Shown here: one piece after another, positions 1 to 54,689 of the stretch
Position numbering within the stretch: the first letter of the stretch is position 1
How the letters are laid out: every line of letters starts with the position of its first letter
Assembly (NCBI GenBank): GCA_037445575.1
Contig: JBBIKH010000005.1
Location: 1-54,689 of the forward strand
Length of the DNA stretch: 54,689 nt
Source of the DNA: a bacterium
GTDB lineage: Bacteria > Zhuqueibacterota > Zhuqueibacteria > JANLFK01 > Oleimicrobiaceae
Direction of reading: 5' to 3'
Notes under the pieces: generated by a model
Told to the model about the DNA's origin: nothing
Seen by the model: the letters and a program-made list of their open reading frames with translations, nothing else
Database searches by the model: none
Position numbers and translations under genes: made by a program

Positions 1-1157
1 GCGACCGCATTCCGGTAGAGGAGAGGCCCCTGCTTGACCGCTGGCTGCTGTCGACACTGCATAGCACGGTGCGCACGGTCAACGAGAACCTGGAACAGTA
101 CGAGCTGTCCAGGGCTGCACGGCGTATCGGTGAATTCGTCATTGAGGACCTCTCCAACTGGTACGTCCGCCGCTCTCGCCGCCGCTTCTGGAGGGCCGGG
201 AAGGGCAAGGACAAGATAGCTGCCTATCAGACCCTGCACGAGGCTTTGCTGACCACGCTACGCCTGGCGGCACCCTTTGTGCCTTTCATCACCGATGAGC
301 TCTATCTGAGACTGCGGGAAGGCAGCGAGAGTAACCTTCCGGAGAGCGTCCACCTTGCCAGCTATCCCAGGGCAGGTGAGCAGCCATGCGACTTCTTGGA
401 CGAGCAGCTGGAACGCCGCATGGAGCTGGTGCGGCAGATCGTGCTGTTGGGGCGCTCGCTGCGCAACCAGGCCGGAGTAAAGGTGCGGCAACCGCTGCCC
501 AGGATGATCGTAGTTGACCCCCATGGCTATCGCCGCAGTTTGCTGGAAGGCTTGGAAGCCCTTCTGCTTGAAGAACTCAACCTCAAGCGCATAGAGTTTG
601 TCCAGGATAGCGCCGCCCTGCAAACTAGGCAGGCGCAGCCGGTCTTCCGGGTGATGGGACCCAAGTACGGCGCAAAGGTAAATGCCGTGGCGCAGGCCAT
701 CCGGTCCTTGGACGAAGCGCAGATCACCAGGCTGCTGGCCGACCGTCACCTGTCGCTGACCGTTGACGGCGCTCAGGTGAGCATCACTCCGGAGGAGGTG
801 CAGGTTGTGGCCCAGCAGGCCCCGGGAATCGTCCTCGGTAGCGATGGGGACCTCGTTGTCGCCATCGACACTACATTGACCGAGGACTTGGAATTGGAAG
901 GCTTGGCGCGCGAATTTGTCAACCGGGTACAGAACACGCGCAAGGAGGCCCAGTTCGACGTCGTTGACCGCATCATGATTTCGTGCAATGCCCAGGGCAA
1001 GTTGGCCAAGGCCATCTCTCGCCTTTCGTCCTACATCAGGGCTGAAACCTTGGCTAAAGAGATCGTGCTGCCGGAGGTCAGCGGCGAGTATGTGAAGAGC
1101 TGGACCATCGGCGACGAGGTGGTCACCATAGGCGTGAGCCGGGTCAAGGAGAGGTAG
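1..1157 (+). CDS. ileS: isoleucyl-tRNA synthetase, C-terminal part (5' end lies outside the window)
   Basis: The ORF is open to the window edge (frame 3). It has the NWYVRRSRRRFW and LAAPFVPFITDELY motifs typical of IleRS. The conserved ileS / dksA-like / lspA gene order follows. Confidence 0.9.
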   Translation, partial: DRIPVEERPLLDRWLLSTLHSTVRTVNENLEQYELSRAARRIGEFVIEDLSNWYVRRSRRRFWRAGKGKDKIAAYQTLHEALLTTLRLAAPFVPFITDELYLRLREGSESNLPESVHLASYPRAGEQPCDFLDEQLERRMELVRQIVLLGRSLRNQAGVKVRQPLPRMIVVDPHGYRRSLLEGLEALLLEELNLKRIEFVQDSAALQTRQAQPVFRVMGPKYGAKVNAVAQAIRSLDEAQITRLLADRHLSLTVDGAQVSITPEEVQVVAQQAPGIVLGSDGDLVVAIDTTLTEDLELEGLAREFVNRVQNTRKEAQFDVVDRIMISCNAQGKLAKAISRLSSYIRAETLAKEIVLPEVSGEYVKSWTIGDEVVTIGVSRVKER

Positions 1158-1214
1158 TGGGGTGGGTGTCTGCGCACACCACATTGCTGTGATGTGTCCA
1201 GGATGGAGGAAGAA

Positions 1215-1601
1215 ATGACCAAGAAGGAGCTGGAGTACTTCAGGAAGCTGATTCTTAGGAAGCGCGAGGAGCTCCTCAAAGAGTTGGGCCGCCTCAAGGA
1301 GGCTGGTCTGAACTCGACCTTGAAGGAGGCTACTGGCGACCATTCATCCTATTCGTTCCACATGGCGGATCAAGGCACCGACACGATGGAGCGAGAAAAG
1401 GCCTTCTTCCTTGCCTCCCGCGAGGGGAATCTGCTCTACCATCTGGACCAAGCTTTGGAACGAATCGCCGACGGCACCTACGGCAAGTGCGTGCAGTGCG
1501 GTAAGGAAATCTCCAAGGAGCGTCTCGAGGCCGTGCCGCACGTCCGCCTCTGCATCGAGTGCAAGAGCAAGGAGGAGAAACAGCGGCAGCAGTCCACTTG
1601 A
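1215..1601 (+). CDS. DksA/TraR-family C4 zinc-finger protein
   Basis: Zinc-finger motif CVQCGKEISKERLEAVPHVRLCIEC (C-x2-C-x17-C-x2-C) preceded by a coiled-coil-like N-terminus. The ATG at 1215 has a GGAGG 5 nt upstream. The longest ORF starts at GTG 1194. Confidence 0.8.
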   Translation: MTKKELEYFRKLILRKREELLKELGRLKEAGLNSTLKEATGDHSSYSFHMADQGTDTMEREKAFFLASREGNLLYHLDQALERIADGTYGKCVQCGKEISKERLEAVPHVRLCIECKSKEEKQRQQST

Positions 1602-1602
1602 G

Positions 1603-2118
1603 GTGCCCTGCGTGAGTGCGAGACTGAAACTCCTCCGCTATACGGCGCTGGTCCTGGTCGCCGACCAGGTGACGAAGCTACTAGCCCGGTTGTTGCTCCC
1701 CCACGATAGGTCTTTGCAGATTCTCGGTGATCTGGTGCGCCTCACCTATGTGGAAAATCCGGGGATTGCCTTTGGGATACGCGTCGGGCACGGCCCAGTC
1801 TTCACGGCCTTGATCGCCGTCGCCAGTATTGCGGTGCTGGTGCTCCTCTTGCAGAACCGTACTGCGAGCAAAACCGAACAGGTGGCTCTGGCTATCACCC
1901 TGGGCGGTGCGCTGGGCAACCTCACCGACCGCATCCTCTTCGGCCGCGTGGTCGACTTTGTGGATGTCGACTTTCCCGACTTTGTCATGAGCCGCTGGCC
2001 CGTGTTCAACGTCGCGGACGCCGCCGTGACCGTCGGGATCCTGGTCCTCATCGTGCTGATCATTATCGCCCCGCACTCGCAGCAGCCGACTCAGATGGAC
2101 AAGCAGTCCACGAGCTGA
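1603..2118 (+). CDS. lspA: lipoprotein signal peptidase II
   Basis: VENPGIAFG and PVFNVADAAV motifs (the two catalytic Asp regions of LspA) plus four hydrophobic segments. GTG 1603 lies immediately after the dksA-like stop (TGAGGTG). The ORF-track start at 1411 overlaps the upstream gene and was not used. Confidence 0.85.
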   Translation: MPCVSARLKLLRYTALVLVADQVTKLLARLLLPHDRSLQILGDLVRLTYVENPGIAFGIRVGHGPVFTALIAVASIAVLVLLLQNRTASKTEQVALAITLGGALGNLTDRILFGRVVDFVDVDFPDFVMSRWPVFNVADAAVTVGILVLIVLIIIAPHSQQPTQMDKQSTS

Positions 2119-2137
2119 GACTGGTGCCAAGTGGCAG

Positions 2138-3112
2138 ATGCCGCGCGAGCAGCACACCATCATTGTACCTGAGGCCGATGAGCGGAAGCGCCTTGACACC
2201 TTTCTCCGGGAGCGCCTCCCCCATCTGACGCGGTCACGTATCCAACGCTTGATCGAGGAGGGCAACGTCCTCCTTAACGATGCCCCCACCAAACCGGGCC
2301 AGCGCGTGCGCGCCAGGCAAGTTATCCAGGTCATCGTTCCAGAGCCGAAGAAGCTGGAAATCCTCCCTGAACCTATCCCTCTAAACATCCTTTATGAAGA
2401 CGAGCACCTCTTGGTCTTGAACAAGCCGGCAGGGATGGTGGTGCATCCGGCGTTTGCCAATTACACCGGGACCCTGGTGAATGCGCTGTTGGCACATTGC
2501 CAGCAACTCTCCGGAATAGGAGGGGTCCAGCGCCCCGGCATTGTGCATCGCCTGGACAGGGAGACTTCGGGGGTCATGGTGGTGGCAAAGAGCGATGCGG
2601 CGCATGTGGGGCTCTCTCAGCAGTTCGCATCGCGGCAGATCCAGCGGGAATACCGCGCCGTGGTGTGGGGGCACTTTCGCAACCCGAGCGGCCGAGTGGA
2701 GACGTTGCTAAGGCGCAGCCCAAAGAATCGGTTGCGCATGACTGTGTCCAAGCTCGGCAAGCCGGCGGTGACCAACTATGAGGTGCTGGAAGAGTTTCGC
2801 CTGCTGAGCTTATTGCGGCTCACGCTGGGCACAGGGCGGACGCACCAGATCAGGGTCCACATGGCCTACCTGGGGCACCCTGTTTTCGGCGACGCGACCT
2901 ACGGCGGCAGGAGCAAGCGTCTCACCGGCCTGAACCGTGACAACCTATCCTTCGCTGTGAAACTCCTCAAGCTGTTCAATCGGCCGGCGCTGCATGCCCT
3001 GAGCTTGGGCTTTGTGCACCCGATATCGCGGGAACAAATGTATTTTGAGGTTCCCCCTCCCGATGATTTTCTGAGGCTCTTGGCCGTCCTCAGGGGGTCT
3101 GCCCCGCCGTAA
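2138..3112 (+). CDS. rluD: RluA/RluD-family 23S rRNA pseudouridine synthase
   Basis: N-terminal S4-like domain, catalytic HRLDRETSGVMVVAK motif and GRTHQIRVH motif. Confidence 0.9.
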   Translation: MPREQHTIIVPEADERKRLDTFLRERLPHLTRSRIQRLIEEGNVLLNDAPTKPGQRVRARQVIQVIVPEPKKLEILPEPIPLNILYEDEHLLVLNKPAGMVVHPAFANYTGTLVNALLAHCQQLSGIGGVQRPGIVHRLDRETSGVMVVAKSDAAHVGLSQQFASRQIQREYRAVVWGHFRNPSGRVETLLRRSPKNRLRMTVSKLGKPAVTNYEVLEEFRLLSLLRLTLGTGRTHQIRVHMAYLGHPVFGDATYGGRSKRLTGLNRDNLSFAVKLLKLFNRPALHALSLGFVHPISREQMYFEVPPPDDFLRLLAVLRGSAPP

Positions 3113-3134
3113 GCCGTGGCGTCGTCATGATCAA

Positions 3135-4265
3135 TCAGCGTTCTGCCGACCGTTGTGGCGGGGGCGCGTCGCGTTCAGCGACATCCCTCTCCCACTCCAG
3201 CAACTTCTCCGCGGCCTGCAGCAGGTCGTCGGCCACAAAGTCGGCTTCCACCTGATATTCTCCGTCCTTGCCGCCAGCCCCTGTGCGGACCAGCACACTC
3301 TTGCAGCCCGCGCGGCGAGCGGTCTCGATATCCGCCGTCCGGTCGCCGATCACTACGCTTTGGGACAGATCCACGTTGAGCTGCTCCTGAGCCAGGCGCA
3401 AAAGTGCCGTCCCTGGCTTGCGACAGTCGCATTGCTCAGCCAAGCCGTGGGGGCAGAAATAGATCTTGTGCACCCGCACACCATACTGATGGAGCAGGCG
3501 AAGCATGGCGCTGTTGACGCGGTAAAAGTCATCCATGCTGAAATAGCCCAGCCCTATGCCCCCCTGATTGGTCAGAATGACCACGCGGTAGCCCATATCC
3601 TGGAGCCGCCTCAGGCCTTCGCCTGCGCCTGGGAGCAGGTGCACCCGATCGGGCTCGTGTAGGAAGGGCACTTCTTCGACAATGGTGCCGTCCCTGTCGA
3701 CAAAGACCGCTGGACCAGGCTTTGGCGGTGGGCGCCTTATGTGCACCGCGCCGTGGTGCTCTTCTGGCACAGGTTGGGCAGTCTGCGCAGCCCCGGCCCT
3801 GGCGATGATCTGCGTGGTGGACACAGCAGCCGTCACCGGAATAAGCAGCACGCGCCCCCCGTGACGCTCCACCACGTCCTTGGAGGTCAGCTCCTCCGGC
3901 CGGTAGTCACCAGCTTTGATGTAGAGGTCCGGCTGCAGCAGCTCGATATTTCGCTTGTTGCGCCGTTCGTGAAAGATGAAGACCAGATCGACGCATTCCA
4001 GCGCCGCCACCACCTGCGCGCGCTGCTCCGCGGGGATGATCGGCCGCTGAGGTCCTTTGTAAGCGCGCACAGAGGCGTCGGAATTGACCCCCACCACCAA
4101 AAGGTCGCACGCCTGCCGTGCTTTCTCCAAATAGTCCACGTGCCCTACGTGCAGCAGGTCAAAGGCCCCCGAGGTGAACCCCACCCGCTTGCCCTGCGCG
4201 CGTGCTTGCGCGCAGAGGGCAGCGACCTCCTCGCGAGACTTTATCTTCTCCGTTCGTGGGCGCAT
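3135..4265 (-). CDS. fusion protein: heptose 1-phosphate adenylyltransferase (RfaE domain II / HldC-like) joined to D,D-heptose 1,7-bisphosphate phosphatase (GmhB-like)
   Basis: The N-terminus has the cytidylyltransferase signature GFTSGAFDLLHVGHVDYL. The C-terminus has the HAD phosphatase motifs FVDRDGTI, the Zn site CPH..CDCRKPG and GDRTADIETARRAG. Confidence 0.8.
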   Translation of the reverse strand: MRPRTEKIKSREEVAALCAQARAQGKRVGFTSGAFDLLHVGHVDYLEKARQACDLLVVGVNSDASVRAYKGPQRPIIPAEQRAQVVAALECVDLVFIFHERRNKRNIELLQPDLYIKAGDYRPEELTSKDVVERHGGRVLLIPVTAAVSTTQIIARAGAAQTAQPVPEEHHGAVHIRRPPPKPGPAVFVDRDGTIVEEVPFLHEPDRVHLLPGAGEGLRRLQDMGYRVVILTNQGGIGLGYFSMDDFYRVNSAMLRLLHQYGVRVHKIYFCPHGLAEQCDCRKPGTALLRLAQEQLNVDLSQSVVIGDRTADIETARRAGCKSVLVRTGAGGKDGEYQVEADFVADDLLQAAEKLLEWERDVAERDAPPPQRSAER

Positions 4266-4283
4266 AGGACAACGCGGACCTGC

Positions 4284-7200
4284 TCACCTGTTTCCCGACC
4301 GGCGCTGGCTGGCGAACCGGACCAGCAAGGTCTTGATCTCGAAGGGCGAAACCTCGGTCGCCACCGTCTTCGCGCTGACTGGCACCGCGGCGATGGGACG
4401 TTCCAGGAGATCTGTCTCGTGTGCAGCCAGGACGTTGTCCGCGAAGCAAAGGCGCACCGACGTCTTCTTTCCAAAGAGCTCGTACATGCGCACAACGATC
4501 CCCTCACCCTGTTCGGCATTCTTGACCGCCGAAAGTACGACCCCGGCACCTGCCTCCAGTCGCACAAAGGAGCCCTCCCTGCCGAGCGGGCCCGGGTGTG
4601 CCTCCGTCAATACCACCTGCAGGGGGTAGTTCAGCTCGTAGGCGCGACGATGGGTCTCCGCCTCCTGCCAGTTCCCAAGATGCGGGTAGAGGCTGTAGGT
4701 GAACTCGTGCTGGCCCATGTCGGCGTTGGGGTCCGGGCTCTTGGGGGAGCGCAGCAGAGTGATGCGCATGAGGTTGCCGCGCACATCGTGCCCATATTTG
4801 CAGTCGTTGAGCAGGCTGACCCCATGCAGTCCGGAGTCGTCGGTGAGGTCGACCCACTTTTGTGCGGGGACCTCGAACATCGCCTTTTCCGCCGGCGTGG
4901 ACGGTACCGTGGTGCGCTGGACCCAGCCATACGGGATCTCATAGATGGCTGCCTGGCCCTGCACTGCCACCGGGAAGGCGGCCTTTGCCAGCACGTGCGC
5001 CTCATGCCAGTGGGCCGTTGTAGCAATATCGATGCGCGGCAGGCGTCGATACAGGGTAATGTCCTGAATGAAACGCGATTGCCCGAAGCGCCGGACTACC
5101 CGGAGGCTGGCGAAGAGCGGCCCTTGGGCAAGCACCTCCATCTCCGGCGATGGCTCGGTGCGCCACTCCTTGCCTGTGTAGCCGATGTTCCAGGCATCAT
5201 ATTCCTGCGGCAGGTCTTCGAAGAACTGCAACTGGTTGCCGGGCCCTGCGAGGATCTGCCGCCCGCTCTTGCGGTCAGCGATCGACGCGATGTCACCTGT
5301 GCGGGCATCAAGTTGTAGGTCCCAGAATGCATTTCGCAACGTCCATGGGGATGCCTGGGGCGCGTCCGGCCAGGCACGATGGTCCGCCCGCCGGAGCCAA
5401 AAGACCTTGTATCCCATTCCTGGCACGCCGCTCACCTCGAACAGCACGCCGTCCCGGTACGGCTGGGCCGCGTGCACCACACCTTTGCCGTCAACCGCGA
5501 TCCAGTTCCCCTCCAGCATGCCTCCGGGGAGCCTCACCCATGCCACGTCGTTCCTCTCCCACGAGAGCTGGTTAAAAACCACCACCGGAAGGCCCTTACC
5601 TCGGGTGTCCACATTAGCGCAGAGTGCGCGCAGGGAGCTGTCCAGGACGGCACCGGCCAAAGCCTGACAGGTATCGTAGAGGGCATGCGCGTCGCCATAA
5701 ACTTCGGGGATGCTTGAGCCGGGGAGGATATCGTGGAACTGATTGAACAAGGCCCCCTTCCAGGCGCGGTGCAGTTCCTCCCGCGGGTAGGGCAATGGCG
5801 CAAAGGAGGCAAACTTTTCCGTGGTCTCCAGGAGCACTTCTGTCTGCCGGTTCCTTTTCTTGATTGCCCCCTGGGTGGTGAACGTGCCCCGGTGCGTCTG
5901 CAGGTACAGCTCATTGCGGACCGTGGGCAGGTCCGGTATCGCCTCCACTGCCCGGAAGAATGCCTCAGGCGACGACTTGACGGCCGTGGGGTACAGGCGC
6001 GCGCTTGTCATGTGGTCGAAGCGCGCCAACATCTCCTTGGTGGGACCGCCGCCGTGGTCTCCGACCCCGTAGAGCACCAGGAGGTGGTTGGCCCCTGTCG
6101 CCTGGCGAAAGTCACGCAGGTTCCGCAGGGTGCGCCCCTCGTCGAGGTCCTCGACGTAGCTGCGGGGGACCACCGTCAGAATCCTTGAGCCATCGGGCGC
6201 TTCCCACCAGAAGAGTTGATGCTCTGGGGGCGTGGTATCATTCCACCACAGCTTGGTGGTCACGAAGTAGTCAAAGCCACTCTTTTTGTAAATCTGCGGG
6301 AGTGTCCAGGCATAACCGAACGTGTCCGGGGTCCAGGCCACACGCGGGTCGGCCCCCAGCCTTTCGCGCAGGTACTGCTTGCCATACAGAATCTGCCGCA
6401 CCAGCGCCTCCCCAGCTGGGAGGTTGCAGTCCGGCTCTACCCACATTCCCCCTACCACTAGCCACTGGCCGCGCTGTATCATCTCTCTGATCTCGGCCAA
6501 AAGCTCCGGATGATAGCGCTCCATCCACTCATAGGCTTGGGCCTGGCTCTGTGCGTATGTGAAGGTTGAATCTACTCTCATGAACGCCGCCGCCTGCCGG
6601 AAGGTCTGCTCACACACCTGCACTGTCTCCTGCCATCGCCACAGCCAGGCCATGTCGATGTGGGCATTTCCCACCACGTGGATGGTGTCCGACTTCATGG
6701 CGACGCGAAGCGGCTCGGTGCGTTCATGGAACTCGCGCACTACTGTCCGAAAGCCGTTCGCGTCCGCGCCCTTCAATGCCACGGCAAGCCGTCGCCATAG
6801 TTCAGCTTGTCCGAACTCTAGACCCGGGCGATAGATCTCCGCGTACGTCAGGTCCTCCCGCAGGGAAGCGTAATCAACCGTGGCCAGCTCGAGGAACACT
6901 TGGGGCATACCGCCTGGGTGATTGATGTCCAAGGCAAGGGCGGTGGCAAGGCCTGGAGAGATCGGCGGCAAGGCGAAGCGAGCTTCCGCGGGGTGGACCA
7001 TGGCCTGCCATGGCCCCAGAGTTCGAGGAGATGGCGTCAGCGCAGCACCGCCATAAGAGGCCGATGCGGCCGCCTGTGGAACCGTAACTCTCAGATAGAG
7101 GTCGTGGACGGCGAGCTCTTTGGGGATAGCCAGCAGAGCCTGGCCGTGAAGCGCGCCATTTCGCCTCGCGAACGAGACAAGGTCGGTTACCTCCACGCCT

Positions 7201-8147
7201 GCGAGCACCGGGCGCAATGCCTGTTCGGGGGTTACGTGGAGCGCTGCCGAGGTTGCCCCACTCCCCCAGGTGCTCTGCGCCGAGAGCATACCGCCTGCCA
7301 GGGCGACATCCAGCAGCTCGCCCAGTGGCACCGTCCAAGGTATGGTCAATGGCTGGCCGCGCAGCTTTCCCGTCTTGCGCATGCTGAATCGTTTCCCGGC
7401 CATTTCCAGCTCACAGCGCACGCTTGCCACCCGGGTAGTGCCGTGCGGACGGAGCTTCGCCGTCACGTGCACCTGCAGAGCCCCATTGCGACCCAGCCGC
7501 GCGTGGGGTGCGATCGACAGATCCGTCAGCTCAAAGCGCGCGGGCACCAACGCCTGGCGAAAGTCGGACGGCATCTCGGCCGCACAGCGTAGCCCTTCGA
7601 TCACCTCGCCTTGCGGGCCGGTCAGGCGCAGGGACAGCCCATAGCCGCCGAGATTGTTGAACACCTTGCACAGCACCGTATTCCAACCAGCTCCCAGCTG
7701 CTCGCGCACAGTATCTTGGTCGGCACGCCAGCCGCGGAGTACGAGGTGTTCGTGTAGCAGATTGCCATTGACACGCACCGCCACCCCGTCGTCGCTCCCC
7801 ACCAGCAGCATGGCCTCCACCGCTTGCGGGACAAAGACATAGACATGCGCATAGACCACCGATCGCTCTTGTGGCTGCACGCCTAGGCGCACAAAATTCA
7901 GTCGACCATGTTCATCCGTTTCCGCCACGAACCAGTTCTTTGTCCCGACCAGCTGGCCACTGCGGGGCAGTGCATCCAGTTCGCCCCCGAGATGGTCTGT
8001 GCCCAAGGGGTCGCGTTCGGGATCCACGGCAAAGGCGCCGATCACCAGCCATTCCCGAACGAACGTGTCGTGTTGCTGTGAAAGTGCGGCGACTGGCATG
8101 AGGAGGATCGCCAGGGCAAGAAATGGTGCGAGCTTTAGCACGGTCAT
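4284..8147 (-). CDS. secreted GH38-family alpha-mannosidase with a ~490-aa N-terminal extension
   Basis: GNAHIDMAWLWRWQETV and HDILPGSSI motifs of the GH38 catalytic domain. The start was moved to ATG 8147 (MTVLKLAPFLALAILLMPVAALSQQ signal peptide, GGGAGG just upstream). The longest ORF (start 8210) would begin 9 nt from the tRNA. Confidence 0.85.
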   Translation of the reverse strand: MTVLKLAPFLALAILLMPVAALSQQHDTFVREWLVIGAFAVDPERDPLGTDHLGGELDALPRSGQLVGTKNWFVAETDEHGRLNFVRLGVQPQERSVVYAHVYVFVPQAVEAMLLVGSDDGVAVRVNGNLLHEHLVLRGWRADQDTVREQLGAGWNTVLCKVFNNLGGYGLSLRLTGPQGEVIEGLRCAAEMPSDFRQALVPARFELTDLSIAPHARLGRNGALQVHVTAKLRPHGTTRVASVRCELEMAGKRFSMRKTGKLRGQPLTIPWTVPLGELLDVALAGGMLSAQSTWGSGATSAALHVTPEQALRPVLAGVEVTDLVSFARRNGALHGQALLAIPKELAVHDLYLRVTVPQAAASASYGGAALTPSPRTLGPWQAMVHPAEARFALPPISPGLATALALDINHPGGMPQVFLELATVDYASLREDLTYAEIYRPGLEFGQAELWRRLAVALKGADANGFRTVVREFHERTEPLRVAMKSDTIHVVGNAHIDMAWLWRWQETVQVCEQTFRQAAAFMRVDSTFTYAQSQAQAYEWMERYHPELLAEIREMIQRGQWLVVGGMWVEPDCNLPAGEALVRQILYGKQYLRERLGADPRVAWTPDTFGYAWTLPQIYKKSGFDYFVTTKLWWNDTTPPEHQLFWWEAPDGSRILTVVPRSYVEDLDEGRTLRNLRDFRQATGANHLLVLYGVGDHGGGPTKEMLARFDHMTSARLYPTAVKSSPEAFFRAVEAIPDLPTVRNELYLQTHRGTFTTQGAIKKRNRQTEVLLETTEKFASFAPLPYPREELHRAWKGALFNQFHDILPGSSIPEVYGDAHALYDTCQALAGAVLDSSLRALCANVDTRGKGLPVVVFNQLSWERNDVAWVRLPGGMLEGNWIAVDGKGVVHAAQPYRDGVLFEVSGVPGMGYKVFWLRRADHRAWPDAPQASPWTLRNAFWDLQLDARTGDIASIADRKSGRQILAGPGNQLQFFEDLPQEYDAWNIGYTGKEWRTEPSPEMEVLAQGPLFASLRVVRRFGQSRFIQDITLYRRLPRIDIATTAHWHEAHVLAKAAFPVAVQGQAAIYEIPYGWVQRTTVPSTPAEKAMFEVPAQKWVDLTDDSGLHGVSLLNDCKYGHDVRGNLMRITLLRSPKSPDPNADMGQHEFTYSLYPHLGNWQEAETHRRAYELNYPLQVVLTEAHPGPLGREGSFVRLEAGAGVVLSAVKNAEQGEGIVVRMYELFGKKTSVRLCFADNVLAAHETDLLERPIAAVPVSAKTVATEVSPFEIKTLLVRFASQRRSGNR

Positions 8148-8218
8148 GGCCTCCCGGCAAATGTCACCAACTGCCCAGAACGAAAAAGGAGGTGCGGCTT
8201 CCTGCCACATCCTCCTTG

Positions 8219-8292
8219 TGGGCGATACTGGACTTGAACCAGTGACCTCTGGTATGTGAGACCAGCGCTCTGACCAGCTGAGCTAATCGCCC
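8219..8292 (-). tRNA. tRNA-Val (anticodon CAC), CCA not encoded
   Basis: The 74-nt reverse complement folds as a perfect cloverleaf: acceptor GGGCGAT/ATCGCCC, D stem GCTC/GAGC, anticodon stem CTGGT/ACCAG with loop CTCACAT, T stem ACTGG/CCAGT with loop TTCAAGT. Confidence 0.95.
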
Positions 8293-8304
8293 ATTGCGAT
8301 TGCA

Positions 8305-8333
8305 ATAATAGCAAAACGGCGCGTGAAAATCAA
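8305..8333 (-). promoter_or_regulatory. sigma70-type promoter of tRNA-Val (TTGATT-N17-TATTAT)
   Basis: Minus strand reads cccTTGATTttcacgcgccgttttgcTATTATtgcaatcgcaat followed by the tRNA 5' end. The -10 element ends 12 nt before the mature 5' end. Confidence 0.5.
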
Positions 8334-8435
8334 GGGAAAAGATTAGCTTCCTCCTTCCCAGCACCCCTGGCCAGATCGGCTTTTTGCCCTTGATTTTTGA
8401 CTCCCGCTGGGGTAAATTTGCTGCGTCAAAGGTCT

Positions 8436-8444
8436 TGATAGAAT
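8436..8444 (+). promoter_or_regulatory. extended -10 promoter element (TGaTAGAAT) for the 8474 CDS
   Basis: cttGATAGAAT lies about 30 nt upstream of ATG 8474, followed by the AAGGAG RBS at 8461-8466. The -35 element is weak (TTTGCT). Confidence 0.35.
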
Positions 8445-8473
8445 CGACCCTCACCTTACCAAGGAGACCCTCA

Positions 8474-8821
8474 ATGCGCGACAACGAGGCAGCCGGTCCT
8501 GACCAACTAACTCCCATTGCCGACAAGGAGCAGCTCCGGGCCCTGTTGGAGAAGGGATACACGCTCAGAGGCCCTCGTCCAGACCCAGAGGTCAACGTCG
8601 CGGCCATGGAGCGATACTTTGCGCGCGGCTACGAGTTCGTACCCGAGCCCCTGCTCCTCGCTCAGGGCTACGAGTTGGTTCCGCCAAGCCAGTTCACCAA
8701 GGGCTTGCAATTTGCCTATCGCATCGTTGACGAGCAGCTGTCAAAGTTCTACCGATCCAACTACGCCCTGCTGAAGGGGGAAGAAGCGGTGCCGCTCTAT
8801 CTCAAGTACGAGGAGAAGTAG
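8474..8821 (+). CDS. hypothetical cytoplasmic protein (115 aa)
   Basis: ATG 8474 is preceded by AAGGAG at a 7-nt spacing. No recognisable motif and no TM segment. It is the only plus-strand gene between 3.1 and 29.6 kb. Confidence 0.5.
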   Translation: MRDNEAAGPDQLTPIADKEQLRALLEKGYTLRGPRPDPEVNVAAMERYFARGYEFVPEPLLLAQGYELVPPSQFTKGLQFAYRIVDEQLSKFYRSNYALLKGEEAVPLYLKYEEK

Positions 8822-8827
8822 GGACCC

Positions 8828-10654
8828 TCAAGGGGCGCGCTCTCCTTCGGAGCCTGGGGCGCCCCGGCCCTGCAGGGCCGCAAACCTTGCCAAAAGCTCA
8901 TCGGCGTCCAGTGCCCCGACCGCCCGAAGGTCGGTTCGCTCCCGACCGTCCGGCTCCAGGAACACAAGCGTCGGCATGCCGCTCACCTTGAACTGGCGCA
9001 TCACCGCCTGTTCAGCTGGCCCCGGGGCGGTGCAATCCACCTTGACCATGACCAGTTCCCTGCTGCGCGCCACCACTTCCGGATGTCGGAATGTGGTGCG
9101 CTCCATCTGTTTGCACGGCGCACACCAGTCAGCATAGAATTCCACAAACACGGGCTTGCCGGCGGAGGCCAACTCCGTGAGGCTTTGCCCTTCGTACTTG
9201 ACCCAGCTGATGGCGGGACCACCGGCGTGCAGTGCGCCGCGAAAGAGCATTGCCCCGAGAAGAATGGCCACCAGGCCAAAGGCCGCCCTCCCTAGTTTGA
9301 ACGCTCGCGTGTAACCGGGGTGGTGGTCGAGAAAGCCCAGCAAGAGCCCTCCGAACATCGCCAGAAGGCCGAGGAAAAAGGCGAGCATGTTGGCGGCCCT
9401 CTGCGCCTGCGGGAGCACAAAGTACAGGGCCACGCCCACCAAGAGCACGCCAAAGAGCTTCCTGATCCACACCATCCACATTCCTGCCTTGGGCAGGCGG
9501 GACAGCAGCTGGGAAAACGTCGCCAGCACCAGATAGGGGAGCCCCAAACCAAGGCCCATTACGAAAAAGAGCAGCGCGCCTGTCCCGACGATGCCCAGCT
9601 TTGCCACCAGACCCACCAGGCCGATAATGATGCCTGCGGCGCACGGTGCGATCACCAGCCCTACGGTCAGGCCCATGAGCAAGGCGCCGACAATCCCTTC
9701 ACGCGCGCCCCCAAGACGGGTCAAAAGCCAGCTGGGCACGGTGATCTCGAAGGCTCCGAACATGCTCGCCGCCATAGCAAGGATAATGAGCGAGATAATC
9801 GCGACGAACCAGGGACTCTGGAATAGAAACCCCCATTGGCGCCCGGCCAGGCCGGAGATCAATCCCAAGGCGGAGAAGACCAGGGCTATGCCCAAAACAT
9901 ACACGCATGCGGCAGCGAGAGCTGCCCCCCGTCGCTGTGTGCCTCTGCTGGCGAAATAGCTGACCGTCAGAGGTAGCACGGGATAGACGCACGGCGTCAG
10001 ATTCAGCGCCAGGCCCAGCACAAAGAAGGCTACCATGGCGTACGGTAGCCCGCGCGCCAGCAGGCGCTGCGCTCGCGCTTCGTCACCCGTAAGCTCTAGT
10101 GCCTGCGTCGCACCAGGGGAAACCGGCTCGGCACCACGAGAGGTCAGCCCGCGCGTCTCCGGAGCGGACTGGACCACCGTAAGTTCCACGGCAAAGCCTA
10201 CCTGGTCCGGAGGAAAACAGGCCTGGTCTGTGCACGGTTGAAAGCTGACAGTGCCGTGCAGTCGGACTGGTCCTGGCTGCGCGTTTTTCGCAGCACTGAC
10301 AGTTGTGCTTACGCGCACGGTGTCCTCGTACACGGAAAGCTCGTCGGAGCTAAAGGGGAACTTTTTCCGCACGCCAGGGGGAAAGTTCCACGGGGCTATC
10401 GTCAACCCGCTGGGCGGTTGCAGGGAAATATCGGTGGGAATCAGCGCAGGGTCCGGAGGTTTGTGCGAATTGACATGGTAGCCCTGGGCGATGATGAGCG
10501 CGATGGTGAGCGACACTTCCTGTCCAGCGCGCACCGAGTCGCTACTGGCAGAGCTCACCACGGTTACCACAGGCGAGGTCGAAAACTGTGCCACCGCGAC
10601 GGTGGACATCAACAACACCGGTATCATTCCCTTCCAGCAGTTACTTCTGTGCAT
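8828..10654 (-). CDS. dsbD: DsbD-like thiol:disulfide interchange protein (N-terminal periplasmic domain, CcdA-type membrane core, C-terminal thioredoxin)
   Basis: Signal peptide, a central polytopic region with LTPCVYPVLP and APCAAG motifs, and a C-terminal thioredoxin fold with YADWCAPCKQME. Confidence 0.85.
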   Translation of the reverse strand: MHRSNCWKGMIPVLLMSTVAVAQFSTSPVVTVVSSASSDSVRAGQEVSLTIALIIAQGYHVNSHKPPDPALIPTDISLQPPSGLTIAPWNFPPGVRKKFPFSSDELSVYEDTVRVSTTVSAAKNAQPGPVRLHGTVSFQPCTDQACFPPDQVGFAVELTVVQSAPETRGLTSRGAEPVSPGATQALELTGDEARAQRLLARGLPYAMVAFFVLGLALNLTPCVYPVLPLTVSYFASRGTQRRGAALAAACVYVLGIALVFSALGLISGLAGRQWGFLFQSPWFVAIISLIILAMAASMFGAFEITVPSWLLTRLGGAREGIVGALLMGLTVGLVIAPCAAGIIIGLVGLVAKLGIVGTGALLFFVMGLGLGLPYLVLATFSQLLSRLPKAGMWMVWIRKLFGVLLVGVALYFVLPQAQRAANMLAFFLGLLAMFGGLLLGFLDHHPGYTRAFKLGRAAFGLVAILLGAMLFRGALHAGGPAISWVKYEGQSLTELASAGKPVFVEFYADWCAPCKQMERTTFRHPEVVARSRELVMVKVDCTAPGPAEQAVMRQFKVSGMPTLVFLEPDGRERTDLRAVGALDADELLARFAALQGRGAPGSEGERAP

Positions 10655-10695
10655 AGGCTCCTACCCGTGATCCTTGCGTCAACGTTAGAGGTCGT

Positions 10696-11358
10696 TCAAT
10701 ACTCTGACTCGTCCTTCCACCGCGTGATACGCCATTTTCCATCATGGGCGCAGCGCCGAAAGGAGAAGATGGCGGTTCCCGAAACCCGGTAGTCGATGAA
10801 CGGCCCGCTGAAGTTCACCGAGAAACTCTTGGAGAGCTCCGCCTTGTCTTCTTCCTCGAAGGCGTAGATGGTAGAGTTCCAGGTGAGGTCGATCAGATCG
10901 AAGCTTCTGAACATCCGGCCGGTGGTGCGCAGGTCAACGTCCCTGCCCCACGACATGAAGAGGCCAGAGGCCCCCTGGTTGGGGTCGAAGAAGACAAACA
11001 CGAAGGAACTGTCCAGGGTGTTGGCATACAGGAGGGAATCTTTGAACGTATAGGCGTAGCGAAAGTTCTGGAGCACCTCCTCAGGCGTCCTCTGCTCGGT
11101 GACAATGAGCTCCTCCTCGGGGCCTTGGTGCAGCGCTGGGGCAAAGGGGTTAAAGCACCGCACCACGGCCAGGATCACCAGCGCGCTTAACGTGGCACCC
11201 ACGGTCCGCACAGGGCTCTGCTTCGGCTCCGCCTGCCGTGCGGCGCAGGCCTGCGTTTGGCCGCGCCATGATGTGCCGTTTTGAGTCCGCCTGGCCCGGT
11301 AACGAAGAAGGCGGTGGGCTCCACCGCCTTCATGCCTTGCGCCGCTTTCCGTTCCCAC
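10696..11358 (-). CDS. hypothetical membrane-anchored/secreted protein, last gene of the exbB-tonB operon; paralogous in layout to 27988-28602
   Basis: The GTG start overlaps the tonB stop (TAGTG). An alternative GTG at 11211 lies directly before the hydrophobic anchor TLSALVILAVVRC. The C-terminus ...GKWRITRWKDES resembles an NTF2/SnoaL-like fold (inference). Confidence 0.55.
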   Translation of the reverse strand: MGTESGARHEGGGAHRLLRYRARRTQNGTSWRGQTQACAARQAEPKQSPVRTVGATLSALVILAVVRCFNPFAPALHQGPEEELIVTEQRTPEEVLQNFRYAYTFKDSLLYANTLDSSFVFVFFDPNQGASGLFMSWGRDVDLRTTGRMFRSFDLIDLTWNSTIYAFEEEDKAELSKSFSVNFSGPFIDYRVSGTAIFSFRRCAHDGKWRITRWKDESEY

Positions 11359-12002
11359 TACTTCAGCTTAAAGATCACAGGGATACCGATCTGCACCGTC
11401 ACCGGTTTGTCGCGCTGCTTAGCCGGTTTCCATTTGACCGACTTGACTGCAGCGATCGCCGCCTCGTCGCAGCCGTTGTTGCCCAGCGAGTTCTGCGCCC
11501 AGGCCTTGATGACCTCGCCCTTGTCGCTGATGACGGCGATGACGTAGACCTTCCCTTCCACCCCTGCCTTGCGGGCGATTTCGGGATACTTCAGGTTGGC
11601 CTGGATGGCCTGGAAGCCGCCGATAGGCTCTGGTGGCTCGTCCCAGGCCACAAAGATTTGGGCCGACTCGTCCACCTGTTCAGGCGGGGGCGGAGGGGGC
11701 GGCAGCTCCGAAAAGTCCATTTCCGTGGTGGAGATGGTCTCGTCCTCGGGGATGTCCTCGCTCTCGCTCTCGATGGGCACCGCCGGGCGGCTCGGCGCCG
11801 GCGGCCGGTCCATCTGCTCAGTCGGTGGGATCTCATCGACCTGCATTTTAAAGTCGATGCTCTCCACCTTCTGGGTCTTGATCTCGTAGCGCTTGGAGGC
11901 CTGGAACATCCCAATCAGCAGGACCAGGGCCAGCACCATGGAAAGCTGGAAGACCTTCCGGTACTGCAGCTTCAGGTCCGCCTTCGGGTCTTTCCTTGAC
12001 AT
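11358..12002 (-). CDS. tonB: energy transducer TonB
   Basis: N-terminal TM anchor, a Pro-rich spacer (PPPPPPPE) and a C-terminal TonB_C-like domain (YPEIARKAGVEGKVYV...). It follows exbB-exbD-exbD. Confidence 0.85.
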   Translation of the reverse strand: MSRKDPKADLKLQYRKVFQLSMVLALVLLIGMFQASKRYEIKTQKVESIDFKMQVDEIPPTEQMDRPPAPSRPAVPIESESEDIPEDETISTTEMDFSELPPPPPPPEQVDESAQIFVAWDEPPEPIGGFQAIQANLKYPEIARKAGVEGKVYVIAVISDKGEVIKAWAQNSLGNNGCDEAAIAAVKSVKWKPAKQRDKPVTVQIGIPVIFKLK

Positions 12003-12014
12003 GGCTCCATCACC

Positions 12015-12440
12015 TCACTCTCCGGCAGGTTTCGCCGAGTAGTTGATATTGAGGGCGTCCGCCTTGCGCAACTCCTCCTGGATGTCGACAATCACACCCA
12101 TCTCCGCGTCCTTGTCCACCCGCATCGACACCACCTTCAACGGGTGCAAGGGGTCGACGCGTTTCTTGTACATGATCCCGGAGATGTCCCGCACGTCGAC
12201 CAGTTTGTCATCCACGGAGATGCGCTGCAGACGGTCTACCCACACGTACGCCACATCGCGTTTGCCGGGGAGCTTCTCAATCTGTTTGGCCTTGGGGAGC
12301 ACAACCGGCAGCCCGCGATACTGCTTGAAGACGGTCGCCACCAGAAAGAACAACAGCAACATGAAGATGATGTCCGGCAGCGAAGCCGTCGGGATCGCCG
12401 CGGAGGCTTTCTCTTTCTTCCGGAACTTCAATTCTTTCAC
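12015..12440 (-). CDS. exbD: ExbD/TolR-family biopolymer transport protein
   Basis: 141 aa, single TM (LPDIIFMLLLFFLV), typical ExbD periplasmic domain, operon context. Confidence 0.85.
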   Translation of the reverse strand: MKELKFRKKEKASAAIPTASLPDIIFMLLLFFLVATVFKQYRGLPVVLPKAKQIEKLPGKRDVAYVWVDRLQRISVDDKLVDVRDISGIMYKKRVDPLHPLKVVSMRVDKDAEMGVIVDIQEELRKADALNINYSAKPAGE

Positions 12441-12476
12441 TCCTTCCCAGTAGCAAAGGTTCCCCGACCGCTCTGC

Positions 12477-12878
12477 CTACCGCTCGGGTTCGGCGATCGA
12501 AATACGCGGTGCTTTCGCCTGCTTGACCTGGTCGAGCACCGCAATGTAGACATCGTAAGGAGTGCGACGATCGGTCTTCACAGAGACGATCAACTGCGGA
12601 CGCTCGGCCAACCTCTGCTTGATGGCCTCCCGGATCATCTTGATTTCGATCGGTTGCCTGTCCAGCATTACCTGCCCGCTGGCGTTGATCAGCAGGTTGG
12701 CAATGTTCTCCTTCCGCACCTCTTTGGTCTCTCCCTTGGGGGGCAACGCCAGGCCGATCCCCTTGTCCACGTCAATGGTGGTGGTGAGCAAGAAGAACGT
12801 CAGCAGAAGGAAGACAATGTCCGACAGGGAAGCCTGTGGGATATCAACCTTGCGCTCTTTTCTGCGCTCCACTAGCAT
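12477..12878 (-). CDS. exbD: ExbD/TolR-family biopolymer transport protein (second copy)
   Basis: 133 aa, LSDIVFLLLTFFLL TM segment, ExbD-like C-terminal domain. Confidence 0.85.
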   Translation of the reverse strand: MLVERRKERKVDIPQASLSDIVFLLLTFFLLTTTIDVDKGIGLALPPKGETKEVRKENIANLLINASGQVMLDRQPIEIKMIREAIKQRLAERPQLIVSVKTDRRTPYDVYIAVLDQVKQAKAPRISIAEPER

Positions 12879-12899
12879 GATAGCTCTCCTCGCGAGGAG

Positions 12900-13514
12900 C
12901 TACTTGGTCTTTTCCATCTCGACCAATGCATCGATAAAGTCGACCGAGCTCTCCTCCATGTCAATGACCAACCGGTCGATGCGTGACACGAAAAAGTTGT
13001 GGGCCGCCTGCATGATAATCGCCACGATCAACCCAAACACCGTAGTCAGCAATGCCTGAGAGATACCGTCGGCAACGATTGTGGGGGAGATGTCATTGGC
13101 CTTGGCAATGGCGTCGAAGGCGGTGACCATGCCCCACACCGTGCCCAAAAACCCAAGCATGGGGGCCACGCTCACTACCGTCGCCAACCAGACGAGGCCT
13201 CTTTCCAAAAAAGCCATCTCGATGGACCCGGCATTGACAATGGCCTTCTCCACCTGGTCAATCCCGCGGTCGGCTCGCAACAGACCGGCGTGAAAGATAG
13301 CTGCCACCGGCCCGCGAGTCTTCTCGCACAATTCCAAAGCTTGCTTGACCCCCCCGGTCTTGAGCGCATTGCGAATCTGCGCCAGGAACTTGCGCGTCTT
13401 AACCGACGCCCGCGACAGTGTCCACAACCGCTCGAAAGTGATGGCCAGGCCGAAAATGAGCAGTGCAAGGATCGGCCACATAAACACGCCACCGCGAAGA
13501 TACAGTTCGACCAT
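12900..13514 (-). CDS. exbB: MotA/TolQ/ExbB proton-channel protein
   Basis: Three TM segments and the conserved MLGFLGTVWGM...ALLTTVFGL region. GAGGAG RBS. Confidence 0.9.
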   Translation of the reverse strand: MVELYLRGGVFMWPILALLIFGLAITFERLWTLSRASVKTRKFLAQIRNALKTGGVKQALELCEKTRGPVAAIFHAGLLRADRGIDQVEKAIVNAGSIEMAFLERGLVWLATVVSVAPMLGFLGTVWGMVTAFDAIAKANDISPTIVADGISQALLTTVFGLIVAIIMQAAHNFFVSRIDRLVIDMEESSVDFIDALVEMEKTK

Positions 13515-13577
13515 GCTACCTTCTCCTCTTCAACAAGTTAGAAGCCTGCGACGGACGGCCCATCCATTGTTGCTGTA

Positions 13578-13606
13578 AGTATAATGAATTTTTGCCTAAA
13601 TGTCAA
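13578..13606 (-). promoter_or_regulatory. near-consensus sigma70 promoter of the exbB-exbD-exbD-tonB operon (TTGACA-N17-TATACT)
   Basis: Minus strand reads ctgTTGACAtttaggcaaaaattcatTATACTtac. The -10 element lies about 64 nt upstream of the exbB ATG. Confidence 0.6.
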
Positions 13607-13700
13607 CAGTTTTTTCGCACGGGGTCCCACTTCCTCAGCCCACAGGTAGCGACGACGACCTAAGGCTTACCCTCCGCTGTCTCCTCCTGCGCACCCCTGT

Positions 13701-15296
13701 TCACTCTCGACTACCTGACCATTCCCCTCCAGTCCGGTTCGCCACCTGCAGCAGCCGCCTGGCCTCCTGAAACTGGCCACGAGCCGTCTCCACAAAAGGG
13801 TCCTGCGCCACTGCAACCTGGTAGAAGGTGGTAATGCCCCAAAGGTGGCGTGCAATTTCGTTCTTTATGGCGCGCCGCCAAAACTCATGATCCGCCGCCC
13901 CCAGTCGCTCGTCGTAACGCACGTTCCGCCGCAGCAACAGCCTGCGAAATTCCAGGAGCATGCCATCGTCGACGACAAAGCGTTCCTTGAACGCCGCAGG
14001 GTGTCGGGCAAGGGTTCGATGCCGGGCCGCATAGTCCGCTCCGTACTCGAAAAAGAGCCCCTCGCTCATCAGGCGGAGGCTGAGCGTGCTGACAGCTGGC
14101 GCGTTCACCTCCACATCGGGGACAATGCCTCCGCCGCCATACACGGGGCGGCCGCCCATGGTGCGGAACCGAGGTCGCACCGGCTTGGCCCGCTCTGGGG
14201 CCCCTACACTGCTGCTGGCTTCGGCCGTAAGCCCTTGATAGGTGCTCTGGATAAGCCGCCCGCAGGGTGTGTAGTAGCGGGCAATGGTTACGCGCAACAC
14301 TCCCCCTTCAGTTAACGGTATCTCTTGCTGGACGGAGGCTTTGCCAAAGGTCGGCTCCCCCACAATGATCGCCCGATCCCAGTCCTGAAGGGCACCGGCA
14401 ACCACCTCCGCGGCACTGGCCGAGCCGCCGTCTACGATTACCACCAGGGGCAGATCTGCATAAGGGGTGGGGTCAGTGGAGGCGAGTTGGTCGCTGGCAC
14501 TGGTGCTGCGGCCTCGGGTGTAGACAATTGTCCTGCCGCCGGGGATGAAGCGGTCGGCAACCTCGTGCGCCTGCGTCAAGAAGCCACCTGCGTTGGAGCG
14601 CAGATCCAGCACAAGTTGGACCATCCCTTGCCGACGCAGTTCCGCCAAGGCGCAGTCCAGCTCGCGACCGGCGTTGCGCGAGAAGGAGGCAAGGCGCACG
14701 TAGCCAGTGCCTGCATCCAGCATGAAAGCGCAGGCCACGCTCGTGAGCGGGATCCTCTGCCGCTGCAGGTTCACCCTCACCAGCTCCTCAGCCCCTGGCC
14801 TGCGCAGGCTCAAGGAGACGCTGCTGCCCGGTCGTCCGCGCAGGCGCTCCTGAATCTGCTTGGCCTCAAGCCCCAAAGTGGACTCGCCGTCAATGCTGAG
14901 GATCTTGTCCCCTGGCCGGATGCCTGCCCGCTCGGCAGGACTGCCAGCCTGTGGCGCCACCACCACAGGCACCCGATTCAGCACGACAAACTCAATGCCC
15001 GTGCCCTCATAGTAGCCGTTGAGCCGCTGCTCGCTGTCAGTCGTCTGGCTCGGGGGCAGGTACTCCGTGTGCGGATCAAGTTCGCTGAGCATACCCCGGA
15101 TTGCCGCCTCAACTAACCGTGCGGGGTCCACCTCATCCACGTAGTAACGACGCACGGCATTGAATACGGCGACGAAGCGCCGCAGATGGTCTTGCGCTGC
15201 CGCCACCGTAGCCGCCGCCTTGGCGTTAAGAAAATACAGCCCAAGGGCAAGCAAAAGGCAAAGCGGAGGTATGATCAGCGTCAGTCGTCTGTTCAA
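13701..15296 (-). CDS. S41-family C-terminal processing (tail-specific) peptidase with PDZ domain
   Basis: GSASAAEVVAGALQD (Ser nucleophile region), TFGKASVQ (Lys region) and a PDZ-like segment GSPAERAGIRPGDKILSIDG. The TTG start overlaps the GH57 stop (TTGA). Confidence 0.9.
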   Translation of the reverse strand: MNRRLTLIIPPLCLLLALGLYFLNAKAAATVAAAQDHLRRFVAVFNAVRRYYVDEVDPARLVEAAIRGMLSELDPHTEYLPPSQTTDSEQRLNGYYEGTGIEFVVLNRVPVVVAPQAGSPAERAGIRPGDKILSIDGESTLGLEAKQIQERLRGRPGSSVSLSLRRPGAEELVRVNLQRQRIPLTSVACAFMLDAGTGYVRLASFSRNAGRELDCALAELRRQGMVQLVLDLRSNAGGFLTQAHEVADRFIPGGRTIVYTRGRSTSASDQLASTDPTPYADLPLVVIVDGGSASAAEVVAGALQDWDRAIIVGEPTFGKASVQQEIPLTEGGVLRVTIARYYTPCGRLIQSTYQGLTAEASSSVGAPERAKPVRPRFRTMGGRPVYGGGGIVPDVEVNAPAVSTLSLRLMSEGLFFEYGADYAARHRTLARHPAAFKERFVVDDGMLLEFRRLLLRRNVRYDERLGAADHEFWRRAIKNEIARHLWGITTFYQVAVAQDPFVETARGQFQEARRLLQVANRTGGEWSGSRE

Positions 15297-17473
15297 CTGC
15301 CAATCCCCTCACACGCCATACGGACCTGCACGCGCCAGCTCTGTCGTGGTTCGATCCTCAGGCGCCAGAGGGGGACCACGGCAGAGCTCTGGTAAACGCG
15401 CTCAAAGCCACCTTCCGATTGGGAGATCGTTTCGATGGGGAAACGCCACACCGTGGCTGGCCGATCAAAGCCGATGCGCACCCGTAGCCCACGCCACTCG
15501 TCGGTGAGCATAACTTCGCGCACACCCTCTTCTTCTCCGCTGCTGGCAAGGTGCGGCGCGGCCGGTCTCCGGCCGTCAAAGGTGAAATAACGGTCTGGGG
15601 CGTTCCCTGCCTGGAGGGCAACATTGAACTCCACGCCGAAGCACAGGTGCAGTGGGCTCTCCTCCGGGTTCTGCAGTTCGTACCAGACCACCACCTCGTC
15701 GCTGCCGCCGCTGGCCACCAGTTTCTTGCTGAGCGCCACCCTCTGCACCACCGTCCCTACCCTCACATGGCCCAGTCTGCGCAAATGAATCACAACGCCC
15801 GCCCTTTCTTTCCGCACCGTCAAATCGTAGGGCGAGTTCACAAAGTCGCCGCACTCCTGGTGGCGTGCCGCAGCCAGGTCTTGCAGCGTTGTCTCGGGGG
15901 TGAGAAAATGGTCCACCAACGATTTATGCTCATACCAGTCGTAGTGCAGACGCCGCTCAAGGCCCTCTTCCTTCACCAAAACCAGGTCGTGAATGCTGGC
16001 AACGCCTTTCTCCGCGGGATTGCTCTCGGGACCGGCGTTGGCAGCTGTCAGCTTGCGGTGGTACCCTTCTGGGCGCCGCGCCATCGTGTCCAGAAGGTTG
16101 ATCGCCTTCGGCTTGCAATCCCATTCCGTCAGCGCACCCCCCTTGTCCGGCGCCACGTATAGGTTCAGGCGATCCGTCTCGACGATCACCTCGCGCTGCC
16201 CGTCGGCATCAAAGTCCGTCACCTGGACGCGTGCCCATCTCGTGCCATGCTCGCCCTGTTCCAGCCAATCCAGGGTCGCCTCGGCCTGAATGAGCTCGCG
16301 GTAGATGGCGGCACGCAGGTTGTTCAGATAGAGCCCGCCGAATACCCCGTGCCAATAGGGACAATTGCACTGGGCCGCCCACAAGTGGTCCCGAGCCTGC
16401 GAGATGAGCCTGCCCCGGTGCTGCCGCGCCAGCTTGGCCACCCTGCGGCTGACCCGGAGCATCCGCTTGTGCATGTGGTTAGCCTCAGGATACTTGGCGA
16501 AAAAGTTCCGCCAGAAGCCTCCCCGGACAAAGACCTTGTACCGTTCCAACAGGTGCGCCTGTTCGAGCTTTTCCTCAAAATCCTCGTACTCGTGGATGGC
16601 ACGCACCGGCAAGGCCCATTCCATCATCTCCCGGTAAGAGGCCGTAGGCAGGTACACTCTCCCTGCCGGGGGCAGAAGCTGCAAGGCCTCGGTAAAATGG
16701 ACGAGCCTGATCCAGTCCTGGTTTTCCTCCAGAACCCTCAGAAAGCGTTCCAACCAGCCACCTGCATAGCAATGCGCATGGGTGCCTGGCCAAATCCCAA
16801 ACTTTTCCCCGTCATCGGCAAAGACCACCAGCCTGGTGCCATCCTCGGTGGCCAACGAGCGAAGATAGTCGATGGTCACTTCAGGCTCTTGGAAGGGGAT
16901 CGTGTAGCGGAGGCGCTCACTGATGGGAAACACTGCAAGAACATCCCCCTCGTTCTCCGTCAGGTAGTACCCGAGGAGATCTTCCTCCGCAAGGCCGGCG
17001 TATTTGAAGTGGGCGTCATCCACGACCGTGTAGCGGATGCCGGCTCTGCTCAGAGGGGTAGGCAGGTGTGGTTCCCAAATCCTCTCGGCCAGCCACATCC
17101 CTGTGGGCTGATAACCGGTGAGTTGGGTGACGTAGCCGGTGAGCTTGGCGATCTGCCCCAGCTTGTCCTCGTCGGGGATGGTGATCATGATCGGCTCATA
17201 ATACCCGCCGGTCATCATCTCCACCTGACCGCGCTTCACCATCTCCCGCATAAGGCCTATGAAATCAGGGTACCGTGTCGCGATCCATTCCAACAAGATC
17301 CCTGTGTAGTGGAGTGCTACCTTGACGTTGGGGTGACGGTACAGCGCCTCAAGAAACGGCCGATAGGCTCGGTCAAAACCCTCTTGAAAGACAAAGTCAA
17401 AGTTGCCCACCGGCTGATGGCTATGGACGCCCAACGCCAGATTGATCTTTTTCACACCTTCCCTCGCCGACAT
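15293..17473 (-). CDS. GH57-family alpha-amylase / 4-alpha-glucanotransferase-like protein
   Basis: HSHQPVGNF N-terminal signature, GMWLAERIWEP (nucleophile region) and FADDGEKFG (acid/base region). Confidence 0.85.
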   Translation of the reverse strand: MSAREGVKKINLALGVHSHQPVGNFDFVFQEGFDRAYRPFLEALYRHPNVKVALHYTGILLEWIATRYPDFIGLMREMVKRGQVEMMTGGYYEPIMITIPDEDKLGQIAKLTGYVTQLTGYQPTGMWLAERIWEPHLPTPLSRAGIRYTVVDDAHFKYAGLAEEDLLGYYLTENEGDVLAVFPISERLRYTIPFQEPEVTIDYLRSLATEDGTRLVVFADDGEKFGIWPGTHAHCYAGGWLERFLRVLEENQDWIRLVHFTEALQLLPPAGRVYLPTASYREMMEWALPVRAIHEYEDFEEKLEQAHLLERYKVFVRGGFWRNFFAKYPEANHMHKRMLRVSRRVAKLARQHRGRLISQARDHLWAAQCNCPYWHGVFGGLYLNNLRAAIYRELIQAEATLDWLEQGEHGTRWARVQVTDFDADGQREVIVETDRLNLYVAPDKGGALTEWDCKPKAINLLDTMARRPEGYHRKLTAANAGPESNPAEKGVASIHDLVLVKEEGLERRLHYDWYEHKSLVDHFLTPETTLQDLAAARHQECGDFVNSPYDLTVRKERAGVVIHLRRLGHVRVGTVVQRVALSKKLVASGGSDEVVVWYELQNPEESPLHLCFGVEFNVALQAGNAPDRYFTFDGRRPAAPHLASSGEEEGVREVMLTDEWRGLRVRIGFDRPATVWRFPIETISQSEGGFERVYQSSAVVPLWRLRIEPRQSWRVQVRMACEGIGS

Positions 17474-17525
17474 TCACCGGTCCATTCCCGAATGAGCCAA
17501 GACATGGGCGGCAGTGCCCTTGTCT

Positions 17526-18644
17526 TCACAGCTTGCTCGCCACGGCGTGGGCCATGTCCAGGGTGCTCGCATTGCCGCCCATGTCGTAGGTGCGCACTTT
17601 GCCCTCTTTGATCACCTTGGCGATCGCCGTTTCCAGCCGCTGGGCCATCTCTGCTTCGCCCAGCCAGTCGAACATCAGCTTCACCGCCAGGAGCATGGCC
17701 ATAGGGTTCACCTTGTACTGGCCGGCATACTTCGGAGCCGAGCCGTGCGTTGGTTCGAAGATGGCATAGTCATCGCCAATGTTGCCGCTGCTTGCAAACC
17801 CGAGTCCGCCCACCAACTGCGCACATAGGTCGGAAATGATGTCGCCAAACATGTTCGAGGTGACCAGCACGCCATAGTCCAGCGGATTCTTGAGCAGCCA
17901 CATGCAGATCGCATCGATGTTGGCTTCCCAAAGCTGAATTTCCGGGTAGTCCTTGGCAACGTTGCGGGCCTCGCGGATCATCAGGCCGGAGGTTTCGCGA
18001 ATGACGTTTGGCTTTTCCACGACGGTTACGGTCTTGTACCCATGCTTGCGCGCGTACTCGAAGGCATCGCGCACGATGTTTCTGCTGGCTTGGCGGGTGA
18101 TGATGCGCAGCGAGATGGCCATGTCCTCGTCGGCCACATGGGAGAAGCGACGCATCTTTGGGTGCTCCTGCTCAAGCACACTGCGCACCGCTCGCGGCAC
18201 CGGGTGGAACTCCACCCCGGCGTACAGGTCTTCCGTGTTTTCCCTGAACACCACCAGGTCGATTCCTTCCCGGTAGTTCAAGGGGTTTCCCTCATAGGCT
18301 CGGCAGGGTCGCAGGTTCGTCCGGAGGTTGAATTCCTGGCGCAGGCGCACAATGGGACTCGAGTAGACCAACCCTTTGCCCTGGAGCTCAGGCACCAACT
18401 CCTTCTCCGCTTCCTCCTTCGGCTTGGAGGTAATGGCGCCAAACAGGCAGCAGTCGGTTTCCTTCAACAGTTTGATCGTCCGGTCGGGCAGCGGGTTGCC
18501 CTCCTTGCACCAGAACTCCCAGCCGATGTCCCCGGGCAGATACTCGGCATCAAATTGCATCTTGTCAAGCACGATGCGCGCAGCCTCCATCACGTCTTTG
18601 CCGACGCCGTCGCCGGCAAGCCACGCAATGCGATACTTCGCCAT
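17526..18644 (-). CDS. isocitrate/isopropylmalate dehydrogenase-family protein (NAD-IDH / homoisocitrate dehydrogenase-like)
   Basis: IAWLAGDGVGKDV N-terminus and NMFGDIISDLCAQLVGGLGFASSGNIG...FEPTHGSAPKYAG signature. Confidence 0.85.
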   Translation of the reverse strand: MAKYRIAWLAGDGVGKDVMEAARIVLDKMQFDAEYLPGDIGWEFWCKEGNPLPDRTIKLLKETDCCLFGAITSKPKEEAEKELVPELQGKGLVYSSPIVRLRQEFNLRTNLRPCRAYEGNPLNYREGIDLVVFRENTEDLYAGVEFHPVPRAVRSVLEQEHPKMRRFSHVADEDMAISLRIITRQASRNIVRDAFEYARKHGYKTVTVVEKPNVIRETSGLMIREARNVAKDYPEIQLWEANIDAICMWLLKNPLDYGVLVTSNMFGDIISDLCAQLVGGLGFASSGNIGDDYAIFEPTHGSAPKYAGQYKVNPMAMLLAVKLMFDWLGEAEMAQRLETAIAKVIKEGKVRTYDMGGNASTLDMAHAVASKL

Positions 18645-18653
18645 GCCTCCTCC

Positions 18654-19565
18654 TCAGTTACTTCGGTGCAAGCCCACGCTCAGCGACAGTTGCTGGGCCG
18701 TACCGATCCCATCCTGAAAAGGGGTATAAGAGTAATCCACGCCGTACCTCCCGCTACGGATGCCGATTCCCGCCGAGAGGCCGCGAGAGTCGTAGCCAAT
18801 CGCGTATCCAAGCCGCAGGGCCACCATCCCGTACAGCACACCTTCCGTCCCCAGGAGGAGCCGAGCGCTCTCGCCACGTTCCAGCAAGACATCCGAGAGG
18901 ACGCTCAGATGGCTCTGCCGAGGAGCGACGCTGATCGTCCAAGCGACCCCGCCTTGCAGCTGGTAGGGCAGGGCAACTCGCTCCTCGCGCAGCCGGCCGG
19001 TGCCCCCTAAGTTGCGGACCGCAACGCCGCAGGTGACCCCAGGCCAGCCGGTCTGGTACAGCCCCCCCACGTCAACAGCTACACCCCCAGCCGTATCCAG
19101 GTAGATTTTGTCGTAAAGGTACTTTCCCGTGATCCCGAGGTACAGGCGCTCATGCCAGCGGCGGGCATAGCTGAGGGCAAACACCACCTCATGGGCCGAG
19201 ACCACCGCCAGTGGTTCCGCCGTGGGCATGGTGCGCAGCTCGATATCGCCCACCGCCAGATGCGCCACGCTCCCTGCCCAGGCCTGGTGCTTGGTCACTA
19301 GGGTGGCCACCACCAGGTCGTGATCGATCCCCTGCAGCCATTCGTTGTGCGCAAGATATACCTGGCTGCCCCCCTGTGCTGCCAGAGCACCGGGGTTGCC
19401 CGACACGCTGGCGGCATCGCCAGCTGCGGCCACACCTGCGCCCGCCATAGCCGCCATGCGTGCTCCCGGTGCCATCCGCAGCAGCACAAGGCCACCCCCT
19501 CCTGCCCACGCGGGACAGGCGGCCACCCCCAGCAACACAAGCCACGTCCAAGAGCGACAAGCCAT
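18654..19565 (-). CDS. PorV/PorQ-like outer-membrane beta-barrel protein
   Basis: Signal peptide, then APGARMAAMAGAGVAAAGDAASVSGNPGALA (the G-A-R-x-x-A-M-G...D-A...N-P-A/G pattern of the PorV/PorQ / FadL-like family). Alternating beta-strand pattern. Ends in an aromatic-rich strand. Confidence 0.6.
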   Translation of the reverse strand: MACRSWTWLVLLGVAACPAWAGGGGLVLLRMAPGARMAAMAGAGVAAAGDAASVSGNPGALAAQGGSQVYLAHNEWLQGIDHDLVVATLVTKHQAWAGSVAHLAVGDIELRTMPTAEPLAVVSAHEVVFALSYARRWHERLYLGITGKYLYDKIYLDTAGGVAVDVGGLYQTGWPGVTCGVAVRNLGGTGRLREERVALPYQLQGGVAWTISVAPRQSHLSVLSDVLLERGESARLLLGTEGVLYGMVALRLGYAIGYDSRGLSAGIGIRSGRYGVDYSYTPFQDGIGTAQQLSLSVGLHRSN

Positions 19566-19578
19566 GATCGGGCTCCCT

Positions 19579-20550
19579 TTAGAAATGAAAAACCCATGCG
19601 AAGGTGTGATCGCCGGCCAGGCCCTCTACCGTCGGCAGATAGGCATAGTCCAGACCGGCAGTGCGCCCCAGGACCTTGAGGGCAAGACCGAGACCGCAGC
19701 GGAGGCGACCGTTGTCTACCCCCGCGCGCAGTGCCAGCTGCCGGGCGACCATTGCCTCCACGCCGCACCGATACAGAGTCCCCTGCAGGTCGCTCTGTTC
19801 CAGCTCAGCGCTGACGAGCAACCACCCAAACGTTGGACGGTACGAGGCTCCGGCACGCAGCGACACCGGGAAGCGGTCCACCACACTGGTGCCCCGCTCG
19901 TAGACCTTCTCGGTGTTCCACGTGTATTTGGCGTTGATATTGTGCACCGCCGCGCCCACTACCAGGCGTGGCAAGGGCATGACCATTACTCCTAGATTTA
20001 CTCCTACGCCGGAGCTGGTGAGGGTGCCGTTGTCGCGGGTGACCCCTGGCAAACGGTTGTAGAGGATCGCTCCAGTGATGCCCACTCCCACCACCCGGTG
20101 GGGGCGTACGGCAAAAGAGAAGACAAAGGCGTTTTCCGCATTCGAGAACGTCCCAATGTGCACGCCATCGGCGTCGCGGCCGTCGATGTTGGCCACTGCG
20201 GCATGAACCCAGCTCAAGGCGAGCCCGCCATCCATGGCACCAATGCCCTTCGGGCGAACGGGGAACGCAAAGCTTAGCACGTACAGGGCGCGGTCAAGGC
20301 TCAGCACACTCGCAACTGCCTCCGCTTGCGGGCCCTTGAGCAATGCCACGCCGGCAGGATTGTACAGGCCTACGCTGGCACCTTCCGGAATTGCCACGAA
20401 GGCATCGCCCATCGCCTGGGCCCGTGGAGCGACCCCCAGCCGGAGGAACGCGCCTGCATAGCCGCCGATTCCCTCCTGGGCCCACACCGCTGAGGCCACC
20501 GCCATGCATGCGGCGGACACCAATACAACTGGGAGTTGCCGCGCCCTCAT
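19579..20550 (-). CDS. PorV/PorQ-like outer-membrane beta-barrel protein (second copy)
   Basis: FLRLGVAPRAQAMGDAFVAIPEGASVGLYNPAGVA motif; C-terminal ...FAWVFHF. ATG 20550 with GGAGGAG directly upstream is preferred over the TTG at 20565. Confidence 0.6.
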   Translation of the reverse strand: MRARQLPVVLVSAACMAVASAVWAQEGIGGYAGAFLRLGVAPRAQAMGDAFVAIPEGASVGLYNPAGVALLKGPQAEAVASVLSLDRALYVLSFAFPVRPKGIGAMDGGLALSWVHAAVANIDGRDADGVHIGTFSNAENAFVFSFAVRPHRVVGVGITGAILYNRLPGVTRDNGTLTSSGVGVNLGVMVMPLPRLVVGAAVHNINAKYTWNTEKVYERGTSVVDRFPVSLRAGASYRPTFGWLLVSAELEQSDLQGTLYRCGVEAMVARQLALRAGVDNGRLRCGLGLALKVLGRTAGLDYAYLPTVEGLAGDHTFAWVFHF

Positions 20551-20561
20551 CGCTCCTCCGC

Positions 20562-22010
20562 TCAATTCAAGATCATCACCTTGCCCCAGTAGCTGCCTTC
20601 CCCCTCGAGGTCGAGGCGGTAGAAGTAGACCCCATTGGCCACCACGTCACCGCGATCGTTACGGCCGTTCCACGCCTCTGCAAAGTCGCCCACTGGGCGC
20701 GCCTTATGCTCCACCACCGTCGCCACAAGGTCAAGGGCAAAGTCGTAGACGCGAATGGTCACCCGCGTGGGCCTTGTGGTGTGGTACTGAAACCGCACGT
20801 ACCCATCGCCGCCAAGCTGGTTGTGACGCATGGGTGAAAAGGGATTGGGATAGGCGTAGGTGCGCGGTGTCCCCGCGGTCCCGGTCGGCACATAGGCTCG
20901 GAAGATCTGCCAGGTGAAGCCATTGTTGTTGGTCCTTGCCAGGCCATCGGCCGTCCCCACCCACAGATAAGCGTCTTGCCCCGCGGTTGTGCAATAGAAC
21001 TGGGTGGTGTAGATGCGTTCGCCGCTCTGGCTGTCAACAATAGGGGGAAAGACCAGAAAAGAGTCAGGCGCCACCGATTTCCAAAGACCATTGTCCGAGA
21101 CGGCGTACACGGTGCCTGTCGCAGGATCGAAGCCAAAATTGTGCACAAACTCCCCTTTGAGAAGCGTGCGCCAGCTTCTACCCCCGTCCTCGGACACAGA
21201 GACGGAGCGGAACTCCTCGGGGTCCTCGGCCTCGATGGTTGCGGCCCAAAGGATGGACTTGCCCTGCGCCCTCTGGTGGGCCAGCGCCACGACAAAGTTC
21301 CCGGAAATGGGGCTGGACTGGTTCTGGTGGTTCATATTGACCCACGTGCGACCGCCGTCGATCGACTTGTTGATCCCCTTGGCAGTGCCCACCCACAGGG
21401 TCTCCTCCACCGCGATCACGGCAAAGGCGCGGTGGTTGAGGTTGCCATACGGATCGAAAAGGAACGTATCGGGAGTGACTACCTCCCAACTTTGGCCCAT
21501 ATCGCGCGACTGCCGCAGACCACCTCCCCAGCTTGTGATCCACACCGCGCTATCAGTCAGCGCAATGTCGTAGGTGACGTTCTGCACCGGTGTCGGACCC
21601 GGCTGGGGGAGCCATTGCCAGGTGCGGCCACCGTCGACGCTATAGGAGAGTCCACCGCCTGCCGGCAGGTAGCCGATGTTAGTGATGAGCGTATCGAAGG
21701 CCGTCGCGGTCCAGATGGTGTCCCCGCGCATGGCCAAGGCCGATACTCCACCTTTGCCCAGTCCGTGGGCCCGGCCATAGGAGCGCCAGGTTGTGCCCCC
21801 GTCCTCACTCACACAGAGTCCGGCACCTGTGCCTGCCCAGATTCGGCCGCCGCTAATCACCAGATCGGTGACCGCATTGCTTGCCAGGCGCGGCACAGGG
21901 GTGGGCTGGTCCATGTGGTACCCCCCCTTATCAAGCACCTGGGCCAAGCCACCGCCAGTGAGAACGGCGAGGAACAACCCCGCCACGCCGAGGGCCAGTA
22001 GCCTCGCCAT
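20562..22010 (-). CDS. BNR/Asp-box repeat beta-propeller protein with T9SS type-A C-terminal sorting domain
   Basis: Six S-x-D-x-G-x-T/S-W boxes (SEDGGTTW, SVDGGRTW, SRDMGQSW, SIDGGRTW, SEDGGRSW, NNNGFTW). CTD YAYPNPFSP...ANGVYFYRLDLEGEGSYWGKVMILN. The start is set at ATG 22010 (MARLLALGVAGLFLAV signal peptide, GGAGGAG RBS), 10 nt after the upstream stop. Confidence 0.75.
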   Translation of the reverse strand: MARLLALGVAGLFLAVLTGGGLAQVLDKGGYHMDQPTPVPRLASNAVTDLVISGGRIWAGTGAGLCVSEDGGTTWRSYGRAHGLGKGGVSALAMRGDTIWTATAFDTLITNIGYLPAGGGLSYSVDGGRTWQWLPQPGPTPVQNVTYDIALTDSAVWITSWGGGLRQSRDMGQSWEVVTPDTFLFDPYGNLNHRAFAVIAVEETLWVGTAKGINKSIDGGRTWVNMNHQNQSSPISGNFVVALAHQRAQGKSILWAATIEAEDPEEFRSVSVSEDGGRSWRTLLKGEFVHNFGFDPATGTVYAVSDNGLWKSVAPDSFLVFPPIVDSQSGERIYTTQFYCTTAGQDAYLWVGTADGLARTNNNGFTWQIFRAYVPTGTAGTPRTYAYPNPFSPMRHNQLGGDGYVRFQYHTTRPTRVTIRVYDFALDLVATVVEHKARPVGDFAEAWNGRNDRGDVVANGVYFYRLDLEGEGSYWGKVMILN

Positions 22011-22020
22011 CGGGCTCCTC

Positions 22021-23208
22021 CTACCGGACCTTGAAACGACGGATAATGGTCGCACTTGTATTTCCAACCCTATCCTCCGCTTGGAAGGTGAATGTGTACC
22101 ACCCTTGCTGGATGGGGTTCCCTTGTGGGTCCCACCGCTGCGCATCCTGGTCAGCATACACAACCAAGGTGAATGTGTATACCCCGTCGCCGGCAATCTG
22201 ATCCCCGTAGGCCTGGACCTGCAAAGGGTCAAAGGGCAGGCCGTTGTCCACCATGGGAATGGGTTGACCAGCGTTGGCGACCGTGGAGTCCGGCTTGCGG
22301 GAGATAAATCCCACACGCTTGATATCTTCCCAGGACTGAGGATCGCGTACCGCCGCAGTGATGGGGACCAAAACTGCCCCACTCACCGGCTTGGCAACGG
22401 AGTCTGGCACGGTGACCTCCTCAAGAACCGGAGGCCCATTGCCGATGTAAAGCGAGGCGCGCGCCTCAGTGCTCTGAGCTCCCCCTAGGTCACTCGCCAC
22501 GAAGATGAGCTCGTGGGCGCCCATTTTCCCGGCGGCAAAGTTCGCCTGTACTCCCAGGCTGAAGCGGCCGTCTCCTGGCATCTCGTCACCTTGCGTGCCA
22601 TCGTCGGCGAGCGCACCGGCAAACGCCCAGGCACCGCCGTGCAGGGCGCGGAAATCCACCACCCGCACATCGCCCACGCCCTGGGAATCGAACACGTCGG
22701 CGCACAGGAGCACGGTGCCTTGGAAGCCACTGGGCAGGGAATCCGGGACGCTCAGATGCACGATCTCCGGTGGCGAGTTGGCGCGCAACAGGACGTTCTT
22801 GACCACCGCCTCCGACCAATGACCATCTTGATCTACTGCTCGGAATTCAACGGACATGCTCTCAGCGGTACTCTGCCCGGATGTCCGGCGCAGGCGCTGT
22901 GAGAACATGCCATCCTTGGCGATCTCGTCGCCGTCCCCTGGATGGAGAAACCCGCCGTCGTCCCACAAGGTGTCGGTGCCTGCGGCAAGGGCCTGCGCGT
23001 ACCACGTCATGAGCACAAACCGCACATCGGCCACCCCCTGGGGATCCGCCACGACCGCTTGCACCAGATACCACTGCGAGCGATTCAACACAGAAGGCAT
23101 CCTCAGTTCCAGAATGCGAGGAGCCTGGTCTTCCCAGCCGTTGGGGGACTCGGAGCTACACGCCACGATGAGGCCAAGGAATGCTACCGCCAGGCGGGTA
23201 CGCCGCAT
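22021..23208 (-). CDS. lipoprotein with three internal ~115-aa Ig-like repeats
   Basis: Lipobox LIVAC. Each of the three modules contains D-P/S-Q-G-V-x-D-V-R then GD-E-x-x-x-DG-x-F/Y-S/T (DPQGVADVR...GDEIAKDGMFS; DSQGVGDVR...GDEMPGDGRFS; DPQSWEDIKR...GDQIAGDGVYT). Confidence 0.65.
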   Translation of the reverse strand: MRRTRLAVAFLGLIVACSSESPNGWEDQAPRILELRMPSVLNRSQWYLVQAVVADPQGVADVRFVLMTWYAQALAAGTDTLWDDGGFLHPGDGDEIAKDGMFSQRLRRTSGQSTAESMSVEFRAVDQDGHWSEAVVKNVLLRANSPPEIVHLSVPDSLPSGFQGTVLLCADVFDSQGVGDVRVVDFRALHGGAWAFAGALADDGTQGDEMPGDGRFSLGVQANFAAGKMGAHELIFVASDLGGAQSTEARASLYIGNGPPVLEEVTVPDSVAKPVSGAVLVPITAAVRDPQSWEDIKRVGFISRKPDSTVANAGQPIPMVDNGLPFDPLQVQAYGDQIAGDGVYTFTLVVYADQDAQRWDPQGNPIQQGWYTFTFQAEDRVGNTSATIIRRFKVR

Positions 23209-23225
23209 AGAGCGCCTTCCTCATA

Positions 23226-23262
23226 CAAAAAGACCGGGCGTTTGCTCGGCTGGCACCCGGTC
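23226..23262 (-). terminator. intrinsic terminator-like hairpin + U-tract only 18 nt upstream of the 23208 start codon (possible attenuator)
   Basis: Minus strand reads GACCGGGTG-ccagccgagcaaa-CGCCCGGTC-TTTTTG, a 9-bp stem including one G.U pair. The RBS GAGGAAGG follows immediately. Confidence 0.5.
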
Positions 23263-23400
23263 CATAGGTCACGTTGCAAGGCCAGCACCCGAGTCGCTAG
23301 GAATTCCTGCAAGCTCTCAATCCCATACCACGACAACAGACGTGCAACACCCTAGCAAAGACGGACTCGAGGCGACCTCCACGTTTCTTCCGCGCAGGCA

Positions 23401-23429
23401 AATGTAGCGAAACGCCCAAGAAAAATCAA
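23401..23429 (-). promoter_or_regulatory. candidate sigma70 promoter (TTGATT-N17-TACATT) overlapping the HAD stop codon
   Basis: Minus strand reads gcgcTTGATTtttcttgggcgtttcgcTACATTtgcc. It would give a ~185-nt leader containing the terminator hairpin. Confidence 0.3.
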
Positions 23430-24100
23430 GCGCTTTTTCGGCTCGGCCGGTCCTTCAGAACCAGACTATCAAGTTGGCTGTGCAGGGCGCGAAGGTCGGA
23501 GACAATAACGTCTGCGCCCGAGAGATATTGCTCGCTCAATGTTGTGCGCACTGCCACGCACGCCATACCAGCGGCGCGCGCCGCCTGGATGCCGGAGGGG
23601 GCGTTTTCCACAACCAGGCATTGCGCAGGTGGCACCCCCAACCGCTGCGCCGCAAGGATATAGGGATCGGGATGTGGCTTACCGCGCGCTGCATCGCCGG
23701 CGGCCACGATGGCGTCGAACAGCGCGATCAGCTGCGGCGGAAGCACTGCGCTGACGTTGGCCCGCTCCGTGCCAGTCACTAAGGCCACCTTGAGACCACG
23801 CCGCTTGAGTTCGCTTACCAGCTCCATAGCGCCTGGTGCCGCCCCGGCCCGATGCAGCTGCCGAAAGCGCTCGTTCTTGCGGCGCGCCACCTCCTCCGCC
23901 TGCTCTGTGGACATCGGCACACCCACGCTGTCAGCAATGATCTTGGCAATCTCGCCAGCCGGGCGCCCCTCGTTGCGCAGCACCATCTCCGGCGCGAGCT
24001 CAATGCCCACGGAGGCCAGCACCTCCCTCCACGCCGCCAGGTGCCAGGGCATCGTGTCGCCAATCACCCCATCAAAATCAAACAACACCGCCCGTATCAC
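23426..24100 (-). CDS. HAD-superfamily hydrolase (beta-phosphoglucomutase/phosphatase-like)
   Basis: Motif I AVLFDFDGVIGDT, VTGT (motif II region) and a C-terminal ENAPSGIQAARAAGM. The GTG start overlaps the stop of the upstream lyase (GTGA). Confidence 0.85.
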   Translation of the reverse strand: MIRAVLFDFDGVIGDTMPWHLAAWREVLASVGIELAPEMVLRNEGRPAGEIAKIIADSVGVPMSTEQAEEVARRKNERFRQLHRAGAAPGAMELVSELKRRGLKVALVTGTERANVSAVLPPQLIALFDAIVAAGDAARGKPHPDPYILAAQRLGVPPAQCLVVENAPSGIQAARAAGMACVAVRTTLSEQYLSGADVIVSDLRALHSQLDSLVLKDRPSRKSA

Positions 24101-25473
24101 TCCACCTCCTCAAGGCGCGCGGTGAAATGCCGCAACAGGGGGGCCTCATACACCAGGCGAAGTCCCTTGATGGACTCCCGCCTCTGGTAGAGGCTAATGA
24201 GCGCTTCCGCGACATAGTTCATGTGCATCGTGGTGTACACACGTCGGGGCACCGCCAGGCGCACCAATTCCAAAGGAGGGTGGCGCTCTTCGCCCGTCAC
24301 GGGGTCTTTTTCTGCGAACATCAAACTGCCAATCTCCACCGCCCTAATGCCGAATTCCCGATACAGAGCCACCACCAGCGCCTGCCCTGGAAACTGCGCG
24401 GGCGGAATGTGGGGCAGAAATTCGCGAGCGTTCACATACACCGCATGCCCCCCTACAGGCTTCAGGATGGGCACACCGGCTTTGTCCAACAGTTCCCCCA
24501 AGTAACGCACTTGGCCGACTCGAAAGCGCAGATAGTCCTCGTCAAGCACCTCTTCAAGGCCGCGGGCGATGGCTTCCAAGTCCCTTCCTGCCAGGCCCCC
24601 ATACGTCGTAAAGCCCTCCACCAGGATGAGCAGGTTGGACACCTTTTCGCACAGCCCGTCATCGTTCATCCCCAGGAAGCCGCCGATGTTGACAAGCCCA
24701 TCCTTCTTGGCGCTCATGGTGCAGCCATCGCCGTAGGAGAACATCTCCTGCGCAATGGCCGCAATCGACTTGTCCTGGTATCCTGGTTCCCGTTCCTTGA
24801 TGAAGTAGCAGTTTTCCGCAAAGCGGCAAGCGTCGAAGAAAAGAGGGATGCCGTATCTGCTGAGGAGCTGCTTGGTCTGGCGAATGTTCTCCATCGACAC
24901 GGGCTGGCCACCGCCACTGTTGTTAGTGACGGTGATCATGCACAGGGGAATGTTTTCTGGGCCGTAGGTGCCAATCACCTGCTCGAGTTTGGCCAAGTCC
25001 ATGTTCCCCTTGAAAGGGTGCACCACGTGCGGATCACGCCCCTCGTCGATCACCAGATCAAGCGGTATGCCCCCGTTGTGGAGGACGTTGGCCCGCGTGG
25101 TGTCGAAATGGTTGTTGTTGGGGACCACCTTGCCCTTGCTCACCGTCACGGAAAAGAGCAGGTTTTCCGCAGAGCGGCCTTGGTGCGTGGGGATGACGTG
25201 CTTGAAGCCGAAAATCCTGCGCACCGTCTCCTCCAGATGGAAGTAGTTGCGGCTCCCGGCGTAGGACTCGTCGCCCAGCATCATGCCGGCCCACTGGTTG
25301 TCGCTCATTGCCGAAGTGCCGCTGTCGGTGAGCAGGTCGATGAGAATGCTCTCGGCGGGCAGGTTGAAGACATTTAGCCCGCCCTCCCGCAACAACCGGT
25401 CGCGCTCCTCGCGGGTGGTGCGCTTGATGGGCTCGACGACTTTGATTTTGAAAGGCTCAAACAGTTGCTCCAT
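24097..25473 (-). CDS. tryptophanase / tyrosine phenol-lyase-family beta-eliminating PLP lyase
   Basis: Near-colinear with the TPL/Tnase family: FKIKVVEP, IDLLTDSGTSAMSDNQWAGMMLGDESYAGS, PLP lysine in CTMSAKKDGLVNIGGFL and C-terminal FTARLEEV. Substrate (Trp vs Tyr) cannot be decided by eye. Confidence 0.9.
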   Translation of the reverse strand: MEQLFEPFKIKVVEPIKRTTREERDRLLREGGLNVFNLPAESILIDLLTDSGTSAMSDNQWAGMMLGDESYAGSRNYFHLEETVRRIFGFKHVIPTHQGRSAENLLFSVTVSKGKVVPNNNHFDTTRANVLHNGGIPLDLVIDEGRDPHVVHPFKGNMDLAKLEQVIGTYGPENIPLCMITVTNNSGGGQPVSMENIRQTKQLLSRYGIPLFFDACRFAENCYFIKEREPGYQDKSIAAIAQEMFSYGDGCTMSAKKDGLVNIGGFLGMNDDGLCEKVSNLLILVEGFTTYGGLAGRDLEAIARGLEEVLDEDYLRFRVGQVRYLGELLDKAGVPILKPVGGHAVYVNAREFLPHIPPAQFPGQALVVALYREFGIRAVEIGSLMFAEKDPVTGEERHPPLELVRLAVPRRVYTTMHMNYVAEALISLYQRRESIKGLRLVYEAPLLRHFTARLEEVE

Positions 25474-25493
25474 GGGCGCCCCATATCTGCTGT

Positions 25494-26033
25494 TCAGCGA
25501 TGCAATGGTTCGAAAGTGATAAAGTCCGCATGGTGGACGATAATCGCCTCCGGGCTTCGGTAACCACTGTCCCCCTCCTTGGCATGCACGGCGATGATGT
25601 GCACTACCTCATCGGGCAAGCCATGGGCGAGCGCCAGCCCCGCACCACTGAACGGGTGGCGGAGAAGTTTGCCCCCTGCGCTCTTGACAAAACCCTGGCC
25701 ACCTCGACCGAACTCCAGAAGCTTGCCGACGTCGTGGAGTAACGCCCCAGCTGCCAACACGTCGAAATTGAGGTTCAGATGGCCCGTGTAGTGCTCTGCC
25801 AGGACCTCTGCTGTTTTGATGGCGATCTGGGTCACCGCCCGCACGTGGGTGAGGTAGCTGACTGGACAGTTAGGAATCAGCAAGGTGAATGGCATGGAAA
25901 CCAGGTCCTCGGGTGACCAACCTCCACGGGCCAGGGCATCGGCCATCACCGCCACCGTCTTGTCCCGCAGCGTAGTATCCTTGATCCAGGACAGCTCGGG
26001 GAATAGTTCTCGTAGTCGTTGCGCATTGTCCAT
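25494..26033 (-). CDS. HD-domain metal-dependent phosphohydrolase
   Basis: GALLHDVGK motif and a downstream HAKEGD region. ATG 26033 with a GAGGAG RBS is preferred over the GTG at 26051. Confidence 0.75.
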   Translation of the reverse strand: MDNAQRLRELFPELSWIKDTTLRDKTVAVMADALARGGWSPEDLVSMPFTLLIPNCPVSYLTHVRAVTQIAIKTAEVLAEHYTGHLNLNFDVLAAGALLHDVGKLLEFGRGGQGFVKSAGGKLLRHPFSGAGLALAHGLPDEVVHIIAVHAKEGDSGYRSPEAIIVHHADFITFEPLHR

Positions 26034-26047
26034 GGCTCTCTTTCTCC

Positions 26048-26788
26048 TCACCGTCCGTTACCTTGCGGGGCGGACTCGCGCAGCACTACAGCCATGTCGC
26101 GGACCGCCTGGGCCAACCCCACCAGCAGCGCGCGGCAGAGCAGTGCATGGCCAACGTTGACCTCCTCGATCTGGACGATCTTTGCCACTTCGCGCACGTT
26201 CTGGTAGTTCAAGCCGCCTGCGACGCTCACGCCGAGGCCCAGCTTGTTCGCCGCCAACGCAGCCGCTCGCAACTTCTCCAGCTGCTCGCTCTGGGCGTTG
26301 AGATCCTGGGCCAATGCCAACTGGGTCGTGTTCAGCTCCACATAGTCGACACCCACCTGCGCAGCTGCCTTGACCTGCCGGACCTCCGGCTCGATGCGCA
26401 CCGTGACCACCACATTGCTGCCGCGCAGCCCGGCAACCAACTCCGTCATTGCTTCGACCGCGGCTACCACATCAACTCCTGCCGGTGGCACCACCCCCTG
26501 CGCCAGTGCCGGGATCAAGGTGACCATATCCGGCTGCACGGCCACCGCCCTCTTGACCATTTCTTCCTTTGCCGCCACACGCAGGTTAAAGTGTGTGGTC
26601 ACCACCTCCTTGAGCAAGGCGATGTCGCGCTCGGTCAGGTAACGACGATCTTCCCGCAAGGTGGCGACGATGCCGTCGGCTCCCCCCACCTCTGCCTGCA
26701 CGGCTGCGGCGACGGGGTTGGGTTCCTTGCCGCGCCCGTCGGCGCGCATCACTGCCACCAAATCCACATTCACCCCGAGCCTGAGCAT
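26048..26788 (-). CDS. pdxJ: PdxJ-like TIM-barrel protein (pyridoxine 5'-phosphate synthase homologue with substituted catalytic residues)
   Basis: Gap-free alignment by eye to E. coli PdxJ over the first ~110 residues (LGVNVD..., GGADGI, LREDRR, NVGHA). ATG 26788 is preceded by GGAGGAG at 5 nt. See the finding on its active site. Confidence 0.8.
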   Translation of the reverse strand: MLRLGVNVDLVAVMRADGRGKEPNPVAAAVQAEVGGADGIVATLREDRRYLTERDIALLKEVVTTHFNLRVAAKEEMVKRAVAVQPDMVTLIPALAQGVVPPAGVDVVAAVEAMTELVAGLRGSNVVVTVRIEPEVRQVKAAAQVGVDYVELNTTQLALAQDLNAQSEQLEKLRAAALAANKLGLGVSVAGGLNYQNVREVAKIVQIEEVNVGHALLCRALLVGLAQAVRDMAVVLRESAPQGNGR

Positions 26789-26815
26789 AACCACTCCTCC
26801 TGGTTCTACCCCTGC

Positions 26816-27964
26816 TTAGCCTGGCATGATGAGCACATTCCGTCCTTCGCAGCGAGCCGCGATAGGTGGGACTGGCAGCCCGAGCAGTTGAGAGACAGGC
26901 ACGAATCTCAGCCCTTGTTCCTGCAGTCGGGGCACCTCACGGCGCACGAGCTCGTAGGTAGTGCGCCGCATATGGCCTATGCCTACCGCCTTCCCCTTGC
27001 GCTTTGCCACCTGCGCCAGTAGTGACAGCTGCCTATGCACCTTCGCCGTATCGGGCTCCACATCAAGAAACGTGGCATTGGCAACGCATGGCACCTGCAT
27101 GCGCTCCGCTACCTCCAGCGCTATGCTCTGGCTATTGGTTCGACTATCGACAAAGTATAGACCGCGACTTTTCAGTTCCTGCATGAGGACGGTCATGACC
27201 TGCACATCGGCAGTGGCGCGCGAGCCCTGGTGGTTGTTCATGCCGACGGCACCCGGCACACAGGCAAGGGCCCGAGCGACGCGCTCACGAATCTCCTTCT
27301 CGCTGAGCGTGACCAGTAGCGTGAAGCCTCGGTCCTCCACCGGTTCGTGGAGCGGCTCCATGGGCATGTGCACCATGACCTCCTTGCCGGCTGCCGCCGC
27401 CTGCTCAGCGATCACACCGGAAAAAGGAAGCCCCGGGATAACCGACACGGTGACTGCCCAAGGGAGCTCCAGGAAGCCCTTGGCCAACTCGCCGGCAGAA
27501 TAGCCAAAGTCATCAATCACCAGGGCGACCAAGGGCCCTTCATCTTCGCTTGGTTGGGCCTGCACCAGCTTAACGCGAAGGAGATCCCGGTCTCCCATCC
27601 GCAGGACCAATCGCGACCATCCCTTGCCGGAGGCTTGTTCTGCAAGCCCGGCGCCCAACTGTTGCGCGCGGCGCAGCATCTCCGCGGAGACCACCGCCGG
27701 CGACTTGTCCCCTGGCAGCGGGATAACCAGCCACCCGCCCTCTTCCCTGACTTCCTGCTGGTCCGCTCCATACTGCACGGCCACCTTCTGCAGCGCGCTG
27801 CGCACTACCTCTGTTGTGGGCTTGGCGGGCTGGGGACGCCCACCAGGGTAACGGTGTCTGGCGTACGCCAGAAGCAGTACCAACACCATCGCGCCGACAA
27901 GGAGCAGATACTTTCCCCTGCGCCGCCGCGCAACTGACTGCCTATGGGCACGTCGTCTCCGCAT
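26816..27964 (-). CDS. divergent polysaccharide deacetylase-family protein (YibQ-like) with N-terminal membrane anchor
   Basis: Arg-rich N-terminus plus TM (YLLLVGAMVLVLLLAYA). VALVIDDFGY, HMPMEP and MNNHQGSRATAD motifs of the YibQ family. Confidence 0.8.
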   Translation of the reverse strand: MRRRRAHRQSVARRRRGKYLLLVGAMVLVLLLAYARHRYPGGRPQPAKPTTEVVRSALQKVAVQYGADQQEVREEGGWLVIPLPGDKSPAVVSAEMLRRAQQLGAGLAEQASGKGWSRLVLRMGDRDLLRVKLVQAQPSEDEGPLVALVIDDFGYSAGELAKGFLELPWAVTVSVIPGLPFSGVIAEQAAAAGKEVMVHMPMEPLHEPVEDRGFTLLVTLSEKEIRERVARALACVPGAVGMNNHQGSRATADVQVMTVLMQELKSRGLYFVDSRTNSQSIALEVAERMQVPCVANATFLDVEPDTAKVHRQLSLLAQVAKRKGKAVGIGHMRRTTYELVRREVPRLQEQGLRFVPVSQLLGLPVPPIAARCEGRNVLIMPG

Positions 27965-27987
27965 ACCTTGCCTCTAAGGGCCGCCGC

Positions 27988-28602
27988 CTACTTGCCGAAC
28001 ACCGCCTTGAAGGTGCTCCACGAAGGCCCTTGCCCGGTGCCAGTGTCATACCACTGCCAGATGTACCAATAGCCGCTCTGCGGGTCCAGGCGAAGGTGGA
28101 ATTCCGCCTGACCCCGCGCCTGACGCGGGTAGGAGGGATCGCGCAGGGTGTGATGCATCGTCAATATATAATCCTCCACCACCACGGCCGAATCGGGAAA
28201 AGAGCTCTCCGAGACCAGAGTAAGCTCTAACTTGTGCAGCGAATCGTCTGGAACCACGGCGAAGAGTTGGCGGAGGTAGTTTTCCTCGCTGGCGAGCCCC
28301 CAGCGGTCAAAGAATCCCAGGTTGAGGGAGGCAACGCTCCGGTCGGGAACAAAGGAGAAAGGGGGGCGGCCCGAAGCGCCGTCACTGAGGCAGCGCAGGT
28401 AGTTGTCTACGCTCTTGCCCCCAAGGGCGTTACGCATGTTGGCAAGCACCAAGGAGGCGGAGGTGGGAGGTATCCACGGCGTCCTCCCGCCCGTAGGCGG
28501 CTCTGCCTCGCGAGTAGCAAAGGGGCTCTTGCACTGCCCTGCAACTACCAGGACCACGAGCGCCGACAGTCTCAGGCTGTGCCAGCATGTCTTGTGTGCC
28601 AC
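27988..28602 (-). CDS. hypothetical anchored/secreted protein, paralogous in layout to 10696-11358
   Basis: GTG 28602 gives the N-terminus VAHKTCWHSLRLSALVVLVVAGQCKSPF. The ORF-track ATG at 28755 lies inside the predicted -35 element and is therefore unlikely. The C-terminus ...GYWYIWQWYDTG is NTF2-like (inference). Confidence 0.5.
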   Translation of the reverse strand: MAHKTCWHSLRLSALVVLVVAGQCKSPFATREAEPPTGGRTPWIPPTSASLVLANMRNALGGKSVDNYLRCLSDGASGRPPFSFVPDRSVASLNLGFFDRWGLASEENYLRQLFAVVPDDSLHKLELTLVSESSFPDSAVVVEDYILTMHHTLRDPSYPRQARGQAEFHLRLDPQSGYWYIWQWYDTGTGQGPSWSTFKAVFGK

Positions 28603-28726
28603 CGCCCGATCACCACTCCAGCTGTTGCGCGTGCAACCTGGGCCATTGCCTGTCCGGACCTCACCAGCCGTACCGGCGGAGCTTGCCGTCACCGTTGCTT
28701 GGGGTTCCGCCACCAGGACTGTGGCG

Positions 28727-28755
28727 AATATAGGAGAATTCACCCTCTTTTGCAA
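28727..28755 (-). promoter_or_regulatory. sigma70 promoter (TTGCAA-N17-TATATT) for the 28602-to-23426 operon
   Basis: Minus strand reads cggcTTGCAAaagagggtgaattctccTATATTcgccac. Confidence 0.5.
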
Positions 28756-29048
28756 GCCGAAATTGGCGGGAGGCTGGAGAGGTCAGGCAAAACCTTACCA
28801 GTTGTCTCCCCCAATTCCGCCCAGGCGGGATTGCGAGCGTTCGATTCGAGGATTTTTGCCCATGAGGCATCCGGTGGCTGTCCCTCGGGCAAACGTTCGT
28901 TTCGCTTGATCAATTGACCCAGAACTACCTCCTTGAGGCACAAGCCCACGGGGCAGCCAACGACCGACCAGCCCCGGTAGGAGCGCGGCCAACCATTATC
29001 TCAGCCCGGCACGCAACACGGTCCCTTTCTCGCCCAGCCACGACTGCT

Positions 29049-29310
29049 CCATTTCTCTGACAGCCCGATCGCTTCTTTTGCGCTCGGGCCACCGCCAGCT
29101 CGTCGCGCGAACCCTGCGAAGACCGTCCCCTCCAGACACTCCTCGACCGTAAGCGCAAGAACCTCACCCCCTACCAGTTCCAAAGACCGCCATGCCCGAG
29201 GCACCTTGCTCGCTTCTGTTCTCAGCTCCAGTCATCCTCGACCACATTCCCATGAGTCACACTCCTCGAACAAATCGCCGCCGCTCTGCCCGGAAGGGTT
29301 CTGCCCGACC
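29049..29310. repeat. left copy of a diverged ~260-nt direct repeat bracketing the low-GC insert
   Basis: Colinear with 36875-37130 through shared blocks catttctc, ggccaccgccag, agcgcaag, cgccatgccc, cttgctc, tcgaccacattccc, ctcctc and cggaa. Identity is roughly 65-70% by eye, with a few short indels. Confidence 0.6.
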
Positions 29311-29468
29311 AAATCTCTCTTCTGGCACAGGGCGCGGTAGCATTGGCGTCCTTTCCCTGAGCGCCACAATGCGCTGCTCCACTCGCATGGCCACTCCCTG
29401 AAGACCCTCACGCGAGGGAGGGGGATACGATCTTTGTTCCATGTTCCAGGATTCCTTAACAATTTTTC

Positions 29469-29497
29469 TTGACTTTCAGATTCTGCTTTCTTACTTT
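29469..29497 (+). promoter_or_regulatory. candidate promoter of the sensor kinase (TTGACT-N17-TACTTT) exactly at the GC drop
   Basis: ttcTTGACTttcagattctgctttctTACTTTacg. The -10 element is weak. Confidence 0.25.
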
Positions 29498-29646
29498 ACG
29501 GGCAGTTCTAATGAGAGGGAGCTGCCGGACGTAGCCTATCTGTTTGGAAATTGGGATAGCAGGCGCTTGACAGAGGATGCACGTCCTCGATTTGTTGATC
29601 CCTGATGGCGCCGAGCGAATCAAGCATAACAGGAACGGCCGCTACG

Positions 29647-32154
29647 ATGAAAGTGCCGCTAATCGTGGTTTTGATCCTCCTTTTCTTTCCCACCATCCAG
29701 TTCTGTCATGCCGCTGACCCAACTAGGAATTATGAATTCCTTCCCATCTGGCAAAGGTCAGCGTTATCTTTGGTTCCTATGGACGTAAATGCGCAAACGC
29801 CTGGCGAGGAACTCATAGTAGTCTACCCCAATCAGGTAGACGTTTTGACGAGCACTTCACTGACTCACCAAAAAAGCTTCATTGTCCCGGCCGATAAACC
29901 TTATAGCATCACGCCATTACCCGGTGAGTCACCGGATTCACTCCGACTGCTGTTCGGCTATGAAACGCCGACCGCGTCTGTTTTTAACCTATACCTTTAT
30001 GACGGCAGGGACGTTGTGCTCGCCAAAGAGAAGTGTCTCTTTTTCAGCGGACAGGATCGCGATCTAGATGGAAGATTCCATCAAACAATCGTTCCCGTTG
30101 GGCTCATTAATGGTCGAAACAACAAGAGGAATGTGCTGCTACTGGTCGATAGCGGCGGAGATGCGGGGGCTCGCGGCTTGCTTGCTATAGATCCCTCAAC
30201 GGGCAAAGAGGTCTGGCGCTACTTGGCAGGACCCCAGATTCGCCATCAAATGATTGTTGACCTAGAAAATGACGGATTGGAAGAAATTGTGCTTGGCAGC
30301 TATGCGCCCAAGAATGAGCTTAAGCTCAATGGCACCAGTGACGATAGCTGCTATGTTTTTGTGCTTGACAATCTGGGCAATGAACGCTGGCGTAAGACAA
30401 TCGGTCCTTTTTGGACCGGAGCATTTCCCATCGTCGGAGACTTGAATGGCGATGGAAAAAAGGAGTTGGTGGTCCATCGTTTTGGCACCAATCAATACTT
30501 TGCCGATTATGACGAGTTGATCCAATTAGACATTCGCACTGGCGAGCCGATCCATCGTCAAAAACTTGGTAGTCATTTCCTGGCAGCCTCCACTGCTGTG
30601 CTGACGGGAATCTGCCATGATTTTGACCTCGATGGCATTGACGAGTTCGTCATTGGCAGCACGGACGGGTTCGTGAGGATGTATCGAGGGGATTTGTCTG
30701 TGATGTGTTCGTCAGAACCCTATCGCCGACCGATCGCAGTTCATTCCGTGGCAGATATGGATGGGGATGGGCTTCTAGAAGTCATAGCATTGACAGCAGA
30801 CAGAAAGATTGTCTTCTTCAATCACCAACTGAAGCAGTTATTGATTGCACCGTTTCTGACTAATCTAGAGGATTTCTACCTGGTTAAACTTCCTCACAAA
30901 CGGCGGCTGCTGTCTTCAAACGGGCTTGCCGGTACTACGACAGATTATCAACTGTTCGACTTCCACGTCGTTGGTTTAGCTGGTGCAATCAAGAAACGAG
31001 GACAAAATTACTTGGTCATCATCTTGTCCCTTGCTGGCTTGACCGTGGCGTTGGTTGCTTTGCGAAATCATTTGTATGGCAAACGGGCTTGGCAGTTGTT
31101 GTTCCAAATACTTGAGCAAACCCATTCTTTGGATAGAACGCTGATTCTGGATCGCCATCAAAGAATTAGCCATTGGGGTAAGGACTGGGCAAGTCTGCCG
31201 CAAATTCCACCCCATCTGGCAAAAGGCAAGAAACTCCAGCAGGTCTTCGGCAACAGCCATGTTCGTCCTGTTGGCGAAGCACTGGAAAAGATGCTCACTG
31301 AAGAATTAACGAATTATCAGTGTCTCTGCCCAATCGATACCACCAGCCATGTGCCACTCCAATTCAAGGCATTGTACATTTCCTGGATCAAAGCCTGCTG
31401 CGTCATGATTTTCGACCTGCGCGAAGAGGAGCACATCCGTCAGCTCAAACACTGGGCCCAGGTTGCCCAGCGATTGGCGCATGGCATCAAGAATCCGCTG
31501 ACTACCATTAAGCTCAACGCCGAGGAGTTGCTTCACAAAGTCAGAAGCACCGATCAGATTCAGGCACAAGATGTGGAAGAATATGTCACGCCGATTATCA
31601 CCCAGATCGACAAACTGAAAAAAATGAGCGATGGTTTTATGCGGTTTGTCGAGTTCGAGCAGCCGGATTTGAAACCCTGCGACTTGAATCGTGAATGCAG
31701 GGAATTGATCCCTCAATGGCAGCCGGAAAAAAGCGGCAAAATTCAGATTGACTGGGAACTAGAACAAGACCTGCCTCCTGCTATGATCGATCTGCGGCAA
31801 TTTGAATACGCGGTCAAAAATGTTTTCTATAACGCCCTCGAAAGCATCCGTGACGAGGGCAGAATCTTGATCGCAACACGCAGCGTCCAGTTGTTTACAC
31901 AGAATGCCAATGGCGGGGGGATGTCGAGTTTTGTTGAGCTGGAAATTCGGGATACCGGCTGCGGAATTCCGCCAGAATATCTCGATCGGGTTAAGCAGCC
32001 CTATTTTTCGCTCAACAAACCCGAGGGCACCGGACTGGGGCTGAGCATCGTCCAGAAAATTATGGACTCCCACGGCGGACAATTTGATATCCAGAGCGAG
32101 GTGGGCCTGGGCACCTGGGTGATTCTGCGGTTCAAACAGGCGAGTACCAGCTAG
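29647..32154 (+). CDS. sensor histidine kinase with N-terminal periplasmic FG-GAP/VCBS-repeat beta-propeller domain
   Basis: Signal peptide MKVPLIVVLILLFFPTIQFCHA (ATG 29647; an upstream ATG at 29605 is possible). FG-GAP-like repeats DLENDGLEEIVLGS, DLNGDGKKELVV, DFDLDGIDEFVIGS, DMDGDGLLEVIAL. TM segment NYLVIILSLAGLTVALVAL and a PAS-like linker. H-box AHGIKNPLTTI, N-box and G-boxes DTGCGIP / GTGLGLSIV. Confidence 0.85.
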   Translation: MKVPLIVVLILLFFPTIQFCHAADPTRNYEFLPIWQRSALSLVPMDVNAQTPGEELIVVYPNQVDVLTSTSLTHQKSFIVPADKPYSITPLPGESPDSLRLLFGYETPTASVFNLYLYDGRDVVLAKEKCLFFSGQDRDLDGRFHQTIVPVGLINGRNNKRNVLLLVDSGGDAGARGLLAIDPSTGKEVWRYLAGPQIRHQMIVDLENDGLEEIVLGSYAPKNELKLNGTSDDSCYVFVLDNLGNERWRKTIGPFWTGAFPIVGDLNGDGKKELVVHRFGTNQYFADYDELIQLDIRTGEPIHRQKLGSHFLAASTAVLTGICHDFDLDGIDEFVIGSTDGFVRMYRGDLSVMCSSEPYRRPIAVHSVADMDGDGLLEVIALTADRKIVFFNHQLKQLLIAPFLTNLEDFYLVKLPHKRRLLSSNGLAGTTTDYQLFDFHVVGLAGAIKKRGQNYLVIILSLAGLTVALVALRNHLYGKRAWQLLFQILEQTHSLDRTLILDRHQRISHWGKDWASLPQIPPHLAKGKKLQQVFGNSHVRPVGEALEKMLTEELTNYQCLCPIDTTSHVPLQFKALYISWIKACCVMIFDLREEEHIRQLKHWAQVAQRLAHGIKNPLTTIKLNAEELLHKVRSTDQIQAQDVEEYVTPIITQIDKLKKMSDGFMRFVEFEQPDLKPCDLNRECRELIPQWQPEKSGKIQIDWELEQDLPPAMIDLRQFEYAVKNVFYNALESIRDEGRILIATRSVQLFTQNANGGGMSSFVELEIRDTGCGIPPEYLDRVKQPYFSLNKPEGTGLGLSIVQKIMDSHGGQFDIQSEVGLGTWVILRFKQASTS

Positions 32155-32333
32155 CCGCGGAATCTGTGGCACACGGATTGCAAATGCCGTTTTGTCGTGA
32201 TATGAACACGGCAGTTTGTTGTGCTGTTTATTCCACGCCAATGCTCTTGATAGGCGTTTCAACGACCTGGCCGTACCTCGAGACGCATCCAAACATGACT
32301 TACGGTGAATGAGCATAGACACGGGAAAGGCTA

Positions 32334-33695
32334 ATGTGCCCCAAATGTAACATCCTGATCACAGATGATGATGTTACCATCTGTCAAATTCTAAGGCGAA
32401 TCTTGGAAAGCGAAAACTATTAGATCAAAGAAGCTTACTCCGGCAATGAGGCGCTTTCGTTGTTTTCAGAAAATGAGTTCGACCTAGTGCTGCTGGATCT
32501 ACAACTCCCAGACAAAAACGGGATCGATGTTGCCCGGGAGATGATTGCCCAAAACCCGCTTGTCCCGATTGTGCTCATGTCTGCGTATGGAACTATTCCC
32601 AGGGCTGTTGAAGCGACGAGAATGGGCGTATATGATTTTTTGGAGAAGCCGCTGGACCGGGATCGCATTCTGGTCACGGTGCGCAATGCCCTAGTCCATG
32701 GTCAATTGCAACAGGAATTGATCCATTATAGACAGGACTCGTTAGCCCGCTATCAAATGGTCGGGCAATCGCCGGAAATCCAGCGGGTCTTTTCCCTCAT
32801 CGAAAAAATCGCGCCCACCAACTCGCCGGTGCTCATCCTTGGTGAAAACGGCGTCGGCAAGGAATTGGTCGCTCAGGCGATTCACAACCGCAGTCCCAGG
32901 GCGAATAAGCCACTGGTCAGCATCGATTGCGCCGCCATTCCGGATAATCTGCTGGAAAGCGAACTCTTTGGCCACACCAAGGGCGCATTTACCGGCGCAA
33001 GCATAGCAAAAAAGGGCCGCTTCGAGATGGCCGACGGTGGCACCCTGTTTCTCGATGAGGTGGGCGACATGAGTTTGTCAGCCCAGGCAAAGCTCCTGCG
33101 ATTCTTGGAGCGCGGCGAAATCCAGCGGGTCGGTTCATCCCAGGTCACCTCGGTCGATGTGCGGATTATCGCTGCCTCCAATAAGGACTTGAAGCAGATG
33201 GTCGCTGATAAGGCCTTCAGGGAAGACCTTTATTTTCGGTTAGAGATTTTCACCATCACCGTGCCTCCACTGCGGGAACGCCGCTCCGACATCCCGTTGC
33301 TCCTCGATTTCTTCCTTTCCTATTATGCCGAAAAAAATGCCACTGTCAAGCCCATCCTGACGCCGGCCGCCATCAAATATCTTTCGGGACTTGACTGGCC
33401 AGGCAACATCCGCCAGATGCGCAATTTTGTCGAACGTTTAATGATCATGAAACAAGGAGACCTGATCGATCTCAACGAAGTCGTCCCTCTGCTTGAAGCC
33501 AAAGAACCATCATCCCCCATTTCACCCAGCGAATCCAAACCTCTGCAGCAAGCTCGGGAAGATTTCGAGCGCGCGTACATTCTCAAAGTCCTCGAAGAAA
33601 ACGACTGGAAGGTCGCCAAAGCCGCAGAGGTGCTTCACATCGACCGGGCGAATTTGTATCGGAAGTTAAGGGGGTTGGGGATAACTGCGCAGTGA
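32334..33695 (+). pseudogene. sigma54-dependent (NtrC-family) response regulator interrupted by an in-frame TAG at 32421-32423
   Basis: ATG 32334 gives MCPKCNILITDDDVTICQILRRILESENY*IKEAYSGNEALSLFSENEFDLVLLDLQLPD... This is a receiver domain, followed by an AAA+ sigma54-interaction domain (GENGVGKE, GAFTGA, ESELFGH-type motifs) and a C-terminal Fis-type HTH. The ORF-track entry (32460) is the post-stop remainder. Confidence 0.8.
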
Positions 33696-34103
33696 AAATT
33701 CGTCGTATTCCTCTCAAAAGATAGAACCAGAAAGATTTTCATTTGAAAGCGCCGCTAATTGATTTTTTGTGTCAAATTCGCCACAAAAGTTGTGGTAGTT
33801 TTGCAGCAACATAACAAGCTATTTTTTATTAGGAATCATTTTTTATAAAATTGCAGTGTGTCGAATTCAGAATATGCAATGGGATTGCTATTGATACATT
33901 GTTTTTTGTTGCTGATTTAACATTTTATTTTTATGTGTTGATAATAATTTTTTGCAATTATTAAGATATTGGCATAAATATTGAGGGAGAAAAAAACGAG
34001 AAAAGAAAGAAACAATCGATTAAAAAAGATACCCTTTTTAAATTATATTGAGTATAATCGCTTTTGTTTGATTTATTCACTATAAGAATTTTGAAACATG
34101 CGA

Positions 34104-34144
34104 ATTCCATCGATCCGAGCGATGGAATGGGGCAAAATTTTAGC
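34104..34144 (+). promoter_or_regulatory. 9-bp perfect inverted repeat followed by a sigma54-like -24/-12 element (GG-N10-GC)
   Basis: ATTCCATCG-atccgag-CGATGGAAT at 34104-34128, then tgGGGCAaaattttAGCc with GG at 34131-34132 and GC at 34143-34144. The consensus is TGGCAC-N5-TTGC. It lies about 245 nt upstream of the cargo ATG. Confidence 0.3.
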
Positions 34145-34389
34145 CTGTAATGGGTACGTAGATGATCACTCGCTTTTAATAACAATAAATTATCAAAATA
34201 AAAATCAAATGTTAATTATATATTTAAATAATGTAAAGTATTTTCTAGGATAATAATGGATAATTTATTATTACATTTAATTGTATGTATACAGATTATT
34301 GTGATAAAATTCCCAAGAATGCTAATAACATTAAACAGTATTTCAGCTGATAACCAAAATTAAATTATTGTGATGAAGGAGATGAGAAA

Positions 34390-36246
34390 ATGAAAACAAT
34401 TTTTATAATCATGAACGTAATTTGTTTTAGCATTACTTTCGCTAGTAGCTCTTATCATCAATCAAAAAATCAACCTCCTTCAGAAGTAAATAGAATAGAA
34501 ATAGAAAGGTTAAACCCTTTTGAAGGTTATCCTAAAACGGATACTATTTCGGTCAATTCTTTAAGGAAAACATCAGTTACTAACAAATCCGAGGGACAAA
34601 ATAAAAATGGACTAGAAACACAAAAAATATACCATGTTGAAGGTCATGCTGAAATAGATTCTGCAGCGTTCATTTCGTTAAAGAAAACACCAGTTATTGA
34701 TATATCTGAAGGACAAACTAAAGCTAAAGAAGAAACACAAAAAGTATACCATGTTGAAGGTCATGCTGAAATAGATTCTGCAGCGATTAATTCTTTGATG
34801 AAAAAATTAGATATAAACAAAATTGAAGGATATACTGAAGACAAAAAAGAAATGCAAAAGGTATTATATATTGAAGGTCAGTTGGAAGAGGAGGATTCAA
34901 GCAAACAAAAAAAAACAATAGACACAAATATAAAAAATTCAAATTTGAACACTGAAACCTATACGATTTACAGTGCAGGCTGGGATTCGGAGACGGATAT
35001 AGACGGGGATGGCTACACACGATACAGAAAGTTATATTTTGATGTGGACGTAAGCTCGGGGACACACACAGTATATGCCAAGATATATTACAAGCTATAC
35101 ACGTCAAGCAGTTATTCACTTTATCTTACCACCAATGACTTTACCATTACCGAGAATTCTTCCAGTGATGAATATTGGATTGCGGTGGGTGCTCCTAATC
35201 CAGAGCTATCTCATAATATTTATGATTTTGAAATTAGGGTATACAAATCAGGTAGCAGTACTGTACAGGCTACGAGGGGTCCGTCCGAAGATAGTGATTT
35301 GAATGATGAAAATTTTGAGACTACTTCAGAGGATGGCGGGGGTAGTAAAAAGCATAATTGTCTGTACGTTGTTAGCACAGCGGATCAAAATATAATTTCT
35401 ATTTTAAATGAATTGCAATTTCATGTTTCGACTTCTAATTCTATCCCTGCAGATTTAACTTCCTACGATTTGGTGATTTGCAGGGAATACTCAGCCTGTA
35501 CGCCAACCACTGCAACTTATGTTGGCAATTTTGTTAAGAATGGAGGTGGCGCCATTTTGATGCGAGGCACGCCTTCTACATTTGGTGGCGGGGGCTATAG
35601 CTGCAGCAATATTGCTGACTGGTTTGGAACGGGACAATATAGCAATGTGGGGGTGAGTGATGCCAGAGTTGTCATTGATTATCCGCTGGGAACCTCTCTG
35701 GTCAGCAATGATGTGATTGACCACTGCAGCGGATGGGGCGGCGCTGCTGTTAAGAATGTTGCAGCGGATGTAACCGTACTGGCAATGTGGGACTATGGCG
35801 ATGGCAATATCCACAGTTTCATCCGGTCGCATCAGAATGGTCGGGTGGCATTTTGGGCAGGCGATGTTTCTTATAACGAGAAAAACCGGGAACTGTTCAC
35901 AGCTCTATGTCGATGGGTCGCAAATGCAACCACCCTCATCGAGAACCAGAAATTGACCACGCTTCCAGAAGGCTACCACTTGTTTCAAAATTATCCCAAT
36001 CCTTTCAACCCGAACACCACCATCAGCTATGCCCTGCCCCAGCCAGCCCACGTACAAGTAGAGATTTTCGATGTGAACGGACAAGAGGTCAAGCGGCTGG
36101 TGGATCAAGTGTGCAGCGCCGGGGTTCACTCGGTGGTGTGGAATGGAACCGATGAGGCGCAGCGGAAGGTCCCGAGCGGGATTTACATCTGCCGTTTGAG
36201 CGCCGGGGAAGTGGTCTTGCAGCGGAAGTTGATATTGACAAAGTAA
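34390..36246 (+). CDS. secreted repeat protein with T9SS type-A C-terminal sorting domain (unknown function)
   Basis: AAGGAG RBS 8 nt upstream. Signal peptide MKTIFIIMNVICFSITFASS. Three 39-aa tandem repeats, a DIDGDGY-containing beta-rich region and a central alpha/beta-like region. CTD FQNYPNPFNPNTTISYALP...SGIYICRLSAGEVVLQRKLILTK. Confidence 0.8.
   Translation: MKTIFIIMNVICFSITFASSSYHQSKNQPPSEVNRIEIERLNPFEGYPKTDTISVNSLRKTSVTNKSEGQNKNGLETQKIYHVEGHAEIDSAAFISLKKTPVIDISEGQTKAKEETQKVYHVEGHAEIDSAAINSLMKKLDINKIEGYTEDKKEMQKVLYIEGQLEEEDSSKQKKTIDTNIKNSNLNTETYTIYSAGWDSETDIDGDGYTRYRKLYFDVDVSSGTHTVYAKIYYKLYTSSSYSLYLTTNDFTITENSSSDEYWIAVGAPNPELSHNIYDFEIRVYKSGSSTVQATRGPSEDSDLNDENFETTSEDGGGSKKHNCLYVVSTADQNIISILNELQFHVSTSNSIPADLTSYDLVICREYSACTPTTATYVGNFVKNGGGAILMRGTPSTFGGGGYSCSNIADWFGTGQYSNVGVSDARVVIDYPLGTSLVSNDVIDHCSGWGGAAVKNVAADVTVLAMWDYGDGNIHSFIRSHQNGRVAFWAGDVSYNEKNRELFTALCRWVANATTLIENQKLTTLPEGYHLFQNYPNPFNPNTTISYALPQPAHVQVEIFDVNGQEVKRLVDQVCSAGVHSVVWNGTDEAQRKVPSGIYICRLSAGEVVLQRKLILTK
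34558..34908 (+). repeat. 3 x 117-nt in-frame tandem repeat inside the cargo gene
   Basis: Units at 34558-34674, 34675-34791 and 34792-34908. A 39-nt core (taccatgttgaaggtcatgctgaaatagattctgcagcg) is identical at 34630-34668 and 34747-34785. The third unit is diverged. Confidence 0.9.
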
Positions 36247-36258
36247 AGGTACAGTAAA

Positions 36259-36305
36259 ATGATTGACCGCCACCACCCGCATATCGAGTGATGGCGGTCA
36301 ATCAT
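36259..36305. repeat. 14-bp perfect inverted repeat (hairpin) 13 nt after the cargo stop codon; possible bidirectional terminator
   Basis: ATGATTGACCGCCA-(19 nt)-TGGCGGTCAATCAT. There is no T-run on the plus side; TTTAC follows on the minus side. Confidence 0.4.
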
Positions 36306-36874
36306 GCTGTTGAAGCGACCGCAAAATCCAATCTGCTTACAATACCTACTTTCCATACCGCAATCTTCCGTCAAACAGCAAACCAAGCCAATGTTCTGTC
36401 CGTCGGATTCGTTACGGCGACAATGCGGTTTGCTGACACTCGAACATGGCCCAAATAGCTGTTGCCATCCGCCGGGAAGATTTACAAAACAATTATTGAC
36501 CCTGCTTTGACAACGTCGGATCTTGAGCAACCTTGTAAGCCTCAGTCCTTGTGAGGCTCTTAGCCAAAAGAACCACAACGGCAAAAACGGATTGCACGCT
36601 AAAGAACATCTTCGCTTAGCTTCACTCCGCTCGCAAAGACCATTCCCCAAAAGGGGCTGTTAGAGTGGACTGTCAGCTGTAACCCAAAAACCATTATCAC
36701 GTCATTTGGTGGTGGATCGTGGCGAAACATTGCATGGGCTCGCAAAGACATGGCGTTCATTGGCTGGTTATTCAACGGGTCGTGGCAGCGCGGCAAGGGA
36801 TGATGTCGGCCCGACACGGACAACGGTAGGGCCCTGACCAAGCTACGACCCCAGCATGTGCCTGGCATCCCCGT

Positions 36875-37130
36875 CATTTCTCGGGCGTTCCGGCCACCGC
36901 CAGGTGATCGCTCAGGCCCGGCAAAGACCACCCCCAGCCAGGACTCGTCGACTGCCAGCGCAAGGGCATGACTCGCTGCCAGCTCCCCAAGTTCGCCATG
37001 CCCCAGGTCGCTCCCTTGCTCCTGCCTCTACCCCCCGTGATCATCGACCACATTCCCCTGAGCCCACGCCAACTCCTCCAGCAAAACGACACCCCTCACC
37101 GCGGAAAGCTCTTGGCCCGCCACGCCAAGG
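36875..37130. repeat. right copy of the diverged ~260-nt direct repeat bracketing the low-GC insert
   Basis: See 29049-29310. This copy starts about 30 nt beyond the terminator of the TonB-dependent receptor gene. Confidence 0.6.
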
Positions 37131-37161
37131 CGGGGCATGGCCGACAGCCACGCCGAAGACG

Positions 37162-37190
37162 CAAAAGGGCTGACCTGTGGGGGTCAGCCC
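37162..37190 (-). terminator. rho-independent terminator of the 37215-39911 receptor gene
   Basis: Minus strand reads GGGCTGACC-cccaca-GGTCAGCCC-TTTTG, 25 nt after the stop codon. Confidence 0.65.
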
Positions 37191-37214
37191 TCTGTACCGC
37201 CAGGTTTTCGACGC

Positions 37215-39911
37215 CTACCGGTAGTTGATAATCAAGCCCACATTGAACGTGCGCGGCAGGCCGAAATAGACCTCAGCATCGTCTGCGTCGTGATCTTTGT
37301 CCCAGGCGTTGTAGGAGCTGTTGTCGGTCGCGTCCTGAATGTACTCCTTGTCCAGCACGTTGAATACATGCGCGAACAGCTGCAGTCCCACACCGGCAAA
37401 CCGGAACGGGAGGTCATACGTGACGTGGAGGTCCAGAACGCCGTAGTCGGGTGCGCGCCAGCTCTGCTTCCGGTCATAGGGGTTGGTCCTGCTCAAGGGA
37501 TCCCAGTCGGCGTAGTGGCGCATGTAGTGCCGATACACACCCTGTGCCATCAGCCCGCGCACGGGGAAAAGCGACCCTACCAGAGCAAATTGCGTCTGGG
37601 GAGCGTCACCCACCTTCAGGCCTTTGACGTAAAAGTTATACTGCACATCCTGGGCGCCGCCCGTTGCATAGTCCTTGTAGACTCCGGAGACGTCGTTCAA
37701 ATACTTCCAGTCGCCAACAGAGGCCGAGGCATCGAGACGGAACAAGTTGAGCGGCTGGAAGGAGCTTTCCAGCTCCACGCCTTTATGGCGCAAGTCGATG
37801 CCCTGGATGAAGATGATCCCCTCTGTGCCATCAGGATTGGTGGTCTCTCGCGGCACCGAGCGATCCATCCATGTGGTGTAGTAGACGTTCCCCCTCAGCA
37901 CGAACCTGCCGTCCATCCCGACATAGTTGAGGCCGGCCTCGACCGACGTGAACTTTTCGTTCTTGGGGTCCTTCGCCTTTGTCCCGGTGCGGTCGTTGAT
38001 CACGTTGTCAAAGATTGGCACCTTCTCCACGTATCCGGCATTGGCAAAGGCGTCCAACTGGCGCGTCAACCGATAGCTCGCGCCACCTTTCGCCTGATAA
38101 CCGGAGATCCAGCCGGTGTTCGCCTTGAGTTCTCCTCCAGTAGCGGGGTCCTTGCGGAAGTGGTTGGTGTAGGAGTACTTGATCGTCGAGTAGCCACCCA
38201 TGCCATAGGCGGTCACTGGCCCGCGTGCGTACTCACCTTGCCCGAAGAAGCCCACCCAGTCCACGGTGTTGGTAAAGTCGTAGTCGATCTTGTCGCCGAG
38301 TTTGCGCTGCTTTTCGGCATCCGTCCAAAAGTCAGAGTGGGCAGCGTAGAAGTACTCGCCACCGAGCAGGTCGCGAACCTCGCGGTAGTGCTTGATCTCC
38401 GCTGTGCGCCAGTCAACGCCCGCCGTCAACTTGACCGGTCCGCTGAGCTGGTAGGTGGCCTTGGAGATCGCGCCTATGGTCCACTGGGTGTTCACGCTGT
38501 TGCGCAGGATGCCCTTTGAGCCGGTGGTGCTTGCCTTGTTGTTGGCAATGGTGGCATCCCAGTCAGGGGTGCGGGTCGGCGTGGTATAGTTCCATTTGAT
38601 GGAACCATAGGTGCCGGTCCCTCCCCCTTTGCCACCTGAGTAATACAGCGTGGTCAGCAGCCCAAACTTGTCGGTCAGCTGGGAATACCAGTTCAGGTTA
38701 ACTAGCGGCTTGTGGTAGTAGTTTTCGCGCTCGTTGATAAAGTTCGGGTTGTACCGCTCATGCGTCTTGCCATTCCAGAACTGGAGGCCGGTGTACGTAG
38801 GGCTCACGGGTCCCCACGTCTGGTTGTACTTTCGGCCCTGCTTGGCCTCGAAGTACTTGGTCAATGCCGCCTGGTCGTAGTCGCTCAACTTCTTGCCAAA
38901 GTCGGCACTGTAGACGCCTATGTTCTGCCGGTAGGCGTTTTGGCCATGCTTTTGGGGTGCGCCGAGGGCATACAGCTCGAGTCGATTGTTGGGGTTGATC
39001 TGCCAGCTGGCGCCAAAATAGTAGGCCCACGCATCTGTCCAGGTCTTGTCAACAACCCCGTCGCCCACCTTGCGCACCACGCCCGCGCTGAACGCATACT
39101 TGCCAGCGATGAGGCCGCTATTGGCGATCAGCGTGGACTTTAAGAAGCCGTCATTTCCCACTTCCTGTTTGAACTTTACCCCGAACTCACTGGCGGTGGG
39201 ATCGGTAATGATGTTCATCGTGCCGCCGATGGAGGGCGTAGCTAGGTTGACGGCGCTCAGACCACGCTGCACCTGGATGGAGGAGGTGGCGTCGGCAACC
39301 CCGTCCCAGTTGGACCAATACAGCCATGCGTTCTCCATGTCGTTGACCGGCACACCGTTAATCATGATGGCGACGTTGCGCTGGTTGAAGCCGCGCACGT
39401 TCACCCTGGCGTCACCGGCACCGCCACCCTGCATGGTGGCGTAGACGCTGGGAGTGGTATTGAGCACCAAAGGGATGTCCTGCGACCCCAGACGCGCTTC
39501 CATCTCCTCCTTGCGGACGTCGGTAAATGCCACCGGCGTTTCGCGAATCTTGGCGCGGTCCGCCAGCACCATGATAGTGGCGCCGGAAATCACCTCTGGT
39601 TCCAACCCAATCTCTATGCGCGAAGTCTGGTTGAGCTGAACTGTCACCGGGACAACCGTTGGGCGATAGCCGATGTAGCTGACCTTAAGCTGATGCGTGC
39701 CCACAGGTGCTTTCGGAACCACAAACTCGCCGGCTAAATTGGTCGCCGCCCCGATGGTGGTCCCCAGCACCACCACATTGGCCGCCGGTAGTGGCGCGCC
39801 AGTGTGGGCGTCTGTCACTTTGCCTGTCACCCTGCCGCTCTGCGCCCATGCCAGGATTGGCATGAAGGCAACCACAAACAGAGCGACACATGCAACCACG
39901 CGTCTGCTCAT
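37215..39911 (-). CDS. TonB-dependent receptor with N-terminal carboxypeptidase-regulatory-like domain
   Basis: Signal peptide MSRRVVACVALFVVAFMPILAWAQ (ATG 39911, GGAGGGAG RBS). GRVTGKVTDAHTGAPLPAANVVV CarboxypepD_reg-like domain, plug domain (VNVRGFNQRNVAIMINGVPVND) and a long beta-barrel. Confidence 0.9.
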   Translation of the reverse strand: MSRRVVACVALFVVAFMPILAWAQSGRVTGKVTDAHTGAPLPAANVVVLGTTIGAATNLAGEFVVPKAPVGTHQLKVSYIGYRPTVVPVTVQLNQTSRIEIGLEPEVISGATIMVLADRAKIRETPVAFTDVRKEEMEARLGSQDIPLVLNTTPSVYATMQGGGAGDARVNVRGFNQRNVAIMINGVPVNDMENAWLYWSNWDGVADATSSIQVQRGLSAVNLATPSIGGTMNIITDPTASEFGVKFKQEVGNDGFLKSTLIANSGLIAGKYAFSAGVVRKVGDGVVDKTWTDAWAYYFGASWQINPNNRLELYALGAPQKHGQNAYRQNIGVYSADFGKKLSDYDQAALTKYFEAKQGRKYNQTWGPVSPTYTGLQFWNGKTHERYNPNFINERENYYHKPLVNLNWYSQLTDKFGLLTTLYYSGGKGGGTGTYGSIKWNYTTPTRTPDWDATIANNKASTTGSKGILRNSVNTQWTIGAISKATYQLSGPVKLTAGVDWRTAEIKHYREVRDLLGGEYFYAAHSDFWTDAEKQRKLGDKIDYDFTNTVDWVGFFGQGEYARGPVTAYGMGGYSTIKYSYTNHFRKDPATGGELKANTGWISGYQAKGGASYRLTRQLDAFANAGYVEKVPIFDNVINDRTGTKAKDPKNEKFTSVEAGLNYVGMDGRFVLRGNVYYTTWMDRSVPRETTNPDGTEGIIFIQGIDLRHKGVELESSFQPLNLFRLDASASVGDWKYLNDVSGVYKDYATGGAQDVQYNFYVKGLKVGDAPQTQFALVGSLFPVRGLMAQGVYRHYMRHYADWDPLSRTNPYDRKQSWRAPDYGVLDLHVTYDLPFRFAGVGLQLFAHVFNVLDKEYIQDATDNSSYNAWDKDHDADDAEVYFGLPRTFNVGLIINYR

Positions 39912-40239
39912 ACGCTCCCTCCAAAGTTGGTTCATCCGCGCCAGCTGCCTCCTGATCCACCCCGGCCCAATTGTATCACTTCCCCGCTCAGAGGCTCGTA
40001 CATGCTGGACCGGCGCCCGTTGCGTCGGCCCCGCGCCTCTGCTTGGGTCAGGCGAAGCCCGCCTCCTCATGCGGTTGCGCGCTGCAGCCTGCGCTCCTCT
40101 TGCGCTCCGTCCCGACCCCCGCTGTTGTCAAAGAACAGAGCCGCGGTGGCACCATACCCTCGGCGCCGGCGCATTTCCCAGTCCACAAGGGGGACCATCG
40201 CCCCCTCGCTCACGACAAGGCCCTTCCAGAACCGCTGCA

Positions 40240-40268
40240 AATATACCGTTTCTCCATGAAGAAGTCAA
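40240..40268 (-). promoter_or_regulatory. sigma70 promoter TTGACT-N17-TATATT, ~320 nt upstream of the receptor start codon
   Basis: Minus strand reads cgcTTGACTtcttcatggagaaacggTATATTtgcagc. Confidence 0.55.
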
Positions 40269-40364
40269 GCGGAAATGTCCGTAGATGTAGACGCCAGGCG
40301 AGAAAAACGTTCAAGATATAGGAGATTGTCCTCCAGGCTCACCTCGGCTCCGCCAGAGGAGGGG

Positions 40365-41519
40365 CTAGGGCTGTTCAACCGGAAGGTCCGACTCCGAGAC
40401 CGAGAAACGATATCGTCGGAGGCAATGGCCTCCTGACTCTGCCACGTAGACCACATTGTCGGCGGACACACAGAGCCCCCTGGGCAGAGCTAACAGCTCC
40501 TGCCCCAGCCCCGTCTTGCCCAGCCCAGCCGGATGGCCGGCCTTGCTCCCCCGGTTGAAGAACTTGTAGACCCTGCCCGCCTGGGTATCGGCCACAAAGA
40601 TCGCACCGTCCGGGTCCAAGGCGACGTCATATGGGCCGGCAAAGCGATTGAGATCCATAATGGGATGTTGATACAGCGTGTACGCTGAGCTGTAGAAATC
40701 CCCCTGCTTCTTCAACTTTTGCACCAGAAAGTTACCGCCCAGCTGTGCGAAATAGATGTTGCCTTCGTTATCCACAGTGAGGCCACGCGGGTTGTCAACA
40801 GTCCCCGCACCGGAGCCGTAGGTTGCCACCTCGCCGTCGTAGACCCCCTTGAACGTGGGATGAACTCGCCCGTTGCGTAACCGGGCGCGGCCGCTCACCA
40901 CGATGCGCAGGCGGAGAATGCGGTTGTTGCCTTTGTCGGTCAAGAAGACCGTATTCGCGGAGCTCGGTCCAAAGGCGACGCCCTGAAAACTCGTCTTCCG
41001 TCCTTCGTCCACATAGAAAGGATGCACCCCAAGGAGCGAGTCGATGCGCGCGCGATCGCCACTGAATGGACCGGAGCCGACGGCAAGCGAATCCACGCCC
41101 TCTCTATTCAGGTACTGATTCCACACCCAAACCACCTTGCCGCCGTTGACGATGAGCAGGTTGAGTTTGCCATCGATGTCCAGAGCAAGTGGGCCCGTAA
41201 CCGGGGCTATGCGGTCCAACCCATCTTCCCGCGCCAGGCGGCCGGCGGCAGTGACCACGAACACGCGGTCATTGGCGCTATCGGCGACAAAGATGTAGCC
41301 GTCCTCGCCAATGGCTACGTCGGTGGGGACCATCGGCTCGCTTGCCAAATAGTCCAAGGCGGCCGCATCCCACACTGGGCTCACCGGAATGTAGGAGGTG
41401 TCGCTGGCCCCAAACGAGCTGGCAACCGAGGTCACGGCCGGCAGGGGCATTTTGCGCCCGCACCCGGCTGCGACCAGCAGCGCCATGAGACCAACACCAA
41501 GCAGGTAGCGCGGCTTCAC
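40365..41519 (-). CDS. NHL-repeat beta-propeller lipoprotein
   Basis: GTG 41519 (GAGGAAGG RBS, 10 nt after the upstream stop) gives VKPRYLLGVGLMALLVAAGC, which contains a lipobox. NHL-like blades YIFVADSANDRVFVV, VFLTDKGNNRILRL, IFVADTQAGRVYKF, VVYVAESGGHCLRRY. Confidence 0.75.
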   Translation of the reverse strand: MKPRYLLGVGLMALLVAAGCGRKMPLPAVTSVASSFGASDTSYIPVSPVWDAAALDYLASEPMVPTDVAIGEDGYIFVADSANDRVFVVTAAGRLAREDGLDRIAPVTGPLALDIDGKLNLLIVNGGKVVWVWNQYLNREGVDSLAVGSGPFSGDRARIDSLLGVHPFYVDEGRKTSFQGVAFGPSSANTVFLTDKGNNRILRLRIVVSGRARLRNGRVHPTFKGVYDGEVATYGSGAGTVDNPRGLTVDNEGNIYFAQLGGNFLVQKLKKQGDFYSSAYTLYQHPIMDLNRFAGPYDVALDPDGAIFVADTQAGRVYKFFNRGSKAGHPAGLGKTGLGQELLALPRGLCVSADNVVYVAESGGHCLRRYRFSVSESDLPVEQP

Positions 41520-41529
41520 GGACCCTTCC

Positions 41530-42531
41530 TCAGAACGCGAAACTGAAGGTGAATTGATGGGTTGCGCCAAGATGGGCAAAATCCTTGAATGCATAGTCCA
41601 GCACCACGCGCGCGCCGGCCACGGGTAACAGGAGCCCCCCGCCTACGGTCAAACGCTCCTCGTCAAAATTGATCCGGTAGCCTCCGCGCAGACGGAGCCG
41701 CTGCAAGACCTCAAGCTCGAGACCGAGCACTGCGTTTTCCACGTTGTCCATCGGGTGGTTGATCTGCATGGCCGCCACGAGGTTGTAGTGCTCGGAGCTG
41801 TAAAGGTCACCAGCCACCCCTACGCGGAAGGTGGTCGGGGGCGCGAACGCTTCGTAGGCTTGTTCCTCCCACTCGCCCTGGACGTTTCTCTTCAAGTAGG
41901 AGCCCCGCGCCTCCAAGTCGGGGCCAAAGTTGACCAAGCTCACCGCGAAGCGCACTTTTCGGTACCCAGTCCAGTAGAAGGTGCCCAGGTCGATCATCCA
42001 TCCACCCATGCGCACGTCGGCCAGCACCTCGTCCACGTACTTTATGGACAGGCCGAAGGAGAAGCGGTTGGTCATCTTGCGCGCGTAGGTGAGGGCAGCA
42101 AAGGTGTCCTGAAAGCGGAAGTACTCGCCGGTGCCCGTGGGGTAGTATTCGTTGGTCACCTCCATGTCTGCCATGTGCAGCATGCCGAGGCTCAGGCCCA
42201 AGGTGCCGAAGCGCGGCAGATGGTGAACATAGCCCAGGAACTCGTATTGGATGTCAGCGGGCCAGGCGATATGGCTAAGGGCAAGATTGTTGTTGGCCAC
42301 CTGCGCCGCCCCGGCCGGATTCCAGTAGAGGACAGTGGCATCTCCTGCCAGGGCAGCGCCCGCGCCGCTCATGGCCACTGCCTGCGCGCCGACTTCAATT
42401 TTCAGGAACGTAGCAGAGGCGGTCCCAATGCGCTGGCCGCCCAGGAGCTGGAACGCTGCTTGCGCCCGCAGCTGTCCACCCGAGCAGAGCAGCAGGGCAA
42501 CGGCCGCAATCCACAATCGCCTCTGTTTCAT
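41530..42531 (-). CDS. PorV-like (PorV/PorQ family) outer-membrane beta-barrel protein
   Basis: Signal peptide MKQRRLWIAAVALLLCSGGQLRAQA. SATFLKIEVGAQAVAMSGAGAALAGDATVLYWNPAGAA matches the PorV N-terminal signature. C-terminal ...HQFTFSFAF. Confidence 0.7.
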   Translation of the reverse strand: MKQRRLWIAAVALLLCSGGQLRAQAAFQLLGGQRIGTASATFLKIEVGAQAVAMSGAGAALAGDATVLYWNPAGAAQVANNNLALSHIAWPADIQYEFLGYVHHLPRFGTLGLSLGMLHMADMEVTNEYYPTGTGEYFRFQDTFAALTYARKMTNRFSFGLSIKYVDEVLADVRMGGWMIDLGTFYWTGYRKVRFAVSLVNFGPDLEARGSYLKRNVQGEWEEQAYEAFAPPTTFRVGVAGDLYSSEHYNLVAAMQINHPMDNVENAVLGLELEVLQRLRLRGGYRINFDEERLTVGGGLLLPVAGARVVLDYAFKDFAHLGATHQFTFSFAF

Positions 42532-42566
42532 CTTCTTGCTACACATGCACAGTTCCAGCGCAGCGG

Positions 42567-45314
42567 TCAGAACCTGATCCCGACCCCCCATCGCACCGTC
42601 CGCGGCCAGCGGTACTTGGACGGATCGTAGATGGGATTGGGGCTTGGATTGATGTCGCGCGTGTAGCTCTTGGTCAAGATATCGCCGGGCCGGTACTCTC
42701 GCCCGGTGTACGGATTGATGATACGCGGAATCAACGCATTCAGGGCGTTCTCGATCTCAACCTGAAGATTCACCTCCAGGCCCTTGAGGCGGAAGTACTT
42801 GTAGCCACGCAGATCAAGCTGGTGCCAGGTGGGAGCAAGATTCGCGTAAGGGTGAGCTGTATCATAGATCTCACGCTCAAGATCAATGAGCCGAGTGTAG
42901 CGCTTGCCCGATTCCAATTCCCAGTGGGCGTTGATCCCCCATTTTTCCGGCAGACGCCAGCCGAATACTCTGAACCCCTGCTTCTCGCCCACGTGCAGAT
43001 TCAAGTCAAGCGTCAGGCGGATTGGCCTGTCCCACTCCAAAAAGTTCTCACGCAGCGGCTTCTCCGCCAACCTGCCCGCCTCCACCAGCAAATTGTCACT
43101 CGGCTTTGAGCTCTTCCCTTTACTCACCGCGTAGGTGAAGTTCAGGGTCCCAGTCAGGTAGCGAGCGTACCGTTGCCGCAGCCACAACTCGACCCCTTTC
43201 GAGCGGGCATAGTCCATGTTGAAGTACATCAGGTAACTGATGTTTCCCAGCCGCGGATTCTCCATCTGTACGCGCTCGGCCGTGGGATAGTCAAACATGT
43301 CCTTGTAGTAGGCCTTAAACTCCGCCACCAGGTTCTCGGTGAACTTGTGTTTGATTCCCAGCTCGTATGCCACCGTAGTCGTCGGGTTCAGGTTGGGGTT
43401 TCCGAACAACTGGTACGTAGCAGGCGAGGTTGACTTGAGCTTGGCGTACACGTACTGCCCTTGCGGGCGCTGCGAAAAGTGCCCGTAGTGAAAGTAGAGC
43501 ACATCGCGATCGGTCACCGGGTGGGAGATCCCCACGCGCGGGCTCAGATGCCCTTTGCCGCGCATGCCCAAGAAGGCAAAGGTGTCCTCATAAAATTTTT
43601 TCCGCGCCGCGCTCGAAATAATCACCGTCTCCGGGTCGTCGATCGCGTCTTGGACAAACTTGCCGGGGAACCAATAGTCGTACCGCAGCCCGACGTTGAC
43701 AATCATCCCTTCATAGGTGATGCGGTCCTGAAGATAAAAAGCACCAGCAGTGGAGTAGACGCGGTAAATGTCGTAGCTGCGGCCGTAACCGCTCTCGCTG
43801 ATCACCCAAGGATCAACGATGTCCACCACCTGCATGGTGGTATATTCGACTTCGAAACCGCCCTTCACCTGATGCTTGGGGTCAATCTGGCTGGTGAGAT
43901 GGCCCTTCAAGGTCCACGTGTCACTGAAGTAGTCGAACCACTGGCCATAGTCGCCATGGTCATAGAAACCATCACCGCGACGGATAACAATATCCCCGCT
44001 TGAGCCTGGCACATAGCGGACTGGCTCCAAGTCCAACTGCTCCACGTACTGGGACCAATGCTTGTTCTGCACCGCACTGTGCGTGGAGGTGAAAAAGTTC
44101 CCCGCCGTCAGCTCGTAGAAGGTCCGAGCTGATAACGTGTGCATCCACGTGGCGTTGGCCAGGATGCTCTCCGAAGTGAATGTGGGGTAATGATCAAGGT
44201 GCTTGCTGAACTCGTACGGGAAGTAGCGCCGGGAAATCACATAACGCCGGAAAAAGCCCTGGTTGATGCTCAGGGAGCGGTCATACGACAAGGAGAACTT
44301 TTGGTTGGGATTGACCTTCCAGGAGAGCTTGGCCAGCACGTGCCAATCGTTTTCCTCTCGCGGCGCAAACGGCTCCAGTCCGGTGCGACTCGGATACAGT
44401 CGTGACGCCTTCGGCAGGTAGGTATCAGAGATGTTCCCGTAGCCGGACAAAAAGAGGCTCACTGTTCCTGGGAAGCGCAACCCTATGGCCGGGAGGAGGT
44501 GTCTGGTGAGCAACTCCGGTCCGCCAAGATTGAACTCCACCACCTGCGTATTGTAACTCCGGAAGAGCCCAAAATTGGGTCGATCGGTCTTGACGGCAAG
44601 ACCGCCGCTGTAGGAGTCGCCACCCTCTTTGGTCACCACATCGATCACCCCCGACATGGCCTGGCCGTACTCGGCGTTAAAGCCACCGGTGATGACTTTC
44701 AGCTCCTTGATGGCATCGGCATTGACATACAAGGTGTTCCCATACCCGGAGAGGGGGTCTTTGATGGAGATGCCGTCGACGATGTACAGGCTCTCATCGG
44801 CGCGGCCACCCCGAATGTGGATCTCGTTGTCGGCCTTTACCACGCCCGCTTGCTGGGTGACAATGTCCTGCACGTTCTCCACGATGCGCTGGCGTATGTC
44901 CTCGGAACTAAAATGCACTTCTGATGCCGTCAGGTCCACCTGCAGCAAGGGCCGCTCCCCGACCACGACAATCTCCTGGCCGAACGCCAAAACTGACTGT
45001 TCCAGCTCAAAGTCGAGCACGACCTGTTGGCCAGGGGCCACCTTGACGCCGGTGCGCAGCTGGATCTTGTAGCCGATCATTGACGCCTGAATGTCGTATT
45101 GGCCAGGGCTGACCCGCTCGATAAGGTAGCGACCCTTTTCATCGGTGGCCGCACCCATGTAGGTCCCCTTCACCACCACATTCACCCCTGGCAGCGGGGC
45201 GCGCGTCTCCTTATCCACGACGGTGCCGACAATACTGCCCTTGCTGCGCTGCTGGGCAGCCAGCGCTGGGCAGCACAGGAGCAACACCGCCACTATGAAG
45301 CCCTTAGTCTTCAT
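42567..45314 (-). CDS. TonB-dependent receptor with carboxypeptidase-regulatory-like N-terminal domain
   Basis: GSIVGTVVDKETRAPLPGVNVVVKGT..., plug domain (IHIRGGRADESLYIVDGISIKDP), barrel ending in ...WGVGIRF. The ATG overlaps the upstream stop (ATGA). Confidence 0.9.
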   Translation of the reverse strand: MKTKGFIVAVLLLCCPALAAQQRSKGSIVGTVVDKETRAPLPGVNVVVKGTYMGAATDEKGRYLIERVSPGQYDIQASMIGYKIQLRTGVKVAPGQQVVLDFELEQSVLAFGQEIVVVGERPLLQVDLTASEVHFSSEDIRQRIVENVQDIVTQQAGVVKADNEIHIRGGRADESLYIVDGISIKDPLSGYGNTLYVNADAIKELKVITGGFNAEYGQAMSGVIDVVTKEGGDSYSGGLAVKTDRPNFGLFRSYNTQVVEFNLGGPELLTRHLLPAIGLRFPGTVSLFLSGYGNISDTYLPKASRLYPSRTGLEPFAPREENDWHVLAKLSWKVNPNQKFSLSYDRSLSINQGFFRRYVISRRYFPYEFSKHLDHYPTFTSESILANATWMHTLSARTFYELTAGNFFTSTHSAVQNKHWSQYVEQLDLEPVRYVPGSSGDIVIRRGDGFYDHGDYGQWFDYFSDTWTLKGHLTSQIDPKHQVKGGFEVEYTTMQVVDIVDPWVISESGYGRSYDIYRVYSTAGAFYLQDRITYEGMIVNVGLRYDYWFPGKFVQDAIDDPETVIISSAARKKFYEDTFAFLGMRGKGHLSPRVGISHPVTDRDVLYFHYGHFSQRPQGQYVYAKLKSTSPATYQLFGNPNLNPTTTVAYELGIKHKFTENLVAEFKAYYKDMFDYPTAERVQMENPRLGNISYLMYFNMDYARSKGVELWLRQRYARYLTGTLNFTYAVSKGKSSKPSDNLLVEAGRLAEKPLRENFLEWDRPIRLTLDLNLHVGEKQGFRVFGWRLPEKWGINAHWELESGKRYTRLIDLEREIYDTAHPYANLAPTWHQLDLRGYKYFRLKGLEVNLQVEIENALNALIPRIINPYTGREYRPGDILTKSYTRDINPSPNPIYDPSKYRWPRTVRWGVGIRF

Positions 45315-46822
45315 AGACCAAACTCTTCCCGCAAAATGTAGCGGAGGACCTCCTCGGCATTGCCGAAGCCATCGCAGTAATTGAAGGGCAGCGAAAAGTA
45401 GATGGAGCGCCCCTGCCCGATGCGGTAGCGGATACCCACCACCGGCGAGCCCTTGTAGGGCACGGCCACGCTTGCCGTGGAATCGGGCTCCATCCGCCAG
45501 ACCACCTCCGCACTCGGGCCCGGAACCAGCGCCGACACCCGATTGCCGATCAACTTGCCTACCTTCAGGGTCAACGCCGAGTCCCGCTCACTGTTGGTGA
45601 ACGAGGCCAGCACCCGCACCCCCGCCAGCAGTCGCCCACCCGGGTTAAGACGGAACACCGAGTCGATATCGGTGAAGGTCCAGGCAGTATCCGGCACTTC
45701 CTCGTTGGCATTGGTGATGAATACCTTCCCCCCGGCAGCGATGTACTGCGTGAGACTCAGGCCGGCTTGTGCCAGATTCGGCCGCCCCAGGTGCGAGAAC
45801 CAGATCACTGCCTTGAAGTAGCTCAAGTTGGCTTTGATGTCGGCAGTGGCGTAAGGGAGGCTGTTCTGGGGATTGATGACCGGCGTTCGCCACGTGCCGA
45901 TCTCCCACACGCTGTAGCCCCCTTCGCCAACAATGTTGCGCAGCAGCTGCTCATAGTAGCTCTGAACCTGATAGAGCGTCTGGTCCTGGGCAAAGTCATT
46001 CACCAACAGCACCTCACCCCGCGGTTCCTTCACCACCCAGGTGTTGGGCGTCTGAGGATCTGTCGGGTCAGGAAAAGAGATCACCTTGCTCTGCGCCCCG
46101 GCAATATCCTCAGCCTTGACGAAGAAACGATGACTACCCGGCGACAGCCCGGTGAGCGTCACGCTCCGCGCCGAACCGGGGAGCTCTTGCCACGTGCTGG
46201 TGTCGTCGATGGCGTAAAGTATCTTGACCACCGTTTCGTCGCCATCGGGGTCGCGCACATCCCACATGAAGGTGCGAGTGGGAAAGGTGTATGCCGTGAC
46301 GTTGGGGTTCCCTGGCGGCGCAGGGGGGTTGCTCCGATACCGAAACGCAATATCCGGCGGCGAATTGAACACCGGAAAGACCATGCTGGCCGGTGTGGGG
46401 TCCACGGCACTGTCATCGTCCACTGCCCACACGCGGAAGGTGAAACTGGCAAAGCGCGCGCGAATGGGGAGGTAGAAGGTATCGAACTCGGCAGTGGTCC
46501 ATTGCCGCTCCGACTGGAAATCCCACTGGATGTAATATCCCACCACCTCACCGTCGGCGTCCTCTCCCCACCAGTGCAGCACCTGCCGGCTGGCTGTGGT
46601 ATCCAGACCCACAATGACGGTGTCTGCCCCTTGTGGTGTCGGGATGAGCACCGTGTCTGGCTTGGTCGACAGGAACAGGAATGTCTCAGGCGCCATGTTG
46701 CCAAGGGGGCGGGATTGGCGCTCCTTGTGGAAGGGGTTCCTGTCGCAGCTGGCCACCGACAGAACGACAGCGAACCCTGCGCCGAGCAGCATCTGCCGCA
46801 CGATGTGAGGTAAGGACCTCAT
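45311..46822 (-). CDS. hypothetical lipoprotein (two Ig-like domains + C-terminal alpha/beta domain)
   Basis: ATG 46822 gives MRSLPHIVRQMLLGAGFAVVLSVASC, which contains a lipobox. HWWGEDADGEVVGYYIQWD and WDVRDPDGDETVVKILYAIDD Ig-like segments. The C-terminal region EVLLVNDFA...AVIWFSH...GGKVFITN suggests a ThuA/GATase1-like fold (inference). Confidence 0.65.
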   Translation of the reverse strand: MRSLPHIVRQMLLGAGFAVVLSVASCDRNPFHKERQSRPLGNMAPETFLFLSTKPDTVLIPTPQGADTVIVGLDTTASRQVLHWWGEDADGEVVGYYIQWDFQSERQWTTAEFDTFYLPIRARFASFTFRVWAVDDDSAVDPTPASMVFPVFNSPPDIAFRYRSNPPAPPGNPNVTAYTFPTRTFMWDVRDPDGDETVVKILYAIDDTSTWQELPGSARSVTLTGLSPGSHRFFVKAEDIAGAQSKVISFPDPTDPQTPNTWVVKEPRGEVLLVNDFAQDQTLYQVQSYYEQLLRNIVGEGGYSVWEIGTWRTPVINPQNSLPYATADIKANLSYFKAVIWFSHLGRPNLAQAGLSLTQYIAAGGKVFITNANEEVPDTAWTFTDIDSVFRLNPGGRLLAGVRVLASFTNSERDSALTLKVGKLIGNRVSALVPGPSAEVVWRMEPDSTASVAVPYKGSPVVGIRYRIGQGRSIYFSLPFNYCDGFGNAEEVLRYILREEFGL

Positions 46823-46890
46823 CCGGAACCCACCTCGCCTCGGCTCATCGGGAGCAACACCCTCATTGCCTGACACCAGGAGGTGCAAAG

Positions 46891-49572
46891 CTACCGAACC
46901 AGCACCATTTTCCGGGCCGCGATAAAGTCACCGGCCTTGATCCGGTAGATGTACACCCCCGCGGGGACTGCCTGCCCTCGTTCATCGGTTCCATCCCAAG
47001 GCAGGACATGACGACCCGGCGGCAGCGCCTCGTCCGCCACCGTCTTCACCTTCTGGCCGAGCAGGTTGTATACCACCACGGTCACCTGCTGCGCCGAAGG
47101 TATCTCGAAGTAGATCTTGGTGCCAGGATTGAAGGGATTGGGGAAATTCTGCTCTAAGCGGTACGTGTACACCGGAGGCACAAATCCGGGGTCGACACCC
47201 ACTGTCTGCCCAAAGTCGTTGGCATCCCGCACTTCGATCTTGTAGGTGCCAAAGCTGTAAATGAAGACGCCTTGGATACGATCCACCTTCTCCCCTGGGC
47301 GGATGGTGTCGCCAAAGGCCACCAGGTAGCCACCGCTCTGGTTGACGTAGAACTGATTGTTGGCGTCCTGGTCGCGCGCCAGCATAAAGTCCCCGTCCAC
47401 CAGGCAGGGGCCGCTGCCGTCGTCAAAGGTCACATCGTAGCGGTTCACACTCATCAACGTTGCATTCCTGATGCGCACCAGCACCCCTTCATAGGATTCC
47501 ACATCAGGGCTGGCCGCCGACAGCGTCCCTGTCGCCACCTCCACGGGATTGATCACATTGCCAGAGGAGGCCACCTCGTACGCGTCCGCCAGAAGCACAG
47601 TGTTGTTGTCCCATTTGTAGTGCCAGTCGGGGTTGTAGTCGGTCACTTTGCCGGTGACGGCCACCATGTCACCCCGCTTGAGGGTATTGGGGAGCCCAAA
47701 CACAAGGATGCCGCTCCACGGTTGCTCAGCGTCCTGAAGGGCATACGCCTTGAAGGTGCGGTTTGCAGAGCTGTCGGTGGTCACCACACCGGTGAGGGTT
47801 ACGGTGTAGCCCTCAAAGGGGGAGTCGGCAACAGCCCAAGGGGTGTATTGCACGTCCGCGATGCGCAGCAGACCATCGCGCACCACGTAGGAGAAGTGTT
47901 GACGGGCAGTATCAGAAGGGGTAAGGCTCTTCTGGCCAAGATTGTCCGTGGCCTCGATGAAGAAGCTGACAAAGCTGCCGTTTGGTTGCGGAGGTATCTG
48001 GCCCCGGTAGGTGTTGCCACTGGGGTTGGTCATGGTCACTCTCGTGTACCCGCCGGCATTCCCCTTGGCCAAGGGGTAGCCGCTGTCCACCCGATACAGG
48101 AGGGCCACCTCCGTGACCACTAGGTTGCTCAGGACATTGGCAGAGACCGAAACGGCGTCTGAGGATCGCGGGGCCGCCACGTTGCGCACTACATCGGTCA
48201 CCACCGGCGGAGCGCTCCCCCACTTGATGTCACTCATATAAAGGGGCTCAAGTTTGTAGGCCGTGCTATCGGTGTAATAGCCGTAATGATGGTACACCCA
48301 GCCACGAATGGAATCCGCCTGGGCGCCAACCGGGGGCCGTGGGTGCGCTCCGTAGTAGGTGTTCAGGCTGTCGGAGTCATCGTCCACCAATACGGCCCCA
48401 GACCCGTCGTCGACAGCAAACAGCTCATACTGCGGATTGTTCTTTGTGACCCTGACGTTTTTGACATAGACCATGCAATTGCCCCACTGCTCAGCTGTGA
48501 CCGGAAGACGTAGATCTCCGGTCCTCACGTAGTCTGGGGGTGGGAGGGGTTGGCCAATGCCCACGATATCAATGGGGCTGGTGATCCACAACTCGGTCAT
48601 GTTGCTCGGCCCGGTACGATATTCACCGATGTAGCCTGAGACCACAATCAGATCCCCCTCGAACAGATTGGGGTAAGCTGTGGAATCGGGATGATAGGAC
48701 AAGATCGCGCTCCACGGCCCGCCTTCGATCTCGCTCATGATGAATTTGACGCCGGCGCCGGCGTAGCTAAGCCCCGTCGGCATGGTCACCACGCCGCGCA
48801 CGGTTACCGTATCGCCCACCGCGTATGAGGTATCAGAGTACGTGTCCGTTGGCGCCAACAAGAGATCAGAGTTGCGCACCTGCTGTACGCGCTGGAGCCT
48901 GGTAAATCTGCCCCCCTCGACGATGTCCCACGCAAGACGGGGAGCAATGCTGAAAGCTCCTGAACCATAAAGGACGATGCCGGTCAACGACCGTATCGGT
49001 GCTCCCACCACTGGCGTGTAAAAGTACTTCGCTCTGGTGTCGATCAGGATGGCCCCGCTGCCGTCGTCGACCTTCCAGTTCTTGTAGGTGCCTATGTCTG
49101 TTTGCACCACGGTCACATTGGTGACTCTTACAAGGCACCCTTCGTAGGCTTCCGCGGCAACCTGGCCCGTGGTCACCTCCAAAGGGGGCGGCAGCTTTCT
49201 GTGCGTAGCGTGCCTGGTGAAGCTCGTCACGTCCTTTATCTGCGTCTGCCCGTAGTACTCATTGACGGTCCCGGTCACTGTGATGCTGTCCCCTTCAGCC
49301 ACCAAGGTCGCATTGTAGTGCACCTGAATCCCCGACCATGGTTCTGCAGCGTCTTGCATAAAGAAATAGGCGTTGGAGATGCCGCCGTTGTTGGGGTTAT
49401 CTCCGCGATGCTCGGCAGTGACGATGCCTGTCACTGTGACCACCTGGCCGTTCAAGGGCGACGCGCCCGTAGGATCGGTTGTGTACTGAATATCGCGGAT
49501 TCTGGTCTGGCCGTTCACCAATGTGGCCACCATCAGAGCTCCCGTGACGAGCGCCCACGCGATGCTTCTCAT
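46891..49572 (-). CDS. large secreted protein with three ~250-aa repeated beta-rich modules and a T9SS type-A C-terminal sorting domain
   Basis: Signal peptide. Modules begin IRDIQYTTDP..GQVVTVTGIVT, RVQQVRNSD..GDTVTVRGVVT, RIADVQYTPW..GYTVTLTGVVT. Each continues with PWSGI..., ...YEG.LVRV.N..., DDGSG. CTD LEQNFPNPFNPGTKIYFEIP...AGVYIYRIKAGDFIAARKMVLVR. Confidence 0.75.
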   Translation of the reverse strand: MRSIAWALVTGALMVATLVNGQTRIRDIQYTTDPTGASPLNGQVVTVTGIVTAEHRGDNPNNGGISNAYFFMQDAAEPWSGIQVHYNATLVAEGDSITVTGTVNEYYGQTQIKDVTSFTRHATHRKLPPPLEVTTGQVAAEAYEGCLVRVTNVTVVQTDIGTYKNWKVDDGSGAILIDTRAKYFYTPVVGAPIRSLTGIVLYGSGAFSIAPRLAWDIVEGGRFTRLQRVQQVRNSDLLLAPTDTYSDTSYAVGDTVTVRGVVTMPTGLSYAGAGVKFIMSEIEGGPWSAILSYHPDSTAYPNLFEGDLIVVSGYIGEYRTGPSNMTELWITSPIDIVGIGQPLPPPDYVRTGDLRLPVTAEQWGNCMVYVKNVRVTKNNPQYELFAVDDGSGAVLVDDDSDSLNTYYGAHPRPPVGAQADSIRGWVYHHYGYYTDSTAYKLEPLYMSDIKWGSAPPVVTDVVRNVAAPRSSDAVSVSANVLSNLVVTEVALLYRVDSGYPLAKGNAGGYTRVTMTNPSGNTYRGQIPPQPNGSFVSFFIEATDNLGQKSLTPSDTARQHFSYVVRDGLLRIADVQYTPWAVADSPFEGYTVTLTGVVTTDSSANRTFKAYALQDAEQPWSGILVFGLPNTLKRGDMVAVTGKVTDYNPDWHYKWDNNTVLLADAYEVASSGNVINPVEVATGTLSAASPDVESYEGVLVRIRNATLMSVNRYDVTFDDGSGPCLVDGDFMLARDQDANNQFYVNQSGGYLVAFGDTIRPGEKVDRIQGVFIYSFGTYKIEVRDANDFGQTVGVDPGFVPPVYTYRLEQNFPNPFNPGTKIYFEIPSAQQVTVVVYNLLGQKVKTVADEALPPGRHVLPWDGTDERGQAVPAGVYIYRIKAGDFIAARKMVLVR

Positions 49573-49603
49573 GTTCCGTTGCCTCCTCTGTTTCTTCCCC
49601 CGT

Positions 49604-51784
49604 TCATTTGATCACCAAGAACTTGCCCACAAAGATCTTGCCGCTCTTTTTGTCCTCCACCGTGTACAGATACAGCCCCGAGGCGATGGCCTGGTCATTG
49701 CGGGTGATCAGGTCCCACGCATGGAGTCCCCCAGGAAACGCCACTTGCTTGCCGCCTGTAGTGACCGCCACGCGGGCCACATCTTCGCCAGCGTAGTGCC
49801 GCCCGTCGTGGTGAATCTCGTCCACCAGATCGCCCGCCAGGGTGTAGATGCGAATCACCGCCTCCAGTGGCAAGTTCGCGAACCAGATCAATCGCTGGCG
49901 CTCACCGCTGCCGTCCCACAGCGCGCTGCCTCGGTACGGATTGGGGTAGACGTAGACCTTGAGTTCATCCTCGCTGGGTGGAGTGCCCGGGATGACATGG
50001 GTCAGGTTCTCATACAGGGAGCTTTCCAAGCTTGGCAGGTTGTTGGCAGGGTTCCCTCGGTCGAAGGCTGTCACGCTGTAGAAGTACCGGTCAGGCCACC
50101 CATCGTGCAGCATTTCGTTGACAAAACGATAGCGATACTGTCTGCCGTCAATCAACGTGTCGTGGCGGATAAGGTCCAATCCCGTGTCGTAACCGAGATT
50201 GTTCTTAAGATCGAACTGGGCAAGCAGGGAGAACTCCTCTTGGCTACCACGAGTCTTCGGCGACCCGTAAATCCGATACCCTTCAAAGTCGATCTCCCTG
50301 GTGATAGGATCTTCGGTCAGCTCCGGAAGATCGTCCCAGTACAGCTCCACGCGCCCGCGGCCTGGAACCACCAGCAGGCGCGGCGACGGAGGCGGCGAGG
50401 GCAAGATGTAGCGATCGAGCCTACCGTTATGCGCGTATATCCCCCGTTGCGGATTGTGGTACACGTCCTCATCGATATCCAAATGACCATCGCCATCAAG
50501 GTCCTCGCCGGGGTCCAAGATGCCATTGCCATTGAGGTCTTCGTCCACCACGTCCAAGCGGCCATCGCCATCCACGTCCTCGCCGTTGTAGGCGATCTGC
50601 GCCCAGTCGGAGTTCAGGCGGAGGTTCTTACGCCGCTCGGGACTGTCCGAGTCCCCTGGTCCCCAAAACCCGCACACCACGGCAAACACCGCATTGAGGG
50701 AGTCCCCAGGGGCAAGGTCCCCCAACGGACCCATTGACAGCAGGATCATCCAGCTGTCGGGCTGATCGGGCACCGGCGGGGGAGGCGTAGTGGCCATCTT
50801 CTGGTAGCGCTCTTCATCGTTGCGCGGCATGAAATAGTCGGGGAACTGGACGTTGGTGGCGGTGGCCCATTTCCACTGGTTATAGTTGACCTTGTACGTC
50901 GCTCGTGGCACAGAGGCGCCCAAGGCGCGAATACCGAGATAACTCTCCGCATAGCCGTTGTCGCCATCGGCATCGTACTGGTACGCCATGTTGTACTCCT
51001 CGTCGAAACCGTTGAGGTTATCGTACCAGGTAAAGCCGCCGCCTGGCTCGTAACGGCTAGTGTAGTTCATGTTGGCCACCGAGGCATCCACCCACAATCC
51101 CACGTGCACCTTCTCAATGGGATAGCGCGAGACGTTCTTGATGGTGTAGTTGAGAATCACAAAGGCGTCGGCAAACGAATAGTTCCAGGCGTAGGACTCC
51201 AAGTGGACGTCGATCCCCAAGGGGGTGTGCTCAAGGATCTCGATCTGCGTGCCCGGCACCCGGGTGTTGCGATCGGTAAAGTCGCACAAAAAGTCCTGGT
51301 GCGAGACGGCCGCAGGGTGAAAGTGGGGCGAAGTAATGATCGTGGAGCGGACGCGAACGGTGTCTGCCTCGTCAGGGGAGGTGGTGAACTCAAAGCCGGA
51401 TTCCCCATAGGTGAACACCCCATCCACGATAGCCGTGGACACCAGAGTTTTGTGTTCCCCTTGTGCACCGCCGATCCCGCCCACCCAGAGGCCGGCGTAG
51501 GAAAAGTGCTCGATGCGCTCCTTGTCCAACCGGGAGTGGAGTTTGTATTGGCAGGAGGGCTGCTCCTTGAGGGCCACCAAGTACCCTTGCCCCAGAACCC
51601 CGTAGTTGGTCACCGTGAGCCCCAGGTTACCCACGTTGTGAAAGTGGCGGTAGTCATCAATGGAGGGCTTGCCAACGGGCGAGGGGAGCTGTGGGGAGCG
51701 GGAAGGGAACTGCCCAGACGCCGGCATGACGGCCAGCGCCATAAAGATGCTCGTCCACAAGCAAGTGTACAACGTTCGCTTCAT
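49604..51784 (-). CDS. secreted protein with thrombospondin-type-3-like Ca-binding repeats and a T9SS-type C-terminal domain
   Basis: ATG 51784 gives MKRTLYTCLWTSIFMALAVMPASGQ. DVDGDGRLDVVDEDLNGNGILDPGEDLDGDGHLDIDED repeats. CTD VYVYPNPYRGS...ASGLYLYTVEDKKSGKIFVGKFLVIK. Confidence 0.7.
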   Translation of the reverse strand: MKRTLYTCLWTSIFMALAVMPASGQFPSRSPQLPSPVGKPSIDDYRHFHNVGNLGLTVTNYGVLGQGYLVALKEQPSCQYKLHSRLDKERIEHFSYAGLWVGGIGGAQGEHKTLVSTAIVDGVFTYGESGFEFTTSPDEADTVRVRSTIITSPHFHPAAVSHQDFLCDFTDRNTRVPGTQIEILEHTPLGIDVHLESYAWNYSFADAFVILNYTIKNVSRYPIEKVHVGLWVDASVANMNYTSRYEPGGGFTWYDNLNGFDEEYNMAYQYDADGDNGYAESYLGIRALGASVPRATYKVNYNQWKWATATNVQFPDYFMPRNDEERYQKMATTPPPPVPDQPDSWMILLSMGPLGDLAPGDSLNAVFAVVCGFWGPGDSDSPERRKNLRLNSDWAQIAYNGEDVDGDGRLDVVDEDLNGNGILDPGEDLDGDGHLDIDEDVYHNPQRGIYAHNGRLDRYILPSPPPSPRLLVVPGRGRVELYWDDLPELTEDPITREIDFEGYRIYGSPKTRGSQEEFSLLAQFDLKNNLGYDTGLDLIRHDTLIDGRQYRYRFVNEMLHDGWPDRYFYSVTAFDRGNPANNLPSLESSLYENLTHVIPGTPPSEDELKVYVYPNPYRGSALWDGSGERQRLIWFANLPLEAVIRIYTLAGDLVDEIHHDGRHYAGEDVARVAVTTGGKQVAFPGGLHAWDLITRNDQAIASGLYLYTVEDKKSGKIFVGKFLVIK

Positions 51785-51890
51785 GCGCTCGCCGGTGGAG
51801 GGTTCAGTACTCTTCCCGCAGGCCGGCAAGGCAGATGCTCATGGGGTCCCGCCTTGCCTCTCGACGGGGCAGCCTGCTGCTGCGCGTGCT

Positions 51891-51919
51891 AATATAGGAC
51901 TTGTTGGGCCGCAAGTCAA
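51891..51919 (-). promoter_or_regulatory. sigma70 promoter TTGACT-N17-TATATT for the six-gene 51784-to-40365 operon
   Basis: Minus strand reads gtgcTTGACTtgcggcccaacaagtccTATATTagcacg. The hexamers are identical to those of the 40240-40268 promoter, and the leader is about 100 nt. Confidence 0.55.
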
Positions 51920-52116
51920 GCACATTTTTTGGGCCCTGCAAAAACTCTACCCCCGGTCGCGGGGAGCCTGGCACCGTTCACCACCCGACATGACGCCGCG
52001 GCACTCCCCCGGACGAATGCCCCTTGCGAGTACTCAGGCAATCATTCGCCTGATGGGGTCCGACGAGGAATTCCCGGACAGGCGCCTGCTACACGCACCG
52101 TCAGCCCGAACGGCCC

Positions 52117-53364
52117 TCAGGTGCTCATGGAATCCAGAAACTCCTTGTTGGACTTGGTACCCCGCATCTTTTCCAGAAGGAACTCCATGGCTTCGGTGAC
52201 GGAGAGCTCCGCCAGAACCTTGCGCAAGATCCACACGCGGTTGAGCTCCTGGGGGGTCAGGAGGAGTTCTTCTTTGCGGGTGCCCGACTTGTTGATGTCA
52301 ATGGCCGGAAACACCCGTTTGTCCGACAGGCGGCGGTCCAGCACCAGCTCCATGTTGCCGGTGCCTTTGAACTCCTCGAAGATCACCTCATCCATGCGGG
52401 AGCCGGTGTCGATGAGTGCGGTGGCGATGACGGTGAGGCTGCCCCCTTCCTCGATGTTGCGGGCCGCCCCAAAGAAGCGCTTTGGTTTGTGGAGCGCGTT
52501 GGCATCCACGCCGCCGGAGAGGATCTTACCGCTGTGTGGCACCACGGCGTTGTGAGCGCGCGCCAGGCGCGTAATGCTGTCCAGCAGAATCACCACGTCG
52601 TGGCCATACTCGGCCAGGCGTTTGGCCTTCTCCAGCACCATGTCCGCCACCTGCACGTGGCGCTCCGCCGGTTCGTCGAAGGTGGAGCTAATCACCTCCG
52701 CCTTTACCGAGCGCTCCATGTCGGTGACTTCCTCCGGGCGCTCATCGATCAACAGCACGATAAGCTTGATCTCCGGGTGATTGGTCGTGATGCTGTTGGC
52801 CACCTTTTGGAGCAACGTCGTCTTGCCGGTCTTGGGCTGGGCCACGATCAGACCACGCTGCCCCTTGCCGATGGGGGTCAACAGATCCATGATGCGCATG
52901 GAGTAATCGGTGGGCGAGGTCTCCAACCTGATGCGCTCCATGGGGTAGAGCGGTGTCAGGTTGTCGAAGAGCATCTTGCTCTTGGCCAGGTCGGGGTTTT
53001 CGAAATTAACCGCCTCCACCTTCAGCAAGGCGAAGAAGCGCTCGTTTTCCTTGGGCGGCCTGATCTGACCAGAAACCGTATCCCCGGTGCGCAGACCGAA
53101 GCGTTTGATCTGCGAAGGTGACACATAGATGTCGTCCGGCCCAGGCAAGTAGTTGTAGTCGGGGGAGCGGAGGAAGCCGTAGCCATCGGGTAGGACTTCC
53201 AGTACCCCCTCACCGAAGATCAGCCCTTCGCGTTTGGTCTGCTCCTCGAGGATACAGAAGATGAGTTCCTGCTTGCGCATGTTGGTACAGCCGGGGATCT
53301 GCATCTCCTGGGCAAGCTTTACCAGCTCGCCGATCTTCATCGCTTTCAGTTGGGCAATGTCCAT
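52117..53364 (-). CDS. rho: transcription termination factor Rho
   Basis: N-terminal Rho_N ([18 protein letters not shown]), RNP1-like GYGFLRS, Walker [10 protein letters not shown] and colinear conservation throughout. Confidence 0.95.
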
Positions 53365-53597
53365 ACAGCACTCTCCATGATAATGATTGACCTGGAAAGA
53401 CCCCTCCCTCGCCGGCAGTCATGTCTCGGAACAAAAGGCGCGGCGGCCGCCAGGTAGCTGCGGCCCGCAGCAGTCCGCTCCTTTTGGAAAAGGAGAGGCT
53501 TCCTCCCCTGCCGCCTCGAGGGCGGTATGCTCATTGTAAGCTCGGATTTGACAGTCTGAAGGTATTGGACGCCTGAATTGGCACGACGGGAAGTCGT

Positions 53598-54689
53598 CTA
53601 CTGGCTTTGGGCAACGGCCTCCTCTGTGCTCTTGTCAAAAAAGTGGACTTTGCTCATGTCAAAGATAACGTCCATCTTCTCGCCCACGGCAGGTTCTCGG
53701 CGCGCGGGGATTCTTGCCACCATCGAGTGGCGTCCGCAGCTGAGGTACAGGAAAATCTCGTTGCCCATTGGCTCGACCACTTCCACGGCACAGCTGGCTG
53801 GGGACGCCTCCCGTACATGCTCTGCATACTCAACGAGGTGAATATCCTCCGGACGGATGCCGAAAATGACCTCACGGTCGAGGTAGGACTTGAGGGGAGA
53901 CATGAGCGTCTGCGGAATCCGCAGCCGCATGGCACCGGCGTCAAACCACAGCCCATCCTGATGAATGATGCGGCCGTCGAAAAAATTCATCGCCGGGCTG
54001 CCGATAAATCCCGCCACAAACTTGTTCCTCGGACGATTGTAGAGCGTCAGCGGGTCGGCAATCTGCTGAATCACTCCATCCTTCATCACGACGATCTTGT
54101 CCCCCATGGTCATCGCTTCCACCTGGTCATGGGTCACGTAGATCATCGTCGTCTCCAGGCGGCGGTGGAGTTTGGAGATCTCGGCCCGCATCTGCACCCG
54201 GAACTTGGCGTCCAGGTTGGACAGCGGCTCGTCGAAGAGAAAGACCTTCGGCTTGCGCACAATGGCCCTCCCCACTGCCACGCGCTGCCGCTGACCGCCG
54301 GAAAGTGCTTTGGGCTTCCGGTCCAGAAGGTCCTTGATCCCCAGGATCTCTGCTGCTTCGTTCACCCGCTGGTCAATCTCCTTCTTGGGGTACTTGCGCA
54401 GCTTTAGACCGAAGGCCATGTTCTGGTACACCGTCATGTGCGGGTACAGGGCATAGTTCTGAAACACCATGGCAATATCCCGGTCCTTGGGGGGCACATC
54501 GTTGACCAGGCGATCGCCGATATAGATCTCCCCCTCGGTGACCTCCTCCAGGCCGGCGATCATGCGGAGGGTGGTGGACTTGCCGCAACCAGAGGGGCCA
54601 ACTAAGACGACAAACTCCTTGTCCTCAGCCACAAACGTGGCCCTGTCCACCGCCACCACGTTCTTCTCAAATACCTTGGTGACTTCTTT
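53598..54689 (-). CDS. sugar / sn-glycerol-3-phosphate ABC transporter ATP-binding protein (MalK/UgpC-like); N-terminus outside the window
   Basis: Walker [11 protein letters not shown]-loop, [14 protein letters not shown] signature, Walker [12 protein letters not shown] and a C-terminal TOBE/MalK-type regulatory domain. The ORF is open to the window edge. Confidence 0.9.

What the first reader, a model, noticed from the sequence alone, without database searches (positions are those of the whole stretch)
26048..26788. PdxJ homologue with all three catalytic residues replaced
The protein aligns without gaps to E. coli PdxJ over the first ~110 residues, and again around the C-terminal GH motif. 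It keeps N9, D11, R47, E153 and G215-H216. The residues annotated as catalytic in E. coli PdxJ are H45, E72 and H193 (recalled from the UniProt/HAMAP annotation). They are replaced here: VHLRED becomes ATLRED (H45 to T), NLEMA becomes NLRVA (E72 to R) and NAGHGL becomes VAGGLN (H193 to G). Substrate-binding residues are also changed: H12 to L, H52 to Y and T102/T103 to V/P. This looks like a TIM-barrel that retains phosphate-binding features but cannot perform the canonical PNP synthase reaction. It may be a pseudoenzyme or an enzyme with a new activity.
Basis: partly seen in the sequence, partly recalled or inferred. Interest (0 to 1): 0.62.

Follow-up and report, generated by a model that had tools for sequence, protein, structure and literature searches.

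The report
Catalytically dead PdxJ orthologue in KSB1
This intact, selectively maintained gene of an uncultured KSB1 bacterium sits where related bacteria keep the vitamin-B6 enzyme PdxJ, but it has lost that enzyme's catalytic residues and active-site lid, so it very probably no longer makes vitamin B6 although databases name it as the working synthase.

Summary
The 246-aa ORF (window 26048-26788, minus strand) aligns without gaps to E. coli PdxJ. It carries T/R/G at the catalytic positions H45/E72/H193. It also has H12L, H52Y, T102V, T103P, F133R and H155N, and a degenerate lid loop. These positions are invariant in 90 close canonical relatives and in 34 of 36 loci checked from other phyla.

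It is not a decaying pseudogene. dN/dS is 0.11-0.14, a Shine-Dalgarno site is present, and the AlphaFold model is a complete barrel (pLDDT 92.8). A 12-member clade keeps the new residues.

Flanking genes are collinear with loci that hold canonical pdxJ in other KSB1 lineages, so this is the lineage's own pdxJ slot, not a stray paralogue. Sister subclades at the same slot carry different residues at the former catalytic positions. Of the best 150 representatives at 50% identity, 67 lack the triad.

Best reading: an ex-PNP-synthase that keeps the standard phosphate-binding corner. It now binds, or acts on, one anionic ligand. Its function is unknown.

The genome could not be scanned for pdxA or pdxS/pdxT because the tool was shut. 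NCBIfam equivalog cut-offs still pass it, so pathway predictions based on pdxJ would be wrong here.

The parts
26048..26788 (-). PdxJ-like ORF, 246 aa plus stop. A (beta/alpha)8 barrel lacking the H45/E72/H193 equivalents (T43, R70, G191 in its own numbering).
26796..26801 (-). Shine-Dalgarno AGGAGG, 7 nt upstream of the ATG at 26788
   Evidence: read from the sequence
26477..26509 (-). Codons for residues 94-104, equivalent to the E. coli lid loop 96-106. Invariant ExRxExTTEGG in canonical PdxJ; here ALAQGVVPPAG, the most variable stretch within the clade.
   Evidence: AF2 pLDDT drops to 73 in this block. The lid role of residues 95-105 is from PMC10471632.
26816..27964 (-). Upstream gene: membrane-anchored divergent polysaccharide deacetylase (PF04748, YibQ-like). 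It directly precedes PdxJ or PdxJ-like in every KSB1-type locus examined where the upstream sequence was available.
27988..28602 (-). First gene of the string: conserved ~204-aa hypothetical protein, no Pfam or NCBIfam match. Homologous to the gene at the same place in canonical pdxJ loci.
25494..26033 (-). Downstream gene: 179-aa HDIG/HD-domain phosphohydrolase with the His/Asp metal motifs kept. An old neighbour of pdxJ in KSB1, not specific to the dead form.
24097..25473 (-). PLP-dependent beta-eliminating lyase of the tryptophanase / tyrosine phenol-lyase family (SAKKDG lysine motif present); dN/dS about 0.04
23426..24100 (-). HAD-superfamily hydrolase (beta-phosphoglucomutase family), overlapping the lyase stop by 4 nt

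Best explanation
This is the KSB1 lineage's own pdxJ gene. It occupies the same slot, directly after the yibQ-like deacetylase gene, as canonical pdxJ in other KSB1 lineages. It has stopped being a pyridoxine 5'-phosphate synthase.

**Lost.** The acid/base residues H45, E72 and H193. The residues that hold the 1-deoxy-D-xylulose-5-phosphate end of the reaction (H12, H52, T102, T103). The mobile lid (E. coli 96-106) that closes the two-substrate site.

**Kept.** The complete (beta/alpha)8 barrel. The standard TIM-barrel phosphate-binding corner (N9, G194, N213, G215-H216). D11, R47 and E153.

**Gained and conserved in this clade.** T45, Y52, R72, R133 and N155.

Shown: the gene is under purifying selection and is therefore used. 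Inferred: it is a single-site binder of a phosphorylated or otherwise anionic small molecule. It may merely bind that ligand (pseudoenzyme) or catalyse a simpler, different reaction on it. The organism must obtain pyridoxal phosphate by another route, either PdxS/PdxT or salvage.
For: - **Homology and replaced residues:**
- **Invariance of those residues in real PdxJ:** 90 of 90 close canonical relatives and 34 of 36 loci from many phyla.
- **Lid loop:** column entropy is 1.74 within the clade against a background of 0.67. No random background set out of 5000 reached it. The former pocket is at least as conserved as the background (0.47).
- **Purifying selection:** dN/dS is 0.139 at unsaturated dS 0.50 and 0.106-0.127 for other pairs. 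This is similar to the HD and HAD neighbours.
- **Fold:** AF2 pLDDT 92.8, pTM 0.90, eight strands and eight helices. Foldseek TM 0.92-0.93 to PdxJ structures.
- **Clade:** P0001-P0012 has 99% SH-aLRT support. The path from the last node shared with canonical sequences is about 1.15 substitutions per site, against 0.2-0.4 for canonical tips.
- **Positional orthology:** gene order. tblastn shows seven flanking genes of the canonical loci L006/L008 collinear with the window.
- **Sister subclades** at the same slot carry other residue sets at positions 45/72/193 (Q/R/G, M/V/R).
Against: - No biochemical or genetic test was possible.
- The protein still passes two NCBIfam equivalog cut-offs: NF003625 at 232 against 190, and TIGR00559 at 193.9 against 192.75.
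- No second pdxJ, pdxA, pdxS or pdxT could be looked for, because the genome search was shut. It is therefore not shown that the organism has another PLP source.
- Pocket conservation within the clade is not significantly above background (P = 0.11). In the sister subclades the pocket residues differ, which fits drift as well as a changed ligand.
- The catalytic roles of H45, E72 and H193 are recalled, not verified here.
Confidence: 0.7

Rival explanations
1. It is still a PNP synthase that uses a different set of catalytic residues.
For: It passes the equivalog HMM cut-offs. It is the positional orthologue of pdxJ. N9, D11, R47, E153, G194 and G215-H216 are kept. No alternative PLP route has been demonstrated (not testable).
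Against: At least eight positions that are invariant in canonical PdxJ across phyla are replaced, including all three acid/base residues. The lid needed for the closed two-substrate state (PMC10471632) is the fastest-evolving segment. Sister subclades in the same slot have unrelated residues at these positions, which is not expected for one conserved chemistry.
Confidence: 0.08
2. It is a functionless relic: a pdxJ gene drifting toward loss after the lineage became a B6 auxotroph or acquired PdxS/PdxT.
For: The lid and several pocket positions are relaxed. A much more degenerate PdxJ-fold ORF exists at the same place in another lineage: L110, only 48 bits to PF03740. Residues at former catalytic positions differ between subclades.
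Against: dN/dS is 0.11-0.14 over dS of 0.5-1.7. ORFs are intact in all lineages seen, down to 59% identity. A Shine-Dalgarno site is present. The AF2 barrel is confident. T45, Y52, R72, R133 and N155 are conserved across the clade.
Confidence: 0.06
3. It is an accessory or regulatory subunit working with a canonical PdxJ encoded elsewhere in the genome, for example in mixed octamers.
For: Lineage-specific non-catalytic residues are shared with canonical KSB1 PdxJ (invariant columns), so oligomer contacts could be retained. The genome could not be scanned.
Against: It occupies the only pdxJ slot known in KSB1. No fetched locus carries both forms.
Confidence: 0.08
4. It works as a specific functional pair with the HDIG phosphohydrolase encoded just downstream.
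For: Non-canonical PdxJ-like is directly followed by the HD gene in clade A and in the Q/R/G and M/V/R subclades, and even in the very degenerate L110.
Against: Of 80 metagenome loci holding HD homologues (50-76% identity), only 8 had a tblastn match to most of the length of PdxJ in the available flank (up to 4 kb; many contigs were shorter). L110 adds only a weak remnant. Four of those 8 are canonical PdxJ with one gene in between. The HD gene is thus an older neighbour and mostly occurs alone. One non-canonical subclade (L014) lacks it.
Confidence: 0.05

Closest known systems
E. coli PdxJ, pyridoxine 5'-phosphate synthase (EC 2.6.99.2; PDB 1ho1, 1m5w; Pfam PF03740; TIGR00559)
   Same: Same fold and length. 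Gapless alignment over 237 residues at about 39% identity, Foldseek TM 0.92-0.93. Keeps N9, D11, R47, E153, G194, N213 and G215-H216.
   Different: H45T, E72R and H193G. H12L, H52Y, T102V, T103P, H155N and F133R. Lid loop 96-106 degenerate.
Canonical PdxJ of other KSB1-type lineages (P0013 in L006, P0042 in L008/L009; also L108, L111, L115, L120)
   Same: Same genomic slot: hypothetical 204-aa gene, Polysacc_deac_2, PdxJ, then the HAD or lyase gene, a ~390-aa hypothetical and BNR genes. Identity 54-56%.
   Different: Those keep every hallmark residue. They are followed by an Asparaginase_II-family gene (L006, L008/L009) or an unclassified ~273-aa gene (L108) rather than directly by the HD gene. 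In the tree, canonical tips sit 0.2-0.4 substitutions per site from the shared node, about 3-5 times less than the variant.
Other non-canonical PdxJ-like clades (P0095/P0100/P0116; P0113/P0115/P0120; P0054/P0061/P0078; P0035/P0094/P0096/P0099; 67 of the 150 best 50%-identity representatives)
   Same: Loss of the H-E-H triad. Frequent R72 + G193 + N155 combination. G215 is kept throughout and G194 and N213 in most. For the Q/R/G and M/V/R subclades the neighbours examined are the same: Polysacc_deac_2, PdxJ-like, HD, lyase, HAD.
   Different: Each subclade has its own residues at positions 9, 12, 45, 52, 72, 133 and 216. Only the window's clade combines L12, T45, Y52, R72, R133 and N155.
Earlier notes of this scan on 'dead' PdxJ in Marinimicrobia and Zixibacteria (AI notes e1-1492894, e1-5128091; unpublished, unchecked)
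   Same: Same kind of loss and the same mislabelling as a working synthase. The Marinimicrobia note also reports a deacetylase gene next to it.
   Different: Other phyla. The relationship to the KSB1 clade was not tested here because the 50% representatives carry no taxon names.

Membership tests
PdxJ family by homology (Pfam PF03740; PdxJ fold) | Full-length match to the family HMM and the PdxJ (beta/alpha)8 fold | tested here: met
   PF03740 at 229 bits over profile 1-231 of 234. AF2 model pLDDT 92.8. TM 0.92-0.93 to 3f4n, 5dlc and 1ho1.
Functional PNP synthase (EC 2.6.99.2) | NCBIfam equivalog score above the curated cut-off | tested here: met
   NF003625 at 232 against 190 and TIGR00559 at 193.9 against 192.75. 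Four other equivalog models fall below their cut-offs. The models evidently do not weight the catalytic positions enough.
Functional PNP synthase (EC 2.6.99.2) | Acid/base residues H45, E72 and H193 (roles recalled from UniProt/HAMAP and the E. coli structures) | tested here: not met
   T, R and G at these positions. H, E and H in 90 of 90 canonical relatives and 34 of 36 loci from other phyla.
Functional PNP synthase (EC 2.6.99.2) | DXP-binding residues D11, H12, R47, H52, T102, T103 | tested here: not met
   D11 and R47 are kept. H12L, H52Y, T102V and T103P.
Functional PNP synthase (EC 2.6.99.2) | Mobile active-site lid (residues 95-105) that gives the closed, catalytically competent state | tested here: not met
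   Canonical E96, R98, E100, T102, T103, E104, G105 and G106 are invariant. Here the sequence is ALAQGVVPPAG and is the most variable segment of the clade. Lid role from PMC10471632.
Functional PNP synthase (EC 2.6.99.2) | Phosphate site for aminoacetone phosphate / PNP: N9, R20 (from the neighbouring subunit), G194, G215-H216 | tested here: inconclusive
   N9, G194, G215 and H216 are kept. Position 20 is G in the window and its three closest relatives, but R21 follows. The other clade members have R20-R21.
Functional PNP synthase (EC 2.6.99.2) | Pathway partners in the same genome (pdxA, dxs, pdxH) and absence of an alternative route (pdxS/pdxT) | not testable with these tools
The genome search and the fetch from genomes were shut. 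No PdxA, PdxH, PdxS or PdxT was found in the window or in 1.1 Mb of fetched loci.
Functional PNP synthase (EC 2.6.99.2) | PNP formation in vitro, or complementation of a pdxJ mutant | not testable with these tools
   Needs an experiment.
Pseudoenzyme / neofunctionalised ex-enzyme (operational definition) | Catalytic residues lost, yet intact, conserved as a clade and under purifying selection | tested here: met
   Clade of 12 with 99% SH-aLRT support. dN/dS 0.11-0.14. Switch residues T45, Y52, R72, R133 and N155 are conserved in 83-100% of the clade.

The most novel reading that the evidence does not exclude
The window's gene is one tip of a large, old and undescribed family of ex-PdxJ barrels, often with R72, G193 and N155. 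This family would have replaced the real PNP synthase at the ancestral yibQ-pdxJ slot in a whole section of KSB1. According to unverified notes of this scan, the same has happened in Marinimicrobia and Zixibacteria. These lineages would then have no PNP synthase at all and would be B6 auxotrophs or use another route, while the barrel has acquired a new ligand-binding or catalytic function. Genome-based B6 prototrophy calls that use pdxJ as the signature gene would be systematically wrong for them.
Probability: 0.35. Interest if true: 0.7.

Novelty: new variant of a known kind. Interest (0 to 1): 0.55.

Why it matters
pdxJ is used as the signature gene for the DXP-dependent vitamin-B6 pathway and is described as well annotated (PMC9997740). 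Here a gene that passes the curated equivalog thresholds, and that NCBI names pyridoxine 5'-phosphate synthase in a close relative (P0004), lacks the catalytic machinery. B6 prototrophy would therefore be over-predicted for this KSB1 lineage, and possibly for many uncultured FCB-group bacteria.

This matters for cultivation attempts and for models of vitamin cross-feeding in sediments. The gene also offers a natural series, from canonical through phosphate-site-only to nearly unrecognisable. That series can be used to study how an essential TIM-barrel enzyme is re-used after its reaction is lost.

Tried and rejected
1. **Whole-genome scan for pdxA, pdxS, pdxT or a second pdxJ.** The genome search and the fetch from genomes were shut.
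2. **Genome-contig scan with a mixed PdxJ alignment.** No member of the variant clade was returned. The scan was useful only as a cross-phylum control of residue invariance.
4. **'PdxJ-like + HD phosphohydrolase module' hypothesis.** Rejected: most HD homologues stand alone, and canonical PdxJ lineages have the same HD gene nearby.
5. **Taxon names for ten non-canonical representatives.** The clusters carry no organism names.
6. **Sequencing runs, for transcription evidence.** None were listed.
7. **Literature.** No paper was found on non-canonical or dead PdxJ. None of the papers listed that contained His45, Glu72 or His193 mentioned PdxJ. The KSB1 genomics paper does not mention B6.
8. **Promoter and terminator scan.** One promoter-like site lies upstream of the first gene (28755-28727), but the counts are not above the shuffled expectation.

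Full report
**What is there.** On the minus strand, 26048-26788 encodes a 246-aa protein. The ATG at 26788 is preceded by AGGAGG at 26796-26801 with a 7-nt spacer (sequence). The GTG at 26794 listed by the ORF finder touches the Shine-Dalgarno site and is unlikely to be the start. The protein matches Pfam PdxJ (PF03740) over practically the whole profile at 229 bits. phmmer aligns it without gaps to E. coli PdxJ (1m5w, 1ho1), with window residue i equal to E. coli residue i+2.

**The substitutions are real.** In a MAFFT alignment with E. coli PdxJ and 119 database homologues, the window protein has these changes:
- H12L, R20G (with R at position 21), H45T, H52Y, E72R
- T102V, T103P, H155N, G192A, H193G

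It keeps N9, D11, R17, R47, E48, D49, N70, E153, G194, N213, G215 and H216.

The assignment of H45 and E72 as proton acceptors, H193 as proton donor, E153 as transition-state stabiliser, and the binding residues, is my recollection of UniProt/HAMAP and the E. coli structure papers. I could not find an open paper stating it. The tool-based support is invariance:
- All these positions are identical in 90 of 90 close canonical relatives.
- They are identical in 34 of 36 PdxJ loci checked from Cyanobacteria, Nitrospirota, Planctomycetota, Fibrobacterota, Bacteroidota, Myxococcota and others.

The segment equivalent to E. coli 96-106 is invariant (ExRxExTTEGG) in canonical sequences. It is unrecognisable here (ALAQGVVPPAG). 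PMC10471632, citing the 1M5W structure, describes residues 95-105 as the active-site loop whose conformation distinguishes the open, partially open and closed states, the closed state favouring catalysis. Within the variant clade this loop is the fastest-evolving part. Its mean column entropy is 1.74 against 0.67 for the background, and none of 5000 random background sets reached it.

**Not a pseudogene.**
- Twelve database proteins (P0001-P0012, 59-88% identical) form a clade with 99% SH-aLRT support.
- The clade shares T/S45, R72, Y/F/C52, R/K133 and N/S155, and none has His at position 193.
- Pairwise Nei-Gojobori dN/dS is 0.139 for the closest pair (dS 0.50, unsaturated) and 0.106-0.127 for the others.
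- That is close to the neighbouring HD gene (0.06-0.17) and HAD gene (0.06-0.175). It is higher than the lyase (0.04) and isocitrate/isopropylmalate dehydrogenase (0.02-0.04).
- AlphaFold2 with a 52-sequence alignment gives pLDDT 92.8 and pTM 0.90, with eight strands and eight helices. Confidence dips only at the former lid.
- Foldseek returns PdxJ structures at TM 0.92-0.93. After those come other phosphate-binding barrels (MfnB, ribulose-phosphate epimerase, KGPDC, IGPS) at TM about 0.66.
- The former pocket positions are at least as conserved as the rest of the protein within the clade (0.47 against 0.67, P = 0.11).

**It is the lineage's own pdxJ slot.** In the window and in five relatives the gene order is as follows:
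1. a 204-aa hypothetical gene
2. Polysacc_deac_2 (YibQ-like)
3. PdxJ-like
4. HD
5. beta-eliminating lyase
6. HAD
7. a ~395-aa hypothetical gene
8. a BNR-repeat gene

In KSB1-type lineages with a fully canonical PdxJ (P0013 in L006; P0042 in L008/L009), the canonical gene sits in the same place after the same two upstream genes. The same downstream genes follow, with an Asparaginase_II-family gene in place of HD. tblastn of the proteins flanking canonical pdxJ in L006/L008 against the window finds seven of them in the same order and orientation, at 26-74% identity. The variant is therefore the positional orthologue of pdxJ, not a paralogue elsewhere.

In the IQ-TREE tree it nests inside the KSB1-like canonical radiation. 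The path from the last node shared with canonical sequences is about 1.15 substitutions per site, against 0.2-0.4 for canonical tips.

**A wider phenomenon.** Other non-canonical groups appear among the hits, each with its own residues at the former catalytic positions: Q/E/H-R-G, M-V-R, G/N/S-A-M/C/L and P/S/L-Q/R-G/R/Y. Two of them (P0116 in L012, P0120 in L013) have the same deacetylase, PdxJ-like, HD, lyase, HAD arrangement. One (P0099 in L014) has only the deacetylase link.

In an exhaustive phmmer search of 1.84 billion representatives at 50% identity, 4292 proteins match at E <= 0.001. Of the best 150, 67 lack the H-E-H triad, and R72, G193 and N155 recur together. That fraction is inflated. 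The query is itself non-canonical, and fast-evolving sequences split into more clusters.

FastTree puts 90 of 95 non-canonical sequences into one group next to the KSB1-like canonical PdxJs. That program joins long branches readily, so one origin against several is unresolved.

A still more degenerate member exists. L110 has a 224-aa ORF directly upstream of the HD gene that matches PF03740 only over its C-terminal half, at 48 bits.

Earlier AI notes of this scan report similar dead PdxJ genes in Marinimicrobia (with a deacetylase neighbour) and Zixibacteria. I did not test them.

**What it probably does.** The evidence divides into three levels.
- Shown: the fold, the retained phosphate corner, the loss of the catalytic, DXP-site and lid residues, and purifying selection.
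- Inferred: the protein no longer condenses DXP with aminoacetone phosphate.
- Inferred more weakly: it still binds one phosphorylated or anionic ligand at the standard beta7/beta8 phosphate site. The new, clade-conserved R72, R133 and Y52 would line the pocket.

A B6 vitamer phosphate is one candidate ligand, because the retained site is the one that holds the product's phosphate. That is speculation. Whether the protein only binds or also catalyses something cannot be decided here.

I tested one specific idea, that it works with the HD phosphohydrolase encoded downstream. The HD proteins are well conserved with intact metal motifs. A metagenome scan returned 80 HD-homologue loci. Only eight of them had a tblastn match covering most of PdxJ in the available flank, which was up to 4 kb and shorter for many contigs. 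L110 shows only a remnant. Four of the eight are canonical PdxJ with one extra gene in between. HD is therefore an old neighbour, not a dedicated partner.

**What could not be done.** The genome search tools were shut. So I could not ask whether this genome has pdxA, pdxH, pdxS/pdxT, a salvage kinase or a second pdxJ.
- The window, which is the whole 54.7-kb contig, has none of these among the ORFs scanned with Pfam or by tblastn over its full length.
- 1.1 Mb of fetched loci contain no PdxA, PdxH, PdxS or PdxT.
- A first-stage note says another contig of the same genome carries a half-length (211-aa) PdxA-like ORF without the metal-binding half. If true, it would fit decay of the whole DXP-dependent branch, but it is unverified.
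- No sequencing run could be found for expression evidence.

**Comparison with what is known.** By homology and fold the protein is a member of the PdxJ family. By the defining functional features of PNP synthase it fails three tests made here: the acid/base residues, the DXP-site residues and the lid. It nevertheless passes NCBIfam equivalog cut-offs, and a close relative is named pyridoxine 5'-phosphate synthase by NCBI (P0004).

The comparative-genomics survey of PLP synthesis uses pdxJ as the signature of the DXP-dependent pathway and calls it well annotated (PMC9997740). I found no paper describing non-canonical PdxJ proteins.

I rate this a new variant of a known kind: a conserved ex-enzyme derived in place from an essential biosynthetic gene. 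Interest is moderate. The function is unknown, the key genome check is missing, and the scan has met the same pattern in other phyla.

Noticed in passing
L110:3263-3937 (+): A 224-aa ORF directly upstream of an HD gene and a lyase gene matches PF03740 only over its C-terminal half (48 bits). It has lost even the REDRR, N70 and G215-H216 motifs. This is a far more degenerate PdxJ-fold relic, preceded here by a 655-aa membrane/TPR-like ORF rather than the deacetylase.
   Followed up: partly
P0139, P0145, P0162, P0180 (50%-identity representatives, 397-433 aa): The PdxJ-like domain occupies the C-terminal ~240 residues behind an N-terminal extension of ~155-180 aa. P0162 and P0180 are non-canonical (K72/Q193 and R45/G193). 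The fused domain was not identified.
   Followed up: no
window 25494-26033 (-) and L096-L175: The 179-aa HDIG protein belongs to a large, well-conserved family. Invariant LLHDVGKLLE, LLRHPFSG and HIIAxHAKEG motifs. Mostly not next to PdxJ. No close solved structure (best PDB E-value 0.2).
   Followed up: partly
window 24097-25473 (-): The beta-eliminating lyase scores 620 bits on the tyrosine phenol-lyase equivalog (cut-off 720.7) and 619 on a TnaA equivalog (cut-off 750). It clears only the tryptophanase subfamily model, so its substrate (Tyr or Trp) is undecided. It is 74% identical to the lyase in a canonical-pdxJ lineage.
   Followed up: partly
window 22024-23208 (-): A conserved ~395-aa hypothetical gene (87% identical to L002 13581-14768) lies here. 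Longest-ORF selection instead picked two plus-strand ORFs (22513-22902 and 22856-23407), which are probably spurious. The 606-aa minus-strand ORF 20562-22382 is over-extended at its 5' end; relatives start near 22067.
   Followed up: partly
window 26816-27964 (-) and all KSB1-type loci: A membrane-anchored PF04748 (YibQ-like) deacetylase gene directly precedes PdxJ, canonical or dead, in every KSB1-type locus examined where the upstream sequence was available. An earlier scan note reports the same pairing in Marinimicrobia. The reason for this persistent pairing is unknown.
   Followed up: partly
window 32460-33695 (+): The sigma-54 activator's receiver domain matches Pfam Response_reg only from profile position 39 onward. 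Either the start codon is miscalled or the receiver is N-terminally truncated. It follows an FG-GAP-repeat histidine kinase (29605-32154).
   Followed up: no
NCBIfam NF003625 and TIGR00559 against P0001: Two equivalog models for PNP synthase accept a protein lacking all three catalytic residues (232 against 190; 193.9 against 192.75). This is a source of systematic misannotation.
   Followed up: yes

Follow-up and report, generated by a model that had tools for sequence, protein, structure and literature searches.

A foreign kinase, regulator and T9SS cargo block with diverged direct repeats in a GC-rich Zhuqueibacterota genome, probably an old islet gained by gene transfer

A block carrying a sensor histidine kinase, an NtrC-type response regulator and a secreted protein lies in the 54,689-nt stretch of contig JBBIKH010000005.1 analysed here (the window), which belongs to a GC-rich, uncultured member of Candidatus Zhuqueibacterota (KSB1) with an Oleimicrobiaceae MAG as its closest named relative. 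The block is probably an old, mosaic, horizontally acquired islet that was inserted by illegitimate joining, with a pair of direct repeats that lay within the inserted DNA and drifted neutrally (Table 1).

Table 1. Features of the inserted block and its junctions, in window coordinates
Feature	Position	Strand	Size	Description
Sigma-70-type promoter	28727..28755	-		TTGCAA-N17-TATATT, from promoter scan; starts 12 nt from left junction
Left junction	28764..28767			last host bases TGGC; L081 homology ends at 28767
Whole inserted block	28768..37137		8,370 bp	absent at relatives' empty sites (blastn vs L081-L083, L088, L089)
Segment a	28768..28976		209 nt	60% GC; no match among sequences fetched
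R-left	28977..29311	+	335 nt	62% GC; GC skew -0.34
Segment c	29312..29604		293 nt	GC-rich, passing into AT-rich promoter-like stretch 5' of kinase
Sensor histidine kinase	29647..32154	+	835 aa	N-terminal FG-GAP repeats, HisKA, HATPase_c (Pfam)
Sigma-54 promoter	32167..32182	+		predicted; perfect consensus TGGCACacggaTTGCA; upstream of regulator gene
NtrC-type sigma-54-dependent response regulator	32334..33695	+		REC, AAA+ sigma-54 interaction domain, HTH_8
AT-rich spacer	33696..34389			27% GC; first ~300 nt homologous to donor spacer downstream of regulator
Conserved element	33767..33807	+		two TGTGTCA-like half sites; just past regulator stop codon
Secreted mosaic protein (third gene)	34390..36246	+	618 aa	39-aa tandem repeats, choice-of-anchor H domain, T9SS type A C-terminal sorting domain
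Hairpin	36259..36305	+ (assigned)	21-nt arms	right after third gene's stop codon
Segment d	36306..36781		476 nt	~49% GC; no match among sequences fetched
R-right	36782..37122	+	341 nt	66% GC; GC skew -0.24
Right junction	37138..37141			first host bases TGGC
Terminator hairpin	37167..37190	-		of TonB-dependent receptor gene (37215-40070, minus); kept in relatives

The first-pass annotation had proposed a compositionally foreign insert from G+C counts on 60-nt lines. These counts were confirmed to the base (39/60 for 28981-29040, 11/60 for 33901-33960), lines in the kinase gene run from 23 to 37 with a median of 29, and both third-position GC and tetranucleotide usage agree with them. Region by region, the flanks stand at about 0.60-0.64 GC; the value is 0.46-0.57 at 29.4-33.6 kb, falls to 0.25-0.36 at 33.6-35.2 kb, returns to about 0.50 as far as 36.6 kb and reaches 0.66 at 36.8-37.2 kb. 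GC3 averages 0.761 +/- 0.035 in 25 host genes and is 0.56 in the kinase, 0.63 in the regulator and 0.40 in the third gene, and the tetranucleotide profile, which otherwise correlates with that of the host at 0.8-0.94, reaches only -0.46 to 0.40 in the 2-kb windows with start points from 29001 to 35001. In addition, the three enclosed genes stand on the plus strand, as first described, among large ORFs at 8.8-28.7 kb and 37.2-54.7 kb that are all on the minus strand.

The insertion site is defined by relatives that lack the block. In three of them (L081-L083, comprising one NCBI MAG and two Logan assemblies, with flanks 88% and 84% identical at the nucleotide level), the terminator is followed by about 38 nt and then the promoter -35 box, with neither repeat copy present, and two JGI sequences (L088/L089) also carry an empty site. 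In all of these, homology to the window ends at 37140/37153 and picks up again at 28767/28765, with 4-18 nt between. The insert had been described as ~7.4 kb bracketed by the repeats, but these empty sites give the longer block of Table 1, in which both copies lie inside, 209 nt and 17 nt from the ends. Because the copies and both offset sequences belong to the inserted DNA, the evidence does not establish the repeats as duplicates of a host target. The expectation that removal of the insert together with one copy leaves an ordinary spacer likewise fails, since the ordinary spacer in the three relatives is the repeat-free gap of ~38 nt, and the single-copy empty site sought among relatives did not appear, the empty sites found holding no copy. 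The promoter beside the left junction drives a lipoprotein / deacetylase / pdxJ operon and its sequence is kept in L081, L085, L086 and L088; insertion into this terminator-promoter gap disrupts nothing. The same gap is rearranged in two further lineages, with other cargo, free of flanking repeats, in L086 and a rearrangement in L085, and both hold unrelated, long, GC-rich non-coding fillers (1.2 kb in L085; ~0.74 kb and ~0.8 kb in L086). The tetranucleotide TGGC is common to both junctions, for which a blunt join would give at least four ambiguous bases with P ~0.014 by our own calculation. A 4-nt sequence at both junctions is also the expected look of a 4-bp target-site duplication.

The closest kinase homologs, 69-80% identical in amino acids, are found in contigs of 43-46% GC from low-GC Zhuqueibacterota, and every donor contig that extends upstream has the order (recA-recX-alaS-)pcrB-cpsB-kinase-regulator. 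The constant upstream neighbour cpsB is missing from the block, and segment c does not significantly resemble the cpsB of the donors. Nucleotide homology to the donor contigs covers 29605-33867 only, and the spacer and the C-terminal half of the third gene match a 35% GC MAG (GCA_020722095.1, L113) at 69-84%. By sequence similarity, the donor of the core is placed among low-GC (35-46% GC) Zhuqueibacterota, which together with the empty sites in L081-L083 and L088/L089 upholds the foreign origin of the segment; no intermediate genome for the mosaic was found. On the window branch, the kinase gene has accumulated 131 AT>GC against 50 GC>AT substitutions, compared with 24 against 23 on the closest donor branch, and its GC exceeds that of every donor copy by 4-6 points, a pattern of amelioration. 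The old event that the first-pass annotation listed among its options is supported by this amelioration and by the repeat divergence, as the Jukes-Cantor distance between R-left and R-right (0.39) amounts to ~80% of dS to L081, the nearest insert-free relative (0.44-0.56). The kinase (omega 0.15-0.21, with donor-donor pairs alike) and the regulator (omega 0.06-0.10) are under purifying selection. An assembly chimera, in which the low-GC core of another organism in the sample was spliced into the contig, would account for the sharp GC shift, and donor-like genes of the same phylum could share one metagenome. However, such an artefact is very unlikely because host synteny picks up exactly on both sides and because the 2.6:1 GC-ward bias and raised GC of the kinase are specific to this copy; moreover, two false joins would be needed at sequences with only 4 nt in common, the block ends are GC-rich, and the donors' cpsB is absent.

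The direct repeats, first estimated at ~260 nt, are real and colinear and share the four blocks named at the time, but are ~335 nt long, with no similarity beyond that length. Their best alignment has 232/333 identical positions (69.7%) with several 1-5-nt indels (E 5e-23), blastn pairs 28982-29295 with 36787-37106 at 68% identity (E 4.6e-23), and the local alignment score is 107 compared with a mean of 11.9 and a maximum of 18 for shuffles. The window holds these two copies only, and no further copy was detected in ~95 kb from close relatives, in loci of more distant origin (~1.2 Mb) or among 241 million metagenome records scanned by pattern, which lends no support to the suggested dispersed intergenic repeat. 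Identity is even along the whole length, with no conserved core; protein-level conservation is found in no frame (z below 2), mismatches have no codon-position bias, six-frame searches gave no Pfam match and Rfam none, folding z-scores on both strands (-0.6 to +0.5) give no RNA-structure signal, and covariation between the copies does not exceed the level of any two aligned sequences. The one minus-strand frame of R-right searched against 1.84 billion representative proteins has no homolog; its single match is a repetitive junk protein. With no other copy in the sequences searched and no coding, RNA or family signal, the repeats look like a decayed segmental duplication, that is, decaying functionless DNA. 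Nevertheless, the 3' half of R-right (36936-37122) has a period-3 GC power of 9.9 (95% shuffle limit 3.0), frames +2 and -1 of R-right score weakly positive for host codon usage, and a stop codon occupies the same minus-frame position in both copies (TAG vs TGA). The period-3 signal and the shared stop suggest that the repeat ancestor, or part of it, may have been a small orphan coding region. Repeats that are still functional and selected, for example as a small orphan gene, an sRNA, or an insulator or regulatory sequence on either side of the module, would fit these signals and the strong GC skew common to both copies. However, this is improbable in view of the several frame-shifting indels between the copies, their uniform identity and the lack of protein, structural or family signal.

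Consistent with the first-pass annotation, domain, tRNA and six-frame scans found no mobility functions: integrase and transposase domains are absent from the insert, from the 19 window ORFs scanned and from the six-frame translation of the end segments, the sole tRNA of the window (tRNA-Val, 8218-8292) is not near the insertion site, and neither att-like perfect repeats nor a tRNA target was found for the block. Like the products of Campbell-type integration and integrase-less cis-mobilisable remnants, the block has repeats bracketing cargo and no integrase inside; it differs in that the empty site lacks the repeat, so that the key prediction of simple Campbell-type recombination, raised earlier, fails in L081-L083 and L088/L089. 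Moreover, its repeats are not at the junctions, no tRNA/tmRNA target is present, and the 335-nt, ~70% identical copies contrast with the short, perfect att cores of such remnants. Composite transposons and cointegrates (IS26-type, Tn3-derived miniature elements) share the two direct copies flanking cargo and a short duplication flanking the whole, whereas the repeats here have no inverted-repeat ends, are offset from the junctions, come with no transposase and occur at a single locus within the sequences searched. A non-autonomous unit moved in trans, either repeat-bounded and composite- or cointegrate-like or hairpin-ended and IS200/IS605-like with insertion 3' of TGGC, could draw on the direct repeats close to both ends, on the TGGC that stands before the left end and closes the right one, on a perfect GC hairpin of 6 bp that lies 3-22 nt from the latter (host DNA has 1.3 such hairpins per kb) and on the different cargo in the gap of L086. 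It is nonetheless a far-fetched account, as the offset sequences are not repeated, the repeats lack terminal inverted repeats, the window has no transposase, no second copy of the repeat or of the whole unit occurs in the sequences searched, the L086 cargo has no flanking repeats, the left-end hairpin requires a G-T pair and sits 45 nt from the end, and the 30% divergence between copies shows that there has been no recent activity.

The block most resembles islets without mobility genes in its foreign composition, precise empty site, harmless intergenic gap, lack of a recombinase and GC-rich 4-nt junction microhomology, and differs in being a mosaic with GC-rich ends. Natural transformation of Acinetobacter baylyi, through double illegitimate recombination and homology-facilitated illegitimate recombination, reportedly provides an experimental precedent for such islets. 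Integration of the block would most likely have been illegitimate and guided by the TGGC microhomology, rather than site-specific or homologous. Illegitimate and microhomology mechanisms do not by themselves yield the ~335-nt direct repeat pair; the repeats probably represent GC-rich non-coding DNA duplicated as the mosaic was built up, either in some intermediate genome of high GC or at the present site, with the copies later diverging by neutral drift and having no present function. The GC content of the repeats (62-66%) is host-like, not donor-like, and a resident spacer that became duplicated on entry of the core fits it at least as well. An alternative scenario, possible but rather doubtful, is that a resident GC-rich filler of ~565 nt (segment a, one repeat copy R and end segment b) already occupied the gap and that the low-GC core entered it while duplicating the 335-nt R, through a single-crossover (Campbell-type) circle with an R copy or through offset sister-strand breaks joined around captured DNA. 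The host-like GC of R, a and b (0.60-0.77, versus 0.27-0.52 in the core) and the comparable fillers in L085 and L086 are consistent with this order of events, and the R-R distance roughly equals the post-transfer third-position change of the kinase, as expected if duplication and core arrival were one event. However, a one-copy site occurs in no relative, L081-L083 and L088/L089 lack a, R and b, two successive insertions into the ~38-nt gap would have to fall within the initial ~20% of the branch that starts at the L081 split, and it is hard to see where a circle with host R and foreign genes would have come from. The 35% GC MAG offers a partial parallel: its multi-kb block carries a related regulon (a regulator 3' remnant and spacer), no mobility genes and diverged bracketing repeats (296 nt, 81% identical), but those are T9SS sorting-domain coding sequence, modules common to paralogous cargo genes and hence an obvious recombination substrate, whereas the repeats in the window match nothing.

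The genes of the block resemble NtrC/AtoC/ZraR-type systems in their HisKA/HATPase kinase and REC-AAA+-HTH_8 regulator, in the perfect -24/-12 promoter before the regulator gene and in a conserved candidate upstream activator site; they differ in the FG-GAP beta-propeller-like domain of the kinase (the presumed sensor), in a presumed T9SS cargo target and in the premature TAG of the regulator gene, a single in-frame codon at 32421-32423 that is recent. No equivalog model matched the block proteins at cutoff. The element at 33767-33807 is kept in L090, L091, L093 and L113 and is a candidate activator binding site, and the AT-rich spacer carries a -24/-12-like TGGCATaaataTTGA at 33970-33984. Judged by its domains, the third gene is a type IX secretion (T9SS) cargo gene, with a putative signal peptide recognised by eye in the translation. 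The hairpin that follows it is likely its terminator, the plus strand being inferred, as the scan placed the T-run, and hence the call, on the minus strand.

Collectively, the core (29605 to ~36300) derives from the low-GC part of this phylum, and the block is an ordinary old gene-transfer scar rather than a novel type of mobile element. The FG-GAP sensor kinase would phosphorylate the NtrC-type activator, and the activator, acting with sigma-54, probably directs transcription from its own promoter and from the downstream AT-rich promoter of the T9SS cargo gene.

The small lipoprotein-like protein encoded to the left of the insert has just a handful of homologs among 5.8 billion proteins, and the contigs that carry them gave the decisive comparison. 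A scan of genome contigs for the TonB-dependent receptor returned relatives with at most 65% amino acid identity, of no use for an empty-site test, and a search for exact-protein records of two window proteins found none. L081-L083, which comprise an NCBI MAG labelled Candidatus Oleimicrobiaceae, of the phylum Candidatus Zhuqueibacterota, and two independent Logan assemblies, have the lipoprotein gene immediately after the receptor gene. Nucleotide homology between these relatives and the window (88% and 84%) ends at 37140 and restarts at 28767, with 4 nt in between in the relative. Two JGI contigs from a more distant relative (L088 and L089) are likewise empty, with breakpoints at 37153 and 28765. 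These empty sites indicate that the ordinary spacer measures ~38 nt, from the terminator T-tract to the -35 box, and the inserted segment spans 28768-37137 (8,370 bp). The tetranucleotide TGGC is common to both junctions and is present once in the empty site, a pattern in which a 4-nt microhomology join and a target-site duplication look alike; by our calculation, a blunt join would yield at least four ambiguous bases about 1.4% of the time.

Other relatives carry the same gap in rearranged form. In L086 (4963-10000), it holds a different 5-kb cargo, comprising a 375-aa ORF and two metallophosphoesterase genes, with no flanking repeats around it. In L085 (8780-10000), 1.2 kb of unrelated GC-rich filler joins the conserved promoter to a glycoside hydrolase 38 (GH38) gene and a tRNA. 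The terminator-promoter gap is a recurrent breakpoint, disturbed in these two further lineages, and recurrent breakage is expected where insertions hurt nothing.

Genes of the insert and of its immediate flanks, with window coordinates
Feature	Coordinates	Strand	Domains or signals
Histidine kinase	29647-32154	plus	FG-GAP repeats, HisKA, HATPase_c (Pfam)
NtrC-type activator	32334-33695	plus	Receiver domain (REC), sigma-54 interaction AAA+, HTH_8 (Pfam)
Third gene (T9SS cargo)	34390-36246	plus	Hydrophobic signal-peptide-like N-terminus, choice-of-anchor H domain, T9SS type A sorting domain
TonB-dependent receptor gene	37215-40070	minus	Terminator hairpin 37167-37190
Operon of small lipoprotein-like gene, then polysaccharide deacetylase and pdxJ	promoter 28755-28727	minus	TTGCAA-N17-TATATT

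The foreign composition described in the first-pass annotation is borne out by GC profile, GC3 and tetranucleotide correlation, and its GC counts were exact on recount. GC content is ~0.60-0.64 in the flanks, 0.46-0.57 at 29.4-33.6 kb and 0.25-0.36 at 33.6-35.2 kb; it stays near 0.50 as far as 36.6 kb and reaches 0.66 at 36.8-37.2 kb. GC3 is 0.761 +/- 0.035 in host genes (n=25), whereas the three enclosed genes have values of 0.56, 0.63 and 0.40. Tetranucleotide correlation with the host, a calculation that the annotation had proposed, collapses in 2-kb windows starting at 29001-35001. The reported strand switch is equally real: the large neighbours are all minus-strand genes, the three enclosed ones plus-strand.

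The closest homologs of the kinase (69-80% amino acid identity) lie on contigs of 43-46% GC, and two of the donor contigs examined belong to NCBI MAGs that carry the name candidate division KSB1, formerly used for Candidatus Zhuqueibacterota. Every donor contig that reaches upstream shows the context (recA-recX-alaS-)pcrB-cpsB-kinase-regulator. Nucleotide homology to the donor loci is limited to 29605-33867 of the window and begins a few bases past the stop codon of the donors' cpsB. Beyond this, the AT-rich spacer (to ~33996) and the C-terminal half of the third gene share 69-84% nucleotide identity with L113, a MAG of 35% GC (GCA_020722095.1). The third gene has a GC3 of 0.28 in its N-terminal half, which matched nothing among the loci compared, and of 0.53 in its C-terminal half, which is 84% identical at the nucleotide level to the L113 gene. 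This split origin of the spacer and the third gene halves indicates that the core (29605 to ~36300) is itself a mosaic from low-GC relatives. Segment c (29312-29604), just left of the core, was considered as a relic of the 3' end of the donors' cpsB and rejected; a MAFFT alignment looked suggestive, but the Smith-Waterman score equalled the shuffle mean.

Substitutions unique to the window copy of the kinase comprise 131 AT>GC and 50 GC>AT changes, compared with 24 and 23 on the closest donor branch, and this copy lies 4-6 GC points above any donor copy. This GC-ward bias is amelioration in a GC-rich genome. Against the donors, omega is 0.15-0.21 for the kinase and 0.06-0.10 for the regulator, low values indicating that both genes have been kept functional; relaxed selection on the kinase is ruled out, since its omega equals that among the donors. 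An assembly chimera is very unlikely, given that the kinase has ameliorated, synteny resumes exactly to left and right, the block ends are GC-rich and cpsB is missing.

The kinase and regulator form a standard NtrC-type two-component module, here joined by a T9SS cargo gene. All of their listed domains score above the Pfam gathering scores, and the NCBIfam ntrC/AtoC-like models score the regulator under their equivalog cutoffs. The third gene reaches 39.7 bits for the T9SS sorting domain TIGR04183 (cutoff 23) and 43.6 for FlgD_ig, while Pfam Por_Secre_tail (PF18962) gives 26.4, just below its cutoff of 27. Within its AT-rich 5' part (34488-34880), a 117-nt (39-aa) unit is repeated in tandem, in three to 3.4 copies. 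The reading frame of the regulator is broken once, by a TAG at codon 30 (32421-32423), a position occupied by CAG or GAG in the donors; because both regulatory genes have been kept functional, this must be either a sequencing error or a true nonsense codon that is recent or still polymorphic. The kinase and regulator genes are separated by a stretch that holds TGGCACacggaTTGCA (32167-32182), the only perfect sigma-54 promoter consensus (TGGCAC-N5-TTGCA) in the 54.7-kb window; this position suggests that the regulator gene is itself sigma-54-dependent. Directly after the regulator stop codon lies a candidate activator binding site (33767-33807), an element with two TGTGTCA-like half sites that is conserved in all donor loci, namely L090, L091, L093 and L113. 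The third gene is preceded by a TGGCAT-N5-TTGA variant only (33970-33984), which is conserved with L113 and is a candidate -24/-12-like promoter of that gene. On the host side, a minus-strand gene at 46891-49572 encodes a protein with DUF5689 and an FlgD_ig-type C-terminal domain, the last 90 aa of which are 42% identical to the sorting domain of the third gene, and PorV-like genes lie close by at 41530-42591 and 18654-19565. Judging from these predicted products, the recipient appears to possess its own T9SS machinery for exporting the acquired cargo.

The direct repeat reported at ~260 nt is real but somewhat longer, its two copies (R-left and R-right) lying at 28977-29311 and 36782-37122. 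They are identical at 232 of 333 aligned bases (69.7%), with several short indels (blastn E 4.6e-23; local score 107, against a shuffle maximum of 18), and similarity extends on neither side into the adjoining segments a (28768-28976), c and d (36306-36781). Neither the repeat nor the 209-nt segment a occurs in any relative compared (84-88% nucleotide identity at closest), and segment b, the 17 nt at the right end, is unaligned in the relatives; both copies therefore belong to the inserted block. The earlier proposal, in which an ordinary spacer would be left once the insert and one copy are deleted, thus finds no support, as the empty sites of L081-L083 and L088/L089 carry no repeat at all. 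The same comparison speaks against a Campbell-type single crossover at a homologous segment: two copies bracketing the inserted DNA on the same strand and in direct orientation do agree with it, but the one-copy unoccupied site is absent from these relatives (84-88% identity at closest).

The repeat copies have a GC content of 62% and 66% and a strong GC skew (-0.34 and -0.24) that is lacking in neighbouring segments, and their composition resembles the host and not the donors. Descent from a coding sequence is unsupported by most tests. Mismatches show no preference for a codon phase, none of the frames on the two strands beats column-shuffled controls in frame-wise BLOSUM scoring, six-frame Pfam searches of the repeats and end segments returned nothing, and tblastn of all repeat frames found no match in any locus compared. 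An exhaustive HMMER search of the best minus-frame R-right translation against 1.84 billion representative proteins retrieved one repetitive junk protein only. What is left is the period-3 GC signal in the 3' half of R-right (36936-37122), with a power ratio of 9.9 against a 95% shuffle limit of 3.0. This half has weakly host-like codon usage, and a stop codon (TAG and TGA) stands at the same minus-frame position in both copies. An orphan coding region from some GC-rich genome may be the ancestor of the repeat.

A structured RNA was rejected as well, with no Rfam match at E up to 1 and single-sequence folding energies equal to those of shuffles on both strands (z -0.6 to +0.5); RNAalifold on the two sequences was uninformative. 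The mismatches are not adenine-specific, which excludes template and variable repeats like those of a diversity-generating retroelement, and identity is uniform along the length with an unremarkable substitution spectrum. A dispersed intergenic repeat of REP or MITE type, also raised in the first-pass annotation, found no backing, although the organism's own genome could still hold copies: searches with blastn and nhmmer added none to the two known copies, whether in the 54.7-kb window, the close relatives (~95 kb), the donor loci or more distant sequence (~1.2 Mb; 80 TonB-receptor loci). A metagenome pattern scan (241 million records) with the 18 most conserved specified bases gave 16 matches, all by chance; exact-pattern scans of viral and metagenome contigs gave chance matches in unrelated genes only, and a plasmid collection gave no match. 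No function was found for the repeat, and we infer a decayed segmental duplication dating from the assembly of the mosaic. Small GC-rich hairpins with a common CCGCC...GGCGG(G) core are located at 28813-28832, 45 nt from the left end, and at 37116-37134, 3 nt from the right end. Host DNA has 1.3 perfect 6-bp GC hairpins per kb, so these two are probably there by chance, the perfect right-end one being only mildly unusual.

The two copies differ by a Jukes-Cantor distance of 0.39, and synonymous divergence between the window and L081 is 0.44-0.56 over four flanking genes. If the copies started out identical and diverged by neutral drift, these values make the duplication roughly 80% as old as the split from the nearest relative without the insert, similar to the age suggested by the GC-ward third-position changes of the kinase for its residence in a GC-rich genome. 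Of the three origins first suggested, an old event is therefore the best supported.

As reported earlier, the block carries no mobility genes. Pfam detected no integrase, transposase or other mobility domain in the three insert genes, the six-frame translations of the end segments or 16 neighbouring ORFs. No tRNA target lies within 20 kb, the only tRNA being 20 kb off, and the junctions share no short exact att-like direct repeat but TGGC. An integrase-mediated genomic island, ICE or prophage was thus rejected, having neither a tyrosine or serine recombinase nor a tRNA/tmRNA target or att site. A composite transposon or cointegrate was also rejected, with the repeat copies 209 nt and 17 nt away from the junctions at offsets that do not recur; no inverted repeats occur at the ends of the copies or of the block. 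The deviant composition, precise empty site, identifiable donor lineage and amelioration are those of a horizontally acquired islet, and the insert behaves like the small integrase-less islets of many bacteria.

What is observed is an 8.37-kb mosaic in a terminator-promoter gap, with no self-encoded recombinase, a 4-nt shared junction sequence and internal repeats. Integration would have proceeded by illegitimate, microhomology-guided joining, with the repeats duplicated during assembly of the mosaic. The duplication may have taken place in an intermediate, GC-rich genome that later passed on the block as a whole; this requires just one event at the 38-nt gap, and segments c and d belong to neither host nor donors. 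Alternatively, GC-rich filler (segment a, one repeat and segment b) may have accumulated at the gap first, with the repeat duplicated on entry of the low-GC core. This order retains the geometry of the first-pass annotation, moved to a lineage-specific spacer, and is consistent with the host-like composition of the repeats and with the unrelated fillers at the same gap in other lineages. Mobilisation in trans is a minor possibility, as the repeats lie away from the ends, the termini are not inverted and no other copies were found. Its boldest form, in which the repeats bound a non-autonomous mobile cassette of a new type in Zhuqueibacterota, would account for the different cargo in the same gap across lineages, but we regard it as highly improbable; the trans-acting enzyme would have to recognise either ~335-nt terminal direct repeats or subterminal GC hairpins with a TGGC target, and would move whole regulatory modules into terminator-promoter gaps.

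In L113, a 6.2-kb block opens with a remnant of the 3' end of the regulator gene and its downstream spacer. It is flanked by 296-nt direct repeats (3131-3425 and 9652-9947) of 81% identity, which consist of T9SS sorting-domain coding sequence common to paralogous cargo genes. This locus is a parallel, better-explained case of a cassette with diverged direct repeats, and it shows by what route this group can come by such an arrangement with no mobility genes involved.

Collectively, the insert belongs to a known kind, met here in a phylum that has been little studied, and is well resolved save for the origin of its repeats. A complete module of sensor, sigma-54 activator and secreted cargo can be transplanted and kept under selection without a mobility gene; there is no new principle beyond that, and unless more copies surface, the flanking repeats are a historical scar and not a mechanism. 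As a case of genes moving between low-GC and high-GC lineages within an uncultured phylum, it is clean and can be dated: the empty site is precise, the native locus of the genes has been identified, and their amelioration can be measured.

What the first reader, a model, noticed from the sequence alone, without database searches (positions are those of the whole stretch)
29647..36246. Portable sense-and-secrete cassette: FG-GAP propeller kinase, sigma54 activator, giant AT-rich control region and a single T9SS cargo of unknown function
The island holds only three elements. The first is a histidine kinase whose ~440-aa periplasmic part is built from integrin-like FG-GAP/VCBS repeats, an uncommon sensor module. 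The second is an NtrC-family enhancer-binding protein. The third, after 694 nt of ~20% GC DNA, is one secreted protein that relies on the host type IX secretion system. This architecture suggests a two-component/sigma54 circuit dedicated to one T9SS substrate. I am not aware of a described cassette of this kind. The cargo passenger (residues ~20-520) has no motif I can assign.
Basis: partly seen in the sequence, partly recalled or inferred. Interest (0 to 1): 0.72.

Follow-up and report, generated by a model that had tools for sequence, protein, structure and literature searches.

The report
Inserted sensor-activator-secreted protein cassette
An 8.4-kb piece of foreign DNA in a KSB1-group bacterium carries a propeller-type sensor kinase, a sigma-54 activator (here with a premature stop codon) and one secreted protein, and comparison with about 30 related loci suggests the kinase-activator pair is a reusable control unit in front of changing secreted-protein genes.

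Summary
The three genes are real. They lie in an 8,372-nt insertion (28768-37139) that three close relatives of the host (Ca. Oleimicrobiaceae, KSB1/Zhuqueibacterota) lack at the same intergenic site. The insert keeps the composition of lower-GC KSB1 lineages.

The FG-GAP kinase and the sigma-54 activator are adjacent in about 30 loci from KSB1, Calditrichota and WOR-3. Comparison gives a likely wiring:
- A consensus sigma-54 promoter (32167-32182) sits in front of the activator gene in 18 of 19 KSB1/Calditrichota-type loci.
- Tandem 18-bp palindromes TGTGTCA-N4-TGACACA (33768-33808) follow the activator gene.
- About 200 nt further, a sigma-54-type promoter (33970-33985) faces the cargo gene.

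The downstream gene varies among loci. Relatives of this cargo (GATase1-like domain plus T9SS tail) lie beside the same module in three other loci, and behind its control region in a fourth.

The "sense-and-secrete cassette" reading is largely supported, with corrections:
- The activator gene has an in-frame TAG at codon 30.
- The cargo promoter has a non-consensus -12 element.
- The passenger has two recognisable domains.
- No mobility gene is present.
- The spacer is 27% GC, not 20%.

Every part is a known kind. I found no description of the combination.

The parts
28768..37139 (.). Inserted segment (8,372 nt), absent from the same intergenic site in three close relatives
   Evidence: blastn of L167 and L169 against the window: homology stops at 28767 and resumes at 37140. 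Both junctions share TGGC. L175 also has the empty site.
28982..29295 (.). Left copy of an imperfect direct repeat of about 320 nt (about 60% GC, no ORF)
   Evidence: 68% identity to 36787-37106, E 6e-23, the only two copies in the window. No Pfam hit in any frame.
29647..32154 (+). Sensor histidine kinase: TM, FG-GAP all-beta ectodomain (aa about 29-441), TM, PAS-like, HisKA, HATPase_c
   Evidence: Pfam, structure model, orthologues of 825-850 aa.
32167..32182 (+). P1: consensus sigma-54 promoter TGGCACacggaTTGCA in front of the activator gene
   Evidence: The only exact match to TGGCAC-N5-TTGCW in 54.7 kb. Conserved in the kinase-activator gap of 18 of 19 KSB1/Calditrichota-type loci and in L173.
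32334..33695 (+). NtrC-family sigma-54 enhancer-binding response regulator gene (REC, AAA+, HTH_8), interrupted by one stop codon
   Evidence: Pfam and NCBIfam. The conceptual product is 409/455 identical to the L164 orthologue.
32421..32423 (+). In-frame TAG at codon 30 of the activator gene (orthologues have CAG or GAG)
33768..33785 (.). Palindrome 1 of the putative enhancer, TGTGTCAaattCGCCACA (12 of 14 to TGTGTCA-N4-TGACACA)
   Evidence: The only hit of 12 or more in the window. Orthologous sites occur in L165, L164, L005, L017, L171, L009 (14 of 14), L012, L007 and L003.
33791..33808 (.). Palindrome 2, TGTGGTAgtttTGCAGCA, 23 bp after palindrome 1
   Evidence: The same 22-23 bp spacing is seen in L165, L164, L005, L012 and L171.
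33857..33874 (.). Weaker third site, TGTGTCGAATTCAGAATA
   Evidence: Aligned with CGTGTCAAATTTACA of L165, L005 and L002.
33970..33985 (+). P2: sigma-54-type promoter TGGCATaaataTTGAg facing the cargo gene (-24 GG present, -12 is GA instead of GC); predicted start near 33996
   Evidence: A GG[CT]A[CT]-N5-TTG element lies on the + strand 121-205 nt after palindrome 1 in 9 of 13 loci. Background is 1.2e-4 per base and strand. L002 also has TTGA.
34105..34127 (+). Hairpin/palindrome TTCCATCG-N7-CGATGGAA in the 394-nt cargo leader
   Evidence: Near-identical to the hairpin just after P1 in L165 and L164. Meaning unknown.
34390..36246 (+). Cargo gene (618 aa): signal peptide, 3 x 39-aa repeats, choice-of-anchor H, GATase1-like domain, T9SS type A C-terminal domain
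34960..35334 (+). Choice-of-anchor H domain (aa 191-315)
   Evidence: NF038116, E 1.4e-28, 99.6 bits against a cut-off of 53.
35347..35964 (+). GATase1/ThuA-like domain (aa 320-525), the part shared with cargo relatives
   Evidence: 60-78% identity to P0002, P0004, P0006, P0009 and P0012-P0015. Model pLDDT 72. Foldseek: 2gk3 E 4.6e-9; 3rht TM 0.67.
35992..36234 (+). T9SS type A sorting domain (aa 535-615)
   Evidence: TIGR04183 39.7 bits (cut-off 23); FlgD_ig and Por_Secre_tail.
36259..36305 (.). 20-bp-stem hairpin after the cargo stop codon (likely terminator)
36787..37106 (.). Right copy of the direct repeat of about 320 nt

Best explanation
This is a horizontally acquired 8.4-kb segment carrying a complete two-component/sigma-54 expression module and one secreted-protein gene.

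**Inferred mechanism**
1. The membrane kinase senses an extracytoplasmic cue through a calcium-loop FG-GAP all-beta (propeller-like) domain.
2. It phosphorylates the adjacent NtrC-family activator.
3. The activator binds the tandem TGTGTCA-N4-TGACACA palindromes just downstream of its own gene.
4. It then remodels sigma-54 RNA polymerase at promoter P2, about 200 bp further on.
5. P2 transcribes the cargo gene through a 394-nt leader.
6. The cargo is exported by Sec and then by the host type IX system through its type A C-terminal domain.
7. The activator gene has its own sigma-54 promoter (P1), which suggests positive feedback.

Across lineages, the kinase, P1, the activator, the palindromes and P2 form the constant unit. 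The gene behind P2 is exchangeable. In this genome the activator gene has a nonsense codon at position 30, so the circuit may be silent, or may run on a truncated activator.

**Shown:** the insertion, the domain content, the conserved gene pairing, and the conserved position of the palindromes and both promoters.

**Inferred:** who binds the palindromes, the signal sensed, the feedback loop, secretion, and activity in this host.
For: **Insertion**
- Three relatives share flanks at 85-88% nt identity but have only 245 nt between the two flanking genes.
- GC3 of host genes is 0.71-0.80. In the insert it is 0.56 (kinase), 0.63 (activator, equal to L164 and L171) and 0.28/0.53 (cargo halves).
- The core is 73-85% nt identical to loci from 43-45% GC KSB1 genomes.

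**Pairing**
- An activator gene follows the kinase gene in about 30 loci.
- The ectodomain family has about 40 clusters at E <= 1e-30, nearly all about 790-870 aa.

**P1**
- Exact consensus, conserved in 18 of 19 KSB1/Calditrichota-type loci.

**Palindromes**
- All six hits of 12 or more of 14 in the scanned loci lie in the control region after the activator gene.
- L009 has a perfect 14 of 14 site.
- Where toxin-antitoxin genes are inserted after the activator gene, the sites stay with the downstream gene.

**P2**
- Positionally conserved in 9 of 13 loci.

**Cargo linkage**
- L171, L003, L173/L174 and L002.

**Activator motifs and T9SS**
- GAFTGA, Walker A and HTH_8 are present.
- The T9SS tail scores above cut-off, and PorV-like genes are in the window.
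Against: - The activator gene has an in-frame TAG.
- P2 in the window, and in L002, has TTGA rather than TTGC at -12, so it fails the strict -12 GC rule.
- No TGTGTC half-site lies within 400 nt upstream of P1 in any locus, so the feedback loop lacks a nearby enhancer.
- The 394-nt leader is longer than in other loci and holds what may be a decayed P1 copy.
- The downstream gene is not conserved.
- Binding of the activator to the palindromes is not shown. The motif was derived from some of the same loci used to count it.
- rpoN and the T9SS core genes are not in the window.
- No mobility gene explains the insertion.
Confidence: 0.6

Rival explanations
1. The cassette is a decaying passenger. 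It worked in the donor lineage, but after transfer the activator was knocked out by the nonsense mutation. The cargo is then either not expressed or expressed independently of the kinase.
For: TAG at codon 30, where orthologues have CAG or GAG. Non-consensus -12 in P2. The insert is absent from three relatives, so it is dispensable.
Against: There is only one lesion. The kinase, the rest of the activator (409/455 identical to L164, no frameshift) and the cargo are intact. A single base could be an assembly or strain-variant error. L002 shares the TTGA -12 element, so that is not a private mutation.
Confidence: 0.3
2. The cargo gene is only a neighbour. The kinase-activator pair controls other genes elsewhere, and the cargo has its own housekeeping-type promoter in the AT-rich leader.
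For: Downstream genes differ among loci. Toxin-antitoxin cassettes separate the activator from downstream genes in several loci. Many sigma-70-like matches occur in the AT-rich DNA.
Against: The palindromes and P2 stay immediately upstream of the downstream gene even after insertions. Cargo relatives recur with the module in three other loci, and behind its control region in L002. Sigma-70-like matches are expected in 27% GC DNA.
Confidence: 0.12
3. The palindromes are operators of a different regulator, for example a CRP/FNR-family protein that recognises 5-N4-5 dyads such as TGTCA-N4-TGACA, and not the enhancer of this activator.
For: The dyad geometry is compatible with CRP/FNR-type sites (own knowledge). 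No such sites lie near P1.
Against: Strict linkage to the activator gene and to a sigma-54-type promoter 120-205 nt downstream. The tandem sites are about 23 bp apart, as for NtrC-type enhancers. No CRP-family gene was seen in the loci examined.
Confidence: 0.08
4. Assembly artefact: a chimeric join of a low-GC KSB1 contig into a high-GC contig.
For: A sharp composition change in a metagenome-derived contig.
Against: The host sequence is interrupted and resumes within 4 nt of the same intergenic position, with synteny on both sides over more than 10 kb. A chimeric join would not return to the same site.
Confidence: 0.03

Closest known systems
NtrB/NtrC-type sigma-54-dependent two-component systems (ZraS/ZraR, AtoS/AtoC)
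   Same: HisKA/HATPase_c kinase next to a REC-AAA+(GAFTGA)-Fis-type-HTH activator. Best NCBIfam hits are AtoS/ZraS and NtrC/AtoC/ZraR, all below equivalog cut-offs. Foldseek matches the kinase core to ZraS. Tandem dyad sites lie 120-205 bp upstream of a -24/-12 promoter.
   Different: The sensor is an FG-GAP all-beta domain of about 410 aa instead of small periplasmic or PAS sensors. The putative enhancer lies downstream of the activator gene and faces an exchangeable secreted-protein gene. The activator gene has its own sigma-54 promoter without a nearby enhancer.
PilS/PilR-pilA and FlgS/FlgR (own knowledge): sigma-54 two-component pairs that drive genes for exported structural proteins
   Same: A kinase-activator pair placed beside, and acting through sigma-54 on, a gene whose product leaves the cytoplasm.
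   Different: The target here is a T9SS substrate of unknown function and differs from locus to locus. The sensor domain is unrelated.
Bacteroides hybrid two-component systems with periplasmic beta-propeller sensors (e.g. BT4663; own knowledge)
   Same: FCB-group sensor kinases that use large periplasmic propeller domains, there to read extracellular glycans and switch on adjacent loci for surface or secreted proteins.
   Different: Those use Reg_prop/Y_Y_Y propellers, fuse kinase, receiver and an AraC-type DNA-binding domain in one protein, and work with the housekeeping sigma factor.
PorX/PorY (with SigP), the described T9SS regulatory two-component system (own knowledge)
   Same: A two-component system linked to type IX secretion in the FCB group.
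   Different: PorX has REC plus an alkaline-phosphatase-like domain, not an AAA+ sigma-54 activator. It regulates secretion-machine genes, not a cargo. Its genes are not adjacent. I found no paper in the library that links T9SS cargo to sigma-54 activators.

Membership tests
NtrC-family bacterial enhancer-binding protein (response-regulator class) | AAA+ sigma-54 interaction domain with GAFTGA loop and Walker A | tested here: met
   PF00158 E 3.3e-72; GAFTGA at aa 217 and GENGVGKE at aa 170.
NtrC-family bacterial enhancer-binding protein (response-regulator class) | N-terminal receiver domain with acidic pocket and phospho-acceptor Asp, encoded in an intact reading frame | tested here: not met
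   The receiver is present (PF00072; DDD at aa 11-13; DLVLLD with Asp 55), but TAG at codon 30 splits it.
NtrC-family bacterial enhancer-binding protein (response-regulator class) | C-terminal Fis-type helix-turn-helix | tested here: met
   PF02954 E 4.3e-11.
NtrC-family bacterial enhancer-binding protein (response-regulator class) | Sigma-54 (rpoN) present in the genome | not testable with these tools
   No rpoN among the window's ORFs. Only this 54.7-kb window is available. Conserved -24/-12 promoters are indirect support.
Sensor histidine kinase (HisKA class) | HisKA dimerisation domain with H-box His, plus HATPase_c | tested here: met
   PF00512 26.9 bits (at cut-off) and PF02518 E 1.2e-17; HGIKNP at aa 612; Foldseek hits to PAS-DHp-CA kinases.
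FG-GAP/VCBS beta-propeller | FG-GAP repeats above the curated cut-off, with DxDxDG calcium loops | tested here: met
   PF13517 44.5 bits (cut-off 26.9) and PF01839 27.6 bits (cut-off 22.1); four loops.
FG-GAP/VCBS beta-propeller | Closed seven-bladed propeller fold | tested here: inconclusive
   The model is all-beta with 32 strands and pLDDT about 80-90. The Foldseek list was filled by kinase-core hits. Sequence hits to ITFG2 and PQQ propellers are weak (E 0.013).
T9SS type A cargo | C-terminal type A sorting domain above the curated cut-off | tested here: met
   TIGR04183 39.7 bits against 23.
T9SS type A cargo | Host encodes the type IX machinery | tested here: inconclusive
   Two PorV-like genes and other CTD-bearing proteins are in the window. 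The core genes (SprA, PorKLMN, PorU) are not in the window.
Choice-of-anchor H family | NF038116 domain above cut-off | tested here: met
   99.6 bits against 53.
Sigma-54-dependent promoter | -24 GG and -12 GC spaced 10 nt apart, in an intergenic position facing a gene | tested here: met
   P1 at 32167-32182 matches the consensus exactly and is conserved.
Sigma-54-dependent promoter | The same, for the cargo promoter P2 | tested here: inconclusive
   -24 TGGCAT is present, but -12 is TTGA (GA, not GC). The position is conserved in 9 of 13 loci, several with TTGC.
Genomic island / integrative element | Presence/absence polymorphism at a defined site, with deviant composition | tested here: met
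Genomic island / integrative element | Integrase, transposase or recombinase, or terminal inverted repeats or att-type exact repeats | tested here: not met
   No such gene in the insert. The only features found are a 4-nt junction identity and 68%-identical 320-nt direct repeats.
PorX/PorY T9SS regulators | Response regulator with a PglZ/alkaline-phosphatase-like effector domain | tested here: not met
   The effector is an AAA+ sigma-54 domain plus HTH_8.

The most novel reading that the evidence does not exclude
The kinase, P1, the activator, the palindromes and P2 form a conserved "socket" in KSB1/Calditrichota genomes. Genes for surface or secreted proteins, and toxin-antitoxin cassettes, are plugged in behind it by recombination at the 3' end of the activator gene. 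Several loci carry a duplicated activator 3' end next to the insert, and L002 carries only that remnant plus the control region. The whole socket with one cargo can also move between orders without any mobility gene of its own. It would be a natural, signal-gated expression platform for type IX substrates.
Probability: 0.25. Interest if true: 0.7.

Novelty: new variant of a known kind. Interest (0 to 1): 0.5.

Why it matters
- Regulation of type IX secretion substrates is known mainly from PorXY/SigP in a few cultured Bacteroidota.
- Here, an uncultured sister group shows a different logic: a propeller-type sensor and a sigma-54 activator placed directly in front of individual substrate genes.
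- The cis-elements are now mapped to the base. Binding, promoter use and signal can therefore be tested with synthetic DNA in a heterologous host, although no member of the group is cultured.
- The locus also gives a clean, dated-by-composition example of a whole signal-to-output module moving between orders of one phylum.
- It also points to the 3' end of a regulator gene as a recurrent insertion site.

Tried and rejected
- **Metagenome scan with the kinase alignment.** The patterns came from the generic kinase core, so only one full-length relative (L084) was found.
- **Foldseek with the full-length kinase model.** The list was filled by PAS-DHp-CA kinases and gave no verdict on the ectodomain fold. 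The PDB sequence search of the ectodomain gave only weak propeller hits.
- **Insert ends.** There was no Pfam hit in any of the nine frames submitted, no tblastx or blastn relative in any fetched locus, and no Rfam family.
- **AT-rich spacer and leader.**
  - No Rfam match at E <= 1.
  - No unusual RNA stability (z -0.65).
  - No IHF consensus site in the spacer.
  - No convincing small ORF.
- **Strict sigma-54 consensus in the spacer.** None at 9 or more of 12 positions with GG and GC. P2 was recognised only by comparison with other loci.
- **Enhancer half-sites upstream of P1.** None.
- **PDB sequence search of the cargo mid domain.** Nothing significant. The fold assignment came from the model.
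- **Literature.** No paper combines FG-GAP, histidine kinase and sigma-54; or type IX secretion and sigma-54 activators; or KSB1 and type IX secretion. The Zhuqueibacterota paper (PMC11683472) does not mention secretion, sigma factors or two-component systems.
- **Chimeric assembly.** Rejected because the host sequence resumes at the same site.

Full report
**1. What is at the coordinates**

Three large same-strand ORFs fill 29.6-36.2 kb.

*Kinase*
- The first ORF (29647-32154; an upstream ATG is at 29605) is a histidine kinase. It has FG-GAP_3/FG-GAP repeats, HisKA and HATPase_c, four DxDxDG-type loops and an H-box.
- A model built from 14 orthologues has mean pLDDT 78. It shows an N-terminal membrane helix, an all-beta ectodomain (aa 29-441, 32 strands, pLDDT about 80-90), a second membrane helix, a PAS-like domain and the DHp/CA core.
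- Foldseek matched only the cytoplasmic half (YF1-type LOV kinases, ZraS, HK853). The propeller fold is therefore supported by Pfam and by weak ITFG2/PQQ-propeller hits, but it is not settled.

*Activator*
- The second gene is an NtrC-family activator with REC, Sigma54_activat (E 3e-72), an AAA lid and HTH_8. GAFTGA and Walker A are present.
- The mechanical ORF starts only at TTG 32460. The real frame begins at ATG 32334 and contains TAG at 32421-32423 (codon 30).
- Orthologues have CAG (Gln) or GAG/GAA (Glu) at that codon, and 444-462-aa products.
- Apart from this one stop, the conceptual protein is 409/455 identical to the L164 orthologue.

*Cargo*
- The third gene (34390-36246, 618 aa) starts with a signal-peptide-like N-terminus (by inspection) and three 39-aa repeats (117-nt tandem array).
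- It continues with a choice-of-anchor H domain (NF038116, E 1.4e-28) and a T9SS type A sorting domain (TIGR04183, 39.7 bits against a cut-off of 23).
- The stretch between (aa about 320-525) has no Pfam hit in this protein. It is 60-78% identical to a domain in eight other proteins.
- That stretch models as a flavodoxin-like GATase1/ThuA-type fold: pLDDT 72; Foldseek 2gk3 E 4.6e-9; 3rht TM 0.67; GH42 trimerisation domains also hit.

*Spacer*
- The spacer 33696-34389 is 694 nt and 27% GC.

**2. The segment is an insertion**

- The flanks are about 61% GC and the segment about 50%, with a 27% trough.
- The left-flank deacetylase has 80-82% identical orthologues in Ca. Oleimicrobiaceae, which belongs to Zhuqueibacterota (= KSB1) (PMC11683472).
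- Contigs from three such relatives (L167, L169/L170, L175) have the same gene order as the window's flanks: HAD, lyase, HD, PdxJ, deacetylase, a small protein, then TonB-dependent receptor, NHL, PorV-like, TonB receptor. In them, only 245 nt separate the small protein and the receptor.
- blastn places the break exactly. Homology (85-88%) runs to window 28767 and resumes at 37140. TGGC is present at both junctions.
- The insert is therefore 28768-37139 (8,372 nt). Because the host sequence resumes at the same site, a chimeric assembly is excluded.
- Codon third-position GC is 0.71-0.80 in host genes. It is 0.56 in the kinase and 0.63 in the activator, the same as in the low-GC relatives L164 and L171. 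It is 0.28 and 0.53 in the two halves of the cargo gene.
- The kinase and activator genes are 73-85% nt identical to loci in 43-45% GC KSB1 genomes.
- In L164 and L165/L166, the pair sits in a different, mutually conserved context: RecA, RecX, methylase, AlaRS, PcrB, CpsB, kinase, activator.
- How the insert moved is open:
  - It has no integrase or transposase.
  - Its two ends are about 60% GC and C-rich, and each carries one copy of a 320-nt direct repeat (68% identity, E 6e-23).
  - These ends have no ORF, Pfam, Rfam or BLAST relative.

**3. The kinase-activator pair is a conserved unit**

- A genome scan with a kinase alignment found full-length relatives in KSB1/Zhuqueibacterota, Calditrichota and WOR-3 MAGs.
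- An activator gene follows the kinase gene in about 30 loci. The exceptions were loci whose contig ends too soon after the kinase, and L084.
- An exhaustive search with the ectodomain found about 40 clusters (50% identity) at E <= 1e-30. Nearly all are about 790-870 aa with the domain at the same position. The family is small and restricted to a few lineages.

**4. Wiring inferred from comparison**

*(a) P1*
- The only exact TGGCAC-N5-TTGCW in the 54.7-kb window is at 32167-32182, 12 nt after the kinase stop and 151 nt before the activator ATG.
- The same element (TGGCAY-N5-TTGCW, spacer often ACGGA) lies in the kinase-activator gap of 18 of 19 KSB1/Calditrichota-type loci and in L173.
- WOR-3-type loci, where the two genes abut or overlap, lack it.

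*(b) Enhancer-like palindromes*
- The first 250 nt or so after the activator stop are alignable between the window, L165, L005, L017 and L002, although the next genes differ.
- This stretch holds two 18-bp imperfect palindromes matching TGTGTCA-N4-TGACACA, 22-23 bp apart (window 33768 and 33791), plus a weaker third (33857).
- In the loci scanned, all six hits of 12 or more of 14 fall in this control region. L009 has a perfect site, and L171 a 13 of 14 site.
- Where toxin-antitoxin cassettes are inserted after the activator gene (L005, L017, L009, L012), the sites lie beyond the cassette, next to the downstream gene.

*(c) P2*
- A GG[CT]A[CT]-N5-TTG element on the same strand lies 121-205 nt after palindrome 1 in 9 of 13 loci. 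The background density is 1.2e-4 per base and strand.
- In the window it is TGGCATaaataTTGAg (33970-33985). L165 and L005 have TGGTATagagaTTGCA, and L002 has AGGCATgaaaaTTGAgg.
- The window's -12 element is thus non-consensus (GA for GC), but L002 shares this feature.
- The predicted start near 33996 gives a 394-nt leader, the longest among the loci. The leader has no Rfam match or unusual fold.
- No TGTGTC half-site lies within 400 nt upstream of P1. If the activator feeds back on its own gene, it must act from the distant downstream sites or without an enhancer.

**5. Is the cargo part of the unit?**

- The gene behind the control region differs among loci: unknown proteins, a collagen-repeat protein, an ankyrin-repeat protein with a signal peptide, a CsgG/LpoB-like lipoprotein, and a CARDB protein. 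The module is therefore not dedicated to one family.
- This cargo's family (GATase1-like domain plus T9SS tail; N-terminal domains swapped) does recur with the module:
  - L171 starts inside an activator gene (85% aa identity to the window's). It continues with a 13 of 14 palindrome, a second site 23 bp on, a P2-type element and the cargo relative P0012.
  - L003 has kinase, activator, control region and a three-gene operon. Its second and third genes carry the domain.
  - L173/L174 have P0006 divergent from the kinase gene.
  - L002 has a remnant of the activator 3' end plus the control region, in front of an operon that includes a CsgG/LpoB-like gene, TPR genes and P0009. P0009's shared domain is 84% nt identical to the window's.
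  - L001 (contig edge) and L172 show no link.

**6. Interpretation**

- The best reading is a horizontally acquired sigma-54-dependent two-component module that gates one type IX substrate.
- The conserved parts are the kinase, P1, the activator, the palindromes and P2. The output gene is exchangeable.
- The sensed signal is unknown. Calcium-loop FG-GAP domains usually bind extracellular ligands (own knowledge). The neighbouring CpsB, CsgG-like and TPR genes in related loci hint at cell-surface or matrix functions, but this is only adjacency.
- In this host the activator's nonsense codon may have silenced the circuit.
- A receiver-less product restarted downstream could instead be constitutively active, if the receiver is inhibitory as in NtrC1/DctD. 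The helical linker QLQQELIHYRQ fits that idea, but this is speculation.

**7. Comparison with known systems**

- The parts belong to known families (see the membership table).
- The nearest characterised systems are ZraSR/AtoSC/NtrBC for the signalling chemistry and PilSR-pilA for the layout (own knowledge).
- Bacteroides hybrid two-component systems are the nearest for the idea of a periplasmic propeller sensor (own knowledge).
- The described T9SS regulators PorXY/SigP work differently (own knowledge).
- I found no paper linking these elements.
- I rate it a new variant of a known kind, with interest 0.5.

Noticed in passing
L005 7668-8681; L006 5510-6478; L017 10417-11542; L012 13978-14846; also L019, L022, L009, L173: Toxin-antitoxin cassettes (TumE-type, MNT+HEPN/HepT, ParE/Phd) sit directly after the activator gene in at least eight loci. 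In L005, L006, L017 and L012 a second copy of the activator's 3' end (75-460 nt) lies beyond the cassette. The 3' end of this gene therefore looks like a recurrent insertion site that is regenerated on insertion.
   Followed up: partly
window 34390-36246; L002 3103-3361, 9653-9875, 11548-12124: The cargo gene is a compositional mosaic: the first 960 nt have GC3 0.28 and the rest 0.53. Its 3' part is 83-84% nt identical to pieces of a 35% GC genome (L002), including an orphan sorting-domain fragment lying between genes. This suggests that the shared domain and tail are exchanged as a module.
   Followed up: partly
window 34105-34127 (and 34082-34150); L165 12543; L164 12546: A hairpin TTCCATCG-N7-CGATGGAA in the cargo leader is nearly identical to the hairpin right after promoter P1 in L165. 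L164 has it with a compensatory inner change. The flanks align as a decayed P1 copy. It is either a trace of a past rearrangement or a shared leader element.
   Followed up: partly
window 28982-29295 and 36787-37106: Direct repeats of about 320 nt (68% identity, about 60% GC, C-rich on the + strand) lie just inside both ends of the insert. They have no coding, RNA-family or database relative, so their origin and their role in the insertion are unknown.
   Followed up: yes
L164 14552-15220; L002 5418-5999; L171 5306-6433; L172 54-1889: CsgG/LpoB-like lipoprotein genes, often with TPR genes, recur next to the module or next to cargo relatives. This hints at a shared surface-assembly context.
   Followed up: no
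L025 8973-9815, L036 8589-9434, L034 1037-1660, L084 217-504; L024 1560; L021 8007: In WOR-3-type loci a small protein with a T9SS-type tail lies immediately upstream of the kinase gene, and the kinase and activator genes abut or overlap. Consensus sigma-54 promoters precede the tail-bearing gene in L024 and the kinase gene in L021.
   Followed up: partly
L029 12370-13233: In a complete WOR-3 chromosome (CP070680.1) the activator after the kinase is only 287 aa (receiver plus the start of the AAA+ domain). This is another possibly damaged copy.
   Followed up: no
L171 (ERR14790936) and L175 (ERR14790930): The closest relative of the insert's activator-cargo part and one of the empty-site host relatives come from sequencing runs with neighbouring accession numbers. 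Donor-like and host-like lineages may share a habitat.
   Followed up: no
window 18657-19565, 41533-42591, 20565-22382, 46894-49572, 8218-8292: The host flanks carry two PorV-like genes, two further proteins with FlgD_ig-type tails, TonB-dependent receptors and a tRNA-Val gene. There is no rpoN in the 54.7 kb.
   Followed up: partly

Follow-up and report, generated by a model that had tools for sequence, protein, structure and literature searches.

A conserved six-gene operon pairing two T9SS proteins with a TonB-dependent transporter, and its possible role in the capture of extracellular nucleic acid

Locus and gene layout

The window analysed is the whole of a 54,689-nucleotide stretch of DNA (positions 1 to 54,689 of the forward strand of contig JBBIKH010000005.1, assembly GCA_037445575.1) from a bacterium of the Oleimicrobiaceae. 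Six minus-strand genes lie end to end and are followed by a separate receptor gene. They are referred to below as g1 to g7 in the order of reading, and the features of the locus are as follows.

51950-51965: hairpin and T-run closing the upstream rho gene
51891-51919, minus strand: promoter-like site TTGACT-17-TATATT, ahead of g1
49604-51784, minus strand: g1, 726 aa counted from the ATG
46891-49572, minus strand: g2, 893 aa
45311-46822, minus strand: g3, 503 aa
42567-45314, minus strand: g4, 915 aa
41530-42531, minus strand: g5, 333 aa
40365-41519, minus strand: g6, 384 aa, with a GTG start
40321-40334: weak hairpin, after g6
40240-40268, minus strand: second promoter-like site, hexamers identical to those of the g1 site, ahead of g7
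37215-39911, minus strand: g7, 898 aa, downstream of g6

The gaps between successive genes from g1 to g6 are 31, 68, -4, 35 and 10 nt, with the stop of g3 and the start of g4 overlapping as ATGA. These frames and gaps are those given in an earlier account of this DNA made from its letters alone (the sequence-only reading), which had also placed a promoter at 51891-51919 and assigned the second receptor one of its own; a promoter-like site was found at both places. Four such sites were found across the region and 4.6 were expected, so their total is not above chance. The g1 and g7 sites occupy the only two sizeable minus-strand intergenic regions. The g7 leader (about 330 nt) and the 0.97-kb gap downstream of g7 matched no riboswitch or other known RNA, and g7 has only g6 beside it upstream, the downstream gap being free of ORFs of at least 160 aa. 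No nuclease domain was detected in the window by Pfam scans of the large ORFs. No public RNA run matched this sequence; the sole match was one DNA run, with 5% of words.

The T9SS proteins g1 and g2

The secreted protein g1 bears a signal peptide. It combines a core rich in beta structure with an Asp-rich DxDGDG stretch (about residues 400-440) and an Fn3-like domain, and its C-terminal domain is of the T9SS type. Neither the window protein nor any of 47 orthologues gave a Pfam match. The C-terminus matches the PorZ C-terminal domain (E 1.3e-6) and also carries a PNPY motif and a modelled beta-sandwich; the motif PNP[FY] was present in 56 of 57 orthologues. The sequence-only reading had called g1 a TSP3-repeat T9SS protein. 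Its tail was borne out through the PorZ match, less firmly than that of g2, and the repeats were not, the Asp-rich stretch matching nothing in Pfam. Approximately 100 residues of g1 are invariant across four phyla. In the structural model (pLDDT 62), the core resembled the N-terminal beta-sandwich of GH116/GH94 enzymes at a TM of about 0.2; these fold matches were not built upon, given the low TM, the non-catalytic nature of the GH sandwiches, and the modest model confidence.

In g2, a signal peptide of type I is combined with a sorting domain of type A (TIGR04183, 38.7 bits, cutoff 23), in agreement with the protein's earlier description as a T9SS cargo, and Por_Secre_tail was matched in all 51 of the orthologues scanned. 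Between these signals lie three OB-fold modules in tandem (about residues 22-225, 226-455, and 566-800) and one Ig-like middle domain. The match to the ExeM/NucH model NF033681 covers model positions 1-116 of 546 (78 bits against a cutoff of 300, E 6e-22), and modules 1 and 3 each match ExeM/NucH at about 1e-11. The OB-fold family PF01336 was matched with 31.5 bits and DUF5689 with 28.6 bits, which is exactly the Pfam cutoff; among the 51 orthologues, PF01336 was found in 42 and DUF5689 in 27 (best E 2.8e-17). Lamin-tail domains are added in 4 of the 51, and the middle domain of 17 matches CBM_56, mostly weakly. No EEP catalytic or other nuclease domain was found in g2, which from its domains looks like a binder rather than an enzyme. 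OB folds and beta-sandwiches bind glycans as well.

Lipoproteins, barrel and transporter

A lipobox-like signal peptide (...LSVASC, read from the sequence) and a model with two Fn3-like domains and an alpha/beta domain (pLDDT 82) are in accord with the prior view of g3 as an Ig/alpha-beta lipoprotein. Foldseek returned Fn3 tandems and, for the C-terminal half, a likeness to non-catalytic domains of GH42 beta-galactosidases; all matches of g1 and g3 to non-catalytic GH domains had TM values of 0.2-0.3. No relative of g3 was found by sequence among solved structures, and g3 shares no similarity with a neighbouring low-GC T9SS protein. Sequence and profile comparisons of g1, g2, g3, and g4 with solved structures yielded only the FlgD-like tail, weak Fn3, and a generic receptor N-terminus. 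Whatever the substrate, g1 and g3 represent two strongly conserved families without annotation in a fixed six-gene context and are good targets for structural and biochemical study.

The remaining operon genes were largely as anticipated. Matches to CarboxypepD_reg, Plug, and barrel identify g4 as a CarboxypepD_reg-type TonB-dependent transporter; its score against the SusC-type model TIGR04056 was 71.9 bits, with a cutoff of 368. Two more specific assignments of g4 were rejected. Its match to DdbC is confined to the N-terminal 230 residues (E ~1e-12), and heme uptake was dismissed on a TonB-hemin score of 94 bits against a cutoff of 317 and on the occurrence of heme and cytochrome genes beside the module in one lineage only. 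The PorV-like barrel g5 matches the PorV/PorQ family model NF033709 (176 bits, cutoff 90) and falls below the equivalog cutoffs for PorQ (75.8/220), PorV (50.8/250), and PorV2 (50.1/325). NHL repeats (71.8 bits) and a lipobox-like signal peptide (...VAAGC, read from the sequence) mark g6 as an NHL lipoprotein. The absence of SusD and of a recognisable glycoside hydrolase, remarked on earlier, was upheld: Pfam and NCBIfam searches of g1 to g7 matched no glycoside hydrolase or lyase domain, and none of the seven proteins matched the SusD family.

The receptor g7

The start of g7 was set at the methionine of MSRRVV, following the 94%-identical protein P0241. In the DNA-utilisation locus ddbABCDEF of Bacteroidales (PMC12478041), DdbC is the TonB-dependent transporter, and its sequences were taken from Table S3 of bioRxiv 10.1101/2025.03.18.642099 as BLASTP queries. 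DdbC Pv2 aligned with g7 over its full length (31.8% over 921 aa, E 4e-138), followed by Pv1 (E 2e-116), Bt2 (E 3e-42), and Bt1 (E 8e-28). The identity to P. vulgatus-type DdbC, 30-32%, is above the approximately 25% shared by the two accepted Bacteroidales DdbC types (PMC12478041). By these alignments g7 is a TonB-dependent transporter of the DdbC family, and it is the one gene here with a characterised homologue.

In 9 further loci a g7-type receptor is the neighbour of the module, with two different arrangements. The contexts of six g7 homologues elsewhere consisted mostly of unrelated genes; only one of the six, from Calditrichota, has a nuclease-rich neighbourhood, with genes for a phosphodiesterase, an SNase, a 5'-3' exonuclease, and a metallophosphatase.

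Conservation and neighbourhood in relatives

Relatives of g3 occur in at least 567 species genomes, with g3 identities down to 35%, and the best 80 of these loci, which were inspected for taxonomic span, fall in KSB1, Calditrichota, Marinimicrobia, and Fidelibacterota. The suggestion that the system is lineage-specific was thus overturned. A lack of synteny in relatives had been named beforehand as a refuting outcome, and the comparison gave decisively the opposite: wherever the contig was long enough, nearly all related loci showed g1 to g6 in line, their junctions tight or overlapping. The order is conserved in 83 loci from four phyla while the flanks vary. Median junctions in relatives are 24, 66, -4, -1, and -1 nt, the value of -4 nt between g3 and g4 coming from 73 loci. 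Since order and tight junctions are kept while the flanks differ, g1 to g6 behave, by gene order, as one ancient, self-contained unit. No catalytic glycoside hydrolase, lyase, or peptidase was found within the module in the 83 loci. The Zixibacteria have full-length g4 relatives (33% identity) and keep just the g4-g6 pair, the g6 homologue directly following that of g4, which indicates that the transporter core is older than the T9SS parts. A literature search found no description of the operon.

Flanking genes were surveyed in the 49 loci whose flanks reach 5 kb or more. In 17 of these the operon adjoins a gene for either a secreted EEP nuclease or a DdbC-like receptor: a nuclease with EEP (+LTD) and a T9SS tail in 10, and a DdbC-like receptor in 7. 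Counted over 83 related loci, an EEP nuclease is adjacent in 12, in 8 of them within about 100 nt of the module. These two genes are the commonest neighbours of the module, and their positions and orientations vary between phyla. The flank proteins of relatives, EEP nucleases included, match the window solely via their T9SS tails. Carbohydrate-related genes (sulfatases, GH20, and 3-keto-disaccharide hydrolases) flank the module in some relatives without recurring, and in the Fidelibacterota a second PorV-like gene cluster adjoins it.

Proposed function and alternatives

The sequence-only reading had seen a logic of capture and TonB-dependent import, which fits the parts found, and had left the substrate blank; the OB folds of g2, the homology of g7 to DdbC, and the neighbouring EEP nucleases now point to nucleic acid. 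We propose, at a probability of roughly 45%, that the module takes hold of extracellular nucleic acid on the cell surface and hands the polymer or its fragments over to TonB-dependent import. The choice of nucleic acid is based on the nuclease-type OB folds of g2, the g7-DdbC homology, and the recurrence of EEP nuclease and DdbC-like genes next to the operon. DUF5689, matched by 27 of the 51 g2 orthologues, is also the family of DdbD and of a Riemerella protein, RA0C_RS04920, that natural transformation requires (PMC12478041, PMC8459023). Under this proposal g1 and g2 would be exported by the T9SS through their C-terminal domains, and g5 would serve as a dedicated shuttle or anchor retaining both on the cell. 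The three OB-fold modules of g2 would bind DNA or RNA, and a secreted EEP-family nuclease would cut the polymer; some relatives have the gene for it beside the operon, and here it presumably lies in another part of the genome. The products would then enter via g4, working with the translationally coupled g3 and the NHL lipoprotein g6, and possibly also via the neighbouring DdbC-type receptor g7. What was observed comprises the genes and their domains, the deep synteny, the homology between g7 and DdbC, and the neighbours that recur; from these we infer a physical complex, anchoring by g5, the nature of the substrate, and which way transport runs.

Several results count against DNA as the substrate. 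The window has no nuclease, g4 is not a DdbC homologue, the DUF5689 score of g2 lies at the cutoff, and most g7 homologues sit in unrelated contexts. About two thirds of the assessable relatives have no nuclease or DdbC-like gene nearby, and g1, g2, and g3 each give glycan-type leads. A search of 80 P. vulgatus-type ddb loci gave no g2-like module, and the DUF5017 partner of P. vulgatus DdbC is unrelated by sequence to g2, g3, and g6. Nutrient loci, moreover, are seldom conserved so universally.

The glycan-type leads are the ground for an unlikely alternative in which the same hardware captures and imports a glycan, peptide, other polymer, or cofactor. The GH116/GH94-like core of g1, the GH42-like half of g3, CBM_56 in 17 of the 51 g2 orthologues, the sulfatase, GH20, or 3-keto-disaccharide hydrolase genes beside some relatives, and the generic character of the g4 transporter are all compatible with such a ligand. 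The structural matches, however, have TM values of 0.2-0.3 and concern domains without a catalytic function, the models matched by the OB modules are of the nuclease and DUF5689 types and not of carbohydrate-binding ones, the 83 loci hold no catalytic glycoside hydrolase, lyase, or peptidase inside the module, and the carbohydrate flanks do not recur, the nuclease and the DdbC-like gene being commonest. The wide spread, the invariant order in four phyla, and the 100 or so invariant residues of g1 would suit a housekeeping envelope machine, either a T9SS-linked assembly or attachment complex or an Oar-like TonB-dependent exporter, with g1 and g2 as structural parts. Two uncleaved-type cargos with a PorV/PorQ-like barrel recall PorU-PorV and PorZ-PorQ, the second PorV-like cluster in the Fidelibacterota points the same way, and a CarboxypepD_reg transporter is reported to be needed for protein secretion in Myxococcus (PMC6434023). 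We consider this distinctly improbable: neither the peptidase domain of PorU nor the propeller of PorZ shows up in g1 and g2, g5 scores under the PorV and PorQ equivalog cutoffs, the g4-g6 pair alone in Zixibacteria places the transporter core before the T9SS parts, and the nuclease-type OB folds and the nuclease and DdbC neighbours would be left unexplained.

Nucleic-acid capture might also serve natural transformation instead of nutrition and be the way by which DNA crosses the outer membrane in these phyla, a role proposed for the Riemerella pair of a DUF5689 and a CarboxypepD_reg protein; we judge this very unlikely. In Riemerella anatipestifer, RA0C_RS04920 (DUF5689) and a CarboxypepD_reg outer-membrane protein are essential for transformation (PMC8459023), and among DdbC proteins g7 comes nearest to the P. 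vulgatus type, which bears CarboxypepD_reg, the Riemerella protein being likened to it by domain only. Conservation of a housekeeping kind would also be expected more of a competence apparatus than of a locus specific to one substrate. Against this, ComEC, ComEA, and DprA were not seen in the window or flanks, the adjacent nucleases and the one locus with phosphodiesterase, SNase, and metallophosphatase genes suggest degradation, and competence is not known in Bacteroidales with ddb.

A bolder form of nucleic-acid capture, which we hold to be somewhat doubtful, is a hitherto undescribed machine that physically joins the T9SS and TonB-dependent import, a dedicated PorV/PorQ-like barrel parking the multi-OB-fold DNA catcher g2 and the enzyme-like g1 beside the transporter, and that is the main entry for extracellular DNA, as food or for transformation, in Marinimicrobia/SAR406, KSB1, Calditrichota, and Fidelibacterota. 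In sediments and the deep ocean, extracellular DNA makes up a large store of phosphorus, nitrogen, and carbon, and the phyla carrying the operon, almost entirely uncultured, are abundant there. If such capture takes place, the operon would be a genomic marker for DNA scavenging or competence in these phyla, would carry the DdbC system beyond the gut Bacteroidales, from which it was reported in 2025, to further phyla within their superphylum, and would represent a new surface uptake architecture in which T9SS-anchored binders replace SusD-like lipoproteins.

Comparison with known systems

Like a polysaccharide-utilisation locus of the SusC/SusD kind, the operon combines a surface binder, a TonB-dependent transporter, and lipoproteins. 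Unlike one, it has no SusD, no SusC-type transporter, and no carbohydrate-active enzyme, and its binders are proposed to be anchored through the T9SS instead of by lipid. The linkage of cargo genes to a barrel of the PorV/PorQ family is shared with T9SS cargo/barrel pairs (PorU-PorV, PorZ-PorQ, and type B cargos with PorP/SprF-like proteins), and earlier T9SS examples exist of cargo genes that are linked to a shuttle or anchor barrel of their own (PMC12618676; also reported in PMC9143113). Here, in contrast, the pair sits inside a TonB-dependent transporter operon, and g5 reaches equivalog level for neither PorV nor PorQ. The OB fold of g2, and the lamin-tail domain in 4 of its 51 orthologues, are the non-catalytic domains of ExeM/NucH, in which an EEP catalytic domain follows the OB fold; g2 has none.

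The closest comparison is with ddb and with the Riemerella pair RA0C_RS04915/RA0C_RS04920. Shared elements are a DdbC-family transporter (g7), secreted EEP-family nucleases linked to the operon in relatives, as DdbC is paired with an EEP-family nuclease in the P. vulgatus ddb locus, and a logic like that of a polysaccharide-utilisation locus. The OB folds of g2, whose own DUF5689 score is at the cutoff, may be a further one, DUF5689 being the family of DdbD (PMC12478041). Nothing like the g2 modules turned up in the 80 ddb loci of the P. vulgatus type, and the partner lipoprotein of P. vulgatus DdbC (DUF5017) showed no similarity to g2, g3, or g6. The operon differs in that g2 is a three-module T9SS cargo four genes away from g7, not a lipoprotein beside DdbC, and in having its own unrelated transporter, g4. 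The invariant genes g1, g3, g5, and g6 are without an equivalent in ddb, the DdbC-type gene g7 and the nuclease neighbour the operon only facultatively, and the hosts belong to KSB1, Calditrichota, Marinimicrobia, and Fidelibacterota, not to the Bacteroidota.

Gene organization

Gene starts were placed at the ATG or GTG codons giving proper signal peptides. The six genes of the predicted outer-membrane operon (g1-g6), the gene for a second TonB-dependent receptor (g7) and two promoter-like sites are as follows.

Features of the operon and of g7
51919-51891, minus, promoter-like site TTGACT-17-TATATT, downstream of the hairpin and T-run closing the rho gene
49604-51784, minus, g1, 726 aa
46891-49572, minus, g2, 893 aa
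45311-46822, minus, g3, 503 aa
42567-45314, minus, g4, 915 aa
41530-42531, minus, g5, 333 aa
40365-41519, minus, g6, 384 aa, GTG start
40268-40240, minus, second promoter-like site, identical to the first, ahead of g7
37215-39911, minus, g7, 898 aa

The gaps between g1 and g6 (31, 68, -4, 35, and 10 nt) agree exactly with the sequence-only reading. Promoter-like sites in the scan did not exceed chance expectation in number, and the two TTGACT-17-TATATT sites are favored because of their position. No known riboswitch was found in either leader. The g7 leader (39912-40239) is long, with about 330 nt from the promoter-like site to the likely start codon, which is uncertain because two in-frame ATGs lie upstream (40070 and 39935). 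The 0.97 kb located 3' of g7 (36247-37214) contains no ORF of at least 160 aa and no Rfam match, and is bounded by a perfect 20-bp hairpin (36260-36304), probably a two-way terminator for g7 and a convergent low-GC gene. A tRNA gene at 8219-8292 (minus) was the sole above-threshold Rfam match in the window.

Other features of the window

The low-GC gene and a second cluster of cargo and barrel genes (18654-22382, minus) are listed below.

Additional features of the window (T9SS, type IX secretion system)
34390-36246, plus, T9SS-tailed protein, 618 aa, 36.5% GC in a genome of about 60% GC
20562-22382, minus, BNR/Sortilin-like protein with a T9SS tail, 606 aa
19579-20565, minus, 328-aa protein of no family
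18654-19565, minus, second PorV-like barrel, 24% identical to g5 (E 2e-10)

The 618-aa protein has internal repeats (…YHVEGHAEIDSAA…), and its gene seems to have been acquired recently. Low GC (about 49%) also marks the genes for a sigma-54 regulator and an FG-GAP histidine kinase just upstream of it (29605-33695). In the Fidelibacterota locus L076, homologs of the 328-aa protein, the second barrel, and the Polysacc_deac_2 gene (26816-27964) lie directly upstream of a nuclease gene and the six-gene module.

Protein domains and homology to DdbC

The g2 protein carries a type A T9SS sorting domain and three tandem modules that match the OB fold with which the ExeM/NucH extracellular nuclease model begins (overall score 78 bits; about 1e-11 each for modules 1 and 3), and domain-model searches found no catalytic domain in it. 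The modules also match PF01336 and DUF5689, the DUF5689 score of the window protein being exactly equal to the cutoff. Among 51 g2 orthologs, 42 matched the PF01336 OB-fold model, 27 matched DUF5689 (best E 2.8e-17), and four had lamin-tail domains as well, which are likewise a hallmark of ExeM/NucH nucleases. The orthologs of the Marinimicrobia loci L073, L074, and L083 (1160-1530 aa) have one or two lamin-tail domains, and those of L056 and L066 have an N-terminal c-type-cytochrome-like domain.

The g4 protein is a TonB-dependent transporter (CarboxypepD_reg, Plug, and barrel), g5 is a PorV/PorQ family barrel (176 bits, cutoff 90) that is the equivalog of neither PorV nor PorQ, and g6 is a lipoprotein with NHL repeats. 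Domain-model searches assigned no family to g3, and none was found for g1 in the window protein or 47 orthologs. Structure prediction, suggested in the sequence-only reading, gave g3 (pLDDT 82) two Fn3-like domains and an alpha/beta domain resembling GH42 non-catalytic domains. It was only moderately confident for g1 (pLDDT 62). There it gave a beta-rich core with a faint resemblance to the sandwich at the N-terminus of GH116/GH94 enzymes, followed by an Fn3-like domain and by a sandwich at the C-terminus matching the tail of PorZ. As claimed earlier, neither SusD nor a glycoside hydrolase was found among the operon proteins.

In Bacteroides thetaiotaomicron, ddbABCDEF is needed for exogenous DNA depletion, and its products include nucleases, the TonB-dependent transporter DdbC, and the DUF5689 protein DdbD (PMC12478041). 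Natural transformation of Riemerella anatipestifer requires a DUF5689 protein and a CarboxypepD_reg outer-membrane protein (PMC8459023). By BLASTP against the four DdbC sequences in preprint Table S3, g7 was a homolog along its full length (Pv2, 31.8% over 921 aa, E 4e-138; Pv1, E 2e-116; Bt2, E 3e-42; Bt1, E 8e-28); the match of g4 was confined to its N-terminal domains. In P. vulgatus, the ddb locus, retrieved for comparison, encodes DdbC together with a DUF5017 lipoprotein and a nuclease of the EEP family.

Conservation and genomic neighbors

The source organism belongs to candidate division KSB1, and its best matches (94% identity) carry the label Candidatus Oleimicrobiaceae. At least 567 genomes contained relatives when a g3 profile was searched against one genome per species. 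The best 80 were labeled as KSB1, Calditrichota, Marinimicrobia/Neomarinimicrobiota, and Fidelibacterota, with one labeled Cloacimonetes and a few MAG labels that look unreliable. The operon, proposed earlier as possibly lineage-specific, is far older and more widespread than that. ORFs in the related loci were called and then labeled by BLASTP. The loci are clearly syntenic, contrary to the refuting condition of the sequence-only reading, with the order g1-g2-g3-g4-g5-g6 constant down to 35% g3 identity, median junctions of 24, 66, -4, -1, and -1 nt, and differing flanking genes. All six genes were present in 36 of the 48 loci uncut at either side of the module. In four of the other 12 the crude ORF caller picked an antisense ORF in GC-rich DNA, in six the contig extended less than 1 kb beyond the genes found on one side, one lacked g5 only, and one consisted of an isolated, partial g3 at the beginning of a contig. 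In a Zixibacteria locus (L090, 10001-13782), a g6-like NHL protein (27% over 366 aa) comes directly after a g4 homolog (33% over 913 aa), with no gap between the two genes, and no homologs of g1, g2, g3, or g5 were found beside them. Because this pair stands without the other four genes, the transporter and NHL lipoprotein are probably the older core of the operon.

For the neighbor survey, unlabeled flank proteins were clustered and nucleases were counted after filtering for a true catalytic domain. The commonest recurrent neighbor was a family of T9SS-tailed proteins. A nuclease with an EEP domain (the catalytic family of ExeM/NucH-type secreted nucleases), in some cases a lamin tail, and a T9SS tail occurred in 12 loci, within about 100 nt of the module in eight, its position and orientation varying between KSB1-like, Calditrichia, and Marinimicrobia/Fidelibacterota genomes. 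A g7/DdbC-like gene adjoins the module in nine loci besides the window, in two arrangements. Of the 49 loci whose flanks reach 5 kb or more, 17 had one or other marker.

NUDIX hydrolases of two unrelated families recur within a few kb of the module, in downstream flanks, in two phyla (KSB1-like L014, L016, L018, L020, L021, L027, and L038; Marinimicrobia-like L062, L067, L072, L076, L077, L080, L082, and L083), which may be one more connection with nucleotide metabolism or may be chance. Directly upstream of g1, seven Marinimicrobia loci (within L056-L068) have a gene for a Peptidase_C69 protein (440 aa) that looks cytoplasmic and an aminotransferase-like gene. Downstream of a g7/DdbC homolog in Calditrichaeota (L085, 12792-20756) lie genes for a phosphodiesterase, an M28 peptidase, a 5'-3' exonuclease, an SNase, and a metallophosphatase, which may be a nucleic-acid degradation neighborhood; the contexts of five other g7 homologs examined were unrelated.

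Proposed function

Gene content, homologies, synteny, and neighbor statistics, all observed directly, are best accounted for by a surface module for nucleic-acid capture and import, a reading to which we give slightly less than even odds (about 0.45). The operon encodes its own PorV/PorQ-like barrel, g5, which would hold the T9SS cargos g1 and g2; dedicated shuttle barrels with genetically linked cargos have precedent (PMC12618676, PMC9143113). The cargos would be positioned beside the transporter g4, along with the lipoprotein g3, coupled to g4 in translation, and the NHL lipoprotein g6, and DdbC-type g7 and a secreted EEP nuclease would be frequent accessory partners. The complex itself, the anchoring, its ligand, and the transport direction are our inferences.

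Several observations argue against this reading. No nuclease was found in the window, and of the relatives that could be assessed, two thirds lack both marker neighbors within 5 kb. The transporter inside the operon does not resemble DdbC, the DUF5689 match of g2 is borderline, and a survey of 80 Bacteroidales DdbC loci found no g2-like module. What the structures of g1, g3, and the middle domain of g2 hint at leans weakly toward carbohydrate-related folds. Conservation across at least 567 species genomes, with four phyla among the best 80, is unusually wide for a nutrient locus, and for that reason a housekeeping envelope role or a competence role may apply instead.

Comparison with known systems

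No description of the operon was found in the literature searched, and two of its six proteins belong to families without any annotation. It has its general logic in common with polymer-utilization loci. With the ddb and Riemerella systems it has in common a single homologous component, g7, and a single domain family, found in g2. It is not counted as a member of the ddb family, however, because its invariant core differs, consisting of two T9SS cargos, a dedicated PorV/PorQ-like barrel, an unrelated transporter, and two lipoproteins.
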